DNA of 24,343 nucleotides, taken from a virus. The stretch lies in UHGV virus genome UHGV-0344763; one strand, given 5' to 3'. This document shows, piece after piece, positions 1-24,343 of the stretch. The translations under genes were made by a program, and so were the position numbers. Within the stretch, counting starts at the first letter, position 1. The number at the start of each line of letters is the position of its first letter. A model generated the notes under the pieces. That model was not told the origin of the DNA. It saw nothing but the letters and a program-made list of their open reading frames with translations, and ran no database searches.

Positions 1-74
1 ACACCTTTTTAAAATACAGCCCCAATAAACTGCAGAATATTATCCCATATAATATCCTGCAGTTCGTAATGCAC

Positions 75-205
75 TATTCGATAATGGGTCCTGTTGGCCA
101 TTCAATATCCGGTGCAGTTGATGTATCAACACGGTTCAGCAACACCCGATACTTTTTCCAGGCTTCCACCACCAGCACGACAAGATGCCGCATACAGTGA
201 CCCAG
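75..205 (-). pseudogene. 3-prime remnant of a tail fiber assembly (Tfa) gene, fused downstream of the truncated invertase
   Basis: Minus-strand translation after the invertase stop reads ...[30 protein letters not shown], matching the C-termini of the two intact Tfa proteins here (...[16 protein letters not shown]..., ...TDTSTAPDVIWPELPEA). Nucleotides ~97-140 are about 75-90 percent identical to ~1526-1570 (direct repeat). Confidence 0.45.
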
Positions 206-400
206 TCAGTCCAGTTTCCAGACAACCAGTGCGTCACCTTTTTGAAGGCGCTTTAAAGCACGTTTTAATCCAGGTCGGCCTGTCCTTATTCCGCTTAATT
301 TATCTTCAAATATTTGTTCACATCCTGCACAAACAAGAGCGTTTCGTTGCAGGTCTGTATTCTGGTCATTTGTTGATACACGTACATAGCCAATAAGCAT
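206..400 (-). pseudogene. Serine DNA invertase (Pin/Gin/Hin/Cin family), N-terminal ~64 codons only, ended by an in-frame TGA
   Basis: ORF 206..436 contains MLIGYVRVSTNDQNTDLQRNALVCAGCEQIFEDKLSG..RPGLKRALKRLQKGDALVVWKLD, the catalytic N-terminus of Gin/Pin-type invertases (active-site Ser in VRVST). A stop follows KLD where these invertases continue RLGRSMKHL; downstream sequence switches to Tfa-like. Confidence 0.8.
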
Positions 401-426
401 GTTAAATCCCCCTGGTAAAAGCAGGA

Positions 427-933
427 ATGATGCCATTTGCTTGTTATTTCTTCATTTTCATAAACGTTGGTTTAGGAGAAGGCTCAGCATTGCCTGTTGG
501 CGTACCTGTTCCGTGGCCCTCAGCCACTCCGCCAACAGGCTGGCTAAAATGCAATGGTGCGGCTTTTTCTGCTGAAGAATACCCGGAACTGGCAAAGGTT
601 TATCCGACAAATAAATTGCCTGATTTACGCGGTGAATTTATTCGTGGCTGGGATGACGGACGTGGAGTGGATGCCGGGCGACAATTATTATCTTCACAGG
701 GGGATGCAATAAGAAATATTGAGGGATTCGCAGATGGCGGGATCGGTATGTCTTTTGATGCAATCAGAGGGGCTTTTTACGATGCAGGAACACGATCAGC
801 GAGAATGCCGAATAACACAACTACTATAGACAAAACCGATGACCTTGGATTCGACGCCTCTCGTGTCGTGCCAACAGCTAATGAAAACCGTCCACGTAAC
901 ATCGCCTTTAATTATATTGTGAGGGCTGCATAA
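427..933 (+). CDS. Alternative tail fiber C-terminal (receptor-binding) segment, silent inverted copy
   Basis: Translation contains tail-fiber tip motifs (LPVGVPVPWPSATPPTGWLKCNGAAFSAEEYPELAKVYPT); lies opposite to the expressed fiber gene inside the putative invertible segment and lacks the constant N-terminal part. Confidence 0.7.
   Translation: MMPFACYFFIFINVGLGEGSALPVGVPVPWPSATPPTGWLKCNGAAFSAEEYPELAKVYPTNKLPDLRGEFIRGWDDGRGVDAGRQLLSSQGDAIRNIEGFADGGIGMSFDAIRGAFYDAGTRSARMPNNTTTIDKTDDLGFDASRVVPTANENRPRNIAFNYIVRAA
455..482. promoter_or_regulatory. Candidate invertase crossover site (gix/hix-like), left
   Basis: ttcataaacgttggtttaggagaa matches the reverse complement of the site at ~2286-2311 in 18 of 20 core positions (aaacNttggtttNggagaag); the AAACC..GGTTT core resembles hix/gix half-sites. 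Confidence 0.55.
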
Positions 934-1526
934 TGAAACCTGTTTTTGATGAAAATGGGCTGGCTACAGTGCCGGGTGATATGCGTTGTTTTTATTATGA
1001 TGCAGTAACGTCTGAATATACGGGCTGGTCTGATGAATATATTAATACTGGCGTAAGTATGCCCGCCTGTTCCACTGGTATTGACCCGGGCGAATACATT
1101 CCGGGGAAAGTGGCAGTATTTACGGGTAAGGGATGGAGCCATGAAGAAGACCACCGCAATGAGACTGTTTACTCAACCGAAAATGGCGCAGCTGTTACAG
1201 TGGATTATATCGGTGCCATCAAAAACGGTTATGTCACGCTTTCACCGTTAACGCCATATGATAAATGGGATGGTGAGAAATGGGTGACAGATACTGAGGC
1301 ACAGCATAACGCCGCAGTAGAAGCAGCAGAAGCACAGCGCCAGTCACTGATTGATGCTGCAATGGCTTCCATCAGCCTGATTCAGCTGAAATTACAGGCC
1401 GGGCGGAAGCTGACGCAGGCAGAAACCACCCGGCTTAACGCCGTGCTTGATTACATTGACGCGGTGACGGCAACAGACACGAGCACCGCGCCGGATGTCA
1501 TCTGGCCTGAACTGCCGGAGGCGTAG
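933..1526 (+). CDS. Tail fiber assembly protein (Tfa), silent inverted copy
   Basis: 197 aa; C-terminal conserved Tfa motif DYIDAVTATDTSTAPDVIWPELPEA; start overlaps the stop of the upstream fiber segment. Confidence 0.8.
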   Translation: MKPVFDENGLATVPGDMRCFYYDAVTSEYTGWSDEYINTGVSMPACSTGIDPGEYIPGKVAVFTGKGWSHEEDHRNETVYSTENGAAVTVDYIGAIKNGYVTLSPLTPYDKWDGEKWVTDTEAQHNAAVEAAEAQRQSLIDAAMASISLIQLKLQAGRKLTQAETTRLNAVLDYIDAVTATDTSTAPDVIWPELPEA

Positions 1527-1938
1527 GCCATTCAATATCTGGAGCACCGGAAGTATCGACCAGTTCCAGTGCGTCCAGATAATCCAGCCACAAATTATAT
1601 TGCGCCAGTTCCTCACCTTTCAGACGACCAATAGCTGCTTTACCAGGCCATTGCTTACTGTTTATGTATGCGTTGGCCTTATTAATCAATTGCTGCTTTT
1701 GCAATTCCGCTGCTGCAATCTGTTCTTCATGTGTTGGTGGTGGAATATCAATCCATGCTGGCATTCCGTCGATGACACCTCTGTATTTTCCTTCTGGTAC
1801 TTCCTTCATAAATTCAGCGGCAACAGTGTCGTCAATTTCGATTCCATCATCAGGCCATTTCCCCGCTTCCTGATAAGCAATTTTAAGCTCCACAGGGAAA
1901 AACGCATTTTTATCAGCACTGAAAATATATTTCTGCAT
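1498..1938 (-). CDS. Tail fiber assembly protein (Tfa), expressed orientation
   Basis: 146 aa; C-terminal ...[26 protein letters not shown]; immediately downstream of the fiber gene; its 3-prime end converges on and overlaps the plus-strand tfa. Confidence 0.85.
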   Translation of the reverse strand: MQKYIFSADKNAFFPVELKIAYQEAGKWPDDGIEIDDTVAAEFMKEVPEGKYRGVIDGMPAWIDIPPPTHEEQIAAAELQKQQLINKANAYINSKQWPGKAAIGRLKGEELAQYNLWLDYLDALELVDTSGAPDIEWPTPPAVQAR

Positions 1939-1940
1939 TT

Positions 1941-2588
1941 CTACCGTCCTATCGAAATATAACTGAATCTGTATTGTTGAGAGATATCACTGATTGCCAC
2001 GCGCCACGCTGAATTACTGATATGTTCAAAATTTACAGATAAAACCAGCGGTGCAGGATTCGACGGTTCTGACTGAACGGCATCAGACATGACACTGACT
2101 GAAACAAGCGGTTGATTAGGGAATGGTATAGGGAAGTGTCCACTGATAATGCGGGTCGTGTTCCCTGAAAAAGTGCCAAACTGAACAATATATCCACCTG
2201 GTAGCCTGAACCATCCCGAACCAGAAGCGAATGCTCCCATATCCGGTATCTGATTATCTCCTGTGCCCACATCCCTTTTCGCCGCTTCTCCCAAACCAAG
2301 GTTTTCGAGAGCCGTTTTCACCGTGCCATCCGATTTGATATCGCCAAACGGATTCTTGCGGCTTAACAGCAGCGCACGAAGCGCGGTAAGCAGCTGGTCA
2401 TGCCGCCCCTTCTCCAGGCTGGCACCGGATGCCTCCACCACGCTGCAGAGTTCTTCCTGCAACATATCAAAGTAGTCATCATCCAGATCGGTGGCAGGCG
2501 TGCCGGTCTGGGGGTTACCACGGGTAAAACCGTTCTTACCCGCGCCGAACTTATCCTTCTGCGCGGTTTTCGTGTCTATGCGATGCAT
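1941..2588 (-). CDS. Tail fiber protein (short, e14/Mu-S-like), with a constant N-terminal part of ~92 codons joined to a variable C-terminal segment
   Basis: 215 aa; last gene of the baseplate operon; putative crossover site at codon ~92; C-terminal part shows fiber-tip composition (G/S/N-rich). Confidence 0.8.
2284..2311. promoter_or_regulatory. Candidate invertase crossover site (gix/hix-like), right, inside the fiber gene
   Basis: ttctcccaaaccaaggttttcgagag resembles hixL-type sites (TTCTTGAAAACCAAGGTTTTTGATAA, from memory) and is an inverted repeat of the site at ~457-480. Confidence 0.55.
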
Positions 2589-2591
2589 GGA

Positions 2592-3176
2592 TTACTCCGG
2601 ATATTTAAAAATTACGTAGGTATGCGACGGGCAGAGTTTGTTAAGCACACACTCGACAACGGTGTCGCCCCAGATACGCAGTGCGGAATCACAGGGATCG
2701 CCACATGTCATCCAGGTGGTGTTGGTGGCGGCTGGCATGTTGACCTGCCAGTAATACCGCCATTCCGGCGCATTCACCGCGTCAGTACAGGCCGATGAGC
2801 AGGTGAACGTGCTTTTGTCGTATCGAGTGATGGTGGCGTCTGGTCTGCCCAGGGCAGCAAGCTGTGCAAGGTAAAAATCCTCATTGATGCCGCCCGCCAG
2901 GTTAACCTTCGCATCCAGTCGTTGCTGACGCTGGCGAAGGGTCTGTGTCCCTGCGGGAATACATTCATCCGGCAGGCCGCACAGACGCTCCCAGCGATTT
3001 ATCAGTTCGGTGGTGGTGCGCGGATCCAGCTCCCGCATCAGGGCATCCGCACGCTGATGAACGCGGGTTAATGACGGTGCCGCACCGGCAATCGCCGGAT
3101 CGCTGGCTGACCACGCCGGACCGGGGGGCAACAGTGCCGACAACAGACGGATGTAATCATCGTTTGTCACGTCCAT
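2592..3176 (-). CDS. Tail/baseplate protein, Mu gp48-like (YmfQ/DUF2313-type)
   Basis: 194 aa, between baseplate J-like protein and tail fiber; family assignment by position and recollection of e14/Mu-like modules. Confidence 0.7.
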
Positions 3177-4225
3177 GAAATCGTCCCCAGTACCGCCAGT
3201 TCATTTTTTGCAATGGAGATATTGTCTGCCGGTGCAAGCAACTGATGGCTGTATTCCCCGTTCGCACCGGAAATCGCCTCACTGATACGCGACACCTTCA
3301 GTTCTCCCTGCGGATAACCATCACGCAGCAGGAACGAACGCAACTCTGCGGTGATGGCAGCCCGTATTTCCGGTGTGTCCGGTGTCACGCGGATATGAAA
3401 ATCCACTTTATGCGCCACCGGCCTGAATACATACAAATCAGAGCCTGCCACCGGGGCCAGTGGCCCGATATGTTGTCTTGCTGCCGTTTCCGTTGATTCT
3501 TCCGGAATGGGATTAATCAGGTCACTGCCGGCAATCATCACACCGACAGTCCCCGTTCCCATCCAGTGGCGGTATGTCCATGCACGGGTAATGCCGGGCA
3601 CTTCTTTAGCCCAGACAACATAGTCCCCGTCAGCCCCGCCCTGAGGCGTCCAGTAATACCGCTCAATGACGCGGGCGCGCCACGTTTCCAGATCTTCAGT
3701 ATCGAATCCGCCAGTCAGGGTATCTGCAACACCGGAAGACGGCAGACCATTCACCGGCGTGACCAGGATTAATGCCGTACCGTCGTCAGCGTTACCGACC
3801 GCGCCTGCACTTGAGCAGGCGATCGGCACGCGCAGGACACCACCGGAGCTGGTTGCATCAGCAGTTGCCGTGTACTGAACCAGGTCATCGCGCTGAATAA
3901 CACTCCCGGCGGTCACCTTCAGGCCATCGCTGACACCTTCCCAGCGCATATACCCGCTGGCAGTCGTGGCCCCCTTGCGCGGACACCGTTTCATCGCAGC
4001 ATGTCGCGCCAGCCAGGACTCATCGCACAGGTCAGGCAGCATGTTCATTGCCAGATAATCGATGTAACCGTAAACCGTATGCAGCGCCGCCGCATACACC
4101 TTTGCCCGCACGTCTTCATCCATGCGCCGGAGCGTGTCGCTGACGTCCAGCCTGGCGAATAAATCGTTACGGAGCATACTGATATTTTCTGCCAGCGTCG
4201 GGCGCTGAAATTCACTGTCCGCCAT
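3167..4225 (-). CDS. Baseplate J-like protein (Mu gp47-like)
   Basis: 352 aa; position in baseplate operon and size typical of baseplate J/gp47. Confidence 0.75.
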
Positions 4226-4640
4226 GCGTTATCGCACTCCACAGATCATCAAAAGAAATCATTACCGGTCCGTCACGACGCCAGAGGGCGATACTGTTAC
4301 CCAGCTCATTAATCCCGGTGCGGCGGATATCCAGATCAATACGGGACACCACGCCGTCATCAATCATCCATTGCAGGCATTCGCGGATATACCCCCTTAC
4401 TGTCTGCACCAGCTGATTGGTCAGTTTGCTGCGCTGAAGCAGCCACAGTCGGGAGCCGTAACGGTCATTCTGTACCGCAGGCCAGGTATCCCCCCACCAT
4501 CCCATCGGGACGTCGGCGTTGTCATCAGGCTCCGCCCGCCGCCAGGTAAACAGGGAAATCACCACGGCGCGGGTCAGCGGATCCAGCGGTGCGCTGGCGC
4601 AGGTGCGTTTACCGTTCACCGTCAGCCACAGTTCCATCAT
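4212..4640 (-). CDS. Baseplate protein, Mu gp46-like
   Basis: 142 aa; operon position between spike protein and baseplate J. Confidence 0.65.
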   Translation of the reverse strand: MMELWLTVNGKRTCASAPLDPLTRAVVISLFTWRRAEPDDNADVPMGWWGDTWPAVQNDRYGSRLWLLQRSKLTNQLVQTVRGYIRECLQWMIDDGVVSRIDLDIRRTGINELGNSIALWRRDGPVMISFDDLWSAITHGGQ

Positions 4641-5185
4641 GCCTCCATCGCTTTATCCGGTTTGTCGGTGTTACTGCCCTGACCGTTCTCTCTGTGACGA
4701 TGCCCGTTATAGGCAAGCCGCATCGCTGACATGGTAGTGCCGCTGGAGTCGCACAGGTCTTTCACCTGTCCTGTCACTTCCAGGTCCATTTCAAAACGTG
4801 CTTTAGGTGAATTGCGAAACGTGATCGTTTTACCTGCACCGTCCACCACGATCCCCTCCCGGGTCAGCGTCACGGACTGCCCCTGATCGTCATAGACAGC
4901 CACCTCACCCGTCTGCAGCCCTTTCAGGCGGTAGCGCCGGTCCGACACCGTAACAACCACCGCATGAGAACGGTCGCCATCCGGAAACAACACCACCGCT
5001 TCCGCACCGCTGTTTGCCCTTGCGGTAAAACCGTAGGGTTCAAGATGTTCAACCCCGGCTTTGGGTTCACCGGCAATCAGGGACACATCCACGGTCTGAC
5101 ATTTCGTGGCGGCACTGATACTTTTCACCACTGCCCGCCCAATCAGGCCGAGGAGTTGTCGCTGCATGGCTTCAATCGACCTCAT
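4637..5185 (-). CDS. Baseplate assembly/spike protein V (Mu gp45-like)
   Basis: 182 aa; gpV-like N-terminal beta-rich region; 4-nt overlap with neighbours. Confidence 0.75.
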   Translation of the reverse strand: MRSIEAMQRQLLGLIGRAVVKSISAATKCQTVDVSLIAGEPKAGVEHLEPYGFTARANSGAEAVVLFPDGDRSHAVVVTVSDRRYRLKGLQTGEVAVYDDQGQSVTLTREGIVVDGAGKTITFRNSPKARFEMDLEVTGQVKDLCDSSGTTMSAMRLAYNGHRHRENGQGSNTDKPDKAMEA

Positions 5186-6264
5186 CAGAACGGGTCCTCC
5201 TGTACTCTGGCTTTTTTCTTTTTCCGCGCGCCGGGGGCTTCGGGTTCAGGCAGATAAGCATCAGGTGGGCCGACACGGATTTCCGTCAGGGTGCCGTTCT
5301 GGTCCTGAGTAAACGTGACTTCCGAGACAAGCAGTTCGGTATTGTCGAAACCACAGACCGGATCGAAGACAATCACCCGCTGGTTGGGCTGCCACAGCGT
5401 ACCGTTACCCTGTCGCCAGCCCTGCACCACATAGGTGGTTTCATCCGTCCGCGCCGCCCGTTGTCGGGCTTCAAAGTCAGCACGCGCAATACAGCCTGCC
5501 CCCGTAGCCTGCCCTGTCTGCCTGATATACATCGGACGGTAACGGGCAATAAATGCGTCCTCTGTGCGGGCCCGTAGCGCGGTGGTGGTGGCCTCACCGA
5601 AATCATCGTCGTTTCCGGCACGCTGCCCCGCCACCTGGTAAACAGAAAACCGCTCCCGGATACTCTTCTCCGTATCGCAGGAAAGGATGTTTTCCCCAAG
5701 TACCAGCGCGGTATGTGCCCGCGTTGAGCCAATACCGCCAATCACCAGCCTGCCGTGCGTGTCGTCATAAGCCAGCGCCTGCTGCTGACCGAGTATTTTG
5801 TTAATCACCTCGATCACCGTTTCACCGTGATCAGGCTGGACATCAGGAATAACACCCGACGGCGCACCGCTGTTCACCACCTCAATGCCGAAGGGCGCAG
5901 CAAGCGCCTGCGCAATCTGTACCAGTGATCGTCCGTTAAACTGTGTCGGTTCGGCTGCACAGTCAATCAGGTCAGCGGTCAGACTGCGTCCGGCAATACC
6001 GGTGCTGACCGAACGGGCATCGTAACGAACGGGCGTCGCCTCCACCCAGCCGGTGATCACCAGCTCATCACCAATCAGCACCTCCACTTTTGAACCGTTT
6101 TTAATGCGCGGCTGAAGCGTGGTGATACCCTCATCACCCGGCCACTGGCGGGTGATCTCCACACTGAAATCCCGCGCCAGCCGTTCAATACCGGCACCGA
6201 TGCGCACCGATGTCCAGCCATTCCACTCCCGGCCATTTACCCGTAGCGTGACATTGTCGTTCAT
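5185..6264 (-). CDS. Baseplate hub / tail protein, Mu gpP-like (late control D family)
   Basis: 359 aa; follows the DNA circulation protein as in Mu-like tails. Confidence 0.75.
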   Translation of the reverse strand: MNDNVTLRVNGREWNGWTSVRIGAGIERLARDFSVEITRQWPGDEGITTLQPRIKNGSKVEVLIGDELVITGWVEATPVRYDARSVSTGIAGRSLTADLIDCAAEPTQFNGRSLVQIAQALAAPFGIEVVNSGAPSGVIPDVQPDHGETVIEVINKILGQQQALAYDDTHGRLVIGGIGSTRAHTALVLGENILSCDTEKSIRERFSVYQVAGQRAGNDDDFGEATTTALRARTEDAFIARYRPMYIRQTGQATGAGCIARADFEARQRAARTDETTYVVQGWRQGNGTLWQPNQRVIVFDPVCGFDNTELLVSEVTFTQDQNGTLTEIRVGPPDAYLPEPEAPGARKKKKARVQEDPF

Positions 6265-7631
6265 TGCACTGGCACCTTCAGAGGGATCACCGGCACAAAG
6301 CCGGGATGCGTAATGGCATTACGCCGGATAATGTCCGCGTCACGCGCCGCGTTATCAAACCAGGTCGCCGCCAGCACCAGCGCGGGTAAAACCTCATCCG
6401 GTGTGCGCTGAATGATCCGAGCAGACTGTTCAAGGCGCGTGTTGATATCCGCATTCAGATCTGCTTTCACCCGGCGCAGCGCCAGAAACAGCGCATCGCT
6501 GGTTGTACGGGACAACTCCTTATCAATTGCCGTATTCAGTGTGTCGCGAATGTCGGTCAGTTCTTCCCACGTTGGCAGGTCAACCGTATTTTTCACCGCC
6601 GGTGCATTGTTCAGTGCCGGATGCGTGACGGAAGGCCAGCCGGAGCTCTGCGCGAGTGTTGTTGACTGCCCCACTGCGGCATTCTGCATCACCGCAGAAG
6701 TTGTTGGCGCAGGCAATCGGGTGACGGCATACGCCGCTTCGCTGATTGCAGTCGTACGAAGGGTGCTGGCAACCACGTTACGCTGCTGCGTCGCCGTGGC
6801 GGTGGTTTTACTGTCCGTTTTCCAGACGCCGCGCGGTTGCAGATCGCTGCCAAGGCTGACACCAGAAAGCGTTTTGATCATGGTGACCAGGTCGCTGGCG
6901 TTACCGTAAAGGCGTTTCCCGGTACGCCACATTTTCTGCACCTGCTCAACGAAATTTTTGCCTGACGATGGCGGCGGCAGAAGTACCGAGATATCCCCCT
7001 GCAACAGCCTGGCGGCATCCGATACGGCAGAATCCACCACTTTCATCGCATCAGAAACATACCCAAGCATTGTGCTGACATTACCGACGACGTCGTTCTG
7101 CACAAAATCCGCCACGCCATCGATACTGAAACCGCTGAAGCTGTCACTGATGCAGTCATCCAGTGCAGAACAGGATGACATCAGCGTCTGCGCCGTCGCC
7201 GCACCTGATGTGGGGTAAGAGAGTTCTCCTGCTTCGACAAACTTCAGGTCAAAACGGACAATACGCCCTTCACTCTTCGATGTGCTGACCCGAACTTCCC
7301 CGTCAACACAGACTTTCAGCTCACCGTAAGTCGGATGGACAAGCGTGCCGGGACCGGGTTTATTCAGCGCGTCAATCAGGCGATCGCGCTGGTCAAAGCA
7401 GTCATCTCCCACCACATAAGCCGTGATGGACGGGCGGAAAGTGATTTTCCCCAGGTCCTCGGTATAGGGTTTGTCGCGGTTCGGGTATTCGTGCGTTTCC
7501 ACACGACGGCCGGTTCCCGCACTTTCTTCTTCAACCTTAAACGGCACACCGCGAAATGACGCGTCCTGAAGTCTGTCTTTCCACGTCATATAAACTCCGT
7601 ACATAAAAAATCCCACCGGAGTGGGACTCAT
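6261..7631 (-). CDS. DNA circulation protein (Mu gpN-like)
   Basis: 456 aa directly downstream of the tape measure gene; N-terminal region typical of the Mu N family. Confidence 0.75.
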   Translation of the reverse strand: MSPTPVGFFMYGVYMTWKDRLQDASFRGVPFKVEEESAGTGRRVETHEYPNRDKPYTEDLGKITFRPSITAYVVGDDCFDQRDRLIDALNKPGPGTLVHPTYGELKVCVDGEVRVSTSKSEGRIVRFDLKFVEAGELSYPTSGAATAQTLMSSCSALDDCISDSFSGFSIDGVADFVQNDVVGNVSTMLGYVSDAMKVVDSAVSDAARLLQGDISVLLPPPSSGKNFVEQVQKMWRTGKRLYGNASDLVTMIKTLSGVSLGSDLQPRGVWKTDSKTTATATQQRNVVASTLRTTAISEAAYAVTRLPAPTTSAVMQNAAVGQSTTLAQSSGWPSVTHPALNNAPAVKNTVDLPTWEELTDIRDTLNTAIDKELSRTTSDALFLALRRVKADLNADINTRLEQSARIIQRTPDEVLPALVLAATWFDNAARDADIIRRNAITHPGFVPVIPLKVPVQ

Positions 7632-7649
7632 TAACAGATTAATTTTTCA

Positions 7650-9485
7650 TTACCTGCCAAAGCGCGTATAGCCAACATCATGGCTGACATCAAAACCGCT
7701 GGATCGCGTTTCCATAACCCGCATACCCGGAGGCGAATTCACAAAAGAGACCTTGATCTCACCATCAACTTTTGGCGCAGAAGCTTTGTTAATCATGAAG
7801 GGATTCGGGCCTGTGGCACCGGAGGCGTTGTTTGACTGAGCCGGATCTACCGCCGGATAAGGTGTGTATCCCCGCGCCGGTATTCCCGCCCCATAAGCAT
7901 CATAAGCACCCGCGCCCCACTGCGCAGAGTTAATGGCATCGACCGTGTCACCGGAACTGTCGGTAAACCACTCAATAATTGGCTTCAGCTTGTCCCACAT
8001 ATCCTGAAACCACTTAACAACCGGCCCCCAGTTATTGATCACCATCCCCAGCGGCGACCAGGCAAAAACTTTCTTAAGGAGTTCCCAGCCAGCCTCAAAA
8101 TAAGGACCAATGGTTTCCCAGAGTTTCTTAAAATAAGGTCCGACAACATCCCAGTTAGTGATAATTAATCCCGCAGCCAGGGCTATCGCCGTCGCAATCA
8201 TGCCAATCGGCGTCATCGACATGATCCTGCTGACAATACTGATGGCACCGCCAACGCCCATCAATCCCAGTTTCAGAATCGCAAGACCGGCAGCAAGCCC
8301 GACGACGCCGCGAATAACCCGGGGATTTTCATCCGCAAACTTCGTGAATTTCTCCCCCACCTCCCCCAGCCATTGCGTGATATTTTTAGCGTCACCAGAA
8401 AATGCGCCGCCAATAGCCGCAAGGCCGTTAGTTGCGGTCCCTGTCATTGCCTCCCACAGGTTGGACAGCGTACCAAGCTGTGCCTGAACACGTTTATTCA
8501 GGCTGGCCTGTTTATTCATCTTCTGCTGGATCTGATCGTAGCCATCCTTTCCTTTATCGATCAGCGCATTGACCACCTGAAGGGTTTCGGCATCATCACC
8601 AAATATTGCCTTAAGTACACCAGTTCGTTTAACGTCGGTCAGTTTTCGCAGCTTTGCCAGTTGCCTGAACATGTTATCAAGACCGCCAAAACTCCCTTTG
8701 CCGTCAGTAAAATCGAGCTGTACCCCGAGTTTCTGGCGGGCCATGATTTTATTGACGTCCCTGATTTTCTTAACGCTTAATCCGGACTGGATAACTTTTC
8801 GCAGGGCGTTACCTGCCGACTCCCCGTTCATCCCCATCTGATCCATCATGACGCTGATGGGGGCAAGGCTCTGTGCAGCCTGAAGACCGTCCTTGTTCAC
8901 CATCTTCAGAACAGAACTGGTTTTAGTGAAGAAGGACAACATGTTGGTATCGTCAACGCCCAGATAAAACGCCTTCTGGATAGTGTCGAACAGCCCCATC
9001 ATGTCTTCTGACGCCGTTCCGGTAGCATCCTGCATCTTTGCGGCAAACTCGGCAGCCGCTTCCGGTGTTTTTTTCAGTTGTACCGCAAGATAAGCTGTCG
9101 CTTTACCCACACCGCCAAGAATGTTTTCTGCCGGGATCCCCTGACGCACCAGCATCTGCATCATGTTCTGAAAATCAGCCGTTGTACCGGGTAGCTGGTT
9201 ACCCAGACCAATAGCCAGTTTATTGATGTCCTGAAAGCTCTTTCCGACCTCACCGTTCGCATCCATCATGGCAACTTTCAGCCCGGTGGCGGCGTTTTCC
9301 TGATCGGCATAAGATTTCAGGGAAAGCGTCAGACCCGCTGCCAGTCCGCCACCAAGCGCCAGCCCACCCTGTGACGCTTCTTCCGCCTGGCGTTTAAATC
9401 CCCGGATTTTCTTTTGCATTTTCGACAGCGCGGGAGAAAGCCTGTCGACACCGGTGATCAACGCCTTAAGCTCAAATTCAGCCAT
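7650..9485 (-). CDS. Tail tape measure protein
   Basis: 611 aa, Ala/Gly/Leu-rich with predicted helical and hydrophobic segments; follows the frameshifted chaperone pair. Confidence 0.85.
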   Translation of the reverse strand: MAEFELKALITGVDRLSPALSKMQKKIRGFKRQAEEASQGGLALGGGLAAGLTLSLKSYADQENAATGLKVAMMDANGEVGKSFQDINKLAIGLGNQLPGTTADFQNMMQMLVRQGIPAENILGGVGKATAYLAVQLKKTPEAAAEFAAKMQDATGTASEDMMGLFDTIQKAFYLGVDDTNMLSFFTKTSSVLKMVNKDGLQAAQSLAPISVMMDQMGMNGESAGNALRKVIQSGLSVKKIRDVNKIMARQKLGVQLDFTDGKGSFGGLDNMFRQLAKLRKLTDVKRTGVLKAIFGDDAETLQVVNALIDKGKDGYDQIQQKMNKQASLNKRVQAQLGTLSNLWEAMTGTATNGLAAIGGAFSGDAKNITQWLGEVGEKFTKFADENPRVIRGVVGLAAGLAILKLGLMGVGGAISIVSRIMSMTPIGMIATAIALAAGLIITNWDVVGPYFKKLWETIGPYFEAGWELLKKVFAWSPLGMVINNWGPVVKWFQDMWDKLKPIIEWFTDSSGDTVDAINSAQWGAGAYDAYGAGIPARGYTPYPAVDPAQSNNASGATGPNPFMINKASAPKVDGEIKVSFVNSPPGMRVMETRSSGFDVSHDVGYTRFGR

Positions 9486-9896
9486 GTGTGCGTTTCTCCT
9501 GCTCTATCCTGTTTGCCTGACTGACCAGCAAGGGAATTTCACTGATCGGCATATTCAGCAATTCGAAGGGATTAATGCGCCAGTAGCTGGCGCAGTCAAA
9601 GAAGCGATCAGTGAGGTATTCAGCCGTCAGGCCTGGAGGAAAAAACCAGCCACAAGCCACGCCGCTGCATTCAGGTCTGCCGGAGACATCTGGTCGACAG
9701 AGCTTTGCGGCACTTTCGCCAGCCGCACAATGTATTTCGACACCACATGCGCCAGAAGTCTGACGGACTCATCCTGATTCATCTGGTAGGGATACCCCAG
9801 CTCGCGGACATCCTTCCCGGTGGGTTCATCAAACTCCAGTACGGAGAGTGTCTCACCATGAGCGATAATCGGTTTCTTTAACTCAAGCTCTTTCAT
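9478..9896 (-). CDS. Tail assembly chaperone, long product by programmed -1 frameshift (G/GT-like)
   Basis: ORF 9478..9660 is in the -1 frame relative to 9627..9896; heptamer T_TTT_TTC at ~9639-9645 (minus-strand sense ggT TTT TTC ctc) permits the slip; -1 frame continues FFPPGLTAEYL... Confidence 0.55.
9627..9896 (-). CDS. Tail assembly chaperone, short (zero-frame) product
   Basis: 89 aa between tail tube and tape measure; contains the slippery site near its 3-prime end. Confidence 0.7.
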   Translation of the reverse strand: MKELELKKPIIAHGETLSVLEFDEPTGKDVRELGYPYQMNQDESVRLLAHVVSKYIVRLAKVPQSSVDQMSPADLNAAAWLVAGFFLQA

Positions 9897-10252
9897 TACT
9901 GGTAATCCCCTTCTTCACCGTGGAACTCAAGATCAACCGTGCCTTCTTCGGCATTATGGTTCGCTTCTCCGTGCAGCCAGGCGGACGACAATACATAGAC
10001 CTGACCGTTCGCCAGCTCGGCAGTGATAGTCATCTCATCAGACGAGGTGATTTTGCTCACCGGAAAATTCTTCGGCACCTTGAAGGTCCCTTTGACATAA
10101 GGCGCACGGTGAGTTTCCTTGCGGTCCACTGAACCGTCCAGGCCGATGATGTCATCATTGACCGTCCTGTTCATGGGCACCTCAATGCCGCCGGTCAGCG
10201 ATAGCTGCTGACCGTCAATTTTGAAATAACAGGTTCCCCCGATACGGGCCAT
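9896..10252 (-). CDS. Tail tube protein (Mu gpM-like)
   Basis: 118 aa immediately after the sheath gene, ATGA-type overlap. Confidence 0.8.
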   Translation of the reverse strand: MARIGGTCYFKIDGQQLSLTGGIEVPMNRTVNDDIIGLDGSVDRKETHRAPYVKGTFKVPKNFPVSKITSSDEMTITAELANGQVYVLSSAWLHGEANHNAEEGTVDLEFHGEEGDYQ

Positions 10253-11748
10253 TATGCAGACTCCTCTGAATACTGAAGACGGAACTGGTTAACCACGGCA
10301 AAGACACGCAACTGGTTAACATAGTCAGGCGGGAACAGCGTGTTCAGGCGGTTCGGATCGCTGGCATCACGCTCCACAACCAGGTACTGCTTAAACAGTT
10401 CGTAGTTTTCCACGATCCCCGCACGCTCAAGCTGACGGTAGGTTGCCAGCAGTTCCCCTTTGATCACCGCCGGGGTGACAATCGCCTGACCGGGACCAAA
10501 GCGGGTACCGTCACTGGCAAGCTTGTGACGCCCGTACTTACTGGTAATGACGGATTTCAGTTTGCGCAGTACATACGCGCTGGTATGCAGAGTCTCACTG
10601 TCTAGGTAGCTGTTATCCGCAACCCCGTAAGCGTTTTTCCTGTACGTGGTGACATCACGCTGAATGCGCAGTACCCCGCTTTCGACATACGCCGTTGCCA
10701 CGCCATGAGACAGCAGGGTCTGTTGTTCGGTCATCGTGAACCGTTTCCCCTTCGGCGCAGGCAGCATACCCACCAGCTCACCGGTCTGCGTGGGACGTGC
10801 CGGATCGTTGCGAATAAACACCGCTGCGCGGGCGGTACGGCTTGCCGCCAGCTCGTCGGCAGGCGTCTGGGTCTCTTTTTCGTATCCCGCCAGGGTAATG
10901 TGCTGCTGGTTAAACTGGTCACCTGCGGTCACCAGTTCTGACAGCGTGCCGATCTTTGCCGTATACACATGACCATACAGCTGACGCGCATAGCTCCAGC
11001 GACCGCTGGTATCGTTCATCTCGGTCACCAGCGTGTTAACGGAGGCCGTGTCGTTGAACGGCAGGCCGATATAATCAAACGGCTCATCCGCCATTGCAGC
11101 CACCGCGCCGGTGAGAACAGGAGCGCCCGTTCCGGCGGTACCCGTCGCCACGGCAATCTGTACGCCCGCTGGCAGCACTTCGCCCCCACCAAAGCCGTAG
11201 TAATTGAGGCTGACAGGAATTTCATTCCCGCAAAGCCCCTTATGACGCGCGGTCAGTGTGACCACGCCTGCCGAAGATGAGGCAGTAAACGGCAGGGTCG
11301 GAACGGCATTGATGGCATCCTGGATACTGCTGGCAATCGTCGCAACGTTATCGCCGTTGGTCACCGGTGCCTGCACGCGGGTACGTCCCACATAAACATT
11401 CACCGTGCCGGTTTCGGTTGCCGCGCCGGTCACCGTCAGCGTAACCGTTGCCGCCGCGCCCGTGGATTCAGGAACGGCAATCACATACAGCTCGCCAAAC
11501 GGGTCGGTCTGGCGATAAGCCTCGACCATACGCGCCAGCTGACTTCCCGCACCACAAATCTGGCGTGCATAGTCTGCCGACGGCATCAGTACCAGACTGT
11601 TGGCAACAATCTCTGCACCGTTATTGGCATGACCAATCAGCAGCGATGCTCCGCTGTCCTGTGCAGTATTCGCCGCCTGATTATCCATTTCCGCATAAAA
11701 CAGCGGAACCAGCGTATTCGACGGAATGGTGTTAAAGCTTATCGTCAT
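10252..11748 (-). CDS. Contractile tail sheath protein (Mu gpL-like)
   Basis: 498 aa; size and operon position. Confidence 0.85.
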   Translation of the reverse strand: MTISFNTIPSNTLVPLFYAEMDNQAANTAQDSGASLLIGHANNGAEIVANSLVLMPSADYARQICGAGSQLARMVEAYRQTDPFGELYVIAVPESTGAAATVTLTVTGAATETGTVNVYVGRTRVQAPVTNGDNVATIASSIQDAINAVPTLPFTASSSAGVVTLTARHKGLCGNEIPVSLNYYGFGGGEVLPAGVQIAVATGTAGTGAPVLTGAVAAMADEPFDYIGLPFNDTASVNTLVTEMNDTSGRWSYARQLYGHVYTAKIGTLSELVTAGDQFNQQHITLAGYEKETQTPADELAASRTARAAVFIRNDPARPTQTGELVGMLPAPKGKRFTMTEQQTLLSHGVATAYVESGVLRIQRDVTTYRKNAYGVADNSYLDSETLHTSAYVLRKLKSVITSKYGRHKLASDGTRFGPGQAIVTPAVIKGELLATYRQLERAGIVENYELFKQYLVVERDASDPNRLNTLFPPDYVNQLRVFAVVNQFRLQYSEESA

Positions 11749-11902
11749 CGGTGTTCACCTTTTTATTCACGCGCCGGATATCACCCGCTACTTCACGGCG
11801 CAGCCAGTAGTTGTTCTCGTCAACATTTCGCCCTTCGGCGGGCAAAAGGTCGCCGCGGGCAGGGTCAGGAACTGACCGCCCTTTAACAGGTTTGACAAAC
11901 AT
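11732..11902 (-). CDS. Small hypothetical protein (56 aa) preceding the sheath gene; not in the ORF track
   Basis: Hand translation MFVKPVKGRSVPDPARGDLLPAEGRNVDENNYWLRREVAGDIRRVNKKVNTDDDKL; ATG preceded by GAGGA; fills the otherwise empty 160-bp gap. Confidence 0.4.
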   Translation of the reverse strand: MFVKPVKGRSVPDPARGDLLPAEGRNVDENNYWLRREVAGDIRRVNKKVNTDDDKL

Positions 11903-11910
11903 GAGGATCC

Positions 11911-12471
11911 TCAGGAAGGAAGGGTTATTTCGGTGTGATGTTCGATATCGCCGTCAGGCCCGTTACCGGGCTCGAGATAATCAACATCAATCGCCAGCGT
12001 TTGCAGTTCATCCAGACTGTTCAGATCATCCTGCTGGCGGGTATCGTCTTCAGTCAGCTCGCTGATGACCGAAAAATCGAACTGATAAATCAGCTCATGA
12101 CGATTCAGATCCAGCAGCGTGCCGCCGTCATAGGTAATCGGGTTACCGCACGCTTCCGGGTTCCAGCCCAGCAGGGCCTTAAAGAGCATCTGCCGGACAT
12201 CGTCCACCACATCATACGAGGCAAACTGACCGCGCTCATCACGCCCGTTACTCAGTATGACAACCACGGAGAAGCCCTCTTTCAGCTCCTGCCAGTAGTC
12301 GGTCTGGCTTTTGTTTTCTCCCGGAGAGTCATCACCCGGTACCACATACGCCGCCGGGAGTCTCAGCTTTCCGACCTCCGGCAGATTTTTGAACTGTGCC
12401 GCGCCTGCCACCCGGTTTTCAAAATACGGGCAGCGGGCACGCAGCGCAGCAATAACAGGCGTCAGTTTCAT
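11911..12471 (-). CDS. Putative tail completion / neck protein
   Basis: 186 aa, between head-tail joining genes and sheath; function by position only. Confidence 0.55.
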   Translation of the reverse strand: MKLTPVIAALRARCPYFENRVAGAAQFKNLPEVGKLRLPAAYVVPGDDSPGENKSQTDYWQELKEGFSVVVILSNGRDERGQFASYDVVDDVRQMLFKALLGWNPEACGNPITYDGGTLLDLNRHELIYQFDFSVISELTEDDTRQQDDLNSLDELQTLAIDVDYLEPGNGPDGDIEHHTEITLPS

Positions 12472-12974
12472 CTGTGTCGTCGCTCCGGCTTCAGTGATTT
12501 ACGCAATTCCCGCGCCAGAAAATAGCGTGTCCAGCTGCGGTTCTTTTCAAGCGTTTCCACCATGAAGTTATTACGTGGAGCCAGTCGCCAGCCGCTGCCA
12601 CCGGATGCACCACGATGATGACTACGACGACGTTTTGCTCCTCCCCGGACACCAAAAAACAGAAACGCCGGATAGAAGTCACCAGAGATCATCCGGTTCC
12701 CCTTCCCGTTGCGCTGGTTAGGGGCAATGCGTGTCATAAAACCGGCTCGCTTTTTACTGGCTCTCGGCACCATATAACCAATCGAACGAGCCAGGCGTCC
12801 GGTCTGATAACCGGGGTTTTCACCCGGTGCCGACCGCGCACGGCGCATCACCAGCCGACGGGCATCACGCATATGACGCTGCCCAATCGTGACAAACGCC
12901 CGCCGGACACGGGCGCGGTTAAAGCGCATCTCGGCGGGCTGCTGAACATCAACGTGAAAAAAGGGAGTCGCCAT
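12468..12974 (-). CDS. Phage virion protein, strongly basic (Arg-rich); possibly HK97 gp10-like or virion morphogenesis family
   Basis: 168 aa, tightly packed (4-nt and 26-nt overlaps with neighbours); unusually high Arg/Lys content. Confidence 0.5.
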   Translation of the reverse strand: MATPFFHVDVQQPAEMRFNRARVRRAFVTIGQRHMRDARRLVMRRARSAPGENPGYQTGRLARSIGYMVPRASKKRAGFMTRIAPNQRNGKGNRMISGDFYPAFLFFGVRGGAKRRRSHHRGASGGSGWRLAPRNNFMVETLEKNRSWTRYFLARELRKSLKPERRHR

Positions 12975-13359
12975 TGCTGCCTCCGTGACTCTGCCTACAT
13001 TCGCCCAGCTCCGTACACTCCAGCAGCAGAAAGCGCCGCGCCCCGTTCAGATCACGCTGACGTTTCACCCGGTACACACTGTCATCACAGACCACCTCAT
13101 AATCAGCAGTGATCCCCCGGCGGTAACGAATGGTGATGTAATGGGTGATGGCGTCCCCGGTCTGCGCGGTTTCCTGCCAGGTGGTGGCACTGGTCTGGAT
13201 AACCTTCGCCCATGTCCGGAACGTAACCGGGTATTGAGGCTCCACGCCAAAGTTATCCGCGGGCATATCCACCCGCAGGCGGATCAGGACGCGTTTATTC
13301 AGTTCACCGGGGTCCGGCAGAATGTAGGTTGCGCTGGTCTGCGCCTGACGAATTTTCAT
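12949..13359 (-). CDS. Head-tail adaptor / head closure protein (putative)
   Basis: 136 aa directly downstream of the gp6-like connector. Confidence 0.6.
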   Translation of the reverse strand: MKIRQAQTSATYILPDPGELNKRVLIRLRVDMPADNFGVEPQYPVTFRTWAKVIQTSATTWQETAQTGDAITHYITIRYRRGITADYEVVCDDSVYRVKRQRDLNGARRFLLLECTELGECRQSHGGSNGDSLFSR

Positions 13360-13679
13360 TGCGGAAAGTACCTGTACGGGCCGACAAGCCAGCCAAAACT
13401 CTGCGGCATGTCGAGTTTCTCCACTTCCGTAACCGACGAGCGGTTTTCGTAAAAATGGCTGATAAGCATCAGCATCCCCAGACGAATATCATCCGTCAGG
13501 TGCAGCCCGTCCGGATCGCTCTCCGGAATGGTTTCATCCGGTGCATAGAGCTTCCGGTTCAGATACGTTTCCGTCCGCTTTTGCGCCGCACAGGCCAGCA
13601 GTTGCAGATGGCGGTCATCAGCATCGAAATCCTCATCCAGCCGGAGTTGGGCTTTAATCTCTTCCATTGTCAGAAGCAT
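13356..13679 (-). CDS. Head-tail connector protein (gp6-like)
   Basis: 107 aa; N-terminal MLLTMEEIKAQLRLDEDFDADD motif typical of gp6-like connector proteins. Confidence 0.7.
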   Translation of the reverse strand: MLLTMEEIKAQLRLDEDFDADDRHLQLLACAAQKRTETYLNRKLYAPDETIPESDPDGLHLTDDIRLGMLMLISHFYENRSSVTEVEKLDMPQSFGWLVGPYRYFPQ

Positions 13680-13681
13680 AC

Positions 13682-13882
13682 TCAGCCCTCTTTACTGGTC
13701 GTGGCTTTTTTCTCTTTTGCCGCTTTACTGCTTTTTGCACTGGTTCCGCGCTCTGCTAACCCGGCCTGAAGTGCAATCTCCTGCACCCGGGCAGGAAGCG
13801 CCCCGTCGTCATACTCACCGGCCCGAATGACCTCAACACGCATACCGTCCGGTGACCATTTCAGATCTTGTTTCAGGATCAT
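13682..13882 (-). CDS. Small hypothetical head-associated protein with Lys/Ser-rich C-terminal tail
   Basis: 66 aa between the capsid-gene hairpin and the connector gene; C-terminus AKSSKAAKEKKATTSKEG. Confidence 0.45.
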   Translation of the reverse strand: MILKQDLKWSPDGMRVEVIRAGEYDDGALPARVQEIALQAGLAERGTSAKSSKAAKEKKATTSKEG

Positions 13883-13904
13883 GATTCTTCACCCGTCAGA
13901 ACAG

Positions 13905-13924
13905 GGGGCGCGGTTCCGCGCCCC
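13905..13924 (-). promoter_or_regulatory. Perfect GC hairpin just downstream of the major capsid gene
   Basis: ggggcgcgg tt ccgcgcccc (9-bp GC stem) 8 nt after the capsid stop; no U-run, so not a canonical intrinsic terminator. Confidence 0.5.
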
Positions 13925-13931
13925 TGAGTGA

Positions 13932-15137
13932 TTACGCCGCTGCAATCTTCAGCAGTTTGATGGCCTGCGAATCTACCAGCATCCCGCCGGTGCGCTTGGT
14001 GGTATAAAAACCGACAAACGGTTTATTGGTGTACGGATCACGCAGAATGCGGGTGCCGATACGGTCAACGATGGTGTAACCCCGTTTGAAGTTACCAAAT
14101 GCAATGGCTTTCGCATCAGCGGCGATATCCGGCATCTGTTCGTTTTCAGCGATACCGTAACCCGCCAGAGAGGACGGCTGCCCCAGTTCCAGCCCCGGAC
14201 GCCACAGATAGTTACCCTCGGTGTCTTTCAGCAGACGGATGGCAAACAGGCTGTTGTTGTTCATCATGAACTTCGCGCCAGTGCGGTGTGCCTTACGCAG
14301 CGTGTAAATCAGTTTGATAATGGCGTCTGCGGTCACCGCCGTCGCGTCGCCGGATACAATATGCTGAAGTTTGCCGAACGCCCGGACCTTGTCGGTTTCA
14401 TCCGTGGATTCATACGCCAGGAACCCTTTCGGCTTCTTGGTACCATCGCCGGTGGTAAAGGCAATTTCTTCCTGTTCGGCAAATTCGGTTGCCAGCTCGC
14501 TGTTGATCCAGGCCTCCACGTTGAAAAAGGCATCATCCAGCATTTTCTGGGTGGCCTGCGGGTTACCGTAGATTTCCCCCATGAAAGGTTCAATCAGCCC
14601 CAGTTTTGAGGTGGCAGTCTGGGAGCGCGCGTCAGTCTCGCCAACCCATCCGGAAGCCGTGCCGCCCAGATTCACCAGTTTTTTGTAGTCGGAACCACCA
14701 ACGGTGATCACCGTGGCTTCCTGACGCATCACCACTTCATCTTTCAGCAGGTTAAGAATGTTGCGATCCAGTTCTTCCGGCACGGCGTAGCCACCGTCTT
14801 CATCGGTGCCCACCTGCAATGCCTTACGCTCCAGATCGCGCAGACCGTCTTCACGGCCTTTACGCAGGAAGCCCACAAACGCCTCTTTATGCTCGGTGGC
14901 CAGTTTATTTTGCGCACCACCTGCCGGACGTTTCAGCTCAAGCAGCTCTTTTTCAAGATCGCTTTTGAGGTTTTCCAGCTCGCTGAGTTTCCCGTTCAGG
15001 GTTTCCACCTGCCCGGCAAGTTTGCCTTTTTCCTGCTCAATCGCATCCACGCGCTTGTCGTTCTTTGCTTTGAAGTCGTCAAACTTCTGCTGCAGCTCCT
15101 GCGCGACCTGTTCGACATCTTTAATATCAACCGCCAT
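13932..15137 (-). CDS. Major capsid protein, HK97 family
   Basis: 401 aa; coiled-coil-like N-terminal delta region followed by capsid domain; follows the prohead protease. Confidence 0.9.
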   Translation of the reverse strand: MAVDIKDVEQVAQELQQKFDDFKAKNDKRVDAIEQEKGKLAGQVETLNGKLSELENLKSDLEKELLELKRPAGGAQNKLATEHKEAFVGFLRKGREDGLRDLERKALQVGTDEDGGYAVPEELDRNILNLLKDEVVMRQEATVITVGGSDYKKLVNLGGTASGWVGETDARSQTATSKLGLIEPFMGEIYGNPQATQKMLDDAFFNVEAWINSELATEFAEQEEIAFTTGDGTKKPKGFLAYESTDETDKVRAFGKLQHIVSGDATAVTADAIIKLIYTLRKAHRTGAKFMMNNNSLFAIRLLKDTEGNYLWRPGLELGQPSSLAGYGIAENEQMPDIAADAKAIAFGNFKRGYTIVDRIGTRILRDPYTNKPFVGFYTTKRTGGMLVDSQAIKLLKIAAA

Positions 15138-15151
15138 CGTATTTCTCCTGA

Positions 15152-15838
15152 TTAGAAGTTCAGATTTTTCAGTGCATTCAGTGCAGAGCCCACATCCTCA
15201 GCGTCGCGCAGGGACAGTGCGCCATAGCCCCCGGCCATGAATGCTTTGGCCTGGGTACGGGAGAGTCCGACATCACGCAGGACTCTTTCGATTTTTTTCT
15301 GTTCGGGGATTTCCCCGCGGGCCAGTGCGTTCTTGACGTCGCTGATCCGCGCCTCGTCGTTAGACGGGAATGTCACCAGACTGACTTCCCAGAGGTCGAT
15401 TTCTTTCAGCAGAAAGGCTTCTTTCGTCCGGTCGTATTCCCAGTCCTTCAGGACGTACCCAATAGAAAGGCCGGTTAACGAACCGGCCTTCATGTGTGCA
15501 TGTGCGCGTTTTGCCAGGGGATCATCATCAATGAGCAACCGCCCCCTGACGTAAAGCCCGACATCGTCTTCCTTCATTTCGGTGTAAACACCGATGGGCT
15601 CATCCATGCGGTGCTGCCAGAGCAGCGCAGGTAACGCTTTTCTGTCACTCCACGCCCGCAGGGAAGCAGCAAATGCCCCGGACATCACCACATCATCGTG
15701 GCTGTCCTTTACACCAAAGACGGAGCCATACCCTTCAAACTCACCGGAGTCACTGACAGATTTCAGACTCAGCGGTACATCAAGACGTTGTTTCGTCTGC
15801 ATTGGCGTTATCCTTCTGCTTACCGGCTTTACTGCCAT
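15152..15838 (-). CDS. Prohead protease, HK97 family
   Basis: 228 aa between portal and major capsid genes; true start may be the internal Met (MQTKQRL...). Confidence 0.85.
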   Translation of the reverse strand: MAVKPVSRRITPMQTKQRLDVPLSLKSVSDSGEFEGYGSVFGVKDSHDDVVMSGAFAASLRAWSDRKALPALLWQHRMDEPIGVYTEMKEDDVGLYVRGRLLIDDDPLAKRAHAHMKAGSLTGLSIGYVLKDWEYDRTKEAFLLKEIDLWEVSLVTFPSNDEARISDVKNALARGEIPEQKKIERVLRDVGLSRTQAKAFMAGGYGALSLRDAEDVGSALNALKNLNF

Positions 15839-17021
15839 CGGAGGGTTTCGTGGTCATGTTCATCGGTGTGAGATAGACATCCCCACCGGGACGCGGATTC
15901 ATATCTTCCAGGTCGCGGCAGTCATTGGGAGAGTAAATTCCCCAGTTAATCCCGGTGGCGTAGGCTTCAAAACGGGACTTCATATCCCCGCGCAGTAACG
16001 CCCCGGCGTTAAATTTGGCGTAATAAACGCCCTGCTTACTTTTTCGTACCAGTCCGGTGTTGATCCGCTGTTCGATGCGGGTCAGATACGGCACCAGTGA
16101 ATAGTTGATAAATCCCAGCCCCAGCTCTTCGATATTGTTGAAGGTGGCGCGATCGGTGTTCTGCACCATGTGCAACGGCACCCGGAACAGACGACAGATT
16201 TCTTCAAGCTGAAACTTGCGGGTTTCCAGGAACTGGCTGTCCTCGGCGTTCAGCGCCATCGACTTCCAGTCCAGCCCCATCTCAAGGATCATCGGGCGGT
16301 GAGCATTGCCAAGTCCGGTGTGACGCTCCTCAAAATCTTTCTTCAGGCGCTCATAAGCCTGATCTGACAGCGTCTGCTCTGTACGCAACACACCCGACGT
16401 CACCGCGCCATTGCTGAACAGTCTGGCCCCGTGCTCTTCGGTCGCTGCCGCCAGCGATATTGCCTCGCGGGCATAGGCGATGGGATTCAGCCCCACCAGT
16501 CCGTCCAGCGTCAGCGTGCGCACATGCCAGATATCCTCCTGGCTCAGTACATCCGTGGAGCCATCCGGGAATGTGACCTGATAGACCGGCTCCCAGCTAC
16601 TGTTAAGCTTCGGTACCACACAGCCGGGATCGACGGGCAGCAGTTCAGCCACTTCGCCAAATGCTTTCACTTTGTAGGCGTAAAAGTTTCCCCGCAGGCA
16701 CAGACAGGTGACCACCAGCTCCCAGAACTCCTGCGGCGTCATATAGCCATTGGGATGCGTGGAGATCAGCTTATGCAGACGTTCGCCAGTGGCTCTCTGC
16801 TTCAGGCTGCCGTTCAGGTGATACAGGTTGCAGGGCAACATCCCGACCGACTCCGCCAGCACCCTGACACAGGAAAAAACCGCCGTCAGTCGCATGGCCC
16901 GCTGGCTGCTGATCTGCTTTCCGGTATAGGTGTCGTAGGACAACCCGATAGCATCCGCCAGCTCTGCTGGCGTGGTCATCGGTGCGTCACTTTTTCGTTG
17001 AAATAATCCCGAAAAAAACAC
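15780..17021 (-). CDS. Portal protein, HK97 family
   Basis: 413 aa; GTG start at 17021 preceded by GGAGG (an ATG at ~16979 is an alternative start). Confidence 0.9.
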   Translation of the reverse strand: MFFSGLFQRKSDAPMTTPAELADAIGLSYDTYTGKQISSQRAMRLTAVFSCVRVLAESVGMLPCNLYHLNGSLKQRATGERLHKLISTHPNGYMTPQEFWELVVTCLCLRGNFYAYKVKAFGEVAELLPVDPGCVVPKLNSSWEPVYQVTFPDGSTDVLSQEDIWHVRTLTLDGLVGLNPIAYAREAISLAAATEEHGARLFSNGAVTSGVLRTEQTLSDQAYERLKKDFEERHTGLGNAHRPMILEMGLDWKSMALNAEDSQFLETRKFQLEEICRLFRVPLHMVQNTDRATFNNIEELGLGFINYSLVPYLTRIEQRINTGLVRKSKQGVYYAKFNAGALLRGDMKSRFEAYATGINWGIYSPNDCRDLEDMNPRPGGDVYLTPMNMTTKPSDGSKAGKQKDNANADETTS

Positions 17022-17203
17022 TATTTACCTCCGCCGACAGACGACTGTGTACGCTCAAGATATCGCGCCACCAGCCACGACCAGAACAGGCACAACGCCC
17101 CGGCAACAACAAACCCCGCCGGGGGATAAATCAGCCAGGCACCATACGCCAGCAAAAGCGCCCCCAGCACGCCCACCAGAGGCGCGAGAATCAGCATGAT
17201 CAT
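17021..17203 (-). CDS. Small hydrophobic membrane protein (two predicted TM helices)
   Basis: 60 aa [55 protein letters not shown]...; ATG preceded by GAGGT; stop overlaps the portal GTG start; wedged between terminase and portal. Confidence 0.55.
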
Positions 17204-17214
17204 AATTACCTCAG

Positions 17215-18948
17215 TTAAAGCGAGCGGATCCCATAGGACTCAATGTGGTCAGACAACGTGTCTTCTTTCTCGTACAGCATGGCTCTGCCAACCGCCATAA
17301 TCAGCGCAACTGCACCATCGATTTTGTTTTCCGCCTGCTCTTTGACGGGCTTCACCACATCATCGTTACCCGGAATGGTTTTGCCGACCACGTTGCCGAT
17401 ACACCAGGTCATGATGGGATTGCCATCATGATGAAAGCGCCCCGATTCAATTGCCGCTTCCAGCTCTTTCATCGGGTCGGACATGTTGGTGTAGTTCTGA
17501 ATGATAGTGATGGGGTTCAGGTCTTCATCAGCAAGGTCATGTGACAACCCGGTCGCCCCGAAGGGGTCGATGGGTGACTCACTGACCGGGCTGATTTTGT
17601 TCGCCGCTTTGGCCTCCTCGAGGATGTAGCGATAATCCACCTCCGCACCATCGGTAACGGTCAGAACGCCCATTTCCACCCATTTCTGAAAGCGTTCGGC
17701 TGTCCGGCGATCTTCATTTTTCTCGACGCTGTACACCGTGTCATACGGTACCCAGAAACGCGGGGCCACACTGTAGTAATGCGTTTTACCGTCAATCTCG
17801 CGGGTATAAAGTCGCGCCATGCTGTTCATATCCAGCTTACGCGCCAGGTCAAAGGCCAGAATGCACGGCTGCCCCTCGAACTGCTCAAGGGTCAGTGATT
17901 TATCCTCGCAGCTCTGCCAGCTCACCAGGTTGAAATACGCCGAACGCGCCGACACCCAGATATTGAGGTGCTTTGTTTTAAAGACGTTTGCCAGACGGGC
18001 GTTATTTTTCGCACGCTGCTGCTGACTTAACAAAAATTCGCGATAAACCGACACGCCAATATTCGGGTTAGCTTTTTCCAGCACCTGCGGGTCGGTCCAG
18101 TCATCGCCTTCGTCAACGGTATAGATGATCCCGAACAGTTCATCATTGGGTACCGACCCGTTGAGCATCTCGATAACTTCCCGCCGCTTGTCGTAGCACG
18201 GCCCCTCAATGTTGTACCCGGCAGTAGTAATGGCCCACATCAGTGGCTGACGTCGCGCCCCCATCCCGGTAAGCATCGTGGTGTAAAGCGCATCGGTGGC
18301 GTGCTCGTGATATTCATCCACCACCGCACAGTGGGGTGATGATCCATCACCGGGGTTACCGATCAGCGGTTCAAACCGCGCGCCATCCTCCGGACGGTTC
18401 ATGTTTGAGGCGTTAACCTCAATCCCGAACGCTTCCGTCAGCATGGGCGTGCGTTTACACATCAGTCGCGCCGGGCGAAAGACTTCCCACGCCTGTTTCT
18501 CTGTCGTGGCACCGGAATACACTTCCGCGCCAAACTCGTTATCACAGGCAAAACAATACAGGGCGACACCGGCAGAGATTGCCGATTTGCCGTTCTTACG
18601 GGGGATTTCGGTATACACCTCCCGGAAGCGGCGCAGCCGGGAGCCTTTATTGACCCAGCCAAACGCACAGCAGATCACAAAGAGCTGCCACGGCTCCAGC
18701 GTGATGGGCATCCTCTTGAATGCCCACTCACCCTTGGTGTGCGGCAACAGCTGAATAAATTTGGCGGCCCGTTCAGCCAGGTCCTTGTCGAAGCGGTAAC
18801 GAAACGACTTACTTTTTTCCGCCATCAGGTCATCAAGATGGCGCTGGCAGGCCTGAATCACAAACTGGCAGGCCACAATCTTTCCGCGAACGACATCCCG
18901 GGCATACTGATTGGCAGCATTTACGTTGGGGTAAGATTTCCGGCTCAT
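17215..18948 (-). CDS. Terminase large subunit
   Basis: 577 aa; Walker A-like IPRKNGKS; ATGA overlap with the small subunit gene. Confidence 0.9.
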
Positions 18949-19448
18949 GATTCGATGATTTTCAGAAACGGGTTAGTAGCTTTCTTCTGCCCCGCCAGGC
19001 CAATCAGACGCTGGCGGCTGCTGGGGTCGAGTCCGAGCATTGCCCCCGTGCTGCTCATCTCGGACTCCTGTTCTTTTTTGGCGGTCAGCTCAGGATTTTT
19101 GACCATACCGCCCATTGCACCGGTGATGGTGTTGCCCTGTCTGGCAATATTTTTCACGGCACGTCGCCAGAACTCATAGGCCACACACCACCGCTCAAGC
19201 ACCGCGAGGTCAGTCACGCACAGCAGGCCCTGACCGCAAAGTTCTTTAGTTGTCAGTTGCCACATGATCGTGGCGAGAGGGAGATCTTCTTCAGCGAACC
19301 ACTCCGGTGGCTCAACACCTTTGATGGGCGTAAAAACAGGTTCATCTTTATTCAGGGCTCGCTTGCCGGGGTTTCCGGCCAGCGCCTTGCGCGCCGTTGG
19401 CTTGGGGCGACGCCCGGAACGCCCCGCCGTTCCAGCCATATGCGGCAC
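18945..19448 (-). CDS. Terminase small subunit (P27 family)
   Basis: 167 aa; basic N-terminus; directly upstream of the large terminase gene and downstream of HNH/cos region. Confidence 0.85.
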
Positions 19449-19564
19449 TCCTGGTTAAATTTCATTTTTCGCGGGTATAAAAAAACGATGGGGCGGGCAG
19501 TCCGGAAGACGTCAGGTCACAGAGATTTGACCCGCCCCTCCCCTCAGACAGTTGAGAATTATTA
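19449..19564. other. Candidate cos / packaging-initiation region
   Basis: Intergenic between HNH and small terminase genes (the cos position in HK97-like phages); inverted repeat tggggcgggc (~19489-19498) and gacccgcccc (~19529-19538) flanking ~30 bp, followed by a T-run on the minus strand. Confidence 0.4.
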
Positions 19565-19915
19565 TCACTTTAACCGTTCACGGGCCGTCTTCGCCTTATG
19601 GCAGGGCCAGCACAGACTCTGCAGATTACTGTCGGCATCAGTGCCGCCATGCGCTTTAGGGATGATGTGGTCAACGGTTTTCGCCTCACGCACCACACCG
19701 GCACGCAGACATAACTGACACAGACCTTTGTCACGCTTCAGAACACGCGCGCGGATACTGTCCCACTTCGAACCGTAGCCGCGCTGATGACGGGATTGTC
19801 CAGGTTTGTATTGCTTCCAGCCTTCGCTTTTGTGGCTTTCGCAGTAGCCTGAAGGGTCAGTAGTGGTATGGCGGCAGCCGCGAACACGGCAGGCTTTCGG
19901 GGTTCGTGGCGGCAT
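19565..19915 (-). CDS. HNH endonuclease (packaging-associated)
   Basis: 116 aa; Cys-rich N-terminus and the H-N-H core (DHIIPKAHGGTDADSNLQSLCWPCH). Confidence 0.85.
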   Translation of the reverse strand: MPPRTPKACRVRGCRHTTTDPSGYCESHKSEGWKQYKPGQSRHQRGYGSKWDSIRARVLKRDKGLCQLCLRAGVVREAKTVDHIIPKAHGGTDADSNLQSLCWPCHKAKTARERLK

Positions 19916-19963
19916 TAATGCTTCCCTTTAAGTTATTACGATGGAACAGACCATAGAAATGGC

Positions 19964-19988
19964 AATAAAAAACCGCCCGGAGGCGGTT
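19964..19988 (-). terminator. Rho-independent terminator downstream of the moron ORF
   Basis: Minus-strand sense aaCCGCCtccgGGCGGTTTTTTatt: GC stem, 4-nt loop, U-tract, ~20 nt after the stop of ORF 20008..20328. Confidence 0.6.
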
Positions 19989-20007
19989 CAATTATCATCT
20001 CGATAAA

Positions 20008-20328
20008 CTAAATCAGATCACCAATGTATTTTGCACTAATTGAAATTTGCATCTGAGGCATTCCGACCACAGATCCATTTAACAGGTAATCACGTCCTCG
20101 TTCCTGCAAAGAAAGACTCAATTCAAAGTTCTTTACCCCAGGGAAAACCGAGGTGACATTTAAATCATGCTGCGATACGCGCAGAATAAGTTGGCTACCG
20201 TCAATTTTTCCCTGATACGTAAAACCAAAATCTCCGCCGTTTACTGCATTGTTTTTGACAACTACGGTACCATTACCAAAATCACGTTGATTGCTTCTGA
20301 AAACAACAAAATAGATACCATCTTTCAT
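20008..20328 (-). CDS. Hypothetical protein, low-GC moron between lysis cassette and HNH/cos
   Basis: 106 aa, no signal peptide; markedly AT-rich compared with flanking phage genes; AT-rich upstream region with promoter-like hexamers; own terminator. Confidence 0.7.
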   Translation of the reverse strand: MKDGIYFVVFRSNQRDFGNGTVVVKNNAVNGGDFGFTYQGKIDGSQLILRVSQHDLNVTSVFPGVKNFELSLSLQERGRDYLLNGSVVGMPQMQISISAKYIGDLI

Positions 20329-20420
20329 GTGTAAAGCCCTTTAAAAGAGTCACCAAAATCAGGTGCTTTGTATCTATTGGGCCATCACATATCAAATCAA
20401 GGAACAAAACAAAGTTAACA

Positions 20421-20690
20421 TCATTTTTTTTGCATGATGTGACCACGCTCAACTTCAATCCTTCTGATGTCAGCTTTATCGGTATTACACTGCGCCAATG
20501 CAGACAACAAGGCGACATTCAGATCTAAGCTCGAGCCCCACGTAAAATGATCAGGTAAATCAGGCTGAGGGGTTTCAGCCGTCAGGCTGGCTGGTAACGG
20601 AACTACCGGAACCTGGACGTAAACTGTTCGCGTACTTCCGCAACCGGTCAGCAGCGGCAGCAGGCACAGGACGTGAAGCACAATCATCAT
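20421..20690 (-). CDS. Rz1-like o-spanin (outer-membrane lipoprotein)
   Basis: Internal start MMIVLHVLCLLPLLTGCGS... with lipobox LTGC and Pro-rich mature part; begins inside Rz in another frame and extends past its stop. Start codon choice uncertain. Confidence 0.6.
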   Translation of the reverse strand: MMIVLHVLCLLPLLTGCGSTRTVYVQVPVVPLPASLTAETPQPDLPDHFTWGSSLDLNVALLSALAQCNTDKADIRRIEVERGHIMQKK

Positions 20691-20967
20691 CCGCAACAGC
20701 CACTTTGATATCTTCCTGGGTTCTCTGTGACTCCAGTGCGATCTGCTGTTTTGCATGCTGGTTAGCCTCTATAACTGTATTGATGATTTGCAGTGATTGC
20801 AGGACGTTACTGGTAATGGCTGTTGCAGATTCAGCATTTCGTACAGCCTCATCAGCACGCTCCTTTTCGTGTTGATATTTGCTGTAGTAATGCCCGGCAG
20901 ACCAGATAAAAGAACCGATGACGGTAACAAAGAAGGCAACAATAACCAGCTTATATCTCAGCTTCAT
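20575..20967 (-). CDS. Rz-like i-spanin
   Basis: 130 aa; N-terminal TM helix (LVIVAFFVTVIGSFIW) then charged helical region; immediately downstream of endolysin. Confidence 0.7.
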   Translation of the reverse strand: MKLRYKLVIVAFFVTVIGSFIWSAGHYYSKYQHEKERADEAVRNAESATAITSNVLQSLQIINTVIEANQHAKQQIALESQRTQEDIKVAVADDDCASRPVPAAAADRLRKYANSLRPGSGSSVTSQPDG

Positions 20968-21427
20968 TTACCACCCCACCAGCTTCTTTAAATCGGGAAA
21001 TCAGGTCACCGATTCTATGTTCATACTGACCGTAACCTGCACCAGGTAACGACGCCCAGATATTGCTGCAACGGTCGATTGCCTGACGAATATCGCCGCG
21101 GTCAATCATCGGTAAAGCGCCACGCTCTTTAATCTGCTGCAGCGCTACAGCATCCTGACTTTCTGGAGAAAAATCTTTCAGACCAAGTTGCTTGCGGTAG
21201 GAATCCCACCAGCGAGAAAGAAGCTGGTAACGTCCGGCGGCTGTTGATTTGAGTTTTGGGTTTAGCGTGACAAGTTTGCGAGGGTGATCGGAGTAATCAG
21301 TGAATAGCTCTCCGCCTACAATGACGTCATAACCATGATTTCTGGTTTTCTGACGTCCGTTATCAGTTCCCTCCGACCACGCCAGCATATCGAGGAACGC
21401 CTTACGTTGATTATTGATTTCTACCAT
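20951..21427 (-). CDS. R: Endolysin R (lambda-type lytic transglycosylase)
   Basis: 158 aa, [39 protein letters not shown]... closely matches my recollection of lambda R. Confidence 0.9.
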
Positions 21428-21734
21428 CTTCTACTCCGGCTTTTTTAGCAGCGAAGCGTTTGATAAGCGAACCAATCGAGTCAGTACCGATGTAGCCGAT
21501 AAACACGCTCGTTATATAAGCGAGATTGCTACTTAGTCCGGCGAAGTCGAGAAGGTCACGAATGAACCAGGCGATAATGGCGCACATCGTTGCGTCGATT
21601 ACTGTTTTTGTAAACGCACCGCCATTATATCTGCCGCGAAGGTACGCCATTGCAAACGCAAGGATTGCCCCGATGCCTTGTTCCTTTGCCGCGAGAATGG
21701 CGGCCAACAGGTCATGTTTTTCTGGCATCTTCAT
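21411..21734 (-). CDS. S: Holin S (class I, lambda S107/S105 type with MKM dual start)
   Basis: 107 aa, [39 protein letters not shown]... matches lambda S as I recall it; three TM segments. Confidence 0.9.
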
Positions 21735-21737
21735 GTC

Positions 21738-21755
21738 TTACCCCCAATAAGGGGA
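21738..21755 (-). promoter_or_regulatory. Stem-loop over the S ribosome-binding site (sdi-like)
   Basis: Minus-strand sense CCCCttattGGGGGtaagacATG: the hairpin 3-prime arm overlaps the Shine-Dalgarno region for Met1. Confidence 0.5.
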
Positions 21756-21976
21756 TTTGCTCTATTTAATTAGGAATAAGGTCGATTACTGATAGAACAA
21801 ATCCAGGCTACTGTGTTTAGTAATCAGATTTGTTCGTGACCGATATGCACGGGCAAAACGGCAGGATGTTGTTAGCGCGACCTCCTGCCACCCGCTTTCA
21901 CGAAGGTCATGTGTAGAAGGCCGCAGCGTAACTATCACTGATGAATTCAGGATAGCCAGTGGCTACGGCTCAGTTA

Positions 21977-22052
21977 TGGTGCTGTTTAACGGACTTGAAC
22001 CGCTACCCATTCGCTTACAAGGCGACCGCTCTACCATTGGAGCTAAAACAGC
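21977..22052 (-). tRNA. tRNA, anticodon UGU (Thr) by hand folding
   Basis: GCTGTTTTAGCTCCAATGGTAGAGCGGTCGCCTTGTAAGCGAATGGGTAGCGGTTCAAGTCCGTTAAACAGCACCA: perfect 7-bp acceptor stem, D-arm with GG, TTCAAGT T-loop, encoded CCA; one G.A mismatch at the top of the anticodon stem. Confidence 0.7.
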
Positions 22053-22057
22053 ATGTT

Positions 22058-22132
22058 TGGCGGGACAGCGTGGACTCGAACCACGATAAGAAGGTTAACA
22101 GCCTTCCGTAATCACCTTTATACGACTGACCC
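22058..22132 (-). tRNA. tRNA-like gene, anticodon GUU (Asn-like), atypical
   Basis: GGGTCAGTCGTATAAAGGTGATTACGGAAGGCTGTTAACCTTCTTATCGTGGTTCGAGTCCACGCTGTCCCGCCA: perfect anticodon stem and CUGUUAA loop, canonical T-arm, encoded CCA, but mismatches in acceptor stem (T.T) and D-stem. Confidence 0.5.
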
Positions 22133-22136
22133 AAAT

Positions 22137-22178
22137 AAAAAAAGCCACCGTTGCAACTTAAGAGTCACTAACGGCAGC
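22137..22178 (-). terminator. Candidate tR-prime-like terminator of the short constitutive late transcript
   Basis: Minus-strand sense gctgccgtt...aacggtggc followed by TTTTTTT, ~40 nt downstream of the candidate late promoter; stem is imperfect. Confidence 0.4.
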
Positions 22179-22188
22179 TTACCTTCTA

Positions 22189-22218
22189 ATTATGGCTAAA
22201 TGGATAATTGCATGTCAA
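22189..22218 (-). promoter_or_regulatory. Candidate late promoter (pR-prime-like) overlapping the 3-prime end of Q
   Basis: Minus-strand sense TTGACA (plus ~22213-22218), 18-bp spacer, CATAAT (plus ~22189-22194). Confidence 0.5.
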
Positions 22219-22714
22219 GGCTTTTAACAGCAACATGCTTAACTTTCTCAACACGTTTACGCATTTTGAAAGCATTTTGCATTGGCTGGTACAAAACAAA
22301 TAACGATGCTTTCAGGATGTCGTCAATTTCGTTTCTACAGGTTGCTAGTGAAGGTTTTCTCCATCCCTCGCCACCACGTCCACACATCTTGCGTGGCTTT
22401 GCAGTCGCGTGATAGTAGGATGCAATTGCTCGCTTAGATGAACCATGAGCGTAGTAGCTGAGGAGGATGCCAAAGGCTTTCTTGTCAATGCACATGACGG
22501 AATCGACGACCTGAGAAATCAACATTCCATCATCATCATTGCACATTGGCCTTGTCATAACTCTTCCCGGCTCTACGCTCTCCATGAACTTCGCTATTAC
22601 GCTGCTCATGCGCTTTTCCAGACGACCTGAATAAACCCATGCGCCCCACAGTTCAAGCCAGCCATTCAGCCACTCATGCTGTTCTTTGGTGAGGTTTAGT
22701 TCTCTTATGCCCAC
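22196..22714 (-). CDS. Late antiterminator Q (non-lambda Q type)
   Basis: 172 aa located between the nin/phosphatase genes and the lysis cassette, ending at a strong promoter plus nearby terminator; Cys-containing central region. Assignment is mainly positional. Confidence 0.6.
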
Positions 22715-23376
22715 GCGCCTTCTCCCTGTACCTGAATCAATGTGAGGTTTCCGCAGAACACTGCGCCGGTATCGATATACATTTGGTTGGCAAATTTAAG
22801 TGGTTTCACTGCTGGCGTATGACCAAAGATAAACGTGTCCGCGCCTTTAATTTCTTTAACGATCCCGTCTTGTGAGTTGCTGATTCGTTCGCGGTTCCAG
22901 ATTACCTGCTGATGATCAACTGGCTTTCCAAATTCGTATTCGTCACAAGGATAATCGGCGTGGCAGATGACATATTTTTTACCTTTGCTCACCAGTTCGA
23001 TGATTAACGGAAGTTCTTCTGCTTTATGGGCAAGAGCTTTAGCCAGAATTTCTTTGTCGTAATCGAGATTAAAGAACCAGCCACCGCCATTAAGCAGCCA
23101 GTGATTAACGTTTCCACGCTCTGATAAGCCATCAATCATCATTTGCTCATGGTTTCCACGTACAGCTCTGAACCAGGGGAATGTGATTAATTCCAGGCAT
23201 TCAACGTTCTCTGCACCACGATCAACCAAATCGCCCACCGAGATAAGCAGGTCTTTTTTGTTGTCGAATCCAATCGTATCCAGTTTGTTCATCAGGTTCG
23301 TGTAGCATCCGTGCAGATCGCCAACTACCCAAATATTTCGGTATTTGCTGCCATCAATTCTTTCGTAGATATTCAT
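22705..23376 (-). CDS. Ser/Thr protein phosphatase (lambda PPase, ORF221-like)
   Basis: 223 aa with metallophosphatase motifs GDLHGC, GDLVDRG, GNHE; closely matches my recollection of lambda phosphatase. Confidence 0.9.
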
Positions 23377-23984
23377 GCAGCCTCACTTCTGCTGTTTCGC
23401 AGTTTTTTAAGTTTCTGTTGATACTCCGCCTTGATGGCCCTGCACTCTTCGACAGTCCAGCGATGGCGGTTATGGTTTGATTCGATTTCGTCTACTGCTT
23501 CCTGCCCGATGCGGTTAATCAGTTCGACGCGATACGGAACGAGATTTCCGCTTTTGTGCTGGTTGCACACCACGCATTGCTTGTGAATATTGCGTTCATC
23601 AAATCGGAGTTGAGGCGCCGCAGCAGTTGTCCGGTAATGCCCGGCATCCCACTGAGCAGACGTGAGCGTTCCGCACGAGATACATGGTAAGTCGCGGTCT
23701 CTTTCTCTGATGAAGGCGTTTACGGCTTGTTGGGCTTGTTTAATCCAGTAACTGCGGGGCTTTAAGGCGAGTTTTCGAATCTTAAGTTTATCTTTCTGTT
23801 TCTGCTCCTCTCGTCGTCGTTTCTTCTCTGCTGCCTTTTCCGCTTTTTCGCGTTCTTTGCTTCGTCGTTCGAGTGCTATCTTGGTTCCACACTCTGGAGA
23901 GCACCACCACTGATTGGCGAATGCAGGGTGAAACCATTCCCGACATTCATCGTTTTTACATCGTCTTCGCGCTGGTTTAGCCAT
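23373..23984 (-). CDS. ninG: NinG (Rap) recombination protein
   Basis: 203 aa; Cys-rich N- and central regions ([10 protein letters not shown]..., CISCG...[11 protein letters not shown]) typical of NinG; position between ninF and the phosphatase. Confidence 0.85.
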
Positions 23985-24147
23985 CGTCTTCTTCCTCGTG
24001 CATCGAGCTATTCGGATCGCTCATCAGTTCTGCGCAGCAGTGCTCACACACGTGAACTTCCAGCACATGCAGCTTCTGACCGCAGTTAGCGCACGTTAAA
24101 GCTCGCTCGACACTTCCTTGTTCGTAACTTCGATTTTGGTCAATCAC
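23977..24147 (-). CDS. ninF: NinF (56 aa; not in ORF track)
   Basis: Hand translation [56 protein letters not shown] matches lambda NinF from ...[15 protein letters not shown] onward; GTG start overlaps the ninE stop (GTGA) and the stop overlaps the ninG start. Confidence 0.7.
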
Positions 24148-24326
24148 CTTGTTTTCCTCGCACGTTCTCTAAGCCACCGGATATCCCACAGGTGAGCCGT
24201 GTAATTGAAGGTTTTTACGTCAGATTCTTTTGGGATTGGCTTGCGTTTATTTCTGGAGCGTTTCGTTGGAAGGTATTTGCAGTTTTCACAGATTATGTCG
24301 GTGATACTTCGTCGCTGTCTCGCCAC
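24144..24326 (-). CDS. ninE: NinE-like protein
   Basis: 60 aa basic protein ([30 protein letters not shown]...), immediately upstream of ninF; GTG start preceded by GGAGG. Confidence 0.6.
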
Positions 24327-24343
24327 ACGTCCTCCTTTTCCTG

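Follow-up and report, generated by a model that had tools for sequence, protein, structure and literature searches.

The closest described relative of the locus analysed here is the P-segment/PinE switch of prophage e14 in E. coli K-12 (Plasterk and van de Putte 1985 and Mehta et al. 2004, as cited in PMC4272514), which comprises the constant part of a fibre gene, an invertible segment with two alternative C-termini and two tfa genes, and an invertase gene reading away from them. The cargo of e14 is mcrA, and its site is icd. The second relative is the G segment of phage Mu with its intact invertase Gin (193 aa) and the sis enhancer. Enhancers of this kind have been described as spanning 65 bp, flanked by two Fis sites and located approximately 100 bp from a hix site (PMC3798978). 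Invertases of this family also act beyond their own elements: the P segment of e14 is inverted in trans by PinQ, which is encoded in prophage Qin (PMC12529663), and Fin acts on Salmonella hix (Kutsukake 2006, cited in PMC4272514). PinQ/PinR on e14 and Fin on hix are precedents for a segment flipped by the invertase of another prophage. A third relevant arrangement is the lambda-type stf-tfa-dgcX right end at attB, where dgcX is carried along on lambdoid prophages (PMC4287979).

The DNA analysed, referred to as the window, is a stretch of 24,343 nucleotides from UHGV virus genome UHGV-0344763. It shares the layout of the e14 switch as well as its type of crossover site and tail genes, but its invertase gene consists of codons 1 to 77 with an internal stop, fused to the end of a lambda-type tfa gene, and its cargo and site are dgcX and att-lambda. 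Nucleotides 21-190 of the invertase stump are of the Mu gin type, and the commoner version of the fusion, found in other genomes, adjoins a Mu-type gixR site and G segment; in contrast to Mu, however, those loci carry the G segment on a lambda-type Stf, and the window has an e14-type P segment instead. Positions 1-171 correspond to the tfa 3' end and the spacer before dgcX of the lambda-type right end, from which the window differs in that only approximately the last 29 tfa codons remain, stf and the rest of tfa being replaced by an invertible cassette and the invertase stump. Whereas the target segments of PinQ/PinR and Fin keep their own invertases, any flipping here would depend wholly on supply in trans. 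Judged from its sequence, the system may be classed as a decayed member of the Gin/Pin invertible tail-fibre switches, with an e14 P-like layout and a Mu gin-like stump, in which the invertase has been lost and the cis elements have been retained. On the whole, we consider it quite probable that 74-400 represents an inherited, illegitimate in-frame gin/pin-tfa join at the right end of a lambdoid prophage at att-lambda, with a dead invertase beside an orphan switch that is competent in cis and could be flipped in trans. The features are listed in Table 1.

Table 1. Features of the decayed tail-fibre switch, in window coordinates
Feature	Position	Strand	Basis or remark
Spacer from the dgcX stop (immediately outside the left edge of the window) to the tfa fragment	1..73		Right end of a lambda-type prophage at att-lambda
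3' fragment of lambda-type tfa	74..168	-	Approximately the last 29 codons; stop at 76-74
Recombination junction	164..171	-	Three-way base-by-base comparison with intact pinE and intact tfa
5' stump of a Gin/Pin-family serine DNA invertase gene	169..400	-	Codons 1-77 of 184; alignments to pinE and Mu gin
Presumed Fis-dependent recombinational enhancer (sis)	316..379	-	Stump nt 21-112 identical to Mu gin
Invertase-proximal crossover site, 26 bp, pix/gix-like	455..480		TTTTCATAAACGTTGGTTTAGGAGAA, central TT at 467-468
Invertible P-type segment	481..2285		ORFs; Pfam Collar, Caudo_TAP twice, Gp53-like_C
Silent alternative fibre C-terminus	to 933	+	Within the invertible segment
tfa of the silent fibre	933-1526	+	Within the invertible segment
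Currently expressed tfa	1938-1498	-	Within the invertible segment
Currently expressed fibre C-terminus	to 1941	-	Within the invertible segment
Distal crossover site, 26 bp, inverted	2286..2311		TTCTCCCAAACCAAGGTTTTCGAGAG, central AA at 2298-2299; inside the tail-fibre gene
Constant N-terminal part of the tail-fibre gene	2312..2588	-	96% identity to the annotated LZYWN_4 prophage

On the minus strand, one continuous frame extends from 436 to 62 and is translated as MASFLLLPGGFNMLIGYVRVSTNDQ... The first 64 invertase residues are encoded by 400 to 209. The ATG at 400 is the start homologous to those of gin and pinE, and the ATG at 436 is an extra in-frame codon upstream of it. A first-pass annotation had assigned the fused gene to 75-436, and both ends of this interval were adjusted: 75 lies within the tfa stop codon, and 436 is the upstream ATG rather than the homologous start. 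The same annotation described a Gin/Pin-type N-terminus that continues through VVWKLD and then meets a TGA, and this description was confirmed. The 64-aa stub matched the Pfam Resolvase family (PF00239, profile positions 2-73 of 145, E 3.5e-18), and the TGA at 208-206 stands in place of Arg65, which is encoded by CGG in intact pinE. Pin-like sequence runs past this TGA to approximately nucleotide 169, with two substitutions relative to pinE (Arg68 to His and Ser69 to Cys), and invertase codons 78-184 are missing. The YxRVST nucleophilic-serine motif of the N-terminal catalytic domain is present in the stub (MLIGYVRVST; catalytic Ser9). The catalytic domain is nevertheless incomplete: the conserved arginines after VVWKLD are altered, helix E is gone, and the homology to Pin stops at codon 77 of 184. 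Helix E forms the dimer and tetramer interface in serine recombinases. The C-terminal helix-turn-helix DNA-binding domain is also absent, its place after codon 77 being taken by tfa-derived sequence, and the gene was therefore regarded as a pseudogene and not as a functional member of the subfamily. As the annotation had proposed, the gene is a pseudogene twice over, by the nonsense codon and by the loss of codons 78-184, and because of that loss the enzyme is dead. No promoter or terminator was found in a consensus scan of positions 1-700.

For the tail of the fusion, Pfam gave a match to Caudo_TAP (PF02413; positions 104-130 of the 131 in the profile, E 1.3e-12), which upholds the suggested fusion to a Tfa C-terminus; the full-length domain is not present. 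The intact tfa homologue of the O104:H4 strain C227-11 encodes 194 aa, and window 1-171 was 96.5% identical to the end of this full-length gene and its spacer, and 96.5-97% identical to lambda-type right ends with dgcX in general. In RefSeq, a sequence identical to the fragment carries the label 'tail fiber assembly protein, incomplete, missing N-terminus'. The repeat reported earlier between approximately 97-140 and 1526-1570 is real; a repeat search mapped it as a direct repeat of 93-139 and 1523-1569 with 74% identity, and it reflects the fact that two tfa genes are homologous at their C-terminal ends.

The first-pass annotation had also proposed that the exact junction could be mapped and that an undeleted ancestral arrangement should be sought in related prophages. 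Both were achieved. Undeleted relatives of both parents exist, namely an intact pinE (184 aa) in the prophage of strain LZYWN_4 and the J-lom-stf-tfa-dgcX arrangement of O104:H4 C227-11, and the join was delimited by comparison with pinE and tfa from these two sources. G169 matches the pin parent only and T168 the tfa parent only, while GGA at 167-165 is common to both; as both parent genes are proxies, the exact crossover nucleotide depends on them. Pin codon 77/78 is joined to approximately tfa codon 166, and the reading frames of the two parents coincide at this point. The three-way comparison found no extended homology between the parents at the junction beyond this GGA, and the join was thus considered illegitimate. 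A site-specific origin of the junction at a pseudo-crossover site was rejected, since the junction is unlike the 26-bp sites and lies inside a coding region.

The cis parts of the switch were examined in the same stretch. The two 26-bp crossover sites were located by eye and by alignment, as the repeat search did not pick them up. Each of them matches Mu gixR at 18 of 26 positions, and their central dinucleotides are complementary. An in-silico flip of the segment between them exchanged the 215-aa fibre (Gp53-like_C) for an in-frame 251-aa fibre (Collar domain), each end having its own tfa. The tail genes upstream of the tail-fibre gene are of the e14/SfV myovirus type (YmfQ, baseplate J, gp46, V, and others). 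The stump itself is a mosaic by alignment, its Mu gin-type part being preceded (nucleotides 1-20) and followed (nucleotides 191-232) by sequence of the e14/PinE type, to which the region upstream of the stump also belongs. The match to phage Mu is confined to window 210-399 (95.8% identity), and stump nucleotides 21-112 are 100% identical to Mu gin. This agrees with the earlier suggestion that the enhancer-bearing 5' part of the invertase gene might have been kept. The presumed enhancer contains two G-N13-C cores (379-365 and 330-316), which lie 49 bp apart from start to start and span 64 bp, and the nearer core, measured centre to centre, is approximately 95 bp away from the proximal crossover site. 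This layout fits the published description of the enhancer (PMC3798978), and its function is presumed from the identity to Mu gin. The cis parts needed for flipping, which are both crossover sites and the presumed enhancer region, thus appear to survive. No second invertase gene was found within the 24-kb window, either in the ORF lists or in the annotation of homologous prophages. Farther along the window, phage-borne tRNA-Thr(tgt) and tRNA-Asn(gtt) genes are located at 21977-22132 on the minus strand, just beyond the ORFs at 20008-21734, which by their position should be lysis genes. The same two tRNA genes lie between the holin and Q antiterminator genes in the prophage of E. coli PSS-11.

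The chromosomal context was derived from E. coli PSS-11, which is 100% identical to the window over 1-481. In this strain, a sensor diguanylate cyclase gene ends at the base preceding window position 1 and is followed by ybhB-bioA; owing to the identity, the window can be said to start at the base after the cyclase stop. The cyclase is presumably dgcX of PMC4287979. The lambda-type order of J-lom-stf-tfa, a convergent diguanylate cyclase gene, and ybhB-bioA (att-lambda) occurs in hundreds of E. coli genomes, and right ends bearing dgcX were counted at att-lambda in 767 genomes. Among 5,426 complete E. coli genomes, the junction together with the TGA was present in about 100-150, at no fewer than three chromosomal sites, and 96 carried window 1-436 beside dgcX at att-lambda. 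The TGA at codon 65 was found in every copy examined, and the copies at the Rac site and on the ompW/trp side have the junction, TGA, His68, and Cys69 all as in the window. This set of shared features at several sites indicates a single origin. The first-pass annotation was correct in recognizing a recombination scar in which most of the invertase gene had been lost, but its proposal of a local deletion in this prophage did not hold, as the junction is shared across many E. coli genomes and several loci. The scar is evidently an old, inherited junction between two prophage types and not a private local deletion.

The sequence on either side of the scar varies. In the copies at the Rac site and on the ompW/trp side, the homology to the window begins at 92-93, and a wider survey of copies outside att-lambda gave 86-96; the last Tfa residues vary by locus. 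On the other side, strain 1409 shows zero differences from the window over 1-379 and the first ones at 380, and beyond this position the majority of genomes show the gin start and gixR of the Mu type, followed by a Mu-like G segment that has been grafted onto a lambda-type Stf. Only the window, PSS-11, and PSS-08-1 were found to have a crossover site and P segment of the e14 type there. The best whole-window matches among the 5,426 genomes begin at 2285 or at 165, and none of these genomes has the scar, an intact P segment, and the full myovirus tail module together. No junction-spanning record was found in the phage collection or among genuine plasmids; a few records of the plasmid collection, possibly chromosomal fragments, match 86-436. 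An exact-pattern scan of the GTDB species representatives with a junction 23-mer gave one match. This was a 2.5-kb contig of a metagenome-assembled genome labelled 'Bacillota bacterium' (JAEWTL010000008.1), positions 3-401 of which are 98.5% identical to window 1-399. The contig is almost certainly a contaminating or mis-binned E. coli scar and gives no evidence of spread to other species.

Two other loci showed further decay or rearrangement. In PSS-11, the distal crossover site of the P segment (14276-14301 of the extracted locus) abuts a DUF2158 gene and IS3 copies, with no constant part of a fibre gene, a context that could have arisen from a deletion or from recombination at a secondary site. 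PSS-08-1 carries two decayed e14-type switches (260-2953 and 20001-22257 of the extracted locus). One has a frameshifted fin invertase gene, and the other has the gin'::'tfa scar, its P segment being cut at window-equivalent position 2248 by an integrase fragment and a tRNA-Ser gene. The cut precedes the distal crossover site, and this copy really is locked.

The most economical origin of the scar that we infer is a patch replacement, in which a lambda-type right end (stf-tfa-cargo) would have gained an invertible fibre cassette and the first 232 nucleotides of the invertase gene. The right-hand crossover of the patch would fall inside the invertase gene, and the resulting illegitimate in-frame join of invertase codon 77/78 to approximately tfa codon 166 would have removed helix E and the DNA-binding domain. 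The scar may then have spread among lambda-like prophages, with recombination in the last ~25 nucleotides of tfa exchanging the downstream cargo. In the lineage of the window, recombination in the conserved first ~20-40 nucleotides of the invertase gene would have swapped the Mu-type G segment and lambda-type fibre for the e14-type P segment and the myovirus tail module. The product would be an orphan switch that cannot flip itself but could be inverted if another locus of the same cell encodes an invertase of the Pin family. The scar could instead have arisen by a deletion between tandem prophages at att-lambda, from the right-end invertase gene of the first to the right-end tfa of the next. 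The pin stump and tfa fragment are co-oriented as in tandem lysogens, and att-lambda is used by many lambdoid phages, dgcX-bearing right ends being common there. However, in most scar loci the cassette is preceded by J, lom, and the N-terminal domain of a lambda-type Stf, to which it is attached, as patch replacement predicts, and no tandem intermediate was seen. We consider the tandem deletion unlikely, and the present sequences would fit either origin.

The first-pass annotation regarded the switch as probably locked unless another prophage supplies an invertase. The proviso fits the observations, and the locking was probably stated too strongly, given the intact cis sites, the occurrence of both orientations, and the exchange inside a crossover site. 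Strains 2018-02-2CC and STEC309 have an identical scar and differ by a clean inversion of a 3.09-kb segment with 99.68% identity. In the inverted repeats of this pair, the outer half-sites differ and stay put, and the exchange occurred inside a 25-bp identical stretch containing the gix centre. Such an interval would be expected for site-specific exchange and would be a poor substrate for RecA. The scar-bearing loci were in orientation A in 97 genomes and in orientation B in 58, with A:B ratios, approximate because they were derived from combined counts, of ~67:27 at att-lambda and ~30:31 at the other loci. The junction and the TGA are common to all copies, and the flips are therefore younger than the scar; the two orientations reflect flips between lineages rather than ongoing switching. 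In PSS-11, identity to the window extends as far as 481, at or within the proximal crossover site, and is taken up again in inverted orientation; its P segment is only 94.4% identical to that of the window, and the two are thus not a clean before-and-after pair.

It is rather improbable that the switch is truly locked and that both orientations arose by RecA recombination between the inverted repeats, or before the scar, with no invertase in trans. The search for possible suppliers lends this explanation something: when the 3' part of a Pin-type invertase gene was used as the query, 64% of E. coli genomes had similar sequence, a prevalence for E. coli overall and not for the scar-bearing genomes specifically, and the remaining 36% gave no match. 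In some scar genomes, such as 2018-02-2CC, only one Gin/PinE-like place was found at megablast sensitivity. Against it stand the 25 bp of identity shared by the repeats, the diverged half-sites that stay put, the junction and TGA that precede the flips, and the frequency of both orientations at both classes of locus, and trans action among Pin-family invertases is documented (PMC12529663). Flipping by invertases supplied in trans is the probable explanation, and 'locked' is probably wrong at the population level. At the Rac site of FORC_082 (5304-6309 of the extracted locus), the scar has an intact pinR in convergent orientation as its immediate neighbour. PinR may be the natural partner of the orphan segment at this site, and its proximity may account for the tolerance of the loss of gin there.

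The retained start codon, upstream region, and catalytic Ser9, together with the in-frame joining of the stump to tfa, raise the question of whether the 64-aa stub, or a fusion of 107 aa made by read-through, has a function as a protein and could, for instance, modulate other invertases. In many genomes, RefSeq/PGAP also lists the identical 64-aa stump (window 206-400) among the normal coding sequences, under the name 'recombinase family protein' (WP_001378636.1); one genome has it annotated instead as a single 327-nt pseudogene with an internal stop. Such a function is very improbable. The stub has neither helix E nor a DNA-binding domain, a stop codon stands at the position of Arg65 and His at that of Arg68, an in-frame join is expected by chance in one of three cases, and at least one scar copy (PSS-16) has a further-damaged stump. 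Finally, there is a negligible chance that the scar is a recent deletion confined to this genome, or that errors of assembly or sequencing hide an intact invertase in the real chromosome, for although one window alone would be compatible with mis-assembly across the repeated tfa C-termini (93-139 and 1523-1569), the same junction, TGA, His68, and Cys69 are found in more than 100 independently assembled complete genomes at three chromosomal loci, and RefSeq annotates the invertase and tfa fragments in those genomes.

The finding is one of ordinary prophage mosaicism and decay, with one mildly interesting feature, an apparently trans-dependent switch that lacks an invertase and has spread to several loci. 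For annotation, it means that the 64-aa 'recombinase family protein' of many E. coli genomes is a dead stump and that the tail-fibre segment next to it should be regarded as a switch that lacks an invertase but is competent in cis. The scar also illustrates the reshuffling of lambdoid right ends by recombination within two short conserved stretches, of which one is the 5' end of the invertase gene and the other the 3' end of tfa. In a broader reading, which we put forward tentatively, the gin'::'tfa scar would mark a family of orphan invertible fibre cassettes that have no invertase of their own, keep their crossover sites and an enhancer-bearing stump, have become distributed over lambda-like prophages at several integration sites in E. 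coli, and continue to be switched by whichever Pin-family invertases the other prophages of the host supply. PinQ-driven inversion of cryptic-prophage fibre genes blocks the adsorption of phage T2 (PMC12529663). If the broader reading is true, the expression of a fibre, or of a fibre-derived defence protein, in one prophage would depend on another, and the locus, if flipping in trans is confirmed, would be a natural example of cross-prophage dependence.

Follow-up and report, generated by a model that had tools for sequence, protein, structure and literature searches.

The stretch of DNA analysed here (the window, 24,343 nucleotides of the virus genome UHGV-0344763) carries an SfV-like prophage with a Mu-type tail, located beside bioA-ybhB in the E. 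coli chromosome. The left flank of the window continues into a DGC gene, ybhB and bioA, the other prophage end lies beyond the end of the contig, and the set of tail, head and lysis ORFs is complete and unbroken, making up a full SfV-like late region. Where the tail operon ends we found an invertible cassette of 1,831 bp (468-2298, ~1.83 kb) with two fibre-tip modules, each accompanied by a chaperone gene. The modules had been described as head-to-head in an earlier reading of the letters (the sequence-only reading); they are actually convergent (tail-to-tail), and the 3' ends of their tfa genes overlap by 29 bp.

The full fibre ORF (1941-2588, minus strand, 215 aa, with a Gp53-like C-terminus) is composed of two parts. 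The constant N-terminal part (residues 1-97; 2299..2588, minus strand) lies outside the segment as the last gene of the baseplate operon, with YmfQ/Mu gp48-like and Baseplate_J genes upstream, and shows a weak match to residues 41-115 of the Mu fibre S. The currently expressed variable C-terminal module (residues 98-215; 1941..2297, minus strand) contains a gp53-like domain (PF21882, E=9e-9), and its chaperone (1498..1938, minus strand, 146 aa; Caudo_TAP, E=7e-34) is 57% identical to K-12 TfaP and 95% identical to the homologue in Escherichia phage SKA5. On the other strand lies a silent alternative C-terminal module (481..933, plus strand, 150 aa) of the Collar or T4 gp37-gp12 type (Pfam Collar, E=3.9e-15; PHROG tail collar fibre; PDB matches 9cuy, E=7.7e-33, and T4 gp37 2xgf, E=2.7e-15), with an amino acid identity of 100% to the SKA5 module and 60% to K-12 StfE. 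The silent chaperone belonging to it (933..1526, plus strand, 197 aa; Caudo_TAP, E=5e-28) is 63% identical to K-12 TfaE and 97% identical to that of SKA5. With these Pfam, PHROG and PDB matches the plus-strand ORFs are borne out as fibre and Tfa homologues, and the comparison with known domains that had been proposed earlier sets a Collar/T4 gp37 tip beside a gp53-like tip. The mechanically called ORF of the alternative module (427-933, plus strand) has its start outside the segment, in a hydrophobic leader, MMPFACYFFIFINVGLGE (427-480), that is conserved with K-12 stfE.

Two crossover sites bound the cassette. The left, pix-like site (455-480, minus strand) reads TTCTCCTAAACC AA CGTTTATGAAAA with its crossover dinucleotide at 467-468, and the right site (2286-2311, plus strand) reads TTCTCCCAAACC AA GGTTTTCGAGAG with the dinucleotide at 2298-2299; both share the central AA in inverted orientation, and the repeat arms (462-481 and 2285-2304, 20 nt) are 90% complementary. 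Hence the inverted ~26-bp sites of the sequence-only reading are confirmed, including an exact match of their claimed core, aaacNttggtttNggagaag, and both align with gix, cix and pix from the Mu, P1 and K-12 records. The right site is identical to the stfP-side site of K-12 e14 at 26/26 positions, and the left site to its e14 counterpart at 25/26, the sole change being a C to T at position 7, which is the base found in gix and cix. When all 24.3 kb were scanned with a consensus derived from Gin, Cin and Pin sites (TTCYCNNAAACCRANGTTTNNGA, at most two mismatches), the only matches were 458-480 (minus strand) and 2286-2308 (plus strand); none of 100 shuffled sequences contained any match, so that the chance expectation is 0. 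The crossover had earlier been placed at codon ~92 of the fibre gene; the right site in fact occupies codons 93-101, and the dinucleotide falls within the codon of Leu97. From there the constant N-terminus joins in frame to either module, each then followed by its own chaperone, and inversion in silico yields an in-frame fibre of 251 aa. The C-terminal swap as previously proposed therefore stands, with other lengths: 118 aa are exchanged for 154 aa, not ~123 for 150.

The neighbouring invertase gene is only a remnant. The pseudogene pin' (165..400, minus strand) comprises codons 1 to ~78, where its homology ends, and is interrupted by a TGA at codon 65 (206-208). It retains the catalytic-serine motif YVRVSTNDQ and the Resolvase N-terminal domain only, and lacks the helix-E region and the C-terminal DNA-binding domain, so the segment is not adjoined by an intact serine invertase, which would have ~185-190 aa, a catalytic domain and a helix-turn-helix at its C-terminus. 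The translation confirms that no complete gene has been mistaken for a fragment. The fragment is a mosaic: nt 1-21 are pinE-like, nt 22-200 are 95% identical to Mu gin and nt 201-236 are again pinE-like. The fragmentary state of this gene had gone unmentioned in the sequence-only reading. Fused to it in frame is the 3' fragment of a tail-fibre assembly (tfa) gene (74..178, minus strand, seen in translation), which repeats the tfa 3' end at 1523-1569 (direct repeat D1) and whose identical counterpart in strain 1409 is an incomplete tfa in the RefSeq annotation. The idea that the chimeric invertase arose when an SfV-like phage integrated through homology (Campbell-type) into a gin-type remnant already resident was also considered and is unsupported, the fragment being a three-part mosaic and the other prophage end lying outside the contig. 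Searches with Gin, PinE and the SKA5 invertase (tblastn) found no other invertase in the 24-kb window. With its invertase gene in cis dead, the switch cannot work on its own. The fragment nevertheless holds a putative Fis-dependent recombinational enhancer equivalent at 311..382 (nt 19-90 of the invertase gene), assigned by homology: in the P1 record the annotated cin enhancer spans nt 19-90 of that gene, and 70 of the 72 positions in the window match the same part of Mu gin. The near edge of this stretch is ~85 bp from the left crossover, a spacing similar to that of the Hin enhancer, which lies roughly 100 bp from its site (PMC3798978).

Judged by sequence, the locus is homologous to the P segment of e14, beyond mere similarity. 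Gene order and orientation (stfP-tfaP / tfaE-stfE' / pinE, with the invertase PinE) are shared, as are the size of 1.8 kb, the 29-bp tfa overlap and the stfE leader, and 100 of the first 101 fibre residues are the same as in K-12 StfP. The DNA is 94-98% identical to e14-type P segments, and to e14 and SKA5 everywhere to the right of the left site. The K-12 tip alleles themselves differ from those of the window (57-63% protein identity), whereas other e14 copies carry the window's module alleles at 94-98% DNA identity. The K-12 invertase is the 184-aa PinE, in contrast to the dead fragment in the window, and K-12 e14 is a 15-kb remnant at icd with mcrA, whereas the window has a full SfV-like morphogenesis region beside bioA-ybhB-DGC. 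In true e14 copies icd' and mcrA adjoin pinE; the marks of e14 itself (integration at icd, mcrA beside pinE, a defective element of ~15 kb) are absent from the window. The closest phage, SKA5 (OR670062), is ~97% identical in its segment, fibre and baseplate genes and shares the orientation; its homology to the window begins at 462, at the left site, and beyond it SKA5 has an intact 187-aa invertase, which belongs to another subtype (44% identity to Gin) and precedes dinI and int. In SfV, SfII and SfI the tail genes are shared as well, but the shared part of the fibre reaches only to window position 2238.

The mechanism class is that of the Mu G segment with Gin and the P1 C segment with Cin, which have 26-bp sites of the consensus TTCYCNNAAACC-RA-GGTTT... 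and, as in the window, a constant fibre N-terminus and alternative C-termini with chaperones; their enhancer lies within the 5' part of the invertase gene, where the window has its putative equivalent. However, Mu and P1 have far longer fibres (504 and 987 aa) and segments (3.0 and 4.2 kb), the gix core of Mu is GA instead of AA, and their tip modules are unrelated to those of the window apart from the weak N-terminal match to Mu S. The Salmonella H segment with Hin shares the invertase family and the Fis/enhancer mechanism with systems of this type, but carries a promoter where the window's segment carries alternative coding modules. Salmonella also provides a precedent for an invertase of another prophage (Fin) flipping a segment in trans (PMC3798978; PMC12529663). 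The earlier assignment to the Mu G / P1 C / e14 P type on a short e14-like fibre is supported by the sites, the in-frame inversion and the homology.

Inversion of homologous segments can be seen among sequenced genomes. Among complete E. coli genomes the form found in the window is covered to at least 80% in 10 records and the predicted inverted form in 24; genes resembling pinE (at least 80% query coverage) occur in 1,179 of the 5,426 complete genomes. Between the e14 copies of strains 22AR0747 and WR3-3 the flanks are 100% identical and a segment of 1,833 bp is exactly inverted, with 15-bp overlaps that correspond to window positions 467-481 and 2285-2299. Inversion of the e14 P segment has been demonstrated experimentally (PMC12529663, PMC4272514), in trans by PinQ/PinR as well as by PinE (PMC12529663).

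Taken together, we consider it probable (about 0.78) that this is a P segment of the e14 type, belonging to the Gin/Cin/Pin/Hin serine-invertase family, which has been orphaned and flips only if a related invertase acts in trans. Exchange at the central dinucleotide would replace the gp53-like tip (215-aa fibre) by the collar-type tip (251-aa fibre) in frame. Since pin' is dead while the enhancer-equivalent sequence persists in the fragment and both sites look competent, the segment would stay in the gp53-like-tip orientation as long as no related invertase is supplied in trans by another prophage to work together with host Fis. Candidate enzymes are PinE, PinQ/PinR and those of the Gin and Fin types, and with such an enzyme flipping would proceed as in e14. 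The biological output is most likely an alternative adsorption specificity of the phage particle, and the host-range switch that had been proposed for the locus is one that we infer by analogy with Mu and P1. Apart from its orphaning the locus is ordinary, a copy of a known system with the cassette intact. That e14 P inverts was already known in the 1980s, and its inversion in trans by invertases of other prophages was published in 2025 (PMC12529663).

Another reading, which we consider possible but doubtful, is that a formerly inverting segment has been permanently locked with the gp53-like tip since the loss of its invertase, leaving the second module as decaying cargo. The dead invertase in cis would be expected then, and the exact locus, seen in the window and in three independent contigs with identical fibre, has one orientation in all four observations, which fits a locked state. 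Decay is visible in two sister loci that share this dead invertase: the right site and the constant part are missing from PSS-08-1, while PSS-11 lacks the constant part together with the tail genes. However, the silent module and chaperone in the window are intact ORFs with 100% and 97% protein identity to SKA5, both sites are canonical, the enhancer equivalent has been kept, and the homologous e14 segment is known to be inverted in trans (PMC12529663). The sister loci, moreover, occur in both orientations, PSS-08-1 being oriented like the window and PSS-11 opposite. Had PSS-11 been a simple flip of the window's segment it would have proved trans inversion; this was rejected because the interior differs by 5.6% (94.4% identical) next to a 100% identical flank (481/481), and because the A/G variant of the inner half-site is on the left in both, following position and not module. 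By these sequences the orientation of PSS-11 could be explained by recombinational replacement of the segment, without trans inversion. When metagenomes were scanned for the left junction specific to this locus, in both orientations, nine loci were found, none of them the dead-invertase locus; all nine are e14 variants whose invertase region is of the pinE type and only 82-87% identical to window 165-481.

The sharp breaks of identity at or beside the left site suggest an extension of the orphaned-segment reading. In PSS-11 the identical flank gives way there to the divergent interior, in SKA5 an unrelated invertase region gives way to 97% identity from 462 onwards, and the same segment is abutted by three different invertase types. 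Tentatively, and with the odds rather against it, the crossover sites might serve as joints of cassette exchange besides being inversion points, with orphan P segments kept in play by the invertases of other prophages. If trans inversion or exchange between prophages does take place, an orphan switch would be a working part of a cell-wide, multi-prophage recombination network, which could serve phage host range or host defence.

By analogy with e14 StfE2, the locus could also have an anti-phage role on the side of the host. Here inversion would act in host defence and not in host range, by placing a fibre tip behind the short ORF start that lies outside the segment beside the invertase, so that a small chimera (an analogue of StfE2) blocks the adsorption of other phages; we regard this as improbable for the window. 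According to Kirigo et al., T2 adsorption is blocked by e14 StfE2, which consists of the leader and a gp53-like tip, once PinQ has inverted the segment, and protection of the host against phage T2 is the only phenotype demonstrated for e14 (PMC12529663). In the window the leader MMPFACYFFIFINVGLGE is likewise conserved, and inversion would move the gp53-like tip behind it. However, the phenotype was demonstrated for K-12 alleles only, and the tip in the window differs from K-12 StfP (57% identity overall). A scan for promoters and terminators over 1-3300 gave nothing above shuffled expectation, including no promoter-like site upstream of the leader. Because the array of tail, head and lysis ORFs is complete, a function in the virion is the simpler reading. 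Finally, a chance or purely coding origin of the inverted repeat, for which it could be said that both arms lie inside coding sequence and that the shared core encodes the same peptide (...N-L/V-G-L-G-E...), is refuted almost with certainty by the empty shuffles, by the identity of the sites to those of the experimentally inverted e14 segment and by the breakpoints of exact natural inversions, which fall in the shared core.

For the orphaned P segment, some practical points follow at this locus. The ORF of 167/168 aa annotated as 'phage tail protein' represents the promoter-less alternative tip, the 64-aa 'recombinase family protein' is a pseudogene, and inverted or chimeric contigs are to be expected in assemblies. 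The locus also offers a natural test case of whether an invertible fibre cassette stays active after its own invertase has been lost.

The sequence-only reading had proposed an invertible tail-fibre switch bounded by inverted crossover sites, and the observation is confirmed here and its interpretation supported. A repeat finder run with a 6-nt seed detects inverted-repeat arms of 20 nt (462-481 and 2285-2304, 90% complementary) that are missed with an 8-nt seed. Written with the segment-internal half first, the left site (reverse complement of 455-480) reads TTCTCCTAAACC AA CGTTTATGAAAA, and the right site, which lies within the fibre gene (2286-2311), reads TTCTCCCAAACC AA GGTTTTCGAGAG. As had been suggested, we aligned these 26-mers to gix (Mu record), cix (annotated P1 record) and both e14 sites of K-12 MG1655; all of them share TTCYCNNAAACC-RA-NGTTT. 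The right site is identical to the K-12 stfP-side site (26/26). The left site matches the stfE-side site at 25/26 positions, the sole change being C to T at position 7, where T is also the base of gix and cix. When the consensus was searched with up to two mismatches, the 24.3 kb contained both sites and nothing else, and 0 of 100 dinucleotide-preserving shuffles yielded any match. Both sites carry the same dinucleotide at their centre, in inverted orientation, which is what inversion needs.

The right site lies within a 215-aa fibre gene (1941-2588, minus strand), the terminal gene of a contiguous Mu/SfV-type baseplate operon that includes a Baseplate_J gene (3167-4225, minus strand) and a YmfQ/Mu gp48-like gene (2592-3176, minus strand); next after the fibre gene comes a 146-aa Caudo_TAP chaperone (1498-1938, minus strand). 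Converging on these are a plus-strand fibre-tip ORF with a Collar domain (tip proper 481-933, within the mechanical ORF 427-933) and a 197-aa Caudo_TAP chaperone (933-1526, plus strand), which upholds the assignment of the plus-strand ORFs as fibre and Tfa homologues. The two modules had been described as lying head-to-head; the 3' ends of both chaperone genes share a 29-bp overlap and therefore the modules are instead tail-to-tail. In Pfam searches the expressed tip matches the Gp53-like C-terminal domain (PF21882, E=9e-9) and the silent tip the Collar domain (E=3.9e-15). By sequence the silent tip also matches solved tips of short and long tail fibres (9cuy, E=7.7e-33; T4 gp37, 2xgf, E=2.7e-15; T4 gp12). 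The constant N-terminus of the fibre gives a weak match to Mu fibre S over residues 41-115 of the latter (E=0.03-0.06), which fits attachment to a Mu-type baseplate.

The right crossover dinucleotide (2298-2299) occupies positions 2-3 of fibre codon Leu97, and its left counterpart (467-468) likewise falls at positions 2-3 of a codon in the plus-strand ORF. Inverting 469-2297 in silico gave an uninterrupted 251-aa fibre in which constant residues 1-97 are joined through GLGE to the collar-type tip. The variable part now expressed has 118 aa and the alternative one 154 aa; the earlier figures (codon ~92, 123 aa and 150 aa) were close, though not exact. We propose that Din-family, Fis/enhancer-dependent inversion between the two sites would exchange the fibre tip together with the chaperone that belongs to it, where the late operon ends.

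The invertase adjoining the segment is dead, a point that goes beyond the first account. Beside the left site, the invertase ORF on the minus strand starts MLIGYVRVSTNDQ at position 400 and, read leftward, meets a TGA at codon 65 (206-208). Its invertase homology ends near nt 236 (about codon 78), and past this point the same frame reads on into the 3'-terminal ~30 codons of a gene for tail-fibre assembly (74-178). In Pfam this invertase fragment, pin' (165-400, minus strand), retains only the N-terminal resolvase domain, and tblastn with Gin, PinE and the invertase of Escherichia phage SKA5 revealed no further invertase sequence in the window. The fragment is a three-part mosaic: nt 1-21 are pinE-like (20/21), nt 22-200 are Mu gin-like (170/179, 95%) and nt 201-236 are again pinE-like (31/36). 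An enhancer equivalent is probably retained, as judged by alignment: in the P1 record, nt 19-90 of cin are annotated as its enhancer, and the equivalent stretch is kept at window 311-382, where 70/72 positions match Mu gin. Its near edge and the left crossover are ~85 bp apart, similar to the spacing of roughly 100 bp reported for Hin (PMC3798978). The first switch point of the mosaic falls inside this stretch. Both sites and the probable enhancer survive and the enzyme alone is missing; we therefore infer that inversion is possible only in trans. The locus would be frozen with the gp53-like tip unless another prophage supplied a related invertase. Among 5,426 complete E. coli genomes, 1,179 carry pinE-like genes at a query coverage of at least 80%, and other invertase subtypes come on top of these.

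On sequence grounds the region is homologous to the P segment of e14, the cryptic prophage of K-12. Identity to other e14 copies and to SKA5 at the DNA level is 94-98% in each interval right of the left site, the right site being identical in 26/26 positions. These copies share the tip and chaperone alleles of the window, whereas K-12 e14, whose fibre residues 1-101 differ from the window at one position, carries different alleles with 57-63% protein identity. The system is already known, with near-identical copies present in RefSeq genomes and phage SKA5; what we add is the dead mosaic invertase, the probable enhancer equivalent, the chromosomal location and sister orphan loci in both orientations. 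The structural genes of SfII, SfI, SfV and vB_EcoM-689R6 are 97% identical to those of the window prophage; in SfV-group phages homology ends at 2238, 60 bp into the invertible segment. The prophage (2238-24343) is a mosaic in which structural genes are joined at the right end to a lambdoid lysis / Q antiterminator / NinG / phosphatase region.

Both orientations are found in nature. Phase variation of e14 has been shown in MG1655 cultures (PMC4272514), and the 1.8-kb P segment is inverted by PinE as well as, in trans, by the PinQ/PinR enzymes that other cryptic prophages encode (PMC12529663). Comparing e14 of 22AR0747 with that of WR3-3, we found flanks of 100% identity and a 1,833-bp segment that is exactly inverted at 100% identity, with 15-bp overlaps corresponding to window 467-481 and 2285-2299. 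In the 5,426 complete E. coli genomes searched with a coverage threshold of 80%, the window arrangement is covered in 10 records and the predicted inverted arrangement in 24, several of them as one collinear piece over 100% of the query. The exact fibre of the window occurs in one orientation in 4/4 independent observations (the window and contigs L003, L004 and L005). Two short-read contigs with the identical fibre break at 1561 and 1594, where the tfa gene on the minus strand has its 3' end; the stretch 1523-1569 beside them repeats window 93-139, and the breaks probably result from repeat-induced assembly rather than being a sign of inversion. Metagenome contig QZLQ01004179.1 (2,566 bp) has the invertase-side flank at both ends in opposite orientations, a palindromic assembly of the kind that a sample containing an e14-type segment in both orientations should produce.

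The chromosomal location is given by ENA metagenome contig ERZ27264773 k141_197, which is 100% identical to window 1-8588 and continues leftward beyond the window into a MASE4-GGDEF diguanylate cyclase (DGC) gene, then ybhB, bioA and bioB. This left flank shares 98.4% identity with E. coli strain 1409. According to the record coordinates, the right end of the window coincides exactly with the end of the contig. The joint of pin' with a tfa 3' fragment (tfa', 74-178, minus strand), searched with window 1-260 that spans it, is found at a query coverage of at least 80% in 95 complete E. coli genomes, with 99.2-100% identity among the records listed. In strains 1409 and PSS-11 it lies beside the cyclase gene at bioA-ybhB, so it looks like an old, widespread scar. 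In strain 1409, a Mu-type gix site comes after pin', and a heavily deleted lambdoid remnant comes after that; therefore one invertase remnant abuts two site types across strains. This gix site (6455-6480 of the strain 1409 locus, L002) reads TTCCTGTAAACC GA GGTTTTAGATAA and leads into different downstream DNA. A near-perfect hairpin just downstream of the neighbouring cyclase gene (window 28-64; 16-nt arms AACTGCAGAATATTAT / ATAATATCCTGCAGTT, 94% complementary, 5-nt loop) lacks a T-run and was not predicted to be a terminator.

Only two complete genomes, PSS-08-1 and PSS-11, have pin' joined to the P segment, and these sister loci, as aligned, show the orphan arrangement in both orientations. 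PSS-08-1 has the orientation of the window; homology stops at window 2248, and it has lost the right site, the constant part of the fibre and the tail genes. In PSS-11, at the same bioA-ybhB-DGC site, the left flank is identical to the window (481/481) and is followed by the segment in opposite orientation. We rejected PSS-11 and the window as a clean before-and-after inversion pair: the interior is only 94.4% identical beside the identical flank, and in both loci an A/G difference of the inner half-site keeps its position on the left, so there is a recombination breakpoint at the site. PSS-11 could have arisen either by inversion followed by allele replacement or by replacement alone. Its far-end site (L022, the PSS-11 locus, ~11210-11240) reads TTCTCCCAAACC AA GCTTTATGTCAA; the outer half resembles the invertase-side half-site, and the start codon with which it overlaps belongs to a DUF2158 gene, which stands in place of the fibre constant part. 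This site may be the product of recombination with a secondary site.

With respect to function, we rank a role in virion host range first because the minus-strand array of tail, head, terminase and lysis ORFs is unbroken. A host-side anti-adsorption role, as reported for e14 StfE2, is kept as a rival for two reasons. The hydrophobic leader with which the silent-tip ORF begins, outside the segment (427-480, plus strand; MMPFACYFFIFINVGLGE), is conserved with K-12 stfE, and the in-silico inversion would bring the gp53-like tip behind it; in e14 the equivalent start drives the reported StfE2 chimera (PMC12529663). ORFs like 427-933 are labelled in RefSeq as complete 'phage tail protein'.

Follow-up and report, generated by a model that had tools for sequence, protein, structure and literature searches.

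A probable P2 E/E+E′-like programmed −1 frameshift in the tail assembly chaperone gene of an SfV-like prophage

The DNA analysed here (hereafter the window; 24,343 nucleotides of UHGV virus genome UHGV-0344763) is an E. coli/Shigella prophage resembling SfV, SfI and SfII. On its minus strand the tail genes follow one another in the order sheath, tube, chaperone, an extension running to position 9478, and tape measure (Table 1), which is the gene position of G/GT-class tail assembly chaperones. The tube gene lies directly upstream of the chaperone gene, with an ATGA overlap at the chaperone start, and 141 nt separate the chaperone stop from the tape-measure start. The 89-aa chaperone matches Pfam PF10109 (Phage_TAC_7) with E=2.4e-15 and 56.7 bits, the cutoff being 25, falls in the tail protein family phrog_166 and goes under the RefSeq name "phage tail assembly protein".

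Table 1. Coordinates of the features at the chaperone locus and its neighbouring tail genes.
Feature	Coordinates	Strand	Basis or remark
Tail sheath protein gene (contractile-tail context)	11748..10252	minus	PF04984/PF17482/PF17481; phrog_165
Tail tube protein gene	10252..9896	minus	PF10618 Tail_tube, E=2.4e-33
Zero-frame tail assembly chaperone gene, short product (gpE/gpG analogue)	9896..9627	minus	ORF, 89 aa
Second ORF, −1 frame relative to the chaperone gene	9660..9478	minus	mechanical ORF listing
Slippery heptamer T_TTT_TTC	9645..9639	minus	in phase (GGT TTT TTC)
Predicted −1-frame extension (E′/T-like domain), FFPPGLTAEYL...EKRTHG*	9645..9478	minus	translation, ~53 residues after slip
8-bp hairpin inside the extension	9594..9576	minus	44 nt 3′ of the heptamer
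Tape measure protein gene	9485..7650	minus	PF10145, E=1.3e-26

A sequence-only reading of the window had proposed that the ORFs at 9627..9896 and 9478..9660 overlap, with the downstream one in the −1 frame, and that the overlap contains a canonical X_XXY_YYZ heptamer, T_TTT_TTC, at ~9639-9645 and about four codons before the zero-frame stop. Each of these points was borne out: both ORFs are on the minus strand, a frame check places the second in −1 relative to the first, and the heptamer has the X_XXY_YYZ phase (index 251, mod 3 = 2), the minus strand reading GCT GGT TTT TTC CTC CAG GCC TGA around the site. The zero-frame TGA (9629..9627) is the fourth codon past the heptamer, three sense codons lying between them. 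A −1 slip at this site would yield a long product of 139 aa and ~15.6 kDa, complement(join(9478..9639,9639..9896)), with the predicted residues ...LVAGFF|PPGLTAEYLTDR across the slip site and the predicted fusion junction peptide ...AGFFPPGLTAEY... The −1-frame extension matches phrog_32181 (E=4e-40), and its end is overlapped by the tape-measure ATG over 8 nt (ATGGCTGA). The +1 frame of the window (locus L004) is open for just two codons beyond the stop.

An alignment with homologous chaperone pairs, which the same reading had named as a check, was made over 18 distinct bacterial genome loci (38-100% aa identity, from Enterobacteriaceae to the betaproteobacterium Derxia) and seven isolated phages (SfIV, ST64B, phiP27, BgVeeders33, DVM-2008, PBb002 and P2); these genome-contig loci and named phages were used instead of viral-contig loci, which were 100% identical to the query in 80 of 80 cases and hence uninformative on conservation. 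The slippery site is kept throughout, as an in-phase TTTTTT[C/T] in 18/18 loci and TTTTTT[C/T/G] in 7/7 phages, at the homologous G-F-F/L position. Conservation extends to the nucleotides themselves, Gly being GGT and Phe-Phe being TTT-TTY in all 18 loci, with T, C, G or A at the wobble base of the preceding Ala codon. The distance from the heptamer to the zero-frame stop varies from 3 to 14 codons across the 18 loci, and in every one of them the −1 frame is open for 41-49 codons beyond that stop. The extension reaches the tape-measure start in all 18 loci and in the seven phages, and the 8-nt overlap between the two is kept in 12 of the 18. A conserved motif, FDCA.YWR.NP...QANRI, is found in the extension, and pairwise substitutions downstream of the slip, counted by −1-frame codon position, number 2716/2199/4092, a third-position excess. 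These alignments show the −1 extension to be under purifying selection at the protein level. A tblastn search with the fusion gave two-frame matches in 23 phage records. Six full-length "fusion" proteins in the database (P0001–P0006) were judged to be assembly errors rather than natural in-frame fusions, all being singletons that carry several indels and scrambled stretches.

The extension could in principle be an independent small gene, translated from a GTG of its own five codons upstream of the slip site into a ~6.8-kDa protein beginning M-A-C-G-W-F-F, and the −1 ORF is indeed annotated as a separate hypothetical protein in one phage record and has its own PHROGs family, phrog_32181. However, a −1-frame start (ATG/GTG/TTG) upstream of the slip is absent in 11 of the 18 loci, and in those 11 the first −1 start after the slip comes at codon 28 at the earliest (≥28), past the conserved motif, leaving the extension inaccessible by initiation. 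Where an upstream start is present, it varies (GTG, ATG or TTG), and its position is set by zero-frame Trp/Leu codons. No SD-like sequence lies upstream. Moreover, conservation of the −1 frame begins exactly at the heptamer, before which stops are present and no amino acid conservation is seen, and RefSeq has apparently dropped the ORF call, as a gap in the locus tags suggests. We consider an independent gene highly improbable. Another reading would be that the 141 nt are a non-coding spacer and the heptamer mere Gly-Phe-Phe codons. Judged from the single sequence, a heptamer so near a stop is a coincidence of the order of a ~2-3% event: the 6578 codons of 26 window genes contain 11 in-phase X_XXY_YYZ heptamers, or 0.0017 per codon, and the window shows no enrichment of TTTTTTY (16 observed, 11.7 expected). 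Because the heptamer is kept in every homologue examined, however, the site stands far above chance, and with a −1 frame open in every locus, the conserved peptide motif and substitution excess noted above, slip-site codons that are synonymously frozen and a −1 stop that in every subfamily is linked to the start of the tape-measure gene, a mere coincidence is hardly conceivable.

A shift might also arise one step earlier, if RNA polymerase omitted one U at the T6 run so that a subset of the mRNAs would carry the extension in frame. Such transcriptional slippage is inseparable from translational slippage by sequence analysis alone, and the site is a homopolymer, with seven T's in SfIV, ST64B, phiP27 and the distant relative L018; slippage of this kind is documented elsewhere, on longer runs (PMC5009743). 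Efficient slippage by RNA polymerase, however, typically needs at least nine A/T, for which six-base runs are short, and in most members the run stays at exactly six bases in X_XXY_YYZ phase, with no lengthening. In the literature the shift at the homologous P2 site is described as translational (PMC3091744, citing Christie et al. 2002). We regard a transcriptional origin of the shift as very unlikely.

The gene position, the overlapping ORF without a dependable start (start-less in the −1 frame in 11/18 loci), the in-phase and conserved slippery site and the selected extension together support the type of recoding that had been proposed, namely the G/GT type of tail assembly chaperones, reportedly the class of Xu, Hendrix & Duda 2004. 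We conclude that the chaperone gene very probably undergoes a programmed −1 frameshift of this type, in its P2 E/E+E′ form. That slippage occurs, how efficient it is and what both products do in assembly are inferred, along the following lines. Most ribosomes translating the chaperone gene would stop at the TGA, giving the 89-aa product, while a minority, with tRNA-Phe in the P and A sites on U_UUU_UUC, would slip back by one base, both tRNAs re-pairing in the −1 frame on UUU UUU. The shifted ribosomes would read ~53 more codons and terminate 8 nt into the tape-measure gene, the 139-aa product thus combining the common N-terminal domain with an E′/T-like C-terminal domain. By analogy with lambda gpG/gpGT, the common N-terminal domain may coat the tape-measure protein and the rare C-terminal domain may recruit the tube protein and so start tail polymerisation, and neither chaperone product would be expected to end up in the virion. 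For lambda and P2, the short and long forms are known to be made in a set ratio, to be needed for tail assembly and to be absent from virions, and a general conservation of G/GT recoding has been reported (PMC5009743, PMC3091744). The long product of the window is probably essential for tail assembly.

Whether the slip site is accompanied by stimulatory signals was examined on both sides. In the SfV-like clade, no SD-like sequence was found within 20 nt upstream of the slip, and folds of the first 45 nt downstream were indistinguishable from those of shuffles; an adjacent downstream hairpin occurs solely in the distant relatives L018 and L023. An adjacent stimulatory element was likewise not found in P2 and its relatives (PMC3091744). 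Further downstream, inside the extension, lies the 8-bp hairpin TGCGCCAG-CTA-CTGGCGCA (Table 1). It is perfect in 13 of the 18 loci, the synonymous sites of its stem being invariant (Fisher p=0.004), and no informative covariation was detected in it across relatives. It sits within a 110-nt structured stretch (z = −4.65 in the window). This larger structure was not accepted as a property that such recoding sites have in general, its outer helices being paired in just 57–68% across relatives and the structure not being significant in SfIV, ST64B, φP27 and PBb002. An Rfam scan of 9300–10000 gave nothing close to gathering scores. The 8-bp hairpin is unlikely to be a frameshift stimulator of the classical kind. 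Conceivably, it is an RNA element under selection that acts at a distance to adjust the E:E+E′ ratio or the expression of the tape-measure gene, though we consider this unlikely; shifted ribosomes might pause at it, so that a trailing ribosome would queue near the heptamer, or it might affect how the mRNA is processed locally or how stable it is. Either route, if true, would differ from that of a classical stimulator, which is spaced 5-9 nt.

Among 5,426 complete genomes of E. coli, ~1,060 have the chaperone locus, as do the phages SfI, SfII and SfV, which convert the serotype of Shigella. Among the inspected GenBank/RefSeq records of the SfV-like lineage, none carries a joined CDS annotation; the long product is either absent, RefSeq leaving 141 nt without annotation, or wrongly called as a hypothetical protein of its own, and it is this mis-call that has given rise to phrog_32181 as a family of "unknown function". 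The long product would be restored if complement(join(9478..9639,9639..9896)) were annotated, and the main value of the finding lies in annotation; the type of recoding is a known one, and the understanding of frameshifting is unchanged by it.

The relation to lambda is one of analogy or very distant homology, not of family membership. The logic of gpG/gpGT is the same, with two products that have a common N-terminus and a coding region that lies between the major tail (tube) and tape-measure genes, and the long form of lambda arises by low-level −1 slippage, at a fixed ratio required for tail assembly (PMC5009743). However, the slippery sequence of lambda is G_GGA_AAG instead of T_TTT_TTC, its tail is non-contractile, unlike that of the window, and no lambda-type chaperone family is found among the Pfam matches of the window, nor is any sequence similarity detectable.

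The sequence-only reading had set the frameshift in a Mu-like contractile tail, which is right for the tail module (Mu Gp48-like, DNA circularisation N-terminal domain, DUF2635/gp38, sheath and tube) but not for the chaperone and its recoding, which resemble P2 E/E+E′ instead. Mu gp41 (Mup41) occupies the same place in a homologous contractile-tail module (L sheath, M tube, gp41, gp42 tape measure), and an apparent gap of ~144 nt precedes the tape-measure gene there as well. Nevertheless, gp41, of 144 aa, matches mainly PF23746 (Gp41_Mu), for which the window chaperone gives no match, and reaches 24.7 bits with PF10109, just under the cutoff of 25. It has no in-phase X_XXY_YYZ heptamer, its extension of 43 codons is in the +1/−2 frame, and Mu uses a −2 shift (PMC2628397, PMC5009743).

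The closest likeness is to P2, where the annotation of gpE+E′ places a −1 shift on TTTTTTG, in the homologous V-G-F-L position within the FETUD tail operon, and the frameshift has been reported in the literature (PMC3091744, PMC5009743). The N-terminal domain is PF10109 in both (47.8 bits for P2 E+E′ against 56.7 here), the product sizes are 91/142 aa in P2 and 89/139 aa here, and the slip sites, GGT TTT TTG and GGT TTT TTC, lie at the homologous A/V-G-F-F/L position, both in phase 2. The gene order sheath-tube-chaperone-tape measure is common to both, E+E′ and T overlap by 8 nt as do the extension and the tape-measure gene here, and both lack an adjacent stimulatory hairpin (PMC3091744 for P2). 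The differences are that the last base of the heptamer is C here and G in P2, which places Phe UUC rather than Leu UUG in the A site, that the zero-frame stop follows the site by three codons here and by six in P2, and that the remaining tail module of the window is Mu-like, not P2-like. The C-terminal part is more distant. No match to PF06528 (Phage_P2_GpE) was obtained for 12 extensions even at E≤10, the extension matches no Pfam or NCBIfam model, NCBIfam having no model for the protein of the window nor for that of P2, and a direct comparison of the fusion with P2 E+E′ by BLASTP was not significant (E=0.65), though the alignment is colinear across the slip site. On the structural side, a PDB sequence search with the chaperone profile gave no match at E≤1, and AlphaFold2 on the single-sequence fusion gave a mean pLDDT of 46, too low for the model to be of use. 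Remote similarity between the extension and P2 E′ was found by hhalign (E=4e-4, probability 35%, 42 columns), the Bordetella phage PBb002 provides a bridge from the extension to P2 (BLASTP 4e-7), and the pattern A...[FW]W..P.EL is common to the window extension and P2 E′. On these comparisons the extension is best described as a divergent E′-like domain. The window shows that a P2-type chaperone and recoding signal can stand in a Mu-like tail module instead of the −2 system of Mu, a small case of mosaicism within a tail operon.

Around the proposed slip site, the tail genes lie on the minus strand and are transcribed in the order tail sheath, tail tube, an 89-aa ORF and tape-measure protein. 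From the stop of the 89-aa ORF there are 141 nt to the tape-measure ATG, and a -1-frame ORF open to 9478 spans them. The slip-site context on the minus strand is ...GCT GGT TTT TTC CTC CAG GCC TGA, and the predicted product after the slip is a 139-aa fusion, reading ...AAWLVAGFF up to the slip and PPGLTAEYLTDRFFDCASYWRINPFELLNMPISEIPLLVSQANRIEQEKRTHG beyond it, whose stop shares 8 nt with the tape-measure start (ATGGCTGA). A sequence-only reading had proposed a programmed -1 frameshift between the ORFs 9627..9896 and 9478..9660; the minus-strand sequence, with T_TTT_TTC in phase, bears out its coordinates, frame and heptamer alike. Mechanistically, a slip back by one base would let the tRNA-Phe of the P site and that of the A site pair again on UUU UUU, as in the canonical tandem-slippage model (PMC5009743).

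Features of the tail gene region containing the frameshift site
Feature	Coordinates	Strand	Details
Tail sheath	11748..10252	minus	498 aa; Pfam Phage_sheath_1
Tail tube	10252..9896	minus	118 aa; Pfam Tail_tube
Tail assembly chaperone, zero frame	9896..9627	minus	89 aa; Pfam Phage_TAC_7 PF10109, E=2.4e-15
Slippery heptamer T_TTT_TTC	9645..9639	minus	X_XXY_YYZ phase; 3 sense codons before stop
8-bp hairpin TGCGCCAG-CTA-CTGGCGCA	9594..9576	minus	perfect palindrome inside the -1 extension
Tape-measure protein	9485..7650	minus	611 aa; Pfam PhageMin_Tail

Taken alone, the window sequence makes only a moderate case for frameshifting. TTTTTTY occurs 16 times against 11.7 expected, which is no enrichment, X_XXY_YYZ heptamers are found in phase at 0.0017 per codon (26 genes), and long -1 extensions beyond stop codons are frequent because adjacent genes overlap by ATGA. 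An in-phase A_AAA_AAT also lies at ~3203..3211 (minus strand) in the baseplate J-like gene 3167..4225, with 11 codons left to the stop, and the -1 frame at that point stays open into the gene that follows (2592..3176, Mu Gp48-like). This heptamer ends in AAT, a codon that slips poorly in the A site, and is probably there by chance, owing to the way the genes overlap. For the chaperone, it is the comparative data that decide the question of chance.

When a single genome of each species was scanned, 20 loci were obtained, 18 of them distinct, with 38–100% protein identity and spanning Shigella, Erwinia, Pantoea, Kosakonia and the betaproteobacterium Derxia gummosa. In-phase TTTTTTC is found at every scanned locus, with TTTTTTT in one lineage; the -1 frame is everywhere open for 41–49 codons beyond the zero-frame stop, which itself lies a variable 3 to 14 codons from the heptamer. 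The slippery site is kept in phase at all 18 distinct loci, as it is in isolated phages. The Gly codon preceding the slip site is GGT and Phe-Phe is TTT-TTY in 18/18 loci, while all four wobble bases (T/C/G/A) occur in the Ala codon upstream of GGT; the slip-site nucleotides are constrained beyond the protein requirement. Within the extension the motif FDCA·YWR·NP···QANRI is conserved, and pairwise differences at -1-frame codon positions 1/2/3 number 2716/2199/4092. Since the -1 frame 5′ of the heptamer contains stop codons and is not conserved, conservation starts exactly at the slip site. At all loci, the extension stop overlaps or adjoins the tape-measure start.

Isolated phages with 35–45% identity share the same architecture, namely SfIV, ST64B and φP27 (T_TTT_TTT, 21 sense codons to the zero-frame stop) and, each with 10 sense codons, BgVeeders33 and the Pseudomonas DVM-2008 tailocin cluster (both T_TTT_TTC) and Bordetella PBb002 (T_TTT_TTG). 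A tblastn search with the fusion gave a two-piece match in different frames in 23 phage records. In SfIV, ST64B and φP27 (loci L108, L109 and L110), both frames are coding over ~70 nt because the heptamer lies so far before the zero-frame stop, and the frame overlap is much longer than in the SfV or P2 types.

Translation of the small -1 ORF by independent initiation is contradicted by these comparisons: in 11/18 loci the -1 frame lacks any ATG, GTG or TTG 5′ of the slip site, and the earliest possible start 3′ of it comes no sooner than codon 28, past the conserved motif; conservation, moreover, begins at the slip site itself. That the 141 nt are a non-coding spacer with a coincidental heptamer is likewise contradicted, by the coding signature of the extension and by the fixed codons of the slip site. 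Slippage during transcription of the T6 run is unlikely, as the run is only six long and is kept at that length in most members. The locus belongs to a well-known class of recoding sites, of which it is a genuine and strongly conserved example.

As for stimulators, in the SfV-like clade no SD-like sequence was found within 20 nt upstream of the heptamer, and the first 45 nt downstream fold no differently from shuffled controls; P2 and its relatives have likewise been reported to lack an adjacent stimulator (PMC3091744). The hairpin lies 44 nt 3′ of the heptamer, a spacing too great for a classical frameshift stimulator. It codes for C-A-S-Y-W-R and is intact in 13/18 loci, some at 55% protein identity. 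In 11/11 loci of the same layout no synonymous change occurs in its codons for Cys, Ala, Tyr and Arg, whereas codons of adjoining invariant residues vary freely (0/4 stem columns with synonymous variation vs 13/15 neighbouring ones, Fisher p=0.004), and the surrounding 110 nt have a folding z=−4.65. The loci compared offer no compensatory changes for a covariation test, conservation of the predicted outer helices is poor, and the SfIV/ST64B/P27, PBb002 and P2 subfamilies do not have the hairpin. The lambda G domain is the binding partner of the tape-measure protein, the T domain brings in the major tail subunit, and frameshift efficiency sets the ratio of the two products (PMC5009743). By analogy, the short and long products may function in the same way here.

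Over the chaperone region, the window is 98–98.6% identical to SfI, SfII and SfV, which are serotype-converting phages of Shigella flexneri, and to related E. coli phages; 551 bp around the slip site were found in 1,063/5,426 complete E. coli genomes. None of the records inspected (SfI, SfV, RefSeq E. coli GE3, vB_EcoM-689R6) annotates a joined CDS. The 141 nt are left blank in the first three, and in GE3 (L107 15087..15227) the locus tags jump from RS11790 to RS11800 at the unannotated extension, suggesting that an ORF call was withdrawn. In vB_EcoM-689R6 the -1 ORF is entered as a separate hypothetical protein, and in PHROGs it forms a stand-alone family of unknown function, phrog_32181; this family and the RefSeq blank look like artefacts of the frameshift not being modelled. 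Six database proteins resembling full-length fusions (P0001-P0006) were rejected as natural in-frame fusions, being singletons with many indels and scrambled stretches around the T-run, and most likely stem from homopolymer errors in assemblies of long reads or metagenomes. The finding is useful for annotation but of low discovery value, and the SfV-like lineage may already be tabulated in Xu et al. 2004, Christie et al. 2002 or the SfV genome paper.

The tail module of the window is Mu-like (Gp48-like, DNA circularisation N-terminal domain, DUF2635/gp38). Elsewhere in the window, a Collar-domain tail-fibre ORF (427..933, plus) precedes tail-fibre assembly genes on opposite strands that overlap tail to tail (933..1526, plus; 1498..1938, minus), an arrangement like that of Mu G, e14 pin and other invertible host-range segments; in the related GE3 prophage, pinE adjoins the equivalent region. 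Unlike the window chaperone, Mu Mup41 has 144 aa, matches mainly PF23746, has no in-phase -1 heptamer and is extended in the +1/-2 frame, a -2 shift having been reported for Mu (PMC2628397, PMC5009743). In Mu (L104 3053..3617; NC_000929 23552..24116), the +1/-2 frame is open for 43 codons beyond the Mup41 stop, crosses the run CGG GGG CGA and ends just before Mup42, which fits the published shift; the RefSeq record holds the 144-aa product only.

The closest match to the window system is P2 E/E+E′, to which it is homologous. The P2 products have 91 and 142 aa (89 and 139 aa in the window), the annotated -1 shift occurs at TTTTTTG in the context GGT TTT TTG (V-G-F-L) at the homologous position, and the 8-nt overlap recurs in P2 between the extension and gene T. 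P2 E+E′ matches PF10109 and PF06528; on PF10109 it scores 47.8 bits, below the 56.7 bits of the window N-terminal domain. The window extension has no match among Pfam and NCBIfam models, and its likeness to P2 E′ is remote (hhalign E=4e-4, probability 35%, 42 columns). PBb002 bridges the two, having an N-terminal domain that matches the window protein and an extension with the FHWPPSEL of P2 (BLASTP 4e-7), and an A···[FW]W··P·EL pattern aligns across all subfamilies. Of the earlier description as G/GT-type recoding in a Mu-like tail, the G/GT type and the Mu-like tail module stand, but the recoding itself is that of P2, so that the precise description is P2-type in a Mu-like tail.

Follow-up and report, generated by a model that had tools for sequence, protein, structure and literature searches.

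A conserved small membrane-protein gene, ymfR, lies between the large terminase and portal genes of an HK97-type head operon and is linked to the portal

The window analyzed here, a 24,343-nucleotide stretch of the viral genome UHGV-0344763, contains a small ORF with its own Shine-Dalgarno (SD) sequence between the genes for the large terminase subunit (TerL) and the portal protein (Table 1). An earlier note on this DNA had described such a 60-residue ORF, although it left the strand unspecified, and the coordinates determined here bear out the description. The ATG of the ORF is located 11 nt past the TAA stop codon of TerL, and the GAGG core of its SD sequence is unchanged in 10 homologues, the proteins of which are only 58-98% identical. 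At the downstream end, the TAG stop codon and the GTG start codon of the portal gene have one base in common, as the note had also read from the sequence. Since relatives carry an ATG at the equivalent site and share the N-terminal portal sequence MFF[SP]G[LM]F from the overlapping start codon onward, the overlapping GTG is the true portal start. The portal protein of the window shares 32% identity with HK97 gp3, and gp6-like connector and head-closure genes are already present in the head module. The gene order is TerS-TerL-YmfR-portal-protease-capsid, and the small gene, ymfR, forms an integral part of the late head operon as one of its cistrons.

Table 1. Features at the TerL-portal junction and the lysis cassette of the window
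Feature	Position	Strand	Basis or remark
ymfR homologue, 60 aa, ATG start	17021..17203	minus	ORF list, sequence, phrog_502, dN/dS, AlphaFold2
ymfR Shine-Dalgarno GAGGT, 4 nt 5' of ATG	17208..17212	minus	GAGG core invariant across homologues
Portal Shine-Dalgarno GGAGG, inside the last ymfR codons (GGC GGA GGT AAA TAG)	17028..17032	minus	sequence
TAGTG overlap: ymfR TAG 17023..17021 and portal GTG 17021..17019	17019..17023	minus	sequence
TerL, large terminase subunit, 577 aa, TAA stop	17215..18948	minus	PF03354 and PF20441
HK97-type portal protein, 413 aa, GTG start	15780..17021	minus	PF04860, E=4e-108
Terminator-like hairpin within helix-1 codons, judged non-functional	17158..17185	minus	window scan; labelled 'terminator' in SfII
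Lysis cassette: S holin (PF05106, class I), putative endolysin, Rz-like and Rz1-like genes	20421..21734		about 3.2 kb away

The window protein is identical to YmfR of the e14 prophage of E. coli K-12 at 59 of 60 positions (98%) and matches phrog_502 ('membrane protein') with E=8.6e-28; all 45 diverse family members tested match the same group, which PHROGs assigns to the category 'moron, auxiliary metabolic gene and host takeover'. A 'protein YmfR' is named by PGAP/RefSeq in 1366 of 5426 complete E. coli genomes, and homologues are annotated in SfII (SfII_03), ST64B (sb3/Sb3), phiP27 (L37) and SfI, those of SfII, ST64B and phiP27 as putative membrane proteins. Judged by its sequence, the 60-residue ORF is the prophage gene ymfR, a genuine, conserved and already named gene. 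Already listed among the K-12 y-genes and carried by roughly one in four complete E. coli genomes, it adds no new element. In e14, ymfR likewise lies between TerL and the portal gene, with equal length and the same stop/start overlap; however, both flanking genes are truncated pseudogenes there, while ymfR itself is intact, whereas the head module of the window is apparently intact. Several public records would benefit from correction. SfV contains an unannotated homologue of the small protein, and its portal start is probably misplaced; the ymfR-type ORF of SfIV is likewise left unannotated, and the SfII record shows a spurious 'terminator' feature inside its ymfR homologue. The labels 'gpW' or head-tail joining protein W on the homologues of vB_EcoM-720R4, 689R6, 606R7 and As1 are annotation errors.

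Scans of the YmfR protein against Pfam (E<=0.01), NCBIfam and PADLOC (E<=1) returned no family; when 45 diverse members were compared with Pfam, only assorted two-helix DUFs came up, all below threshold. A profile search of the PDB found no structural relative. Full-text literature searches retrieved gene lists and no functional study of ymfR; the gene is mentioned in deletion lists, in a table of SOS/e14 induction and in an ASKA screen of uncharacterized membrane proteins, where it was included in the first round and dropped in the second.

The coding frame, the loss of which in related phages had been named in the earlier note as grounds for dismissing the gene, is conserved. Across the helices dN/dS ranges from 0.07 to 0.38, with values of 0.11-0.22 in pairs with dS of 0.8-1.8 (near saturation), while the tail is close to neutral, and the length of the protein is steady at 59-61 aa across Enterobacterales. 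The low helix dN/dS and the constant length indicate more than a chance ORF, and on these substitution rates YmfR is under purifying selection at the amino-acid level. The two hydrophobic helices proposed previously are upheld by a mean Kyte-Doolittle hydropathy of 2.35 (residues 2-25) and 1.99 (residues 29-46), and by an AlphaFold2 model (pLDDT 76) of a generic helical hairpin (H2-25 and H27-56). A tight YPPAG turn joins the two predicted transmembrane helices, and the conserved core of the family, as defined in alignments A1 and A2, is present in the window protein. N-terminal extensions in the family contain 189 K/R versus 37 D/E, and the turn region is poor in charge (13 K/R and 13 D/E across 105 proteins). 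The charge distribution and the model point to an N-in/C-in topology with both termini in the cytoplasm, which would place the turn on the periplasmic side. The cytoplasmic parts would be the only regions of YmfR able to touch a soluble portal.

The helix faces are enriched in Gly, Ala and Ser, and the pattern of conservation suggests that selection acts on these small-residue-rich membrane faces and on the turn, and not on the cytoplasmic tail. In five family representatives the hairpin is duplicated in tandem; given such natural tandem-fused dimers, YmfR hairpins probably self-associate.

Within the otherwise variable tail, the C-terminal GG[EKD] is kept. The embedded portal SD accounts for this motif, and the SD and the stop/start overlap are the most widely conserved nucleotide features of the gene, as would be expected if ymfR were a translational-coupling spacer, the translation of which delivers ribosomes or tunes portal dosage while the peptide has no function. 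We regard this explanation as very improbable, because the purifying selection on amino acids holds in the pairs with near-saturated dS, the motif of the family is kept across families that are only ~30-50% identical overall, and HK97 couples its portal gene straight to TerL by a TGATG overlap, with no spacer gene.

To assess how widely this arrangement occurs, only the small protein, and neither TerL nor the portal, was used to retrieve loci. The profile search yielded 368 clusters at 50% identity, nearly all of 45-80 aa. Among 22 diverse loci, the downstream ORF was a PF04860 portal in 18 and the upstream ORF was TerL in 16; where the neighbor did not match, it is mostly a short ORF on a contig that is fragmented or frameshifted, apart from one locus (L096) with a 226-aa inserted gene immediately upstream of the small ORF. 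Loci in alpha- and gammaproteobacterial genomes, compared by the order and size of their ORFs, mostly agree in both. A 1-nt stop/start overlap (TAGTG, TGATG or TAATG) is found at 75 of 84 distinct loci and an SD-like motif before the portal start at 67 of them, which supports the coupling of the small membrane peptide to portal translation that had been postulated for the window. The position is kept beside portals that are only 22-34% identical to the reference portal (SfV), and the small ORF occurs with both sheathed and non-contractile tails. A scan of IMG/VR with alignment A1 recovered only loci of 98-100% identity, which shows abundance and not diversity, and tblastn against cultured phages retrieved only 20 close records, as the low-complexity filter masks helix 1.

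YmfR thus belongs, as far as profile matches and gene order show, to a large family of small proteins with no Pfam entry that holds its site directly before the PF04860 portal across very divergent phages. The view that HK97-like heads mostly have no gene at this junction was not confirmed; in HK97 itself nothing is encoded between TerL and the portal, but a family of 368 clusters occupies the site elsewhere. Nor is the gene unexpected, having long been annotated as ymfR, sb3, L37 or SfII_03 in an arrangement that recurs in phages of Alpha- and Gammaproteobacteria.

The association of the small protein with its two neighbors is not symmetrical. Its identity correlates with that of the portal with a Spearman coefficient of 0.90, compared with 0.77 for TerL. 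SfV and the window share 96% identity in TerL, but only 29% in the portal and 29% in the small protein, while phi467 and L138 are 39% identical to the window in TerL, but 86% in the portal and 83% in the small protein. The small ORF also abuts the portal gene both in L096, with its extra gene after TerL, and in L183, where TerL is degraded. These comparisons of sequence and gene order show that in inheritance YmfR follows the portal and not TerL. One locus (L016) looked like an exception, with TerL and the small ORF unchanged but seemingly another portal; it was rejected, since a deletion there has joined the N-terminus of the portal to the C-terminus of the capsid protein. No fusion of the hairpin to a portal was found among the best 150 family representatives. 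The tight linkage could stem merely from the overlapping start codon and the embedded SD, with no need for physical contact between the two proteins.

The earlier note had suggested a superinfection-exclusion factor, in which case the hairpin in the inner membrane would block incoming phage DNA or alter a host membrane protein, like HK97 gp15 or T4 Imm. YmfR is indeed a small predicted inner-membrane protein and is dispensable, given that HK97 has no homologue, and its conservation in the membrane and in the periplasmic turn suits the binding of a host membrane component or of an ejection apparatus. Its filing among morons and host takeover genes in PHROGs and its persistence between two pseudogenes in e14 point in the same direction. 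However, the anatomy of ymfR does not favour superinfection exclusion. With only 11 nt before the gene and a 1-nt overlap after it, neither a promoter nor a terminator would fit; the 2 promoter-like sites found do not exceed the number in shuffles (0.7 +/- 0.9), and none lies near ymfR. The SfII-type hairpin is not conserved, and the GC content of ymfR (0.54-0.58) shows no anomaly against TerL and portal (0.51-0.63). No match to known exclusion or defence families was obtained with PADLOC, Pfam or NCBIfam. Exclusion genes follow lysogeny or tail modules, unlike ymfR, which shows deep synteny with divergent portals and both tail types. In K-12, SOS induction raises ymfR expression by log2 4.5 along with that of the rest of e14 (PMC10012262). 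We therefore do not think that YmfR is a lysogen-expressed moron, and an exclusion function is considered unlikely. As for the hairpin annotated as a terminator in SfII, 64% of the cells pair across 10 homologues compared with 65% after shuffling, with no compensatory changes, and it was rejected as a functional element.

A role in lysis was also considered, in which YmfR oligomers would depolarize the membrane late in infection or tune the triggering of the S-type holin. The size of the protein, its N-in/C-in two-helix topology, the Gly/Ala/Ser-rich helix faces, the tandem-fused forms that suggest oligomerization and the location in a late operon all resemble what is expected of a pinholin. 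Nevertheless, a complete lysis cassette is found elsewhere in the window, and a further locus with the small ORF (L086) has its own holins and endolysin. ymfR is never located beside an endolysin gene, but always at the TerL-portal junction, and its product has no significant Pfam holin match. The 'MIM' start is not a conserved dual start either, as only the close SfII/e14-type proteins begin with MIM and distant relatives with MIL or MFL. Such a function appears improbable, more so than exclusion.

The labels in several GenBank records would make YmfR the head-tail joining protein W, and ymfR does occupy the same position as lambda W, between terminase A and portal B. Lambda gpW is a soluble head-completion protein. 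YmfR, by contrast, is a predicted integral-membrane hairpin rather than a soluble alpha/beta protein, and neither gpW nor any other Pfam family is matched at E<=0.01. In addition, the portal is of the PF04860 and not of the lambda type, and the connector and head-closure functions are already provided in the module. The label is already contradicted, and there is next to no chance that it is correct.

The reading that we favor is that YmfR assists the portal/head module from the inner membrane, as an oligomeric accessory factor that is not essential. Its synthesis would take place late in the lytic cycle and be coupled to that of the portal, and the protein could for example supply a membrane site that organizes portal rings, or prohead initiation and packaging, in a manner analogous to T4, where the portal initiator gp20 is membrane-bound and dependent on gp40 (PMC9958956). 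We assign this mechanism as a whole a low probability of roughly 0.3. The conservation pattern argues against a role at the portal, since it is highest in the membrane and the periplasmic turn and the cytoplasmic parts are short and variable. Furthermore, no requirement for the membrane is known for HK97-type portals. As HK97 and other phages with PF04860 portals assemble without such a gene, YmfR would be dispensable for the basic pathway. The idea of a membrane-targeting factor, also raised in the earlier note, is plausible but unproven.

A broader and more speculative extension, which we consider rather unlikely as it stands, is that the YmfR family is a hitherto unrecognized and widespread component of HK97-type head modules. 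The hairpin would form oligomers in the inner membrane, be synthesized in parallel with the portal, and anchor or organize the initiation of portal rings or proheads, or else packaging, at the cytoplasmic membrane. If this were true, membrane-bound initiation of the T4 type would extend to many temperate phages of Proteobacteria. Our analysis shows that YmfR is no oddity of e14, and probably no moron either, but part of a family whose tie to the portal gene holds in highly divergent phages. Its role could turn out to be in a membrane step of HK97-type head assembly, or else that of a new late-expressed membrane effector.

Compared with known systems, YmfR resembles HK97 gp15-type morons and exclusion proteins in being a small inner-membrane protein encoded among late structural genes. 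Morons, however, have their own promoter and terminator, often deviate in GC content and occur sporadically, whereas YmfR lacks all of these traits and its synteny with the portal runs deep. Class II holins and pinholins such as S21 are likewise small N-in/C-in proteins of two helices with small-residue faces, but YmfR lies outside the lysis cassette, with neither a conserved dual start nor a holin match in Pfam. With lambda gpW it shares small gene size and an equivalent position, and no sequence similarity was found. The likeness to T4 gp40/gp20 is functional only: T4 encodes a factor without which the portal is not assembled at the inner membrane (PMC9958956), while YmfR is predicted to be embedded in the membrane and is genetically coupled to the portal. 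The portal family and capsid lineage of T4 differ from those of the window, and a sequence relationship between the two is not expected.

The ORF at the terminase-portal junction lies on the minus strand within the head module. Directly after the TerL stop codon the window reads C-T-GAGGT-AATT-ATG, leading into the ORF, whose 3' end is GGC GGA GGT AAA TAG TG; the GGAGG of the portal gene thus falls within its final codons, and one G is common to its TAG and the portal GTG. The portal N-terminus is conserved starting at this overlapping codon, where relatives use ATG; this speaks for GTG as the portal start codon in the window. The earlier note had described an ORF with its own GAGGT and a stop overlapping the portal GTG, and this was accurate, the strand having been left unstated.

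Location of ymfR, the surrounding genes and related features
Feature	Record	Location	Strand	Remark
HNH gene	window	19915..19565	-	head module, first listed
TerS	window	19448..18945	-	head module, precedes TerL
TerL	window	18948..17215	-	TAA stop 17217..17215
ymfR ORF	window	17203..17021	-	60 aa
Terminator-like hairpin	window	17158..17185	-	inside ymfR coding region; SfII record 2370..2419, 'putative rho-independent terminator'
HK97-type portal	window	17021..15780	-	GTG start
S78 prohead protease	window	15838..15152	-	after portal
Major capsid protein	window	15137..13932	-	after protease
158-aa ORF	window	20951..21427	-	endolysin position, between S holin and Rz-like gene
106-aa ORF	window	20008..20328	-	between lysis cassette and HNH gene
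SfV two-helix ORF	U82619.2	2289..2450		53 aa; 2282..2443 in fetched locus L003
Inserted ORF	L096	2722..3402		226 aa
e14 ymfR and flanks	L191 (K-12 MG1655)	1390..3127		ymfR intact (60 aa), terminase and portal truncated pseudogenes
ymfR ORF of SfIV	KC814930 / NC_022749	2382..2483		97% identity, no annotated feature

The gene already bears the name ymfR, so as a feature it is not new. The window protein is identical to K-12 YmfR at 59 of 60 residues, and megablast found the locus in 1366 of 5426 complete E. coli genomes, with the RefSeq name 'ymfR: protein YmfR'. In K-12 MG1655 the gene resides in the cryptic prophage e14, in agreement with the published order oweE-aaaE-ymfR-beeE-jayE (PMC12956098, PMC11541549); its intactness between two truncated neighbours could reflect retention, or merely chance, given how small a target it is. 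Near-identical DNA is present in several phages, in which the ORF is labelled SfII_03, 'putative integral membrane protein' (SfII), sb3 (ST64B), L37 (phiP27), hypothetical or membrane protein (SfI), putative integral membrane protein or membrane protein (118970_sal3) and hypothetical protein (phi467). Four GenBank matches (ON470603, ON470584, ON470580 and PQ793804; H1, H2, H19 and H10) label the homologue 'head-tail joining protein W', apparently on account of where the gene lies, between terminase and portal. An identity with gpW was rejected, since no Pfam match supports the label and YmfR is an integral membrane protein. The 1764-bp record OR844959.1 (H18, H34), 'Enterococcus phage Efm 3-10', names a phage of Enterococcus faecium as its source, yet is 95% identical to the enterobacterial TerL-ymfR-portal region, which is likely due to contamination or mislabelling. 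YmfR matched the PHROG family phrog_502, 'membrane protein' (E=8.6e-28), while no family was found in Pfam, NCBIfam or PADLOC and no relative of solved structure in a PDB profile search. The literature on ymfR comprises only deletion lists, a table showing log2 4.5 induction along with other e14 genes under SOS (PMC10012262) and a screen of uncharacterised membrane-protein clones, where ymfR features in the first round (PMC10299036), with no function reported.

The ymfR ORF is a real gene. A protein database search matched 165 proteins at E <= 0.001, nearly all of 59-61 aa and from Enterobacterales, the most distant being 58% identical. Their alignment shows hardly any variation in the two hydrophobic segments and the YPPAG turn (near-invariant positions P8, G11, G14, G21, W23, G30, G35, C38, W41 and S42). 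Nei-Gojobori dN/dS over codons 1-47 was 0.07-0.38, and 0.11-0.22 for pairs with dS of 0.8-1.8; coding frame and length are both conserved. The 12-residue tail is close to neutral and variable apart from a terminal GG[EKD], which is the portal Shine-Dalgarno sequence seen at the protein level; the GAGG upstream of ymfR is invariant across the 10 homologues compared. A mere coupling spacer was rejected on account of the purifying selection on the peptide sequence. The hairpin annotated as a terminator in SfII was likewise discarded, as 64% of cells were paired compared with 65% in shuffles, without compensatory changes.

Searching the enterobacterial profile against 1.84 billion cluster representatives yielded 368 clusters at E <= 0.001, nearly all of 45-80 aa with a common core ending in ....AR, and phrog_502 was matched by 45/45 diverse members tested. 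Loci were collected from IMG/VR and from Alpha- and Gammaproteobacteria genomes, with a few from Ruminococcaceae MAGs of uncertain binning; since they were fetched via the small protein alone, the sampling was blind to gene context. The downstream ORF was a PF04860 portal in 18 of 22 loci and the upstream ORF TerL in 16 of 22, the non-matching neighbours being mostly short ORFs on fragmented contigs. The portals at these loci are 22-34% identical to that of SfV. Among 84 distinct loci, 75 have a one-base overlap between the stop of the small ORF and the portal start (TAGTG, TGATG or TAATG), and 67 of the 84 have a Shine-Dalgarno-like motif inside the small ORF's 3' end; more distant members additionally share an ATGA overlap between the TerL stop and the start of the small ORF. 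The Ruminococcaceae loci L173-L175 (GC 0.62), on contigs binned to Firmicutes MAGs, show the same arrangement of TerL-size, small and portal-size ORFs; either the family reaches monoderm hosts or these contigs are mis-binned.

SfV itself carries an unannotated two-helix ORF (MKSLIADVIGLAGFGLLTCGVYLQFGMAPALILSGALLLVGALAMARRGTRAA), distantly homologous to YmfR (family HMM E=9e-7), in what was formerly taken as a 100-nt gap. Since this ORF overlaps both the TerL stop (ATGA) and the portal start as annotated, the SfV portal probably begins at GTG 2433 and not at 2385. The earlier note had considered this junction usually gene-free in HK97-like heads, which is true only in part: in HK97 gp2 and gp3 overlap directly without such a gene, but SfV and the loci of the wider family have one.

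By sequence comparison, ymfR goes with the portal and not with the terminase. In a set of 99 non-redundant loci, the Spearman correlation of identity in the small protein was 0.90 with that of the portal and 0.77 with that of TerL. Discordant cases are the telling ones: identity to the window is 96% for TerL, 29% for the portal and 29% for the small protein in SfV, and 39%, 86% and 83%, respectively, in L138, a locus with a phi467-type TerL. The small ORF still abuts the portal in L096, where a gene is inserted behind TerL, and in L183, which has a degraded TerL and an intervening hydrolase gene. The L096 insert lacks a Pfam match and occurs in one metagenomic phage lineage. The ymfR-carrying head module is found with a sheathed tail (window) and a non-contractile tail (L086). 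The one apparent exception to portal linkage, the defective prophage L016 (IMGVR_UViG_2547132269_000002), was dismissed: TerL and ymfR are intact there, and an in-frame deletion has joined portal residues 1-116 to a C-terminal portion of the major capsid protein.

The two hydrophobic helices of the earlier note were recovered, with mean hydropathies of 2.35 and 1.99 and an AlphaFold2 helical hairpin (H2-25 and H27-56, pLDDT 76). N-terminal extensions of distant members contain 189 K/R and 37 D/E, while the turn has few charged residues (13 K/R and 13 D/E in 105 proteins); by the positive-inside rule, YmfR would have an N-in/C-in topology, its YPPAG turn lying at the periplasmic face. Both helices carry conserved small residues at approximately heptad intervals (G11, G14/A15, G21 on helix 1; G30, A34/G35, C38, S42 on helix 2), which suggests tight helix packing. 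Five representatives (P0156, P0184, P0186, P0202 and P0257; 100-122 aa) consist of two tandem YmfR-type hairpins and look like natural fused dimers, suggesting that the hairpin units associate in parallel.

That YmfR is the phage's holin was rejected because the window already encodes a holin of S type (PF05106), along with a putative endolysin and Rz-like and Rz1/LysC-like genes, all downstream of a Q antiterminator; a pinholin-like or lysis-timing role for YmfR appears improbable. The 158-aa ORF in the endolysin position has no Pfam match at E<=0.001. The 106-aa ORF beside the cassette, which may be a cargo or moron gene, hits Pfam GrlR (T3SS negative regulator; E=6.6e-6, 26.7 bits vs cutoff 26.8). 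For ymfR a classical moron was rejected, as its flanks are too short to hold a promoter or terminator; promoter-like sites were not enriched in a scan, with none adjacent to the gene, and its GC content is unremarkable. Superinfection exclusion, as proposed in the earlier note, or host-membrane modulation is an unlikely role, and the remaining probability falls to something else.

Our analysis establishes that ymfR belongs to the late operon, is coupled to portal translation and inherited together with the portal, and encodes a membrane hairpin whose intramembrane and periplasmic parts are under selection. The original observation is confirmed, and its interpretation is supported in part. The most economical reading is that YmfR may serve the portal/head module as a non-essential inner-membrane accessory that self-associates. 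We give this a probability of about 0.3, because the conserved surface does not face the cytoplasm, HK97 does without such a gene and the portal linkage could merely follow from the overlapping start. The interest that remains lies in a named y-gene being part of a large family of small proteins coupled to the portal, whose role simple genetics could resolve. As such an accessory, YmfR hairpins could supply a site on the membrane where portal or prohead assembly is initiated or packaging takes place, much as in T4, in which the membrane-bound gp20 initiator depends on gp40 (PMC9958956).

Follow-up and report, generated by a model that had tools for sequence, protein, structure and literature searches.

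Two tRNA genes lie in tandem on the minus strand between the antiterminator gene Q and the holin gene S of a viral DNA of 24,343 bases, all of which was analysed and which we call the window. ARAGORN and Rfam agree on these two genes and call no other tRNA in the whole window. They bear out the preliminary description, made from the sequence letters, of two tandem minus-strand tRNA genes 5 nt apart with the anticodons UGU (Thr) and GUU (Asn). The span given there, 21977-22135, is right at its start; its far end runs over, as 22133-22135 are three nucleotides of a terminator T-tract. The features of the locus, all on the minus strand, are as follows.

22714-22196, minus strand: antiterminator Q, phage-21 type, 172 aa (ORF; Pfam PF06530 Phage_antitermQ, E 1e-25)
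22218-22189, minus strand: late promoter PR' (promoter scan, 11/12 matches)
22182-22133, minus strand: late leader RNA, 50 nt, ending in the terminator tR' (fold; annotation of Sf6 and phage 21)
22132-22058, minus strand: tRNA-Asn(GUU) (ARAGORN and Rfam)
22057-22053, minus strand: inter-tRNA spacer AACAU, 5 nt (sequence)
22052-21977, minus strand: tRNA-Thr(UGU) (ARAGORN and Rfam)
21976-21735, minus strand: lambda-type untranslated leader upstream of S (alignment with Sf6 and HK75)
21734-21411, minus strand: holin/antiholin S, lambda family (ORF)

Two tRNA genes behind the late terminator

Both elements are intact, conserved phage tRNA genes. Against the Rfam model RF00005 (gathering score 29; cloverleaf with 7/4/5/5-bp stems), tRNA-Thr scores 61.2 bits (E 3e-11 for the window) and tRNA-Asn 55.3 bits (E 1e-9 for the window). 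The same scoring gives 73.8 bits for host thrU, 72.6 for asnT, 64.9 for glyT and 53.4 for tyrU, which places the two phage tRNAs below their host cognates and inside the range of genuine E. coli tRNAs. We checked the conserved tertiary and loop nucleotides U8, A14, G18G19, A21, U33, R37, G53-U54-U55-C56, A58 and C61, together with the 3' CCA. All of these nucleotides are present in tRNA-Asn and all in tRNA-Thr, except that A14 is replaced there by C14, and the 3' CCA is encoded in both genes. The preliminary description had left the second element, tRNA-Asn, to the verdict of tRNA predictors; ARAGORN and Rfam both call it a tRNA with the anticodon GUU, and RefSeq, in an E. coli genome that carries an identical copy, annotates both genes as tRNA with no pseudogene flag. 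Minimum-free-energy folding of the single phage tRNAs recovered no cloverleaf, a usual outcome for unmodified sequences that carries no weight against tRNA identity.

The window's Q, whose stop codon is 22198-22196, has homologues in Sf6 and phage 21 that carry the annotation Q. PR' comprises TTGACA (22218-22213), an 18-nt spacer and CATAAT (22194-22189). Within its spacer region, at 22209-22194, are the Q21-type tandem repeats AATTATCC/ATTTAGCC, regarded by the authors of the phage L study as a probable Q21-type Q-binding element (PMC8022706). The equivalent site in the Sf6 record is annotated as 'nearly identical to phage 21 late promoter'.

Between PR' and tRNA-Asn stands tR', a hairpin at about 22178-22144 followed by the U-tract U7AUUU (22143-22133), and tRNA-Asn starts at the base directly after this tract. 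The hairpin folds at -20.8 kcal/mol (z -4.66), and none of 200 shuffles was equally stable. The corresponding hairpin is annotated as terminator tR' in the Sf6 record, and the phage 21 record holds a 50-nt 'aRNA' whose last base lies 1 nt before tRNA-Asn. A promoter scan found no separate promoter for the tRNAs. Because the U-tract abuts tRNA-Asn and leaves no space for a promoter, transcripts that contain the tRNAs must read through tR', and with this strong terminator between PR' and the tRNAs their expression is expected to depend mainly on Q antitermination or on terminator leak. On this arrangement, Q-dependent late expression should be the default expectation.

The placement of both genes downstream of the late promoter in the preliminary description holds. 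Its further proposal, constitutive transcription from the prophage, is doubtful, since it overlooked the intervening tR'. The wording of an RNA-seq study suggests that the tRNA copies of BTP1 gave a strong signal in lysogen cultures, and the high spontaneous induction rate of BTP1 weakens any inference of constitutive expression from these data (PMC7067206).

The S leader, which contains a hairpin and GUUUUG at about 21893-21851 and folds with a z of only -1.3, is common to phages without the tRNA pair. S itself is the first protein gene of the late operon, with homologues annotated as holin or anti-holin in Sf6, HK75 and E. coli NS-NP030. The cassette is placed at the very start of this operon, directly after tR' and ahead of the lysis genes. 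This is the slot in which Stx phages carry tRNAs, as had been remarked from the sequence. The ileZ-argN-argO set of those phages lies between Q/tR' and stx and would share the expected dependence on Q antitermination; in phage 933W we take it to consist of rare-codon tRNAs for Ile and Arg. The window differs from this set in its anticodons, GUU and UGU, and the ORF list holds no stx ORF or toxin-sized ORF between Q and S, in agreement with the reported absence of toxin genes.

Identity and spread of the cassette

By sequence, the pair is the known phage-21-type Asn-Thr late-operon cassette, carried here by a prophage of the SfI/SfII-like kind. Most of the rest of the window (2238-19564), which holds the genes for structural and tail proteins, shows ~97% identity to the lambdoid myoviruses SfI, SfII, SfIV and SfV. 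The 1-kb region around the cassette is 98% identical to Shigella phage Sf6, HF4s, CurroJimenez and vB_EcoP-720R6, and ~97% identical over 85% of its length to the Salmonella phages SPN9CC and BTP1; both tRNAs are annotated in several of these relatives. For the pair itself, identity to the annotated counterparts in phages 21, Sf6, SfI, BTP1 and HK446 is 96-100%, and the Sf6 record labels its two tRNAs 'similar to phage 21'. Tandem GUU (Asn) and UGU (Thr) tRNAs downstream of Q were found in SfI with tRNAscan-SE, and the pair was also reported in Sf6, ST64T, PS3 and p21 (PMC3636060). The cassette has thus been on record since the genomes of Sf6 and SfI were published.

Gene order and the start directly after tR' are the same in phages 21, Sf6, SfI and HK446 as in the window, and phage 21, Sf6 and HK446 also share the 5-nt inter-tRNA spacer. 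The tRNA-Asn of phage 21 differs from the window's by 1 nt (D-loop position 20), and its tRNA-Thr21 departs from the window's tRNA-Thr at position 26 and at both bases of the 5:68 pair, 3 nt in all. Of 5,426 complete E. coli genomes, 369 (~7%) carry the two genes. A tRNA-Asn pattern scan of IMG/VR returned at least 120 loci, which, with the window and fetched phage loci, gave at least 127 arrays. The Asn-Thr arrangement accounts for 98 of these among the matches listed; in the other arrays listed, Gly(UCC), Phe(GAA) or Arg(UCU) is added or substituted, or a detectable Thr gene has been lost. The same three anticodons, Gly(UCC), Phe(GAA) and Arg(UCU), are also carried in this slot by related lambdoid arrays.

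The cassette is an exchangeable module: Q, tR' and the S leader are common to HK75, HK629 and CUS-3 as well, and in these phages a different segment of ~205 nt stands in place of the tRNAs. HK446 carries the same pair behind a lambda-type Q and tR', whereas the window is an SfI/SfII-like myovirus prophage with a Q of the Q21 type; the HK446 junction likewise follows tR'. We considered whether the ~205-nt segment of the HK75/lambda type might be a hidden tRNA. ARAGORN called none in it, and Rfam gave only a 17-nt T-arm-like match of 10 bits; the segment is a lambda-type spacer, not a tRNA.

This modularity bears on the idea that the tRNAs act mainly as entry sites for RNase P or RNase E, detaching the leader and tR' or stabilizing the late mRNA. 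The location between the terminator and the first late gene would suit such a role, and excision of the tRNAs from the late mRNA was described as not known by the phage L authors (PMC8022706). Yet phages of the lambda type, HK75 and CUS-3 express the same S leader with no tRNA at all, and a pure processing signal would not need the strictly conserved anticodons and synthetase identity elements found in the pair. We consider a role primarily in RNA processing very unlikely.

The spread of the cassette speaks similarly to tRNA-dependent lysogeny, in which the phage tRNA-Thr would compensate for a host tRNA-Thr gene damaged at integration (thrW for SfI-type phages). SfI-like phages do integrate in thrW (PMC3636060), and tRNA-dependent lysogeny is described for other temperate phages (PMC10865867). 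However, attP sites of the SfI and P22 types rebuild thrW (PMC3636060, PMC8022706). The cassette is found in several unrelated lambdoid backbones (phage 21, Sf6, HK446, BTP1) and is not tied to integration in thrW, and tRNA-dependent lysogeny leaves tRNA-Asn unexplained. Of the explanations weighed here, it seems to us the least credible.

Structural conservation of the two tRNAs

In tRNA-Asn the anticodon lies at 22099-22097 within the loop CUGUUAA. The anticodon stem GAAGG/CCUUC is paired at all 5 bp, the variable loop has 4 nt and the discriminator is G73. The mismatches noticed by hand folding in the acceptor and D stems are real: U4·U69 (22129/22065) and U13·U22 (22120/22111). From these it had been suggested that the gene is diverged or decaying, or has a non-canonical role. 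The pattern of conservation indicates otherwise. We counted pairs over 19 distinct variants among the matches listed (at least 120 loci). Fifteen of the 19 retain U4·U69, and all 19 retain U13·U22. Double changes occur at 6 pairs, and the pairs 5:68, 6:67, 7:66, 28:42 and 29:41 (standard numbering) vary solely by double compensatory changes among these variants. The covariation score is 0.137 compared with 0.042 in shuffles, and no shuffle out of 500 scored as high. The retrieval pattern held positions 30-40 and 44-58 fixed, so that this comparison is informative for the acceptor stem, the D stem and positions 27-29/41-43 alone.

Both the body and its context argue against a remnant without a decoding role. 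Such a reading could appeal to the two U·U mismatches, the 4-nt variable loop and an Rfam score 17 bits under that of host asnT. But the mismatches are conserved rather than random and neighbouring pairs covary, while the anticodon loop, T-loop, G73 and CCA are intact. The U13·U22 D-arm, of the type UCGUAUAA-GG-AUUAC, is shared with host glyT. An Atlantibacter copy combines the acceptor stem GGGUCAG/CUGUCCC, U4·U69 included, with a tRNA body that otherwise differs, and the same tRNA-Asn sequence is retained in phages of five genera, Escherichia, Shigella, Salmonella, Shimwellia and Klebsiella. We take the identity set of E. coli AsnRS to be G34-U35-U36 and the discriminator G73; the corresponding CUGUUAA loop and G73 are present in the phage tRNA-Asn as in host asnT. 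This tRNA is therefore a conserved, selected gene and not a decaying one, and we hold a decaying or non-canonical remnant to be highly improbable. Of the two genes, tRNA-Asn is the better conserved among relatives. Degeneration and recombination affect the Thr slot, which holds a 42-bit element by Rfam scoring in ST64T and a hybrid of the phage gene and host thrU in JLK-2012.

The first gene, tRNA-Thr, had been described as clean. Its anticodon is at 22019-22017, and G1-C72, C2-G71 and A73 are in place. At the foot of the anticodon stem, however, G27·A43 (22026/22010) is unpaired, the next pair is U28-A42, and C14 (22039) stands where A14 is nearly universal. G27·A43 is found in the window and in 19 of 19 variants among the matches listed, and position 14 is U or G in some of the other variants listed, never A. 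Double changes occur at 5 pairs in the 19 variants among the matches listed, with a covariation score of 0.141 compared with 0.072 in shuffles (0 of 500 as high). The 5:68 pair, U-A in the window and G-C in tRNA-Thr21 of phage 21, is itself a compensatory change. These patterns indicate that tRNA-Thr, too, is under structural selection. For E. coli tRNA-Thr we assume the identity set G1-C72, C2-G71, G35 and U36; all of these elements are present, and they are invariant in the 19 variants among the matches listed. In vivo, ACA is decoded by the allele of phage 21, which is nearly identical (PMC12445682). The window's own allele (U5-A68, G26) is a minority one, seen in 6-7 of ~106 copies among the matches listed.

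A scan of 596 Gb of contigs with a 17-nt pattern of the Thr anticodon arm gave 71 matches, which we estimate to be about chance level; the pattern is too short for a census. Only 25 of these matches lie in tRNA-Thr genes, many of them chromosomal in unrelated bacteria. Chromosomal tRNA-Thr genes of unrelated bacteria also contain the GUCGC/GCGAA anticodon arm, which is accordingly not phage-specific.

Candidate functions in counter-defence and translation

The deviations of tRNA-Thr coincide with a published function. P2 Old is a Toprim tRNase that destroys host tRNA-ThrU, and cells are rescued when a phage tRNA-Thr(UGU) gene supplies a substitute for the cleaved tRNA (Govande et al. 2025, PMC12445682). 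A function has thus been in print since 2025 for the Thr member of the cassette. For resistance to Old, the CNG motif must be altered and the anticodon stem shortened as well; a change of the CNG motif alone left tRNA-ThrU unprotected (PMC12445682). The phage 21 tRNA-Thr21, which carries C28U/G42A and an unpaired 27:43 and hence both determinants, was cleavage-resistant in vitro and 'also protected against P2-OLD' (PMC12445682). Over-expression of host tRNA-ThrU fails to rescue, whereas the phage tRNA-Thr does (PMC12445682). The Thr(UGU) tRNA of HK446, a phage that carries the phage 21 tRNA alleles, is reported as a strong counter-defence against OLD, although a viral Thr(UGU) tRNA alone gave no rescue of lambda from OLD (preprint 10.64898/2026.07.10.737580).

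The window's tRNA-Thr has the UGU anticodon of the Old-resistant tRNA-Thr6 and tRNA-Thr21 (PMC12445682), and its anticodon arm is identical to that of tRNA-Thr21. Its paired CNG motif (28-30/40-42) reads UCG/CGA, as against CUG/CAG in host thrU, and 27:43 is unpaired, so that both published Old-resistance determinants are present. It differs from the tested tRNA-Thr21 solely outside the anticodon arm, and the protection data are those of the phage 21 allele. The unpaired 27:43 and U28-A42 of the window's tRNA-Thr therefore correspond, by sequence identity, to the published resistance determinants against P2 Old. By analogy, the window's tRNA-Thr(UGU) would be a nuclease-resistant stand-in for host tRNA-ThrU. 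The preliminary description had singled out tRNA-Asn as the odd gene; it is the deviations of tRNA-Thr that have a documented function. HepS of Gifsy-1, which cleaves Thr(GGU) most, followed by Thr(UGU), Thr(CGU), Ile(GAU) and Ser(GCU), also acts on tRNAs of this specificity (PMC13043305).

Taken with the gene arrangement, the locus is probably a functional phage-21-type cassette of nuclease-resistant replacement tRNAs whose expression depends on PR' and Q. RNA polymerase starting at PR' would normally stop after the 50-nt leader. When Q is made, or on occasional read-through, transcription would run on across the two tRNAs to S-R-Rz and the genes for structural proteins. RNase P and 3' trimming would then release the tRNAs, which could be charged by host AsnRS and ThrRS, the needed elements being present in both. 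The value of the analysis is corrective: tRNA-Asn is conserved and under selection, the deviations of tRNA-Thr are the published determinants of resistance to P2 Old, and a late role that depends on Q should be assumed for the cassette, since it stands behind tR'.

Traditionally, and in the papers on SfI and phage L, these tRNAs are held to supplement translation of the late genes. ACA makes up 17.3% in SfI against 7.1% in its host (PMC3636060), and the capsid gene of phage L uses AAC for 24 of its 25 Asn codons (PMC8022706). A cassette at the head of the late operon also suits a role in late translation. The codon-usage comparison proposed in the preliminary description was carried out on the 24 late ORFs of the window and two K-12 gene samples, small sets of ~5,000 codons each, and revealed no enrichment of ACA or Asn codons. 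Threonine as a whole is somewhat commoner in the late ORFs, at 66 per 1000 codons compared with 45-54 in the K-12 samples. Yet in these 24 ORFs a mere 11.5% of Thr codons are ACA (7.6 per 1000), against 21% (9.5 per 1000) in 20 ordinary K-12 genes, and Asn codons stand at 41 per 1000 in these ORFs against 43 per 1000 in the K-12 genes. The SfI authors likewise found no codon bias that would account for tRNA-Asn (PMC3636060). Late-gene codon usage gives no support for simple codon supplementation. Codon supply also leaves unexplained why the anticodon stems differ from the host's exactly at the positions recognized by the nucleases, and why phage tRNA-Thr rescues from Old when over-expressed tRNA-ThrU does not (PMC12445682). 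Codon supply and counter-defence are not mutually exclusive; as the explanation of the cassette, we judge codon supply unlikely.

For tRNA-Asn, the most likely role by analogy is the same job for Asn decoding, against Toprim tRNases of the Old and PARIS types. Host tRNA-Asn(GUU) is a slower, secondary substrate of Old (PMC12445682). The PARIS nuclease AriB targets Lys(UUU), Thr(UGU) and Asn(GUU) (PMC12409363); tRNA-Asn is a secondary target, and tRNA-Lys is the main target of B185 PARIS. AriB cuts between positions 40 and 41, beside a shared U36-A-A-U39 motif; cleavage is influenced by U39 and N41, and a tRNA-Lys with U39A is no longer cut (PMC12409363). Both window tRNAs lack the U39 motif, with G at this position in Thr (UAAGCG, against UAAUCA in host thrU) and C in Asn (UAACCU, against UAAUCC in host asnT). 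The CNG region of the window's tRNA-Asn is AAG/CUU, with no CNG on either strand, where host asnT has CGG/CCG. Against a resistance role speak the Klebsiella-type tRNA-Asn variants, 11 of 121 copies among the matches listed, which keep a CNG motif on both strands.

Phage T5 offers a parallel. Its tRNA-Lys, tRNA-Thr and tRNA-Asn variants neutralize PARIS (AriB), and two of these three anticodons are those of the window (PMC11464382, PMC12409363). A T5-like phage has adjacent Asn and Thr tRNAs with the same U39 replacements as the window pair, although identity to the window tRNAs is only 59% (Asn) and 74% (Thr). The T5 rescue set includes tRNA-Lys, whereas the window pair has no tRNA-Lys(UUU) partner: a search for tRNA-Lys found none in the window or among the arrays listed (at least 127). 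With the main target being tRNA-Lys and a resistant tRNA-Lys(UUU) absent, the pair by itself could not neutralize B185 PARIS. Nor is resistance of tRNA-Asn to Old predictable, because its 5-bp anticodon stem is fully paired and a CNG change alone was insufficient for tRNA-ThrU.

We tentatively propose, as one possibility, that tRNA-Asn is a second nuclease-resistant replacement and that the cassette forms a two-tRNA module against Toprim-family tRNases (P2 Old and PARIS-like AriB). If so, G31-C39, the loss of CNG and perhaps U4·U69 would be resistance determinants. A role of this kind for tRNA-Asn could help to explain why some 7% of complete E. coli genomes keep the cassette in their prophages. 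On this view the pairing would have been put together more than once at the start of the late operon, in lambdoid phages of enterobacteria and Pseudomonas and in T5-like phages. Five prophage loci of Pseudomonas also pair Thr(UGU) with Asn(GUU); there the order is reversed and the tRNA-Asn sequences are unrelated. In the one such locus examined (L178), the pair lies between NinG with an ORF in the position of Q on one side and a lambda-family holin on the other.

tRNA arrays between Q and the holin gene

The Q-to-holin slot is a small hotspot for tRNA arrays. Besides tRNA-Asn–tRNA-Thr pairs, it holds Asn-Thr-Gly(UCC), Asn-Phe(GAA)-Thr-Arg(UCU) and other combinations in JLK-2012 (L005), L007 and IMG/VR loci among the matches listed. 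Gly(UCC) is one of the tRNAs that a 2026 preprint reports as depleted by the tRNase OLD (10.64898/2026.07.10.737580).

Five Pseudomonas loci (L135, L152, L163, L178 and L201) carry tRNA-Thr(UGU) followed, after 3 nt, by tRNA-Asn(GUU), and in L178 this pair is flanked by NinG and an ORF in the Q position on one side and by a lambda-family holin on the other. The Pseudomonas and enterobacterial tRNA-Thr(UGU) have the GUCGC/GCGAA anticodon arm and C14 in common; the Pseudomonas tRNA-Asn(GUU) sequences are unrelated to the enterobacterial cassette tRNA-Asn. A mosaic tRNA-Asn occurs in Atlantibacter subterraneus (L183), where the cassette acceptor stem GGGUCAG/CUGUCCC is kept, including the conserved U4·U69 mismatch, together with G73 and CCA, whereas the D, anticodon and T arms are wholly different from those of the cassette gene.

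Hybrid and diverged genes in the second tRNA slot

ARAGORN missed two elements that Rfam matched in relatives of the cassette:

L005 (JLK-2012) 1289-1364, hybrid tRNA-Thr(UGU), Rfam 49 bits
L006 (ST64T/phage L) 1289-1357, diverged element in the second tRNA slot, Rfam 42 bits

The hybrid form, present in JLK-2012 and in one IMG/VR contig among the matches listed, joins a phage-type 5′ half to a 3′ half of the type of thrU, the host tRNA-Thr gene, an arrangement suggesting that the phage tRNA has recombined with host thrU. In JLK-2012, positions 27:43 and 28:42 are mismatched, leaving a 3-bp anticodon stem, and hybrids of this kind may offer a further way of shortening that stem. The ST64T/phage L element, whose acceptor and T arms come from the Thr gene, was named tRNA-Leu(UAA) in the phage L paper (PMC8022706).

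The slot without tRNAs and the S leader

In phages without the tRNA pair, such as HK75, HK629 and CUS-3, the interval between tR′, the terminator hairpin that directly precedes tRNA-Asn in the window, and the conserved AACTGAGCCGTAGCC is filled by a different segment of ~205 nt. This segment is the lambda-type spacer. The HK75 copy contains a perfect T-arm-like motif, GCCGGTTCGATTCCGGC; ARAGORN found no tRNA in it, and Rfam returned a partial match of only 10 bits. Downstream of the tRNAs, the untranslated leader of the holin gene S contains a hairpin that, with its GUUUUG, is kept in Sf6, HK75 and HK446. Its folding energy is unexceptional (z -1.3), and it may serve as a second terminator or as a structural element.

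L002 (HK75) ~1180-1385, minus, replacement segment in the slot equivalent to window 21977-22132
Window 21851-21893, minus, GC-rich hairpin followed by GUUUUG

Other late-region features

Further ORFs in the window are as follows:

20421-20756, minus, ORF with a lipobox-like LLTGC motif, overlapping Rz (20575-20967)
19565-19915, minus, ORF with HNH-like Cys/His motifs, just upstream of the putative terminase genes
18945-19448, minus, putative small terminase
17215-18948, minus, putative large terminase, by homology

The LLTGC motif is what an embedded Rz1 o-spanin would be expected to have, and the first ORF may encode one. The order of the HNH-like ORF and putative terminases is typical of HK97/SfV-type cos packaging modules. 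The sRNA STnc100, absent from the window, has a strong Rfam match (107 bits) in the related phage JLK-2012 (L005 2269-2441), where it lies in the same late-leader region, downstream of tciA/tciB.

Follow-up and report, generated by a model that had tools for sequence, protein, structure and literature searches.

A putative phage-21-type cassette for late-gene control, overlapping the end of the Q gene in a lambdoid prophage

In the minus strand of the 24,343-nucleotide stretch of viral DNA analysed here (virus genome UHGV-0344763; hereafter, the window), a gene resembling the Q antiterminators of lambdoid phages ends within a near-consensus promoter, and a hairpin followed by a run of T lies just beyond. 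Do these elements form a late-gene switch of the pR'/tR' kind, in which Q modifies the polymerase paused near the promoter such that it reads through an early terminator, or does the promoter, the hairpin or the short RNA have some other role? The pR'/tR' reading, put forward in an earlier note on this DNA, is supported by the alignment of the site with the annotated elements of phage 21, which is free of gaps from the Q-binding repeats onward, and by the late genes that follow in the same strand. As the reference, we used the fully annotated phage 21 genome OL657228, in which the -35 and -10 hexamers, the upstream and downstream Q-binding elements (QBEu and QBEd), the late start, the sigma-dependent pause element (SDPE), the terminator and tRNA-Asn are all marked. 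In our view, the site very likely serves a lambdoid prophage as a phage-21-type cassette for the control of its late genes. The elements, their homology, the RNA fold, the conservation and the co-variation described below were computed here, and the pause, the loading of Q and the nozzle mechanism are taken from experiments on phage 21.

The Q gene, its promoter and the neighbouring genes

All genes discussed here are encoded in the minus strand. The ninG gene (23984-23373) is followed by the gene for a ninI-type phosphatase (23376-22705) and then by the Q gene (22196..22714), which appears in the list of open reading frames with 172 aa and a GTG start. The Q product matches the Pfam family PF06530 (E = 1.3e-25) and the solved Q21 structures 6JNX and 6P18 (about E = 1e-91). 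The protein shares 98-99% identity with the Q proteins of Sf6 and HK629. With phage 21 Q, the identity is 85% over 162 aa; the first 94 residues are nearly identical in the two, and the divergence lies mainly after residue 94. Judging from these matches, which confirm the call of a Q-like gene in the earlier note, the 172-aa ORF upstream of the site is a Q21-family antiterminator. Unlike phage 21 Q, the window protein has a 10-aa C-terminal extension, by way of which the gene reads across the -35 element and the Q-binding repeats.

The promoter was located by a promoter scan and by alignment with the annotated phage 21 pR'. The -35 hexamer TTGACA (22213..22218, minus strand) lies within the last Q codons, and the -10 hexamer CATAAT (22189..22194, minus strand) begins two bases past the Q stop codon TAG (22198-22196), such that the near-consensus minus-strand promoter originally placed over the last codons of the Q-like gene proved exact to the base. 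With a spacer of 18 nt, the two hexamers match the consensus at 11 of the 12 positions, and this is the sole site with at least 11 matches in the 24.3-kb window. The bare motif is not significant, with one or more such sites appearing in 19% of first-order Markov simulations of the window. This frequency of chance matches, along with the location of the hairpin directly 3' of the last early gene, would fit the explanation that the promoter match is fortuitous and that the hairpin and T-run merely terminate the early-right (nin-Q) operon, but we regard this as extremely improbable. The -35, the repeats, the -10, their spacing and the pause element are conserved in a set of 32 loci (30 of 32 retrieved genome contigs, along with the window and phage 21) from many enterobacterial genera, namely, Escherichia, Pantoea, Yersinia, Morganella, Providencia, Edwardsiella and others; the repeats co-vary with the DNA-contact residues of Q; and the homologous promoter of phage 21 has been found to be active in experiments. 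Within this family, TTGAC is invariant (32 of 32 loci), and the -10 has A at position 2 and T at position 6 at every locus (again, 32 of 32). Of 80 viral contigs, 26 have the identical 82-nt core, and most of the others depart from it by 1-3 bases. The placement of the site and the degree of its conservation thus put it beyond chance, and the analysis points to a sigma-70 promoter at the 3' end of the Q gene, in the same strand.

Downstream of the hairpin, two tRNA genes were detected by ARAGORN and by the Rfam tRNA model, tRNA-Asn (GTT; 22058..22132, minus strand; 55.3 bits) and tRNA-Thr (TGT; 21977..22052, minus strand; 61.2 bits). They are followed in the same strand by the gene for the lambda-type holin S (21411..21734, minus strand), which is the first late protein gene and was identified from the ORF list, a match to Pfam PF05106 (E = 2.4e-30) and the annotations of relatives, then by the endolysin (21427-20951, minus strand) and Rz genes, and further on by SfII-like terminase, portal and tail genes. 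The gene order is the same in phage 21.

At the 1-kb scale, the Q region is best matched in E. coli NS-NP030, by a lambda-like prophage located at ybhC; this is a different prophage, of mosaic make-up. Given that the Q region matches a lambda-like prophage and the late genes are SfII-like, the Q-pR' module is common to very different virion modules. The 1-kb region is matched in 189 phage records and in 1,836 of 5,426 complete E. coli genomes; in RefSeq/PGAP records of E. coli, the site carries no annotated feature. The late genes of the window (positions 1-20000, minus strand) are 97% identical to those of the Shigella phages SfII, SfI and SfIV and of vB_EcoM-689R6, and the SfII-like virion module includes a sheathed tail, an HNH endonuclease and a P27-type small terminase.

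A second terminator-like hairpin, GGCAGGA...TCCTGCC followed by GTTTTG (21854-21889, minus strand), is located between the tRNA-Thr and holin genes, as part of a larger local fold (-29.5 kcal/mol, z = -2.1), and a Q-modified polymerase would need to cross it as well. In phage L, a predicted terminator is annotated between the tRNA genes and the holin gene. The window hairpin lies within a stretch that is 97.5% identical to lambda 44945-45185, which raises the question of whether it corresponds to lambda tR'. It probably does not: the matching stretch is unannotated in the lambda record and presumably lies 3' of the 6S terminator, judging from the lambda late start and the 6S length.

Inside the Q gene, in the antisense orientation, TTGCGTGGCTTTGC (22389-22402, plus strand) fits the CII-binding pattern TTGYN6TTGY, and a -10-like TAGGAT is present close to it (22416-22421, plus strand). 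In the phage 21 record, the corresponding positions carry the antisense promoter paQ and its CII site, so that control by an anti-Q RNA is probably conserved in the window.

Start site, pause element and terminator

The transcription start is predicted, to within about 1-2 nt, at G22182 (minus strand), seven bases downstream of the -10. It aligns with the late start site marked for phage 21 and with the first base of a 50-nt RNA annotated in an older phage 21 record, AJ237660; that RNA has the same start and ends directly before the tRNA. Homology therefore puts +1 at the very position, ~22182, near which initiation had been expected. For phage BTP1, the site of which is identical, no experimental start-site table was found in the supplements of PMC5856525, PMC6333337 and PMC7067206.

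The heptamer TAAGCTG that follows the start (22175..22181, minus strand) is, in the alignment, identical to the annotated phage 21 SDPE. It contains a -10-like TAAGCT at +2..+7 (22181-22176), the type of pause-inducing element for which a search of the first 25 transcribed nucleotides had been proposed, and the pattern T-A-N-N-N-T occupies +2..+7 in all 32 family loci. In phage 21, arrest of the sigma-dependent paused complex occurs at +14, and the open bubble then spans +3 to +15. The native phage 21 pause reportedly lies at ~+18, in work by the Roberts laboratory. From TAAGCTG through the hairpin and the T7 run into tRNA-Asn, the window is 100% identical to phage 21, whereas the 231-bp segment overall is only about 78% identical.

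The predicted intrinsic terminator tR' (22137..22180, minus strand) consists of a 17-bp hairpin and the T7 run, and is delineated by folding, by the identity with phage 21 and by the tR' annotations in Sf6 and HK75 (Tr' in the latter). The RNA from +1 to +50 (22182-22133) folds into a stem of 17 bp, interrupted by a single bulged A and capped by a CUUA loop, at -20.2 kcal/mol (z = -5.4; none of 200 shuffled sequences was as stable), and extending the fold through the tRNAs leaves this hairpin in place. The consensus terminator scan did not list this hairpin because of its loop and pair limits, and folding was needed to find it. Among 14 relatives that keep a hairpin, RNAalifold predicted 15 pairs, 6 of which show compensatory changes. 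The stem spans +3..+41 (22180-22142) and the T7 run 22143-22137. Thus, both the hairpin and the T7 run described earlier are present, but the hairpin begins almost at the start, and it is the T-run, not the hairpin, that lies ~40 nt downstream.

From the start and the terminator, a short leader RNA of about 44-50 nt (22133..22182, minus strand) would be made without Q. The unmodified transcript of ~45 nt predicted in the earlier note agrees with the 50-nt RNA annotated in AJ237660, and the leader is equally short, about 45-50 nt, in the window and in phage 21. The identity of this leader across phages with diverged flanks is compatible with the explanation that the terminated RNA is a trans-acting regulatory sRNA like StxS: the short pR'-tR' transcript of Stx phages binds Hfq and regulates rpoS and stx1, and the authors of the StxS study proposed that sRNAs come from other antiterminated promoters, too, phage 21 being among the listed makers of short RNAs. 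Such a function is nevertheless quite unlikely for the window RNA, which has 2 free 5' nucleotides, a 4-nt loop and the U tail, with all the rest in one hairpin, and hence no accessible seed. A search of positions 21300-22800 against Rfam returned only the two tRNAs and one chance match, so that no Rfam family matches the leader. Moreover, mosaic exchange, together with the DNA-level needs of pausing and termination, can account for the identity with phage 21.

The 5' end of tRNA-Asn is located 4 nt past the T7 run, which makes it the first gene in the read-through transcript, and tRNA-Thr starts 5 nt after tRNA-Asn. There is no space for a separate promoter at either gene, so that both depend on read-through of tR'. 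Cleavage by RNase P at the tRNA-Asn 5' end would free the hairpin leader from read-through transcripts as well. The tight packing of tRNA-Asn against the T-run is also what would be expected if the promoter served mainly as a constitutive promoter of the two tRNA genes, with the hairpin acting as a partial attenuator and the tRNAs being supplied both to the lysogen and in lytic growth. The -10 hexamer, which is much closer to the consensus than that of phage 21, would suit such a promoter, and the BTP1 transcriptome paper excludes "the two tRNA genes" when listing highly expressed prophage genes, a wording that implies their abundance in lysogen cultures. However, a 17-bp, -20 kcal/mol hairpin with U7 is a strong terminator, and the identical sequence of phage 21 terminates in vitro, Q being needed for read-through. 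Given the 0.2% spontaneous induction of BTP1 and the high stability of tRNAs, abundance need not mean expression in the lysogen; should the BTP1 tRNAs indeed be highly expressed, the reason may be either a leaky tR' or a contribution of the cells that were induced spontaneously. Furthermore, the same promoter and terminator occur without following tRNA genes in HK75 and in about 26 of the 80 viral contigs. A mainly constitutive role in tRNA supply thus appears unlikely and, moreover, would be an addition to the Q switch rather than its replacement.

The terminator of the Q switch is not configured in the same way throughout the family. The distant relatives (L098, L102-L110 and L115-L121) are without the immediate U-tract and have a separate strong terminator at ~+100 to +130, so that the very short leader is typical of the phage 21/Sf6/E. 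coli-Salmonella branch, not of the whole family. In the U-tract-less relatives, only the 5' part is conserved, that is, the pause element and about 12 nt, or the first ~20 transcribed bases (TAAGNTGCCGTA..GTG). The initially transcribed DNA of these distant Q21-family cassettes seems to be under a constraint of its own, separate from that on the terminator. A role of the leader hairpin beyond termination was considered and found to be unsupported: 3 relatives keep the hairpin without a U-tract, and no consensus structure was detected at the leader position in 12 U-tract-less relatives.

Q-binding repeats and their co-variation with Q residues

In phage 21, the QBE is located between the -35 and the -10 and consists of two direct repeats, each of which binds one Q protomer. 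The -35/-10 spacer of the window likewise contains two direct 8-bp repeats. The predicted upstream subsite, AATTATCC (-27..-20; 22202..22209, minus strand), aligns with phage 21 QBEu, ATTGAGCA; the predicted downstream subsite, ATTTAGCC (-19..-12; 22194..22201, minus strand), aligns with QBEd, AATGAGCA, and includes the Q stop codon as well as the first base of the -10. Two C:G pairs that are essential in phage 21, at -21 and -13, are conserved in the window as C22203 and C22195. Between the repeats and the pause element, there is no indel relative to phage 21, the sole gap in the alignment being of 1 nt, just after the otherwise identical -35 hexamer. The spacer measures 18 nt in the window as against 17 nt in phage 21, and the geometry from the -35 to the QBE is slightly different. 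The -10 is CATAAT in the window, closer to the consensus than the AACACT of phage 21, and the bases from -6 to +1 differ between the two as well.

The sequences of the repeats differ together with the protein. Q21 contacts bases through H95, A124, R127 and R128, and R113 is placed in the minor groove. The combination that defines the phage 21 specificity, that is, H95, R113, A124, R127 and R128 with TGAGCA repeats, was not found in the window, where Q has R95 in place of H95 and N128 in place of R128 (H95R and R128N), and the repeats contain TTATCC and TTAGCC. The phage L genome paper (2021) named AATTATCC/AtTTAgCC as the likely QBE, the first 8-mer being the same as the upstream subsite here. 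By these sequence features, the window Q and its repeats are of the Sf6/HK75/L specificity subtype, not of the phage 21 subtype, and cross-specificity between the window Q and Q21 appears doubtful. Which Q recognizes which repeats is, for the Sf6/HK75/L subtype, inferred.

Across the 32 loci, residue 128 co-varies perfectly with position 4 of both 8-bp repeats: scored at the downstream repeat, arginine is found with G in 19 of 19 loci, and asparagine or lysine with T in 13 of 13. Residue 95 is similarly associated with repeat position 8, which is the first base of the -10 hexamer, arginine being found with C at 16 of the 17 loci that have it (the exception is L094) and histidine, tyrosine or leucine with A at 15 of 15. 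Switches of residue and repeat recur inside close clades, for example, between the Morganella loci L115 and L117. The co-variation of Q residues with the repeats provides independent evidence that the spacer repeats are the true target of Q. In the same 32 Q21-family loci, R124 goes with the repeats AATGGACA and ATTGGCAC.

We lean towards the view that the Q21 family employs a simple recognition code that has re-evolved repeatedly, in which residue 128 reads position 4 (Arg for G; Asn or Lys for T) and residue 95 reads position 8 (Arg for C; His, Tyr or Leu for A). If this is the case, prophages in the same cell would keep their late switches separate even with Q proteins that are 85% identical, the sequence would suffice to predict or re-engineer the specificity of a Q protein, and phage 21 Q would be unable to activate the late switch of the window, an N128/R95 member. 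So far, the comparison of L with 21 is the only one published, the family-wide co-variation being unreported in the literature searched. The co-variation of two Q residues with two repeat positions across the family is a modestly useful by-product of this analysis, in the form of a testable specificity code.

Proposed mechanism and known systems

With these elements, late control in the window would proceed as it does in phage 21. Without Q, the host sigma-70 polymerase would initiate at pR', near G22182, and region 2 of sigma would re-bind TAAGCT at +2..+7, such that the polymerase would pause within the first 14-18 nt; it would then resume, make the 17-bp hairpin and the U-run, and release an RNA of ~45 nt. 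Once Q has accumulated, two protomers are predicted to bind AATTATCC and ATTTAGCC and to contact the paused polymerase. At the pause, only the 5' arm of the hairpin (+3..+20) would have been made, so that Q must load within roughly 25 nt of the release point. In phage 21, the upstream Q protomer builds a ring into the RNA exit channel; only single-stranded RNA can pass through it, which prevents the formation of terminator hairpins, and GreB raises the read-through of tR'21. By analogy, one protomer of the window Q would ring the exit channel and, admitting single-stranded RNA only, block the terminator hairpin, and transcription modified by Q would cross tR' into tRNA-Asn, tRNA-Thr, the lysis genes S, R and Rz, and the virion genes. 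For the Sf6/HK75/L subtype, the start site and the efficiency of termination are inferred by extension from phage 21; the literature search recovered no transcription experiment on the Sf6/L Q subtype, Q-dependent read-through having been shown only for phage 21.

The reading of the switch in the earlier note is supported, but the note missed the Q-binding repeats, the two tRNA genes after the terminator and the fact that the system had been described. The site is already known: pR', qut and tR' are annotated in Sf6, pR' and Tr' in HK75, and a variant QBE was described for phage L (2021). The present analysis locates the lysis/virion switch of the window prophage, which helps its annotation, and the cassette itself brings no new biology, that of phage 21 being a structural paradigm for antitermination.

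The closest counterparts of the window cassette are those of Sf6, HK75, L and BTP1, from which it is essentially no different; the surrounding modules differ, the virion genes of the window being SfII/SfI-like. From the -35 to the T-run, BTP1 and HK75 are identical to the window, and phages of the same subtype are identical or differ by 1-2 bases. In Sf6, a G replaces a T of the upstream repeat, and the 1,051-bp query, from Q into the beginning of the holin gene, is matched at 98.0%; the Sf6 record AF547987 annotates "P R' ... nearly identical to phage 21 late promoter", a "qut site" and "t R'", and marks tRNA-Asn and tRNA-Thr as "similar to phage 21". HK75 has pR' and Tr' annotated at the same place and is without the tRNA genes, and phage L has a tRNA-Leu where the window has tRNA-Thr.

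HK629 shares Q and the promoter with the window through the -10, beyond which it has another leader, with a TATGCT pause element, and another terminator. This switch of leaders implies a mosaic joint between the -10 and +1, that is, modular exchange around the start. Likewise, 4 of the 80 viral contigs have an unrelated leader after the -10, with TATGCT at the same distance and a more distant terminator (GCCCACCTCCTGTGGGCTTTTTT).

Beyond the Q21 family, StxS (EcOnc15) of the Stx phages resembles the predicted window leader in being a short constitutive RNA produced by early termination at tR' of an antiterminated late promoter; however, StxS is a 74-nt processing product of a longer transcript, binds Hfq and contains a seed, whereas the window leader is a closed hairpin with no evident seed. 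The pR'/qut/tR' system of lambda follows the same logic as that of the window, with a constitutive promoter after Q, a sigma-dependent promoter-proximal pause, loading of Q at promoter DNA and read-through of an intrinsic terminator. Lambda Q is unrelated to the Q21 family in sequence and in fold except for the HTH, and requires a -35-like element that other lambdoid late promoters do without. The terminated RNA of lambda, 6S, is 194 nt long, compared to about 45 nt in the window.
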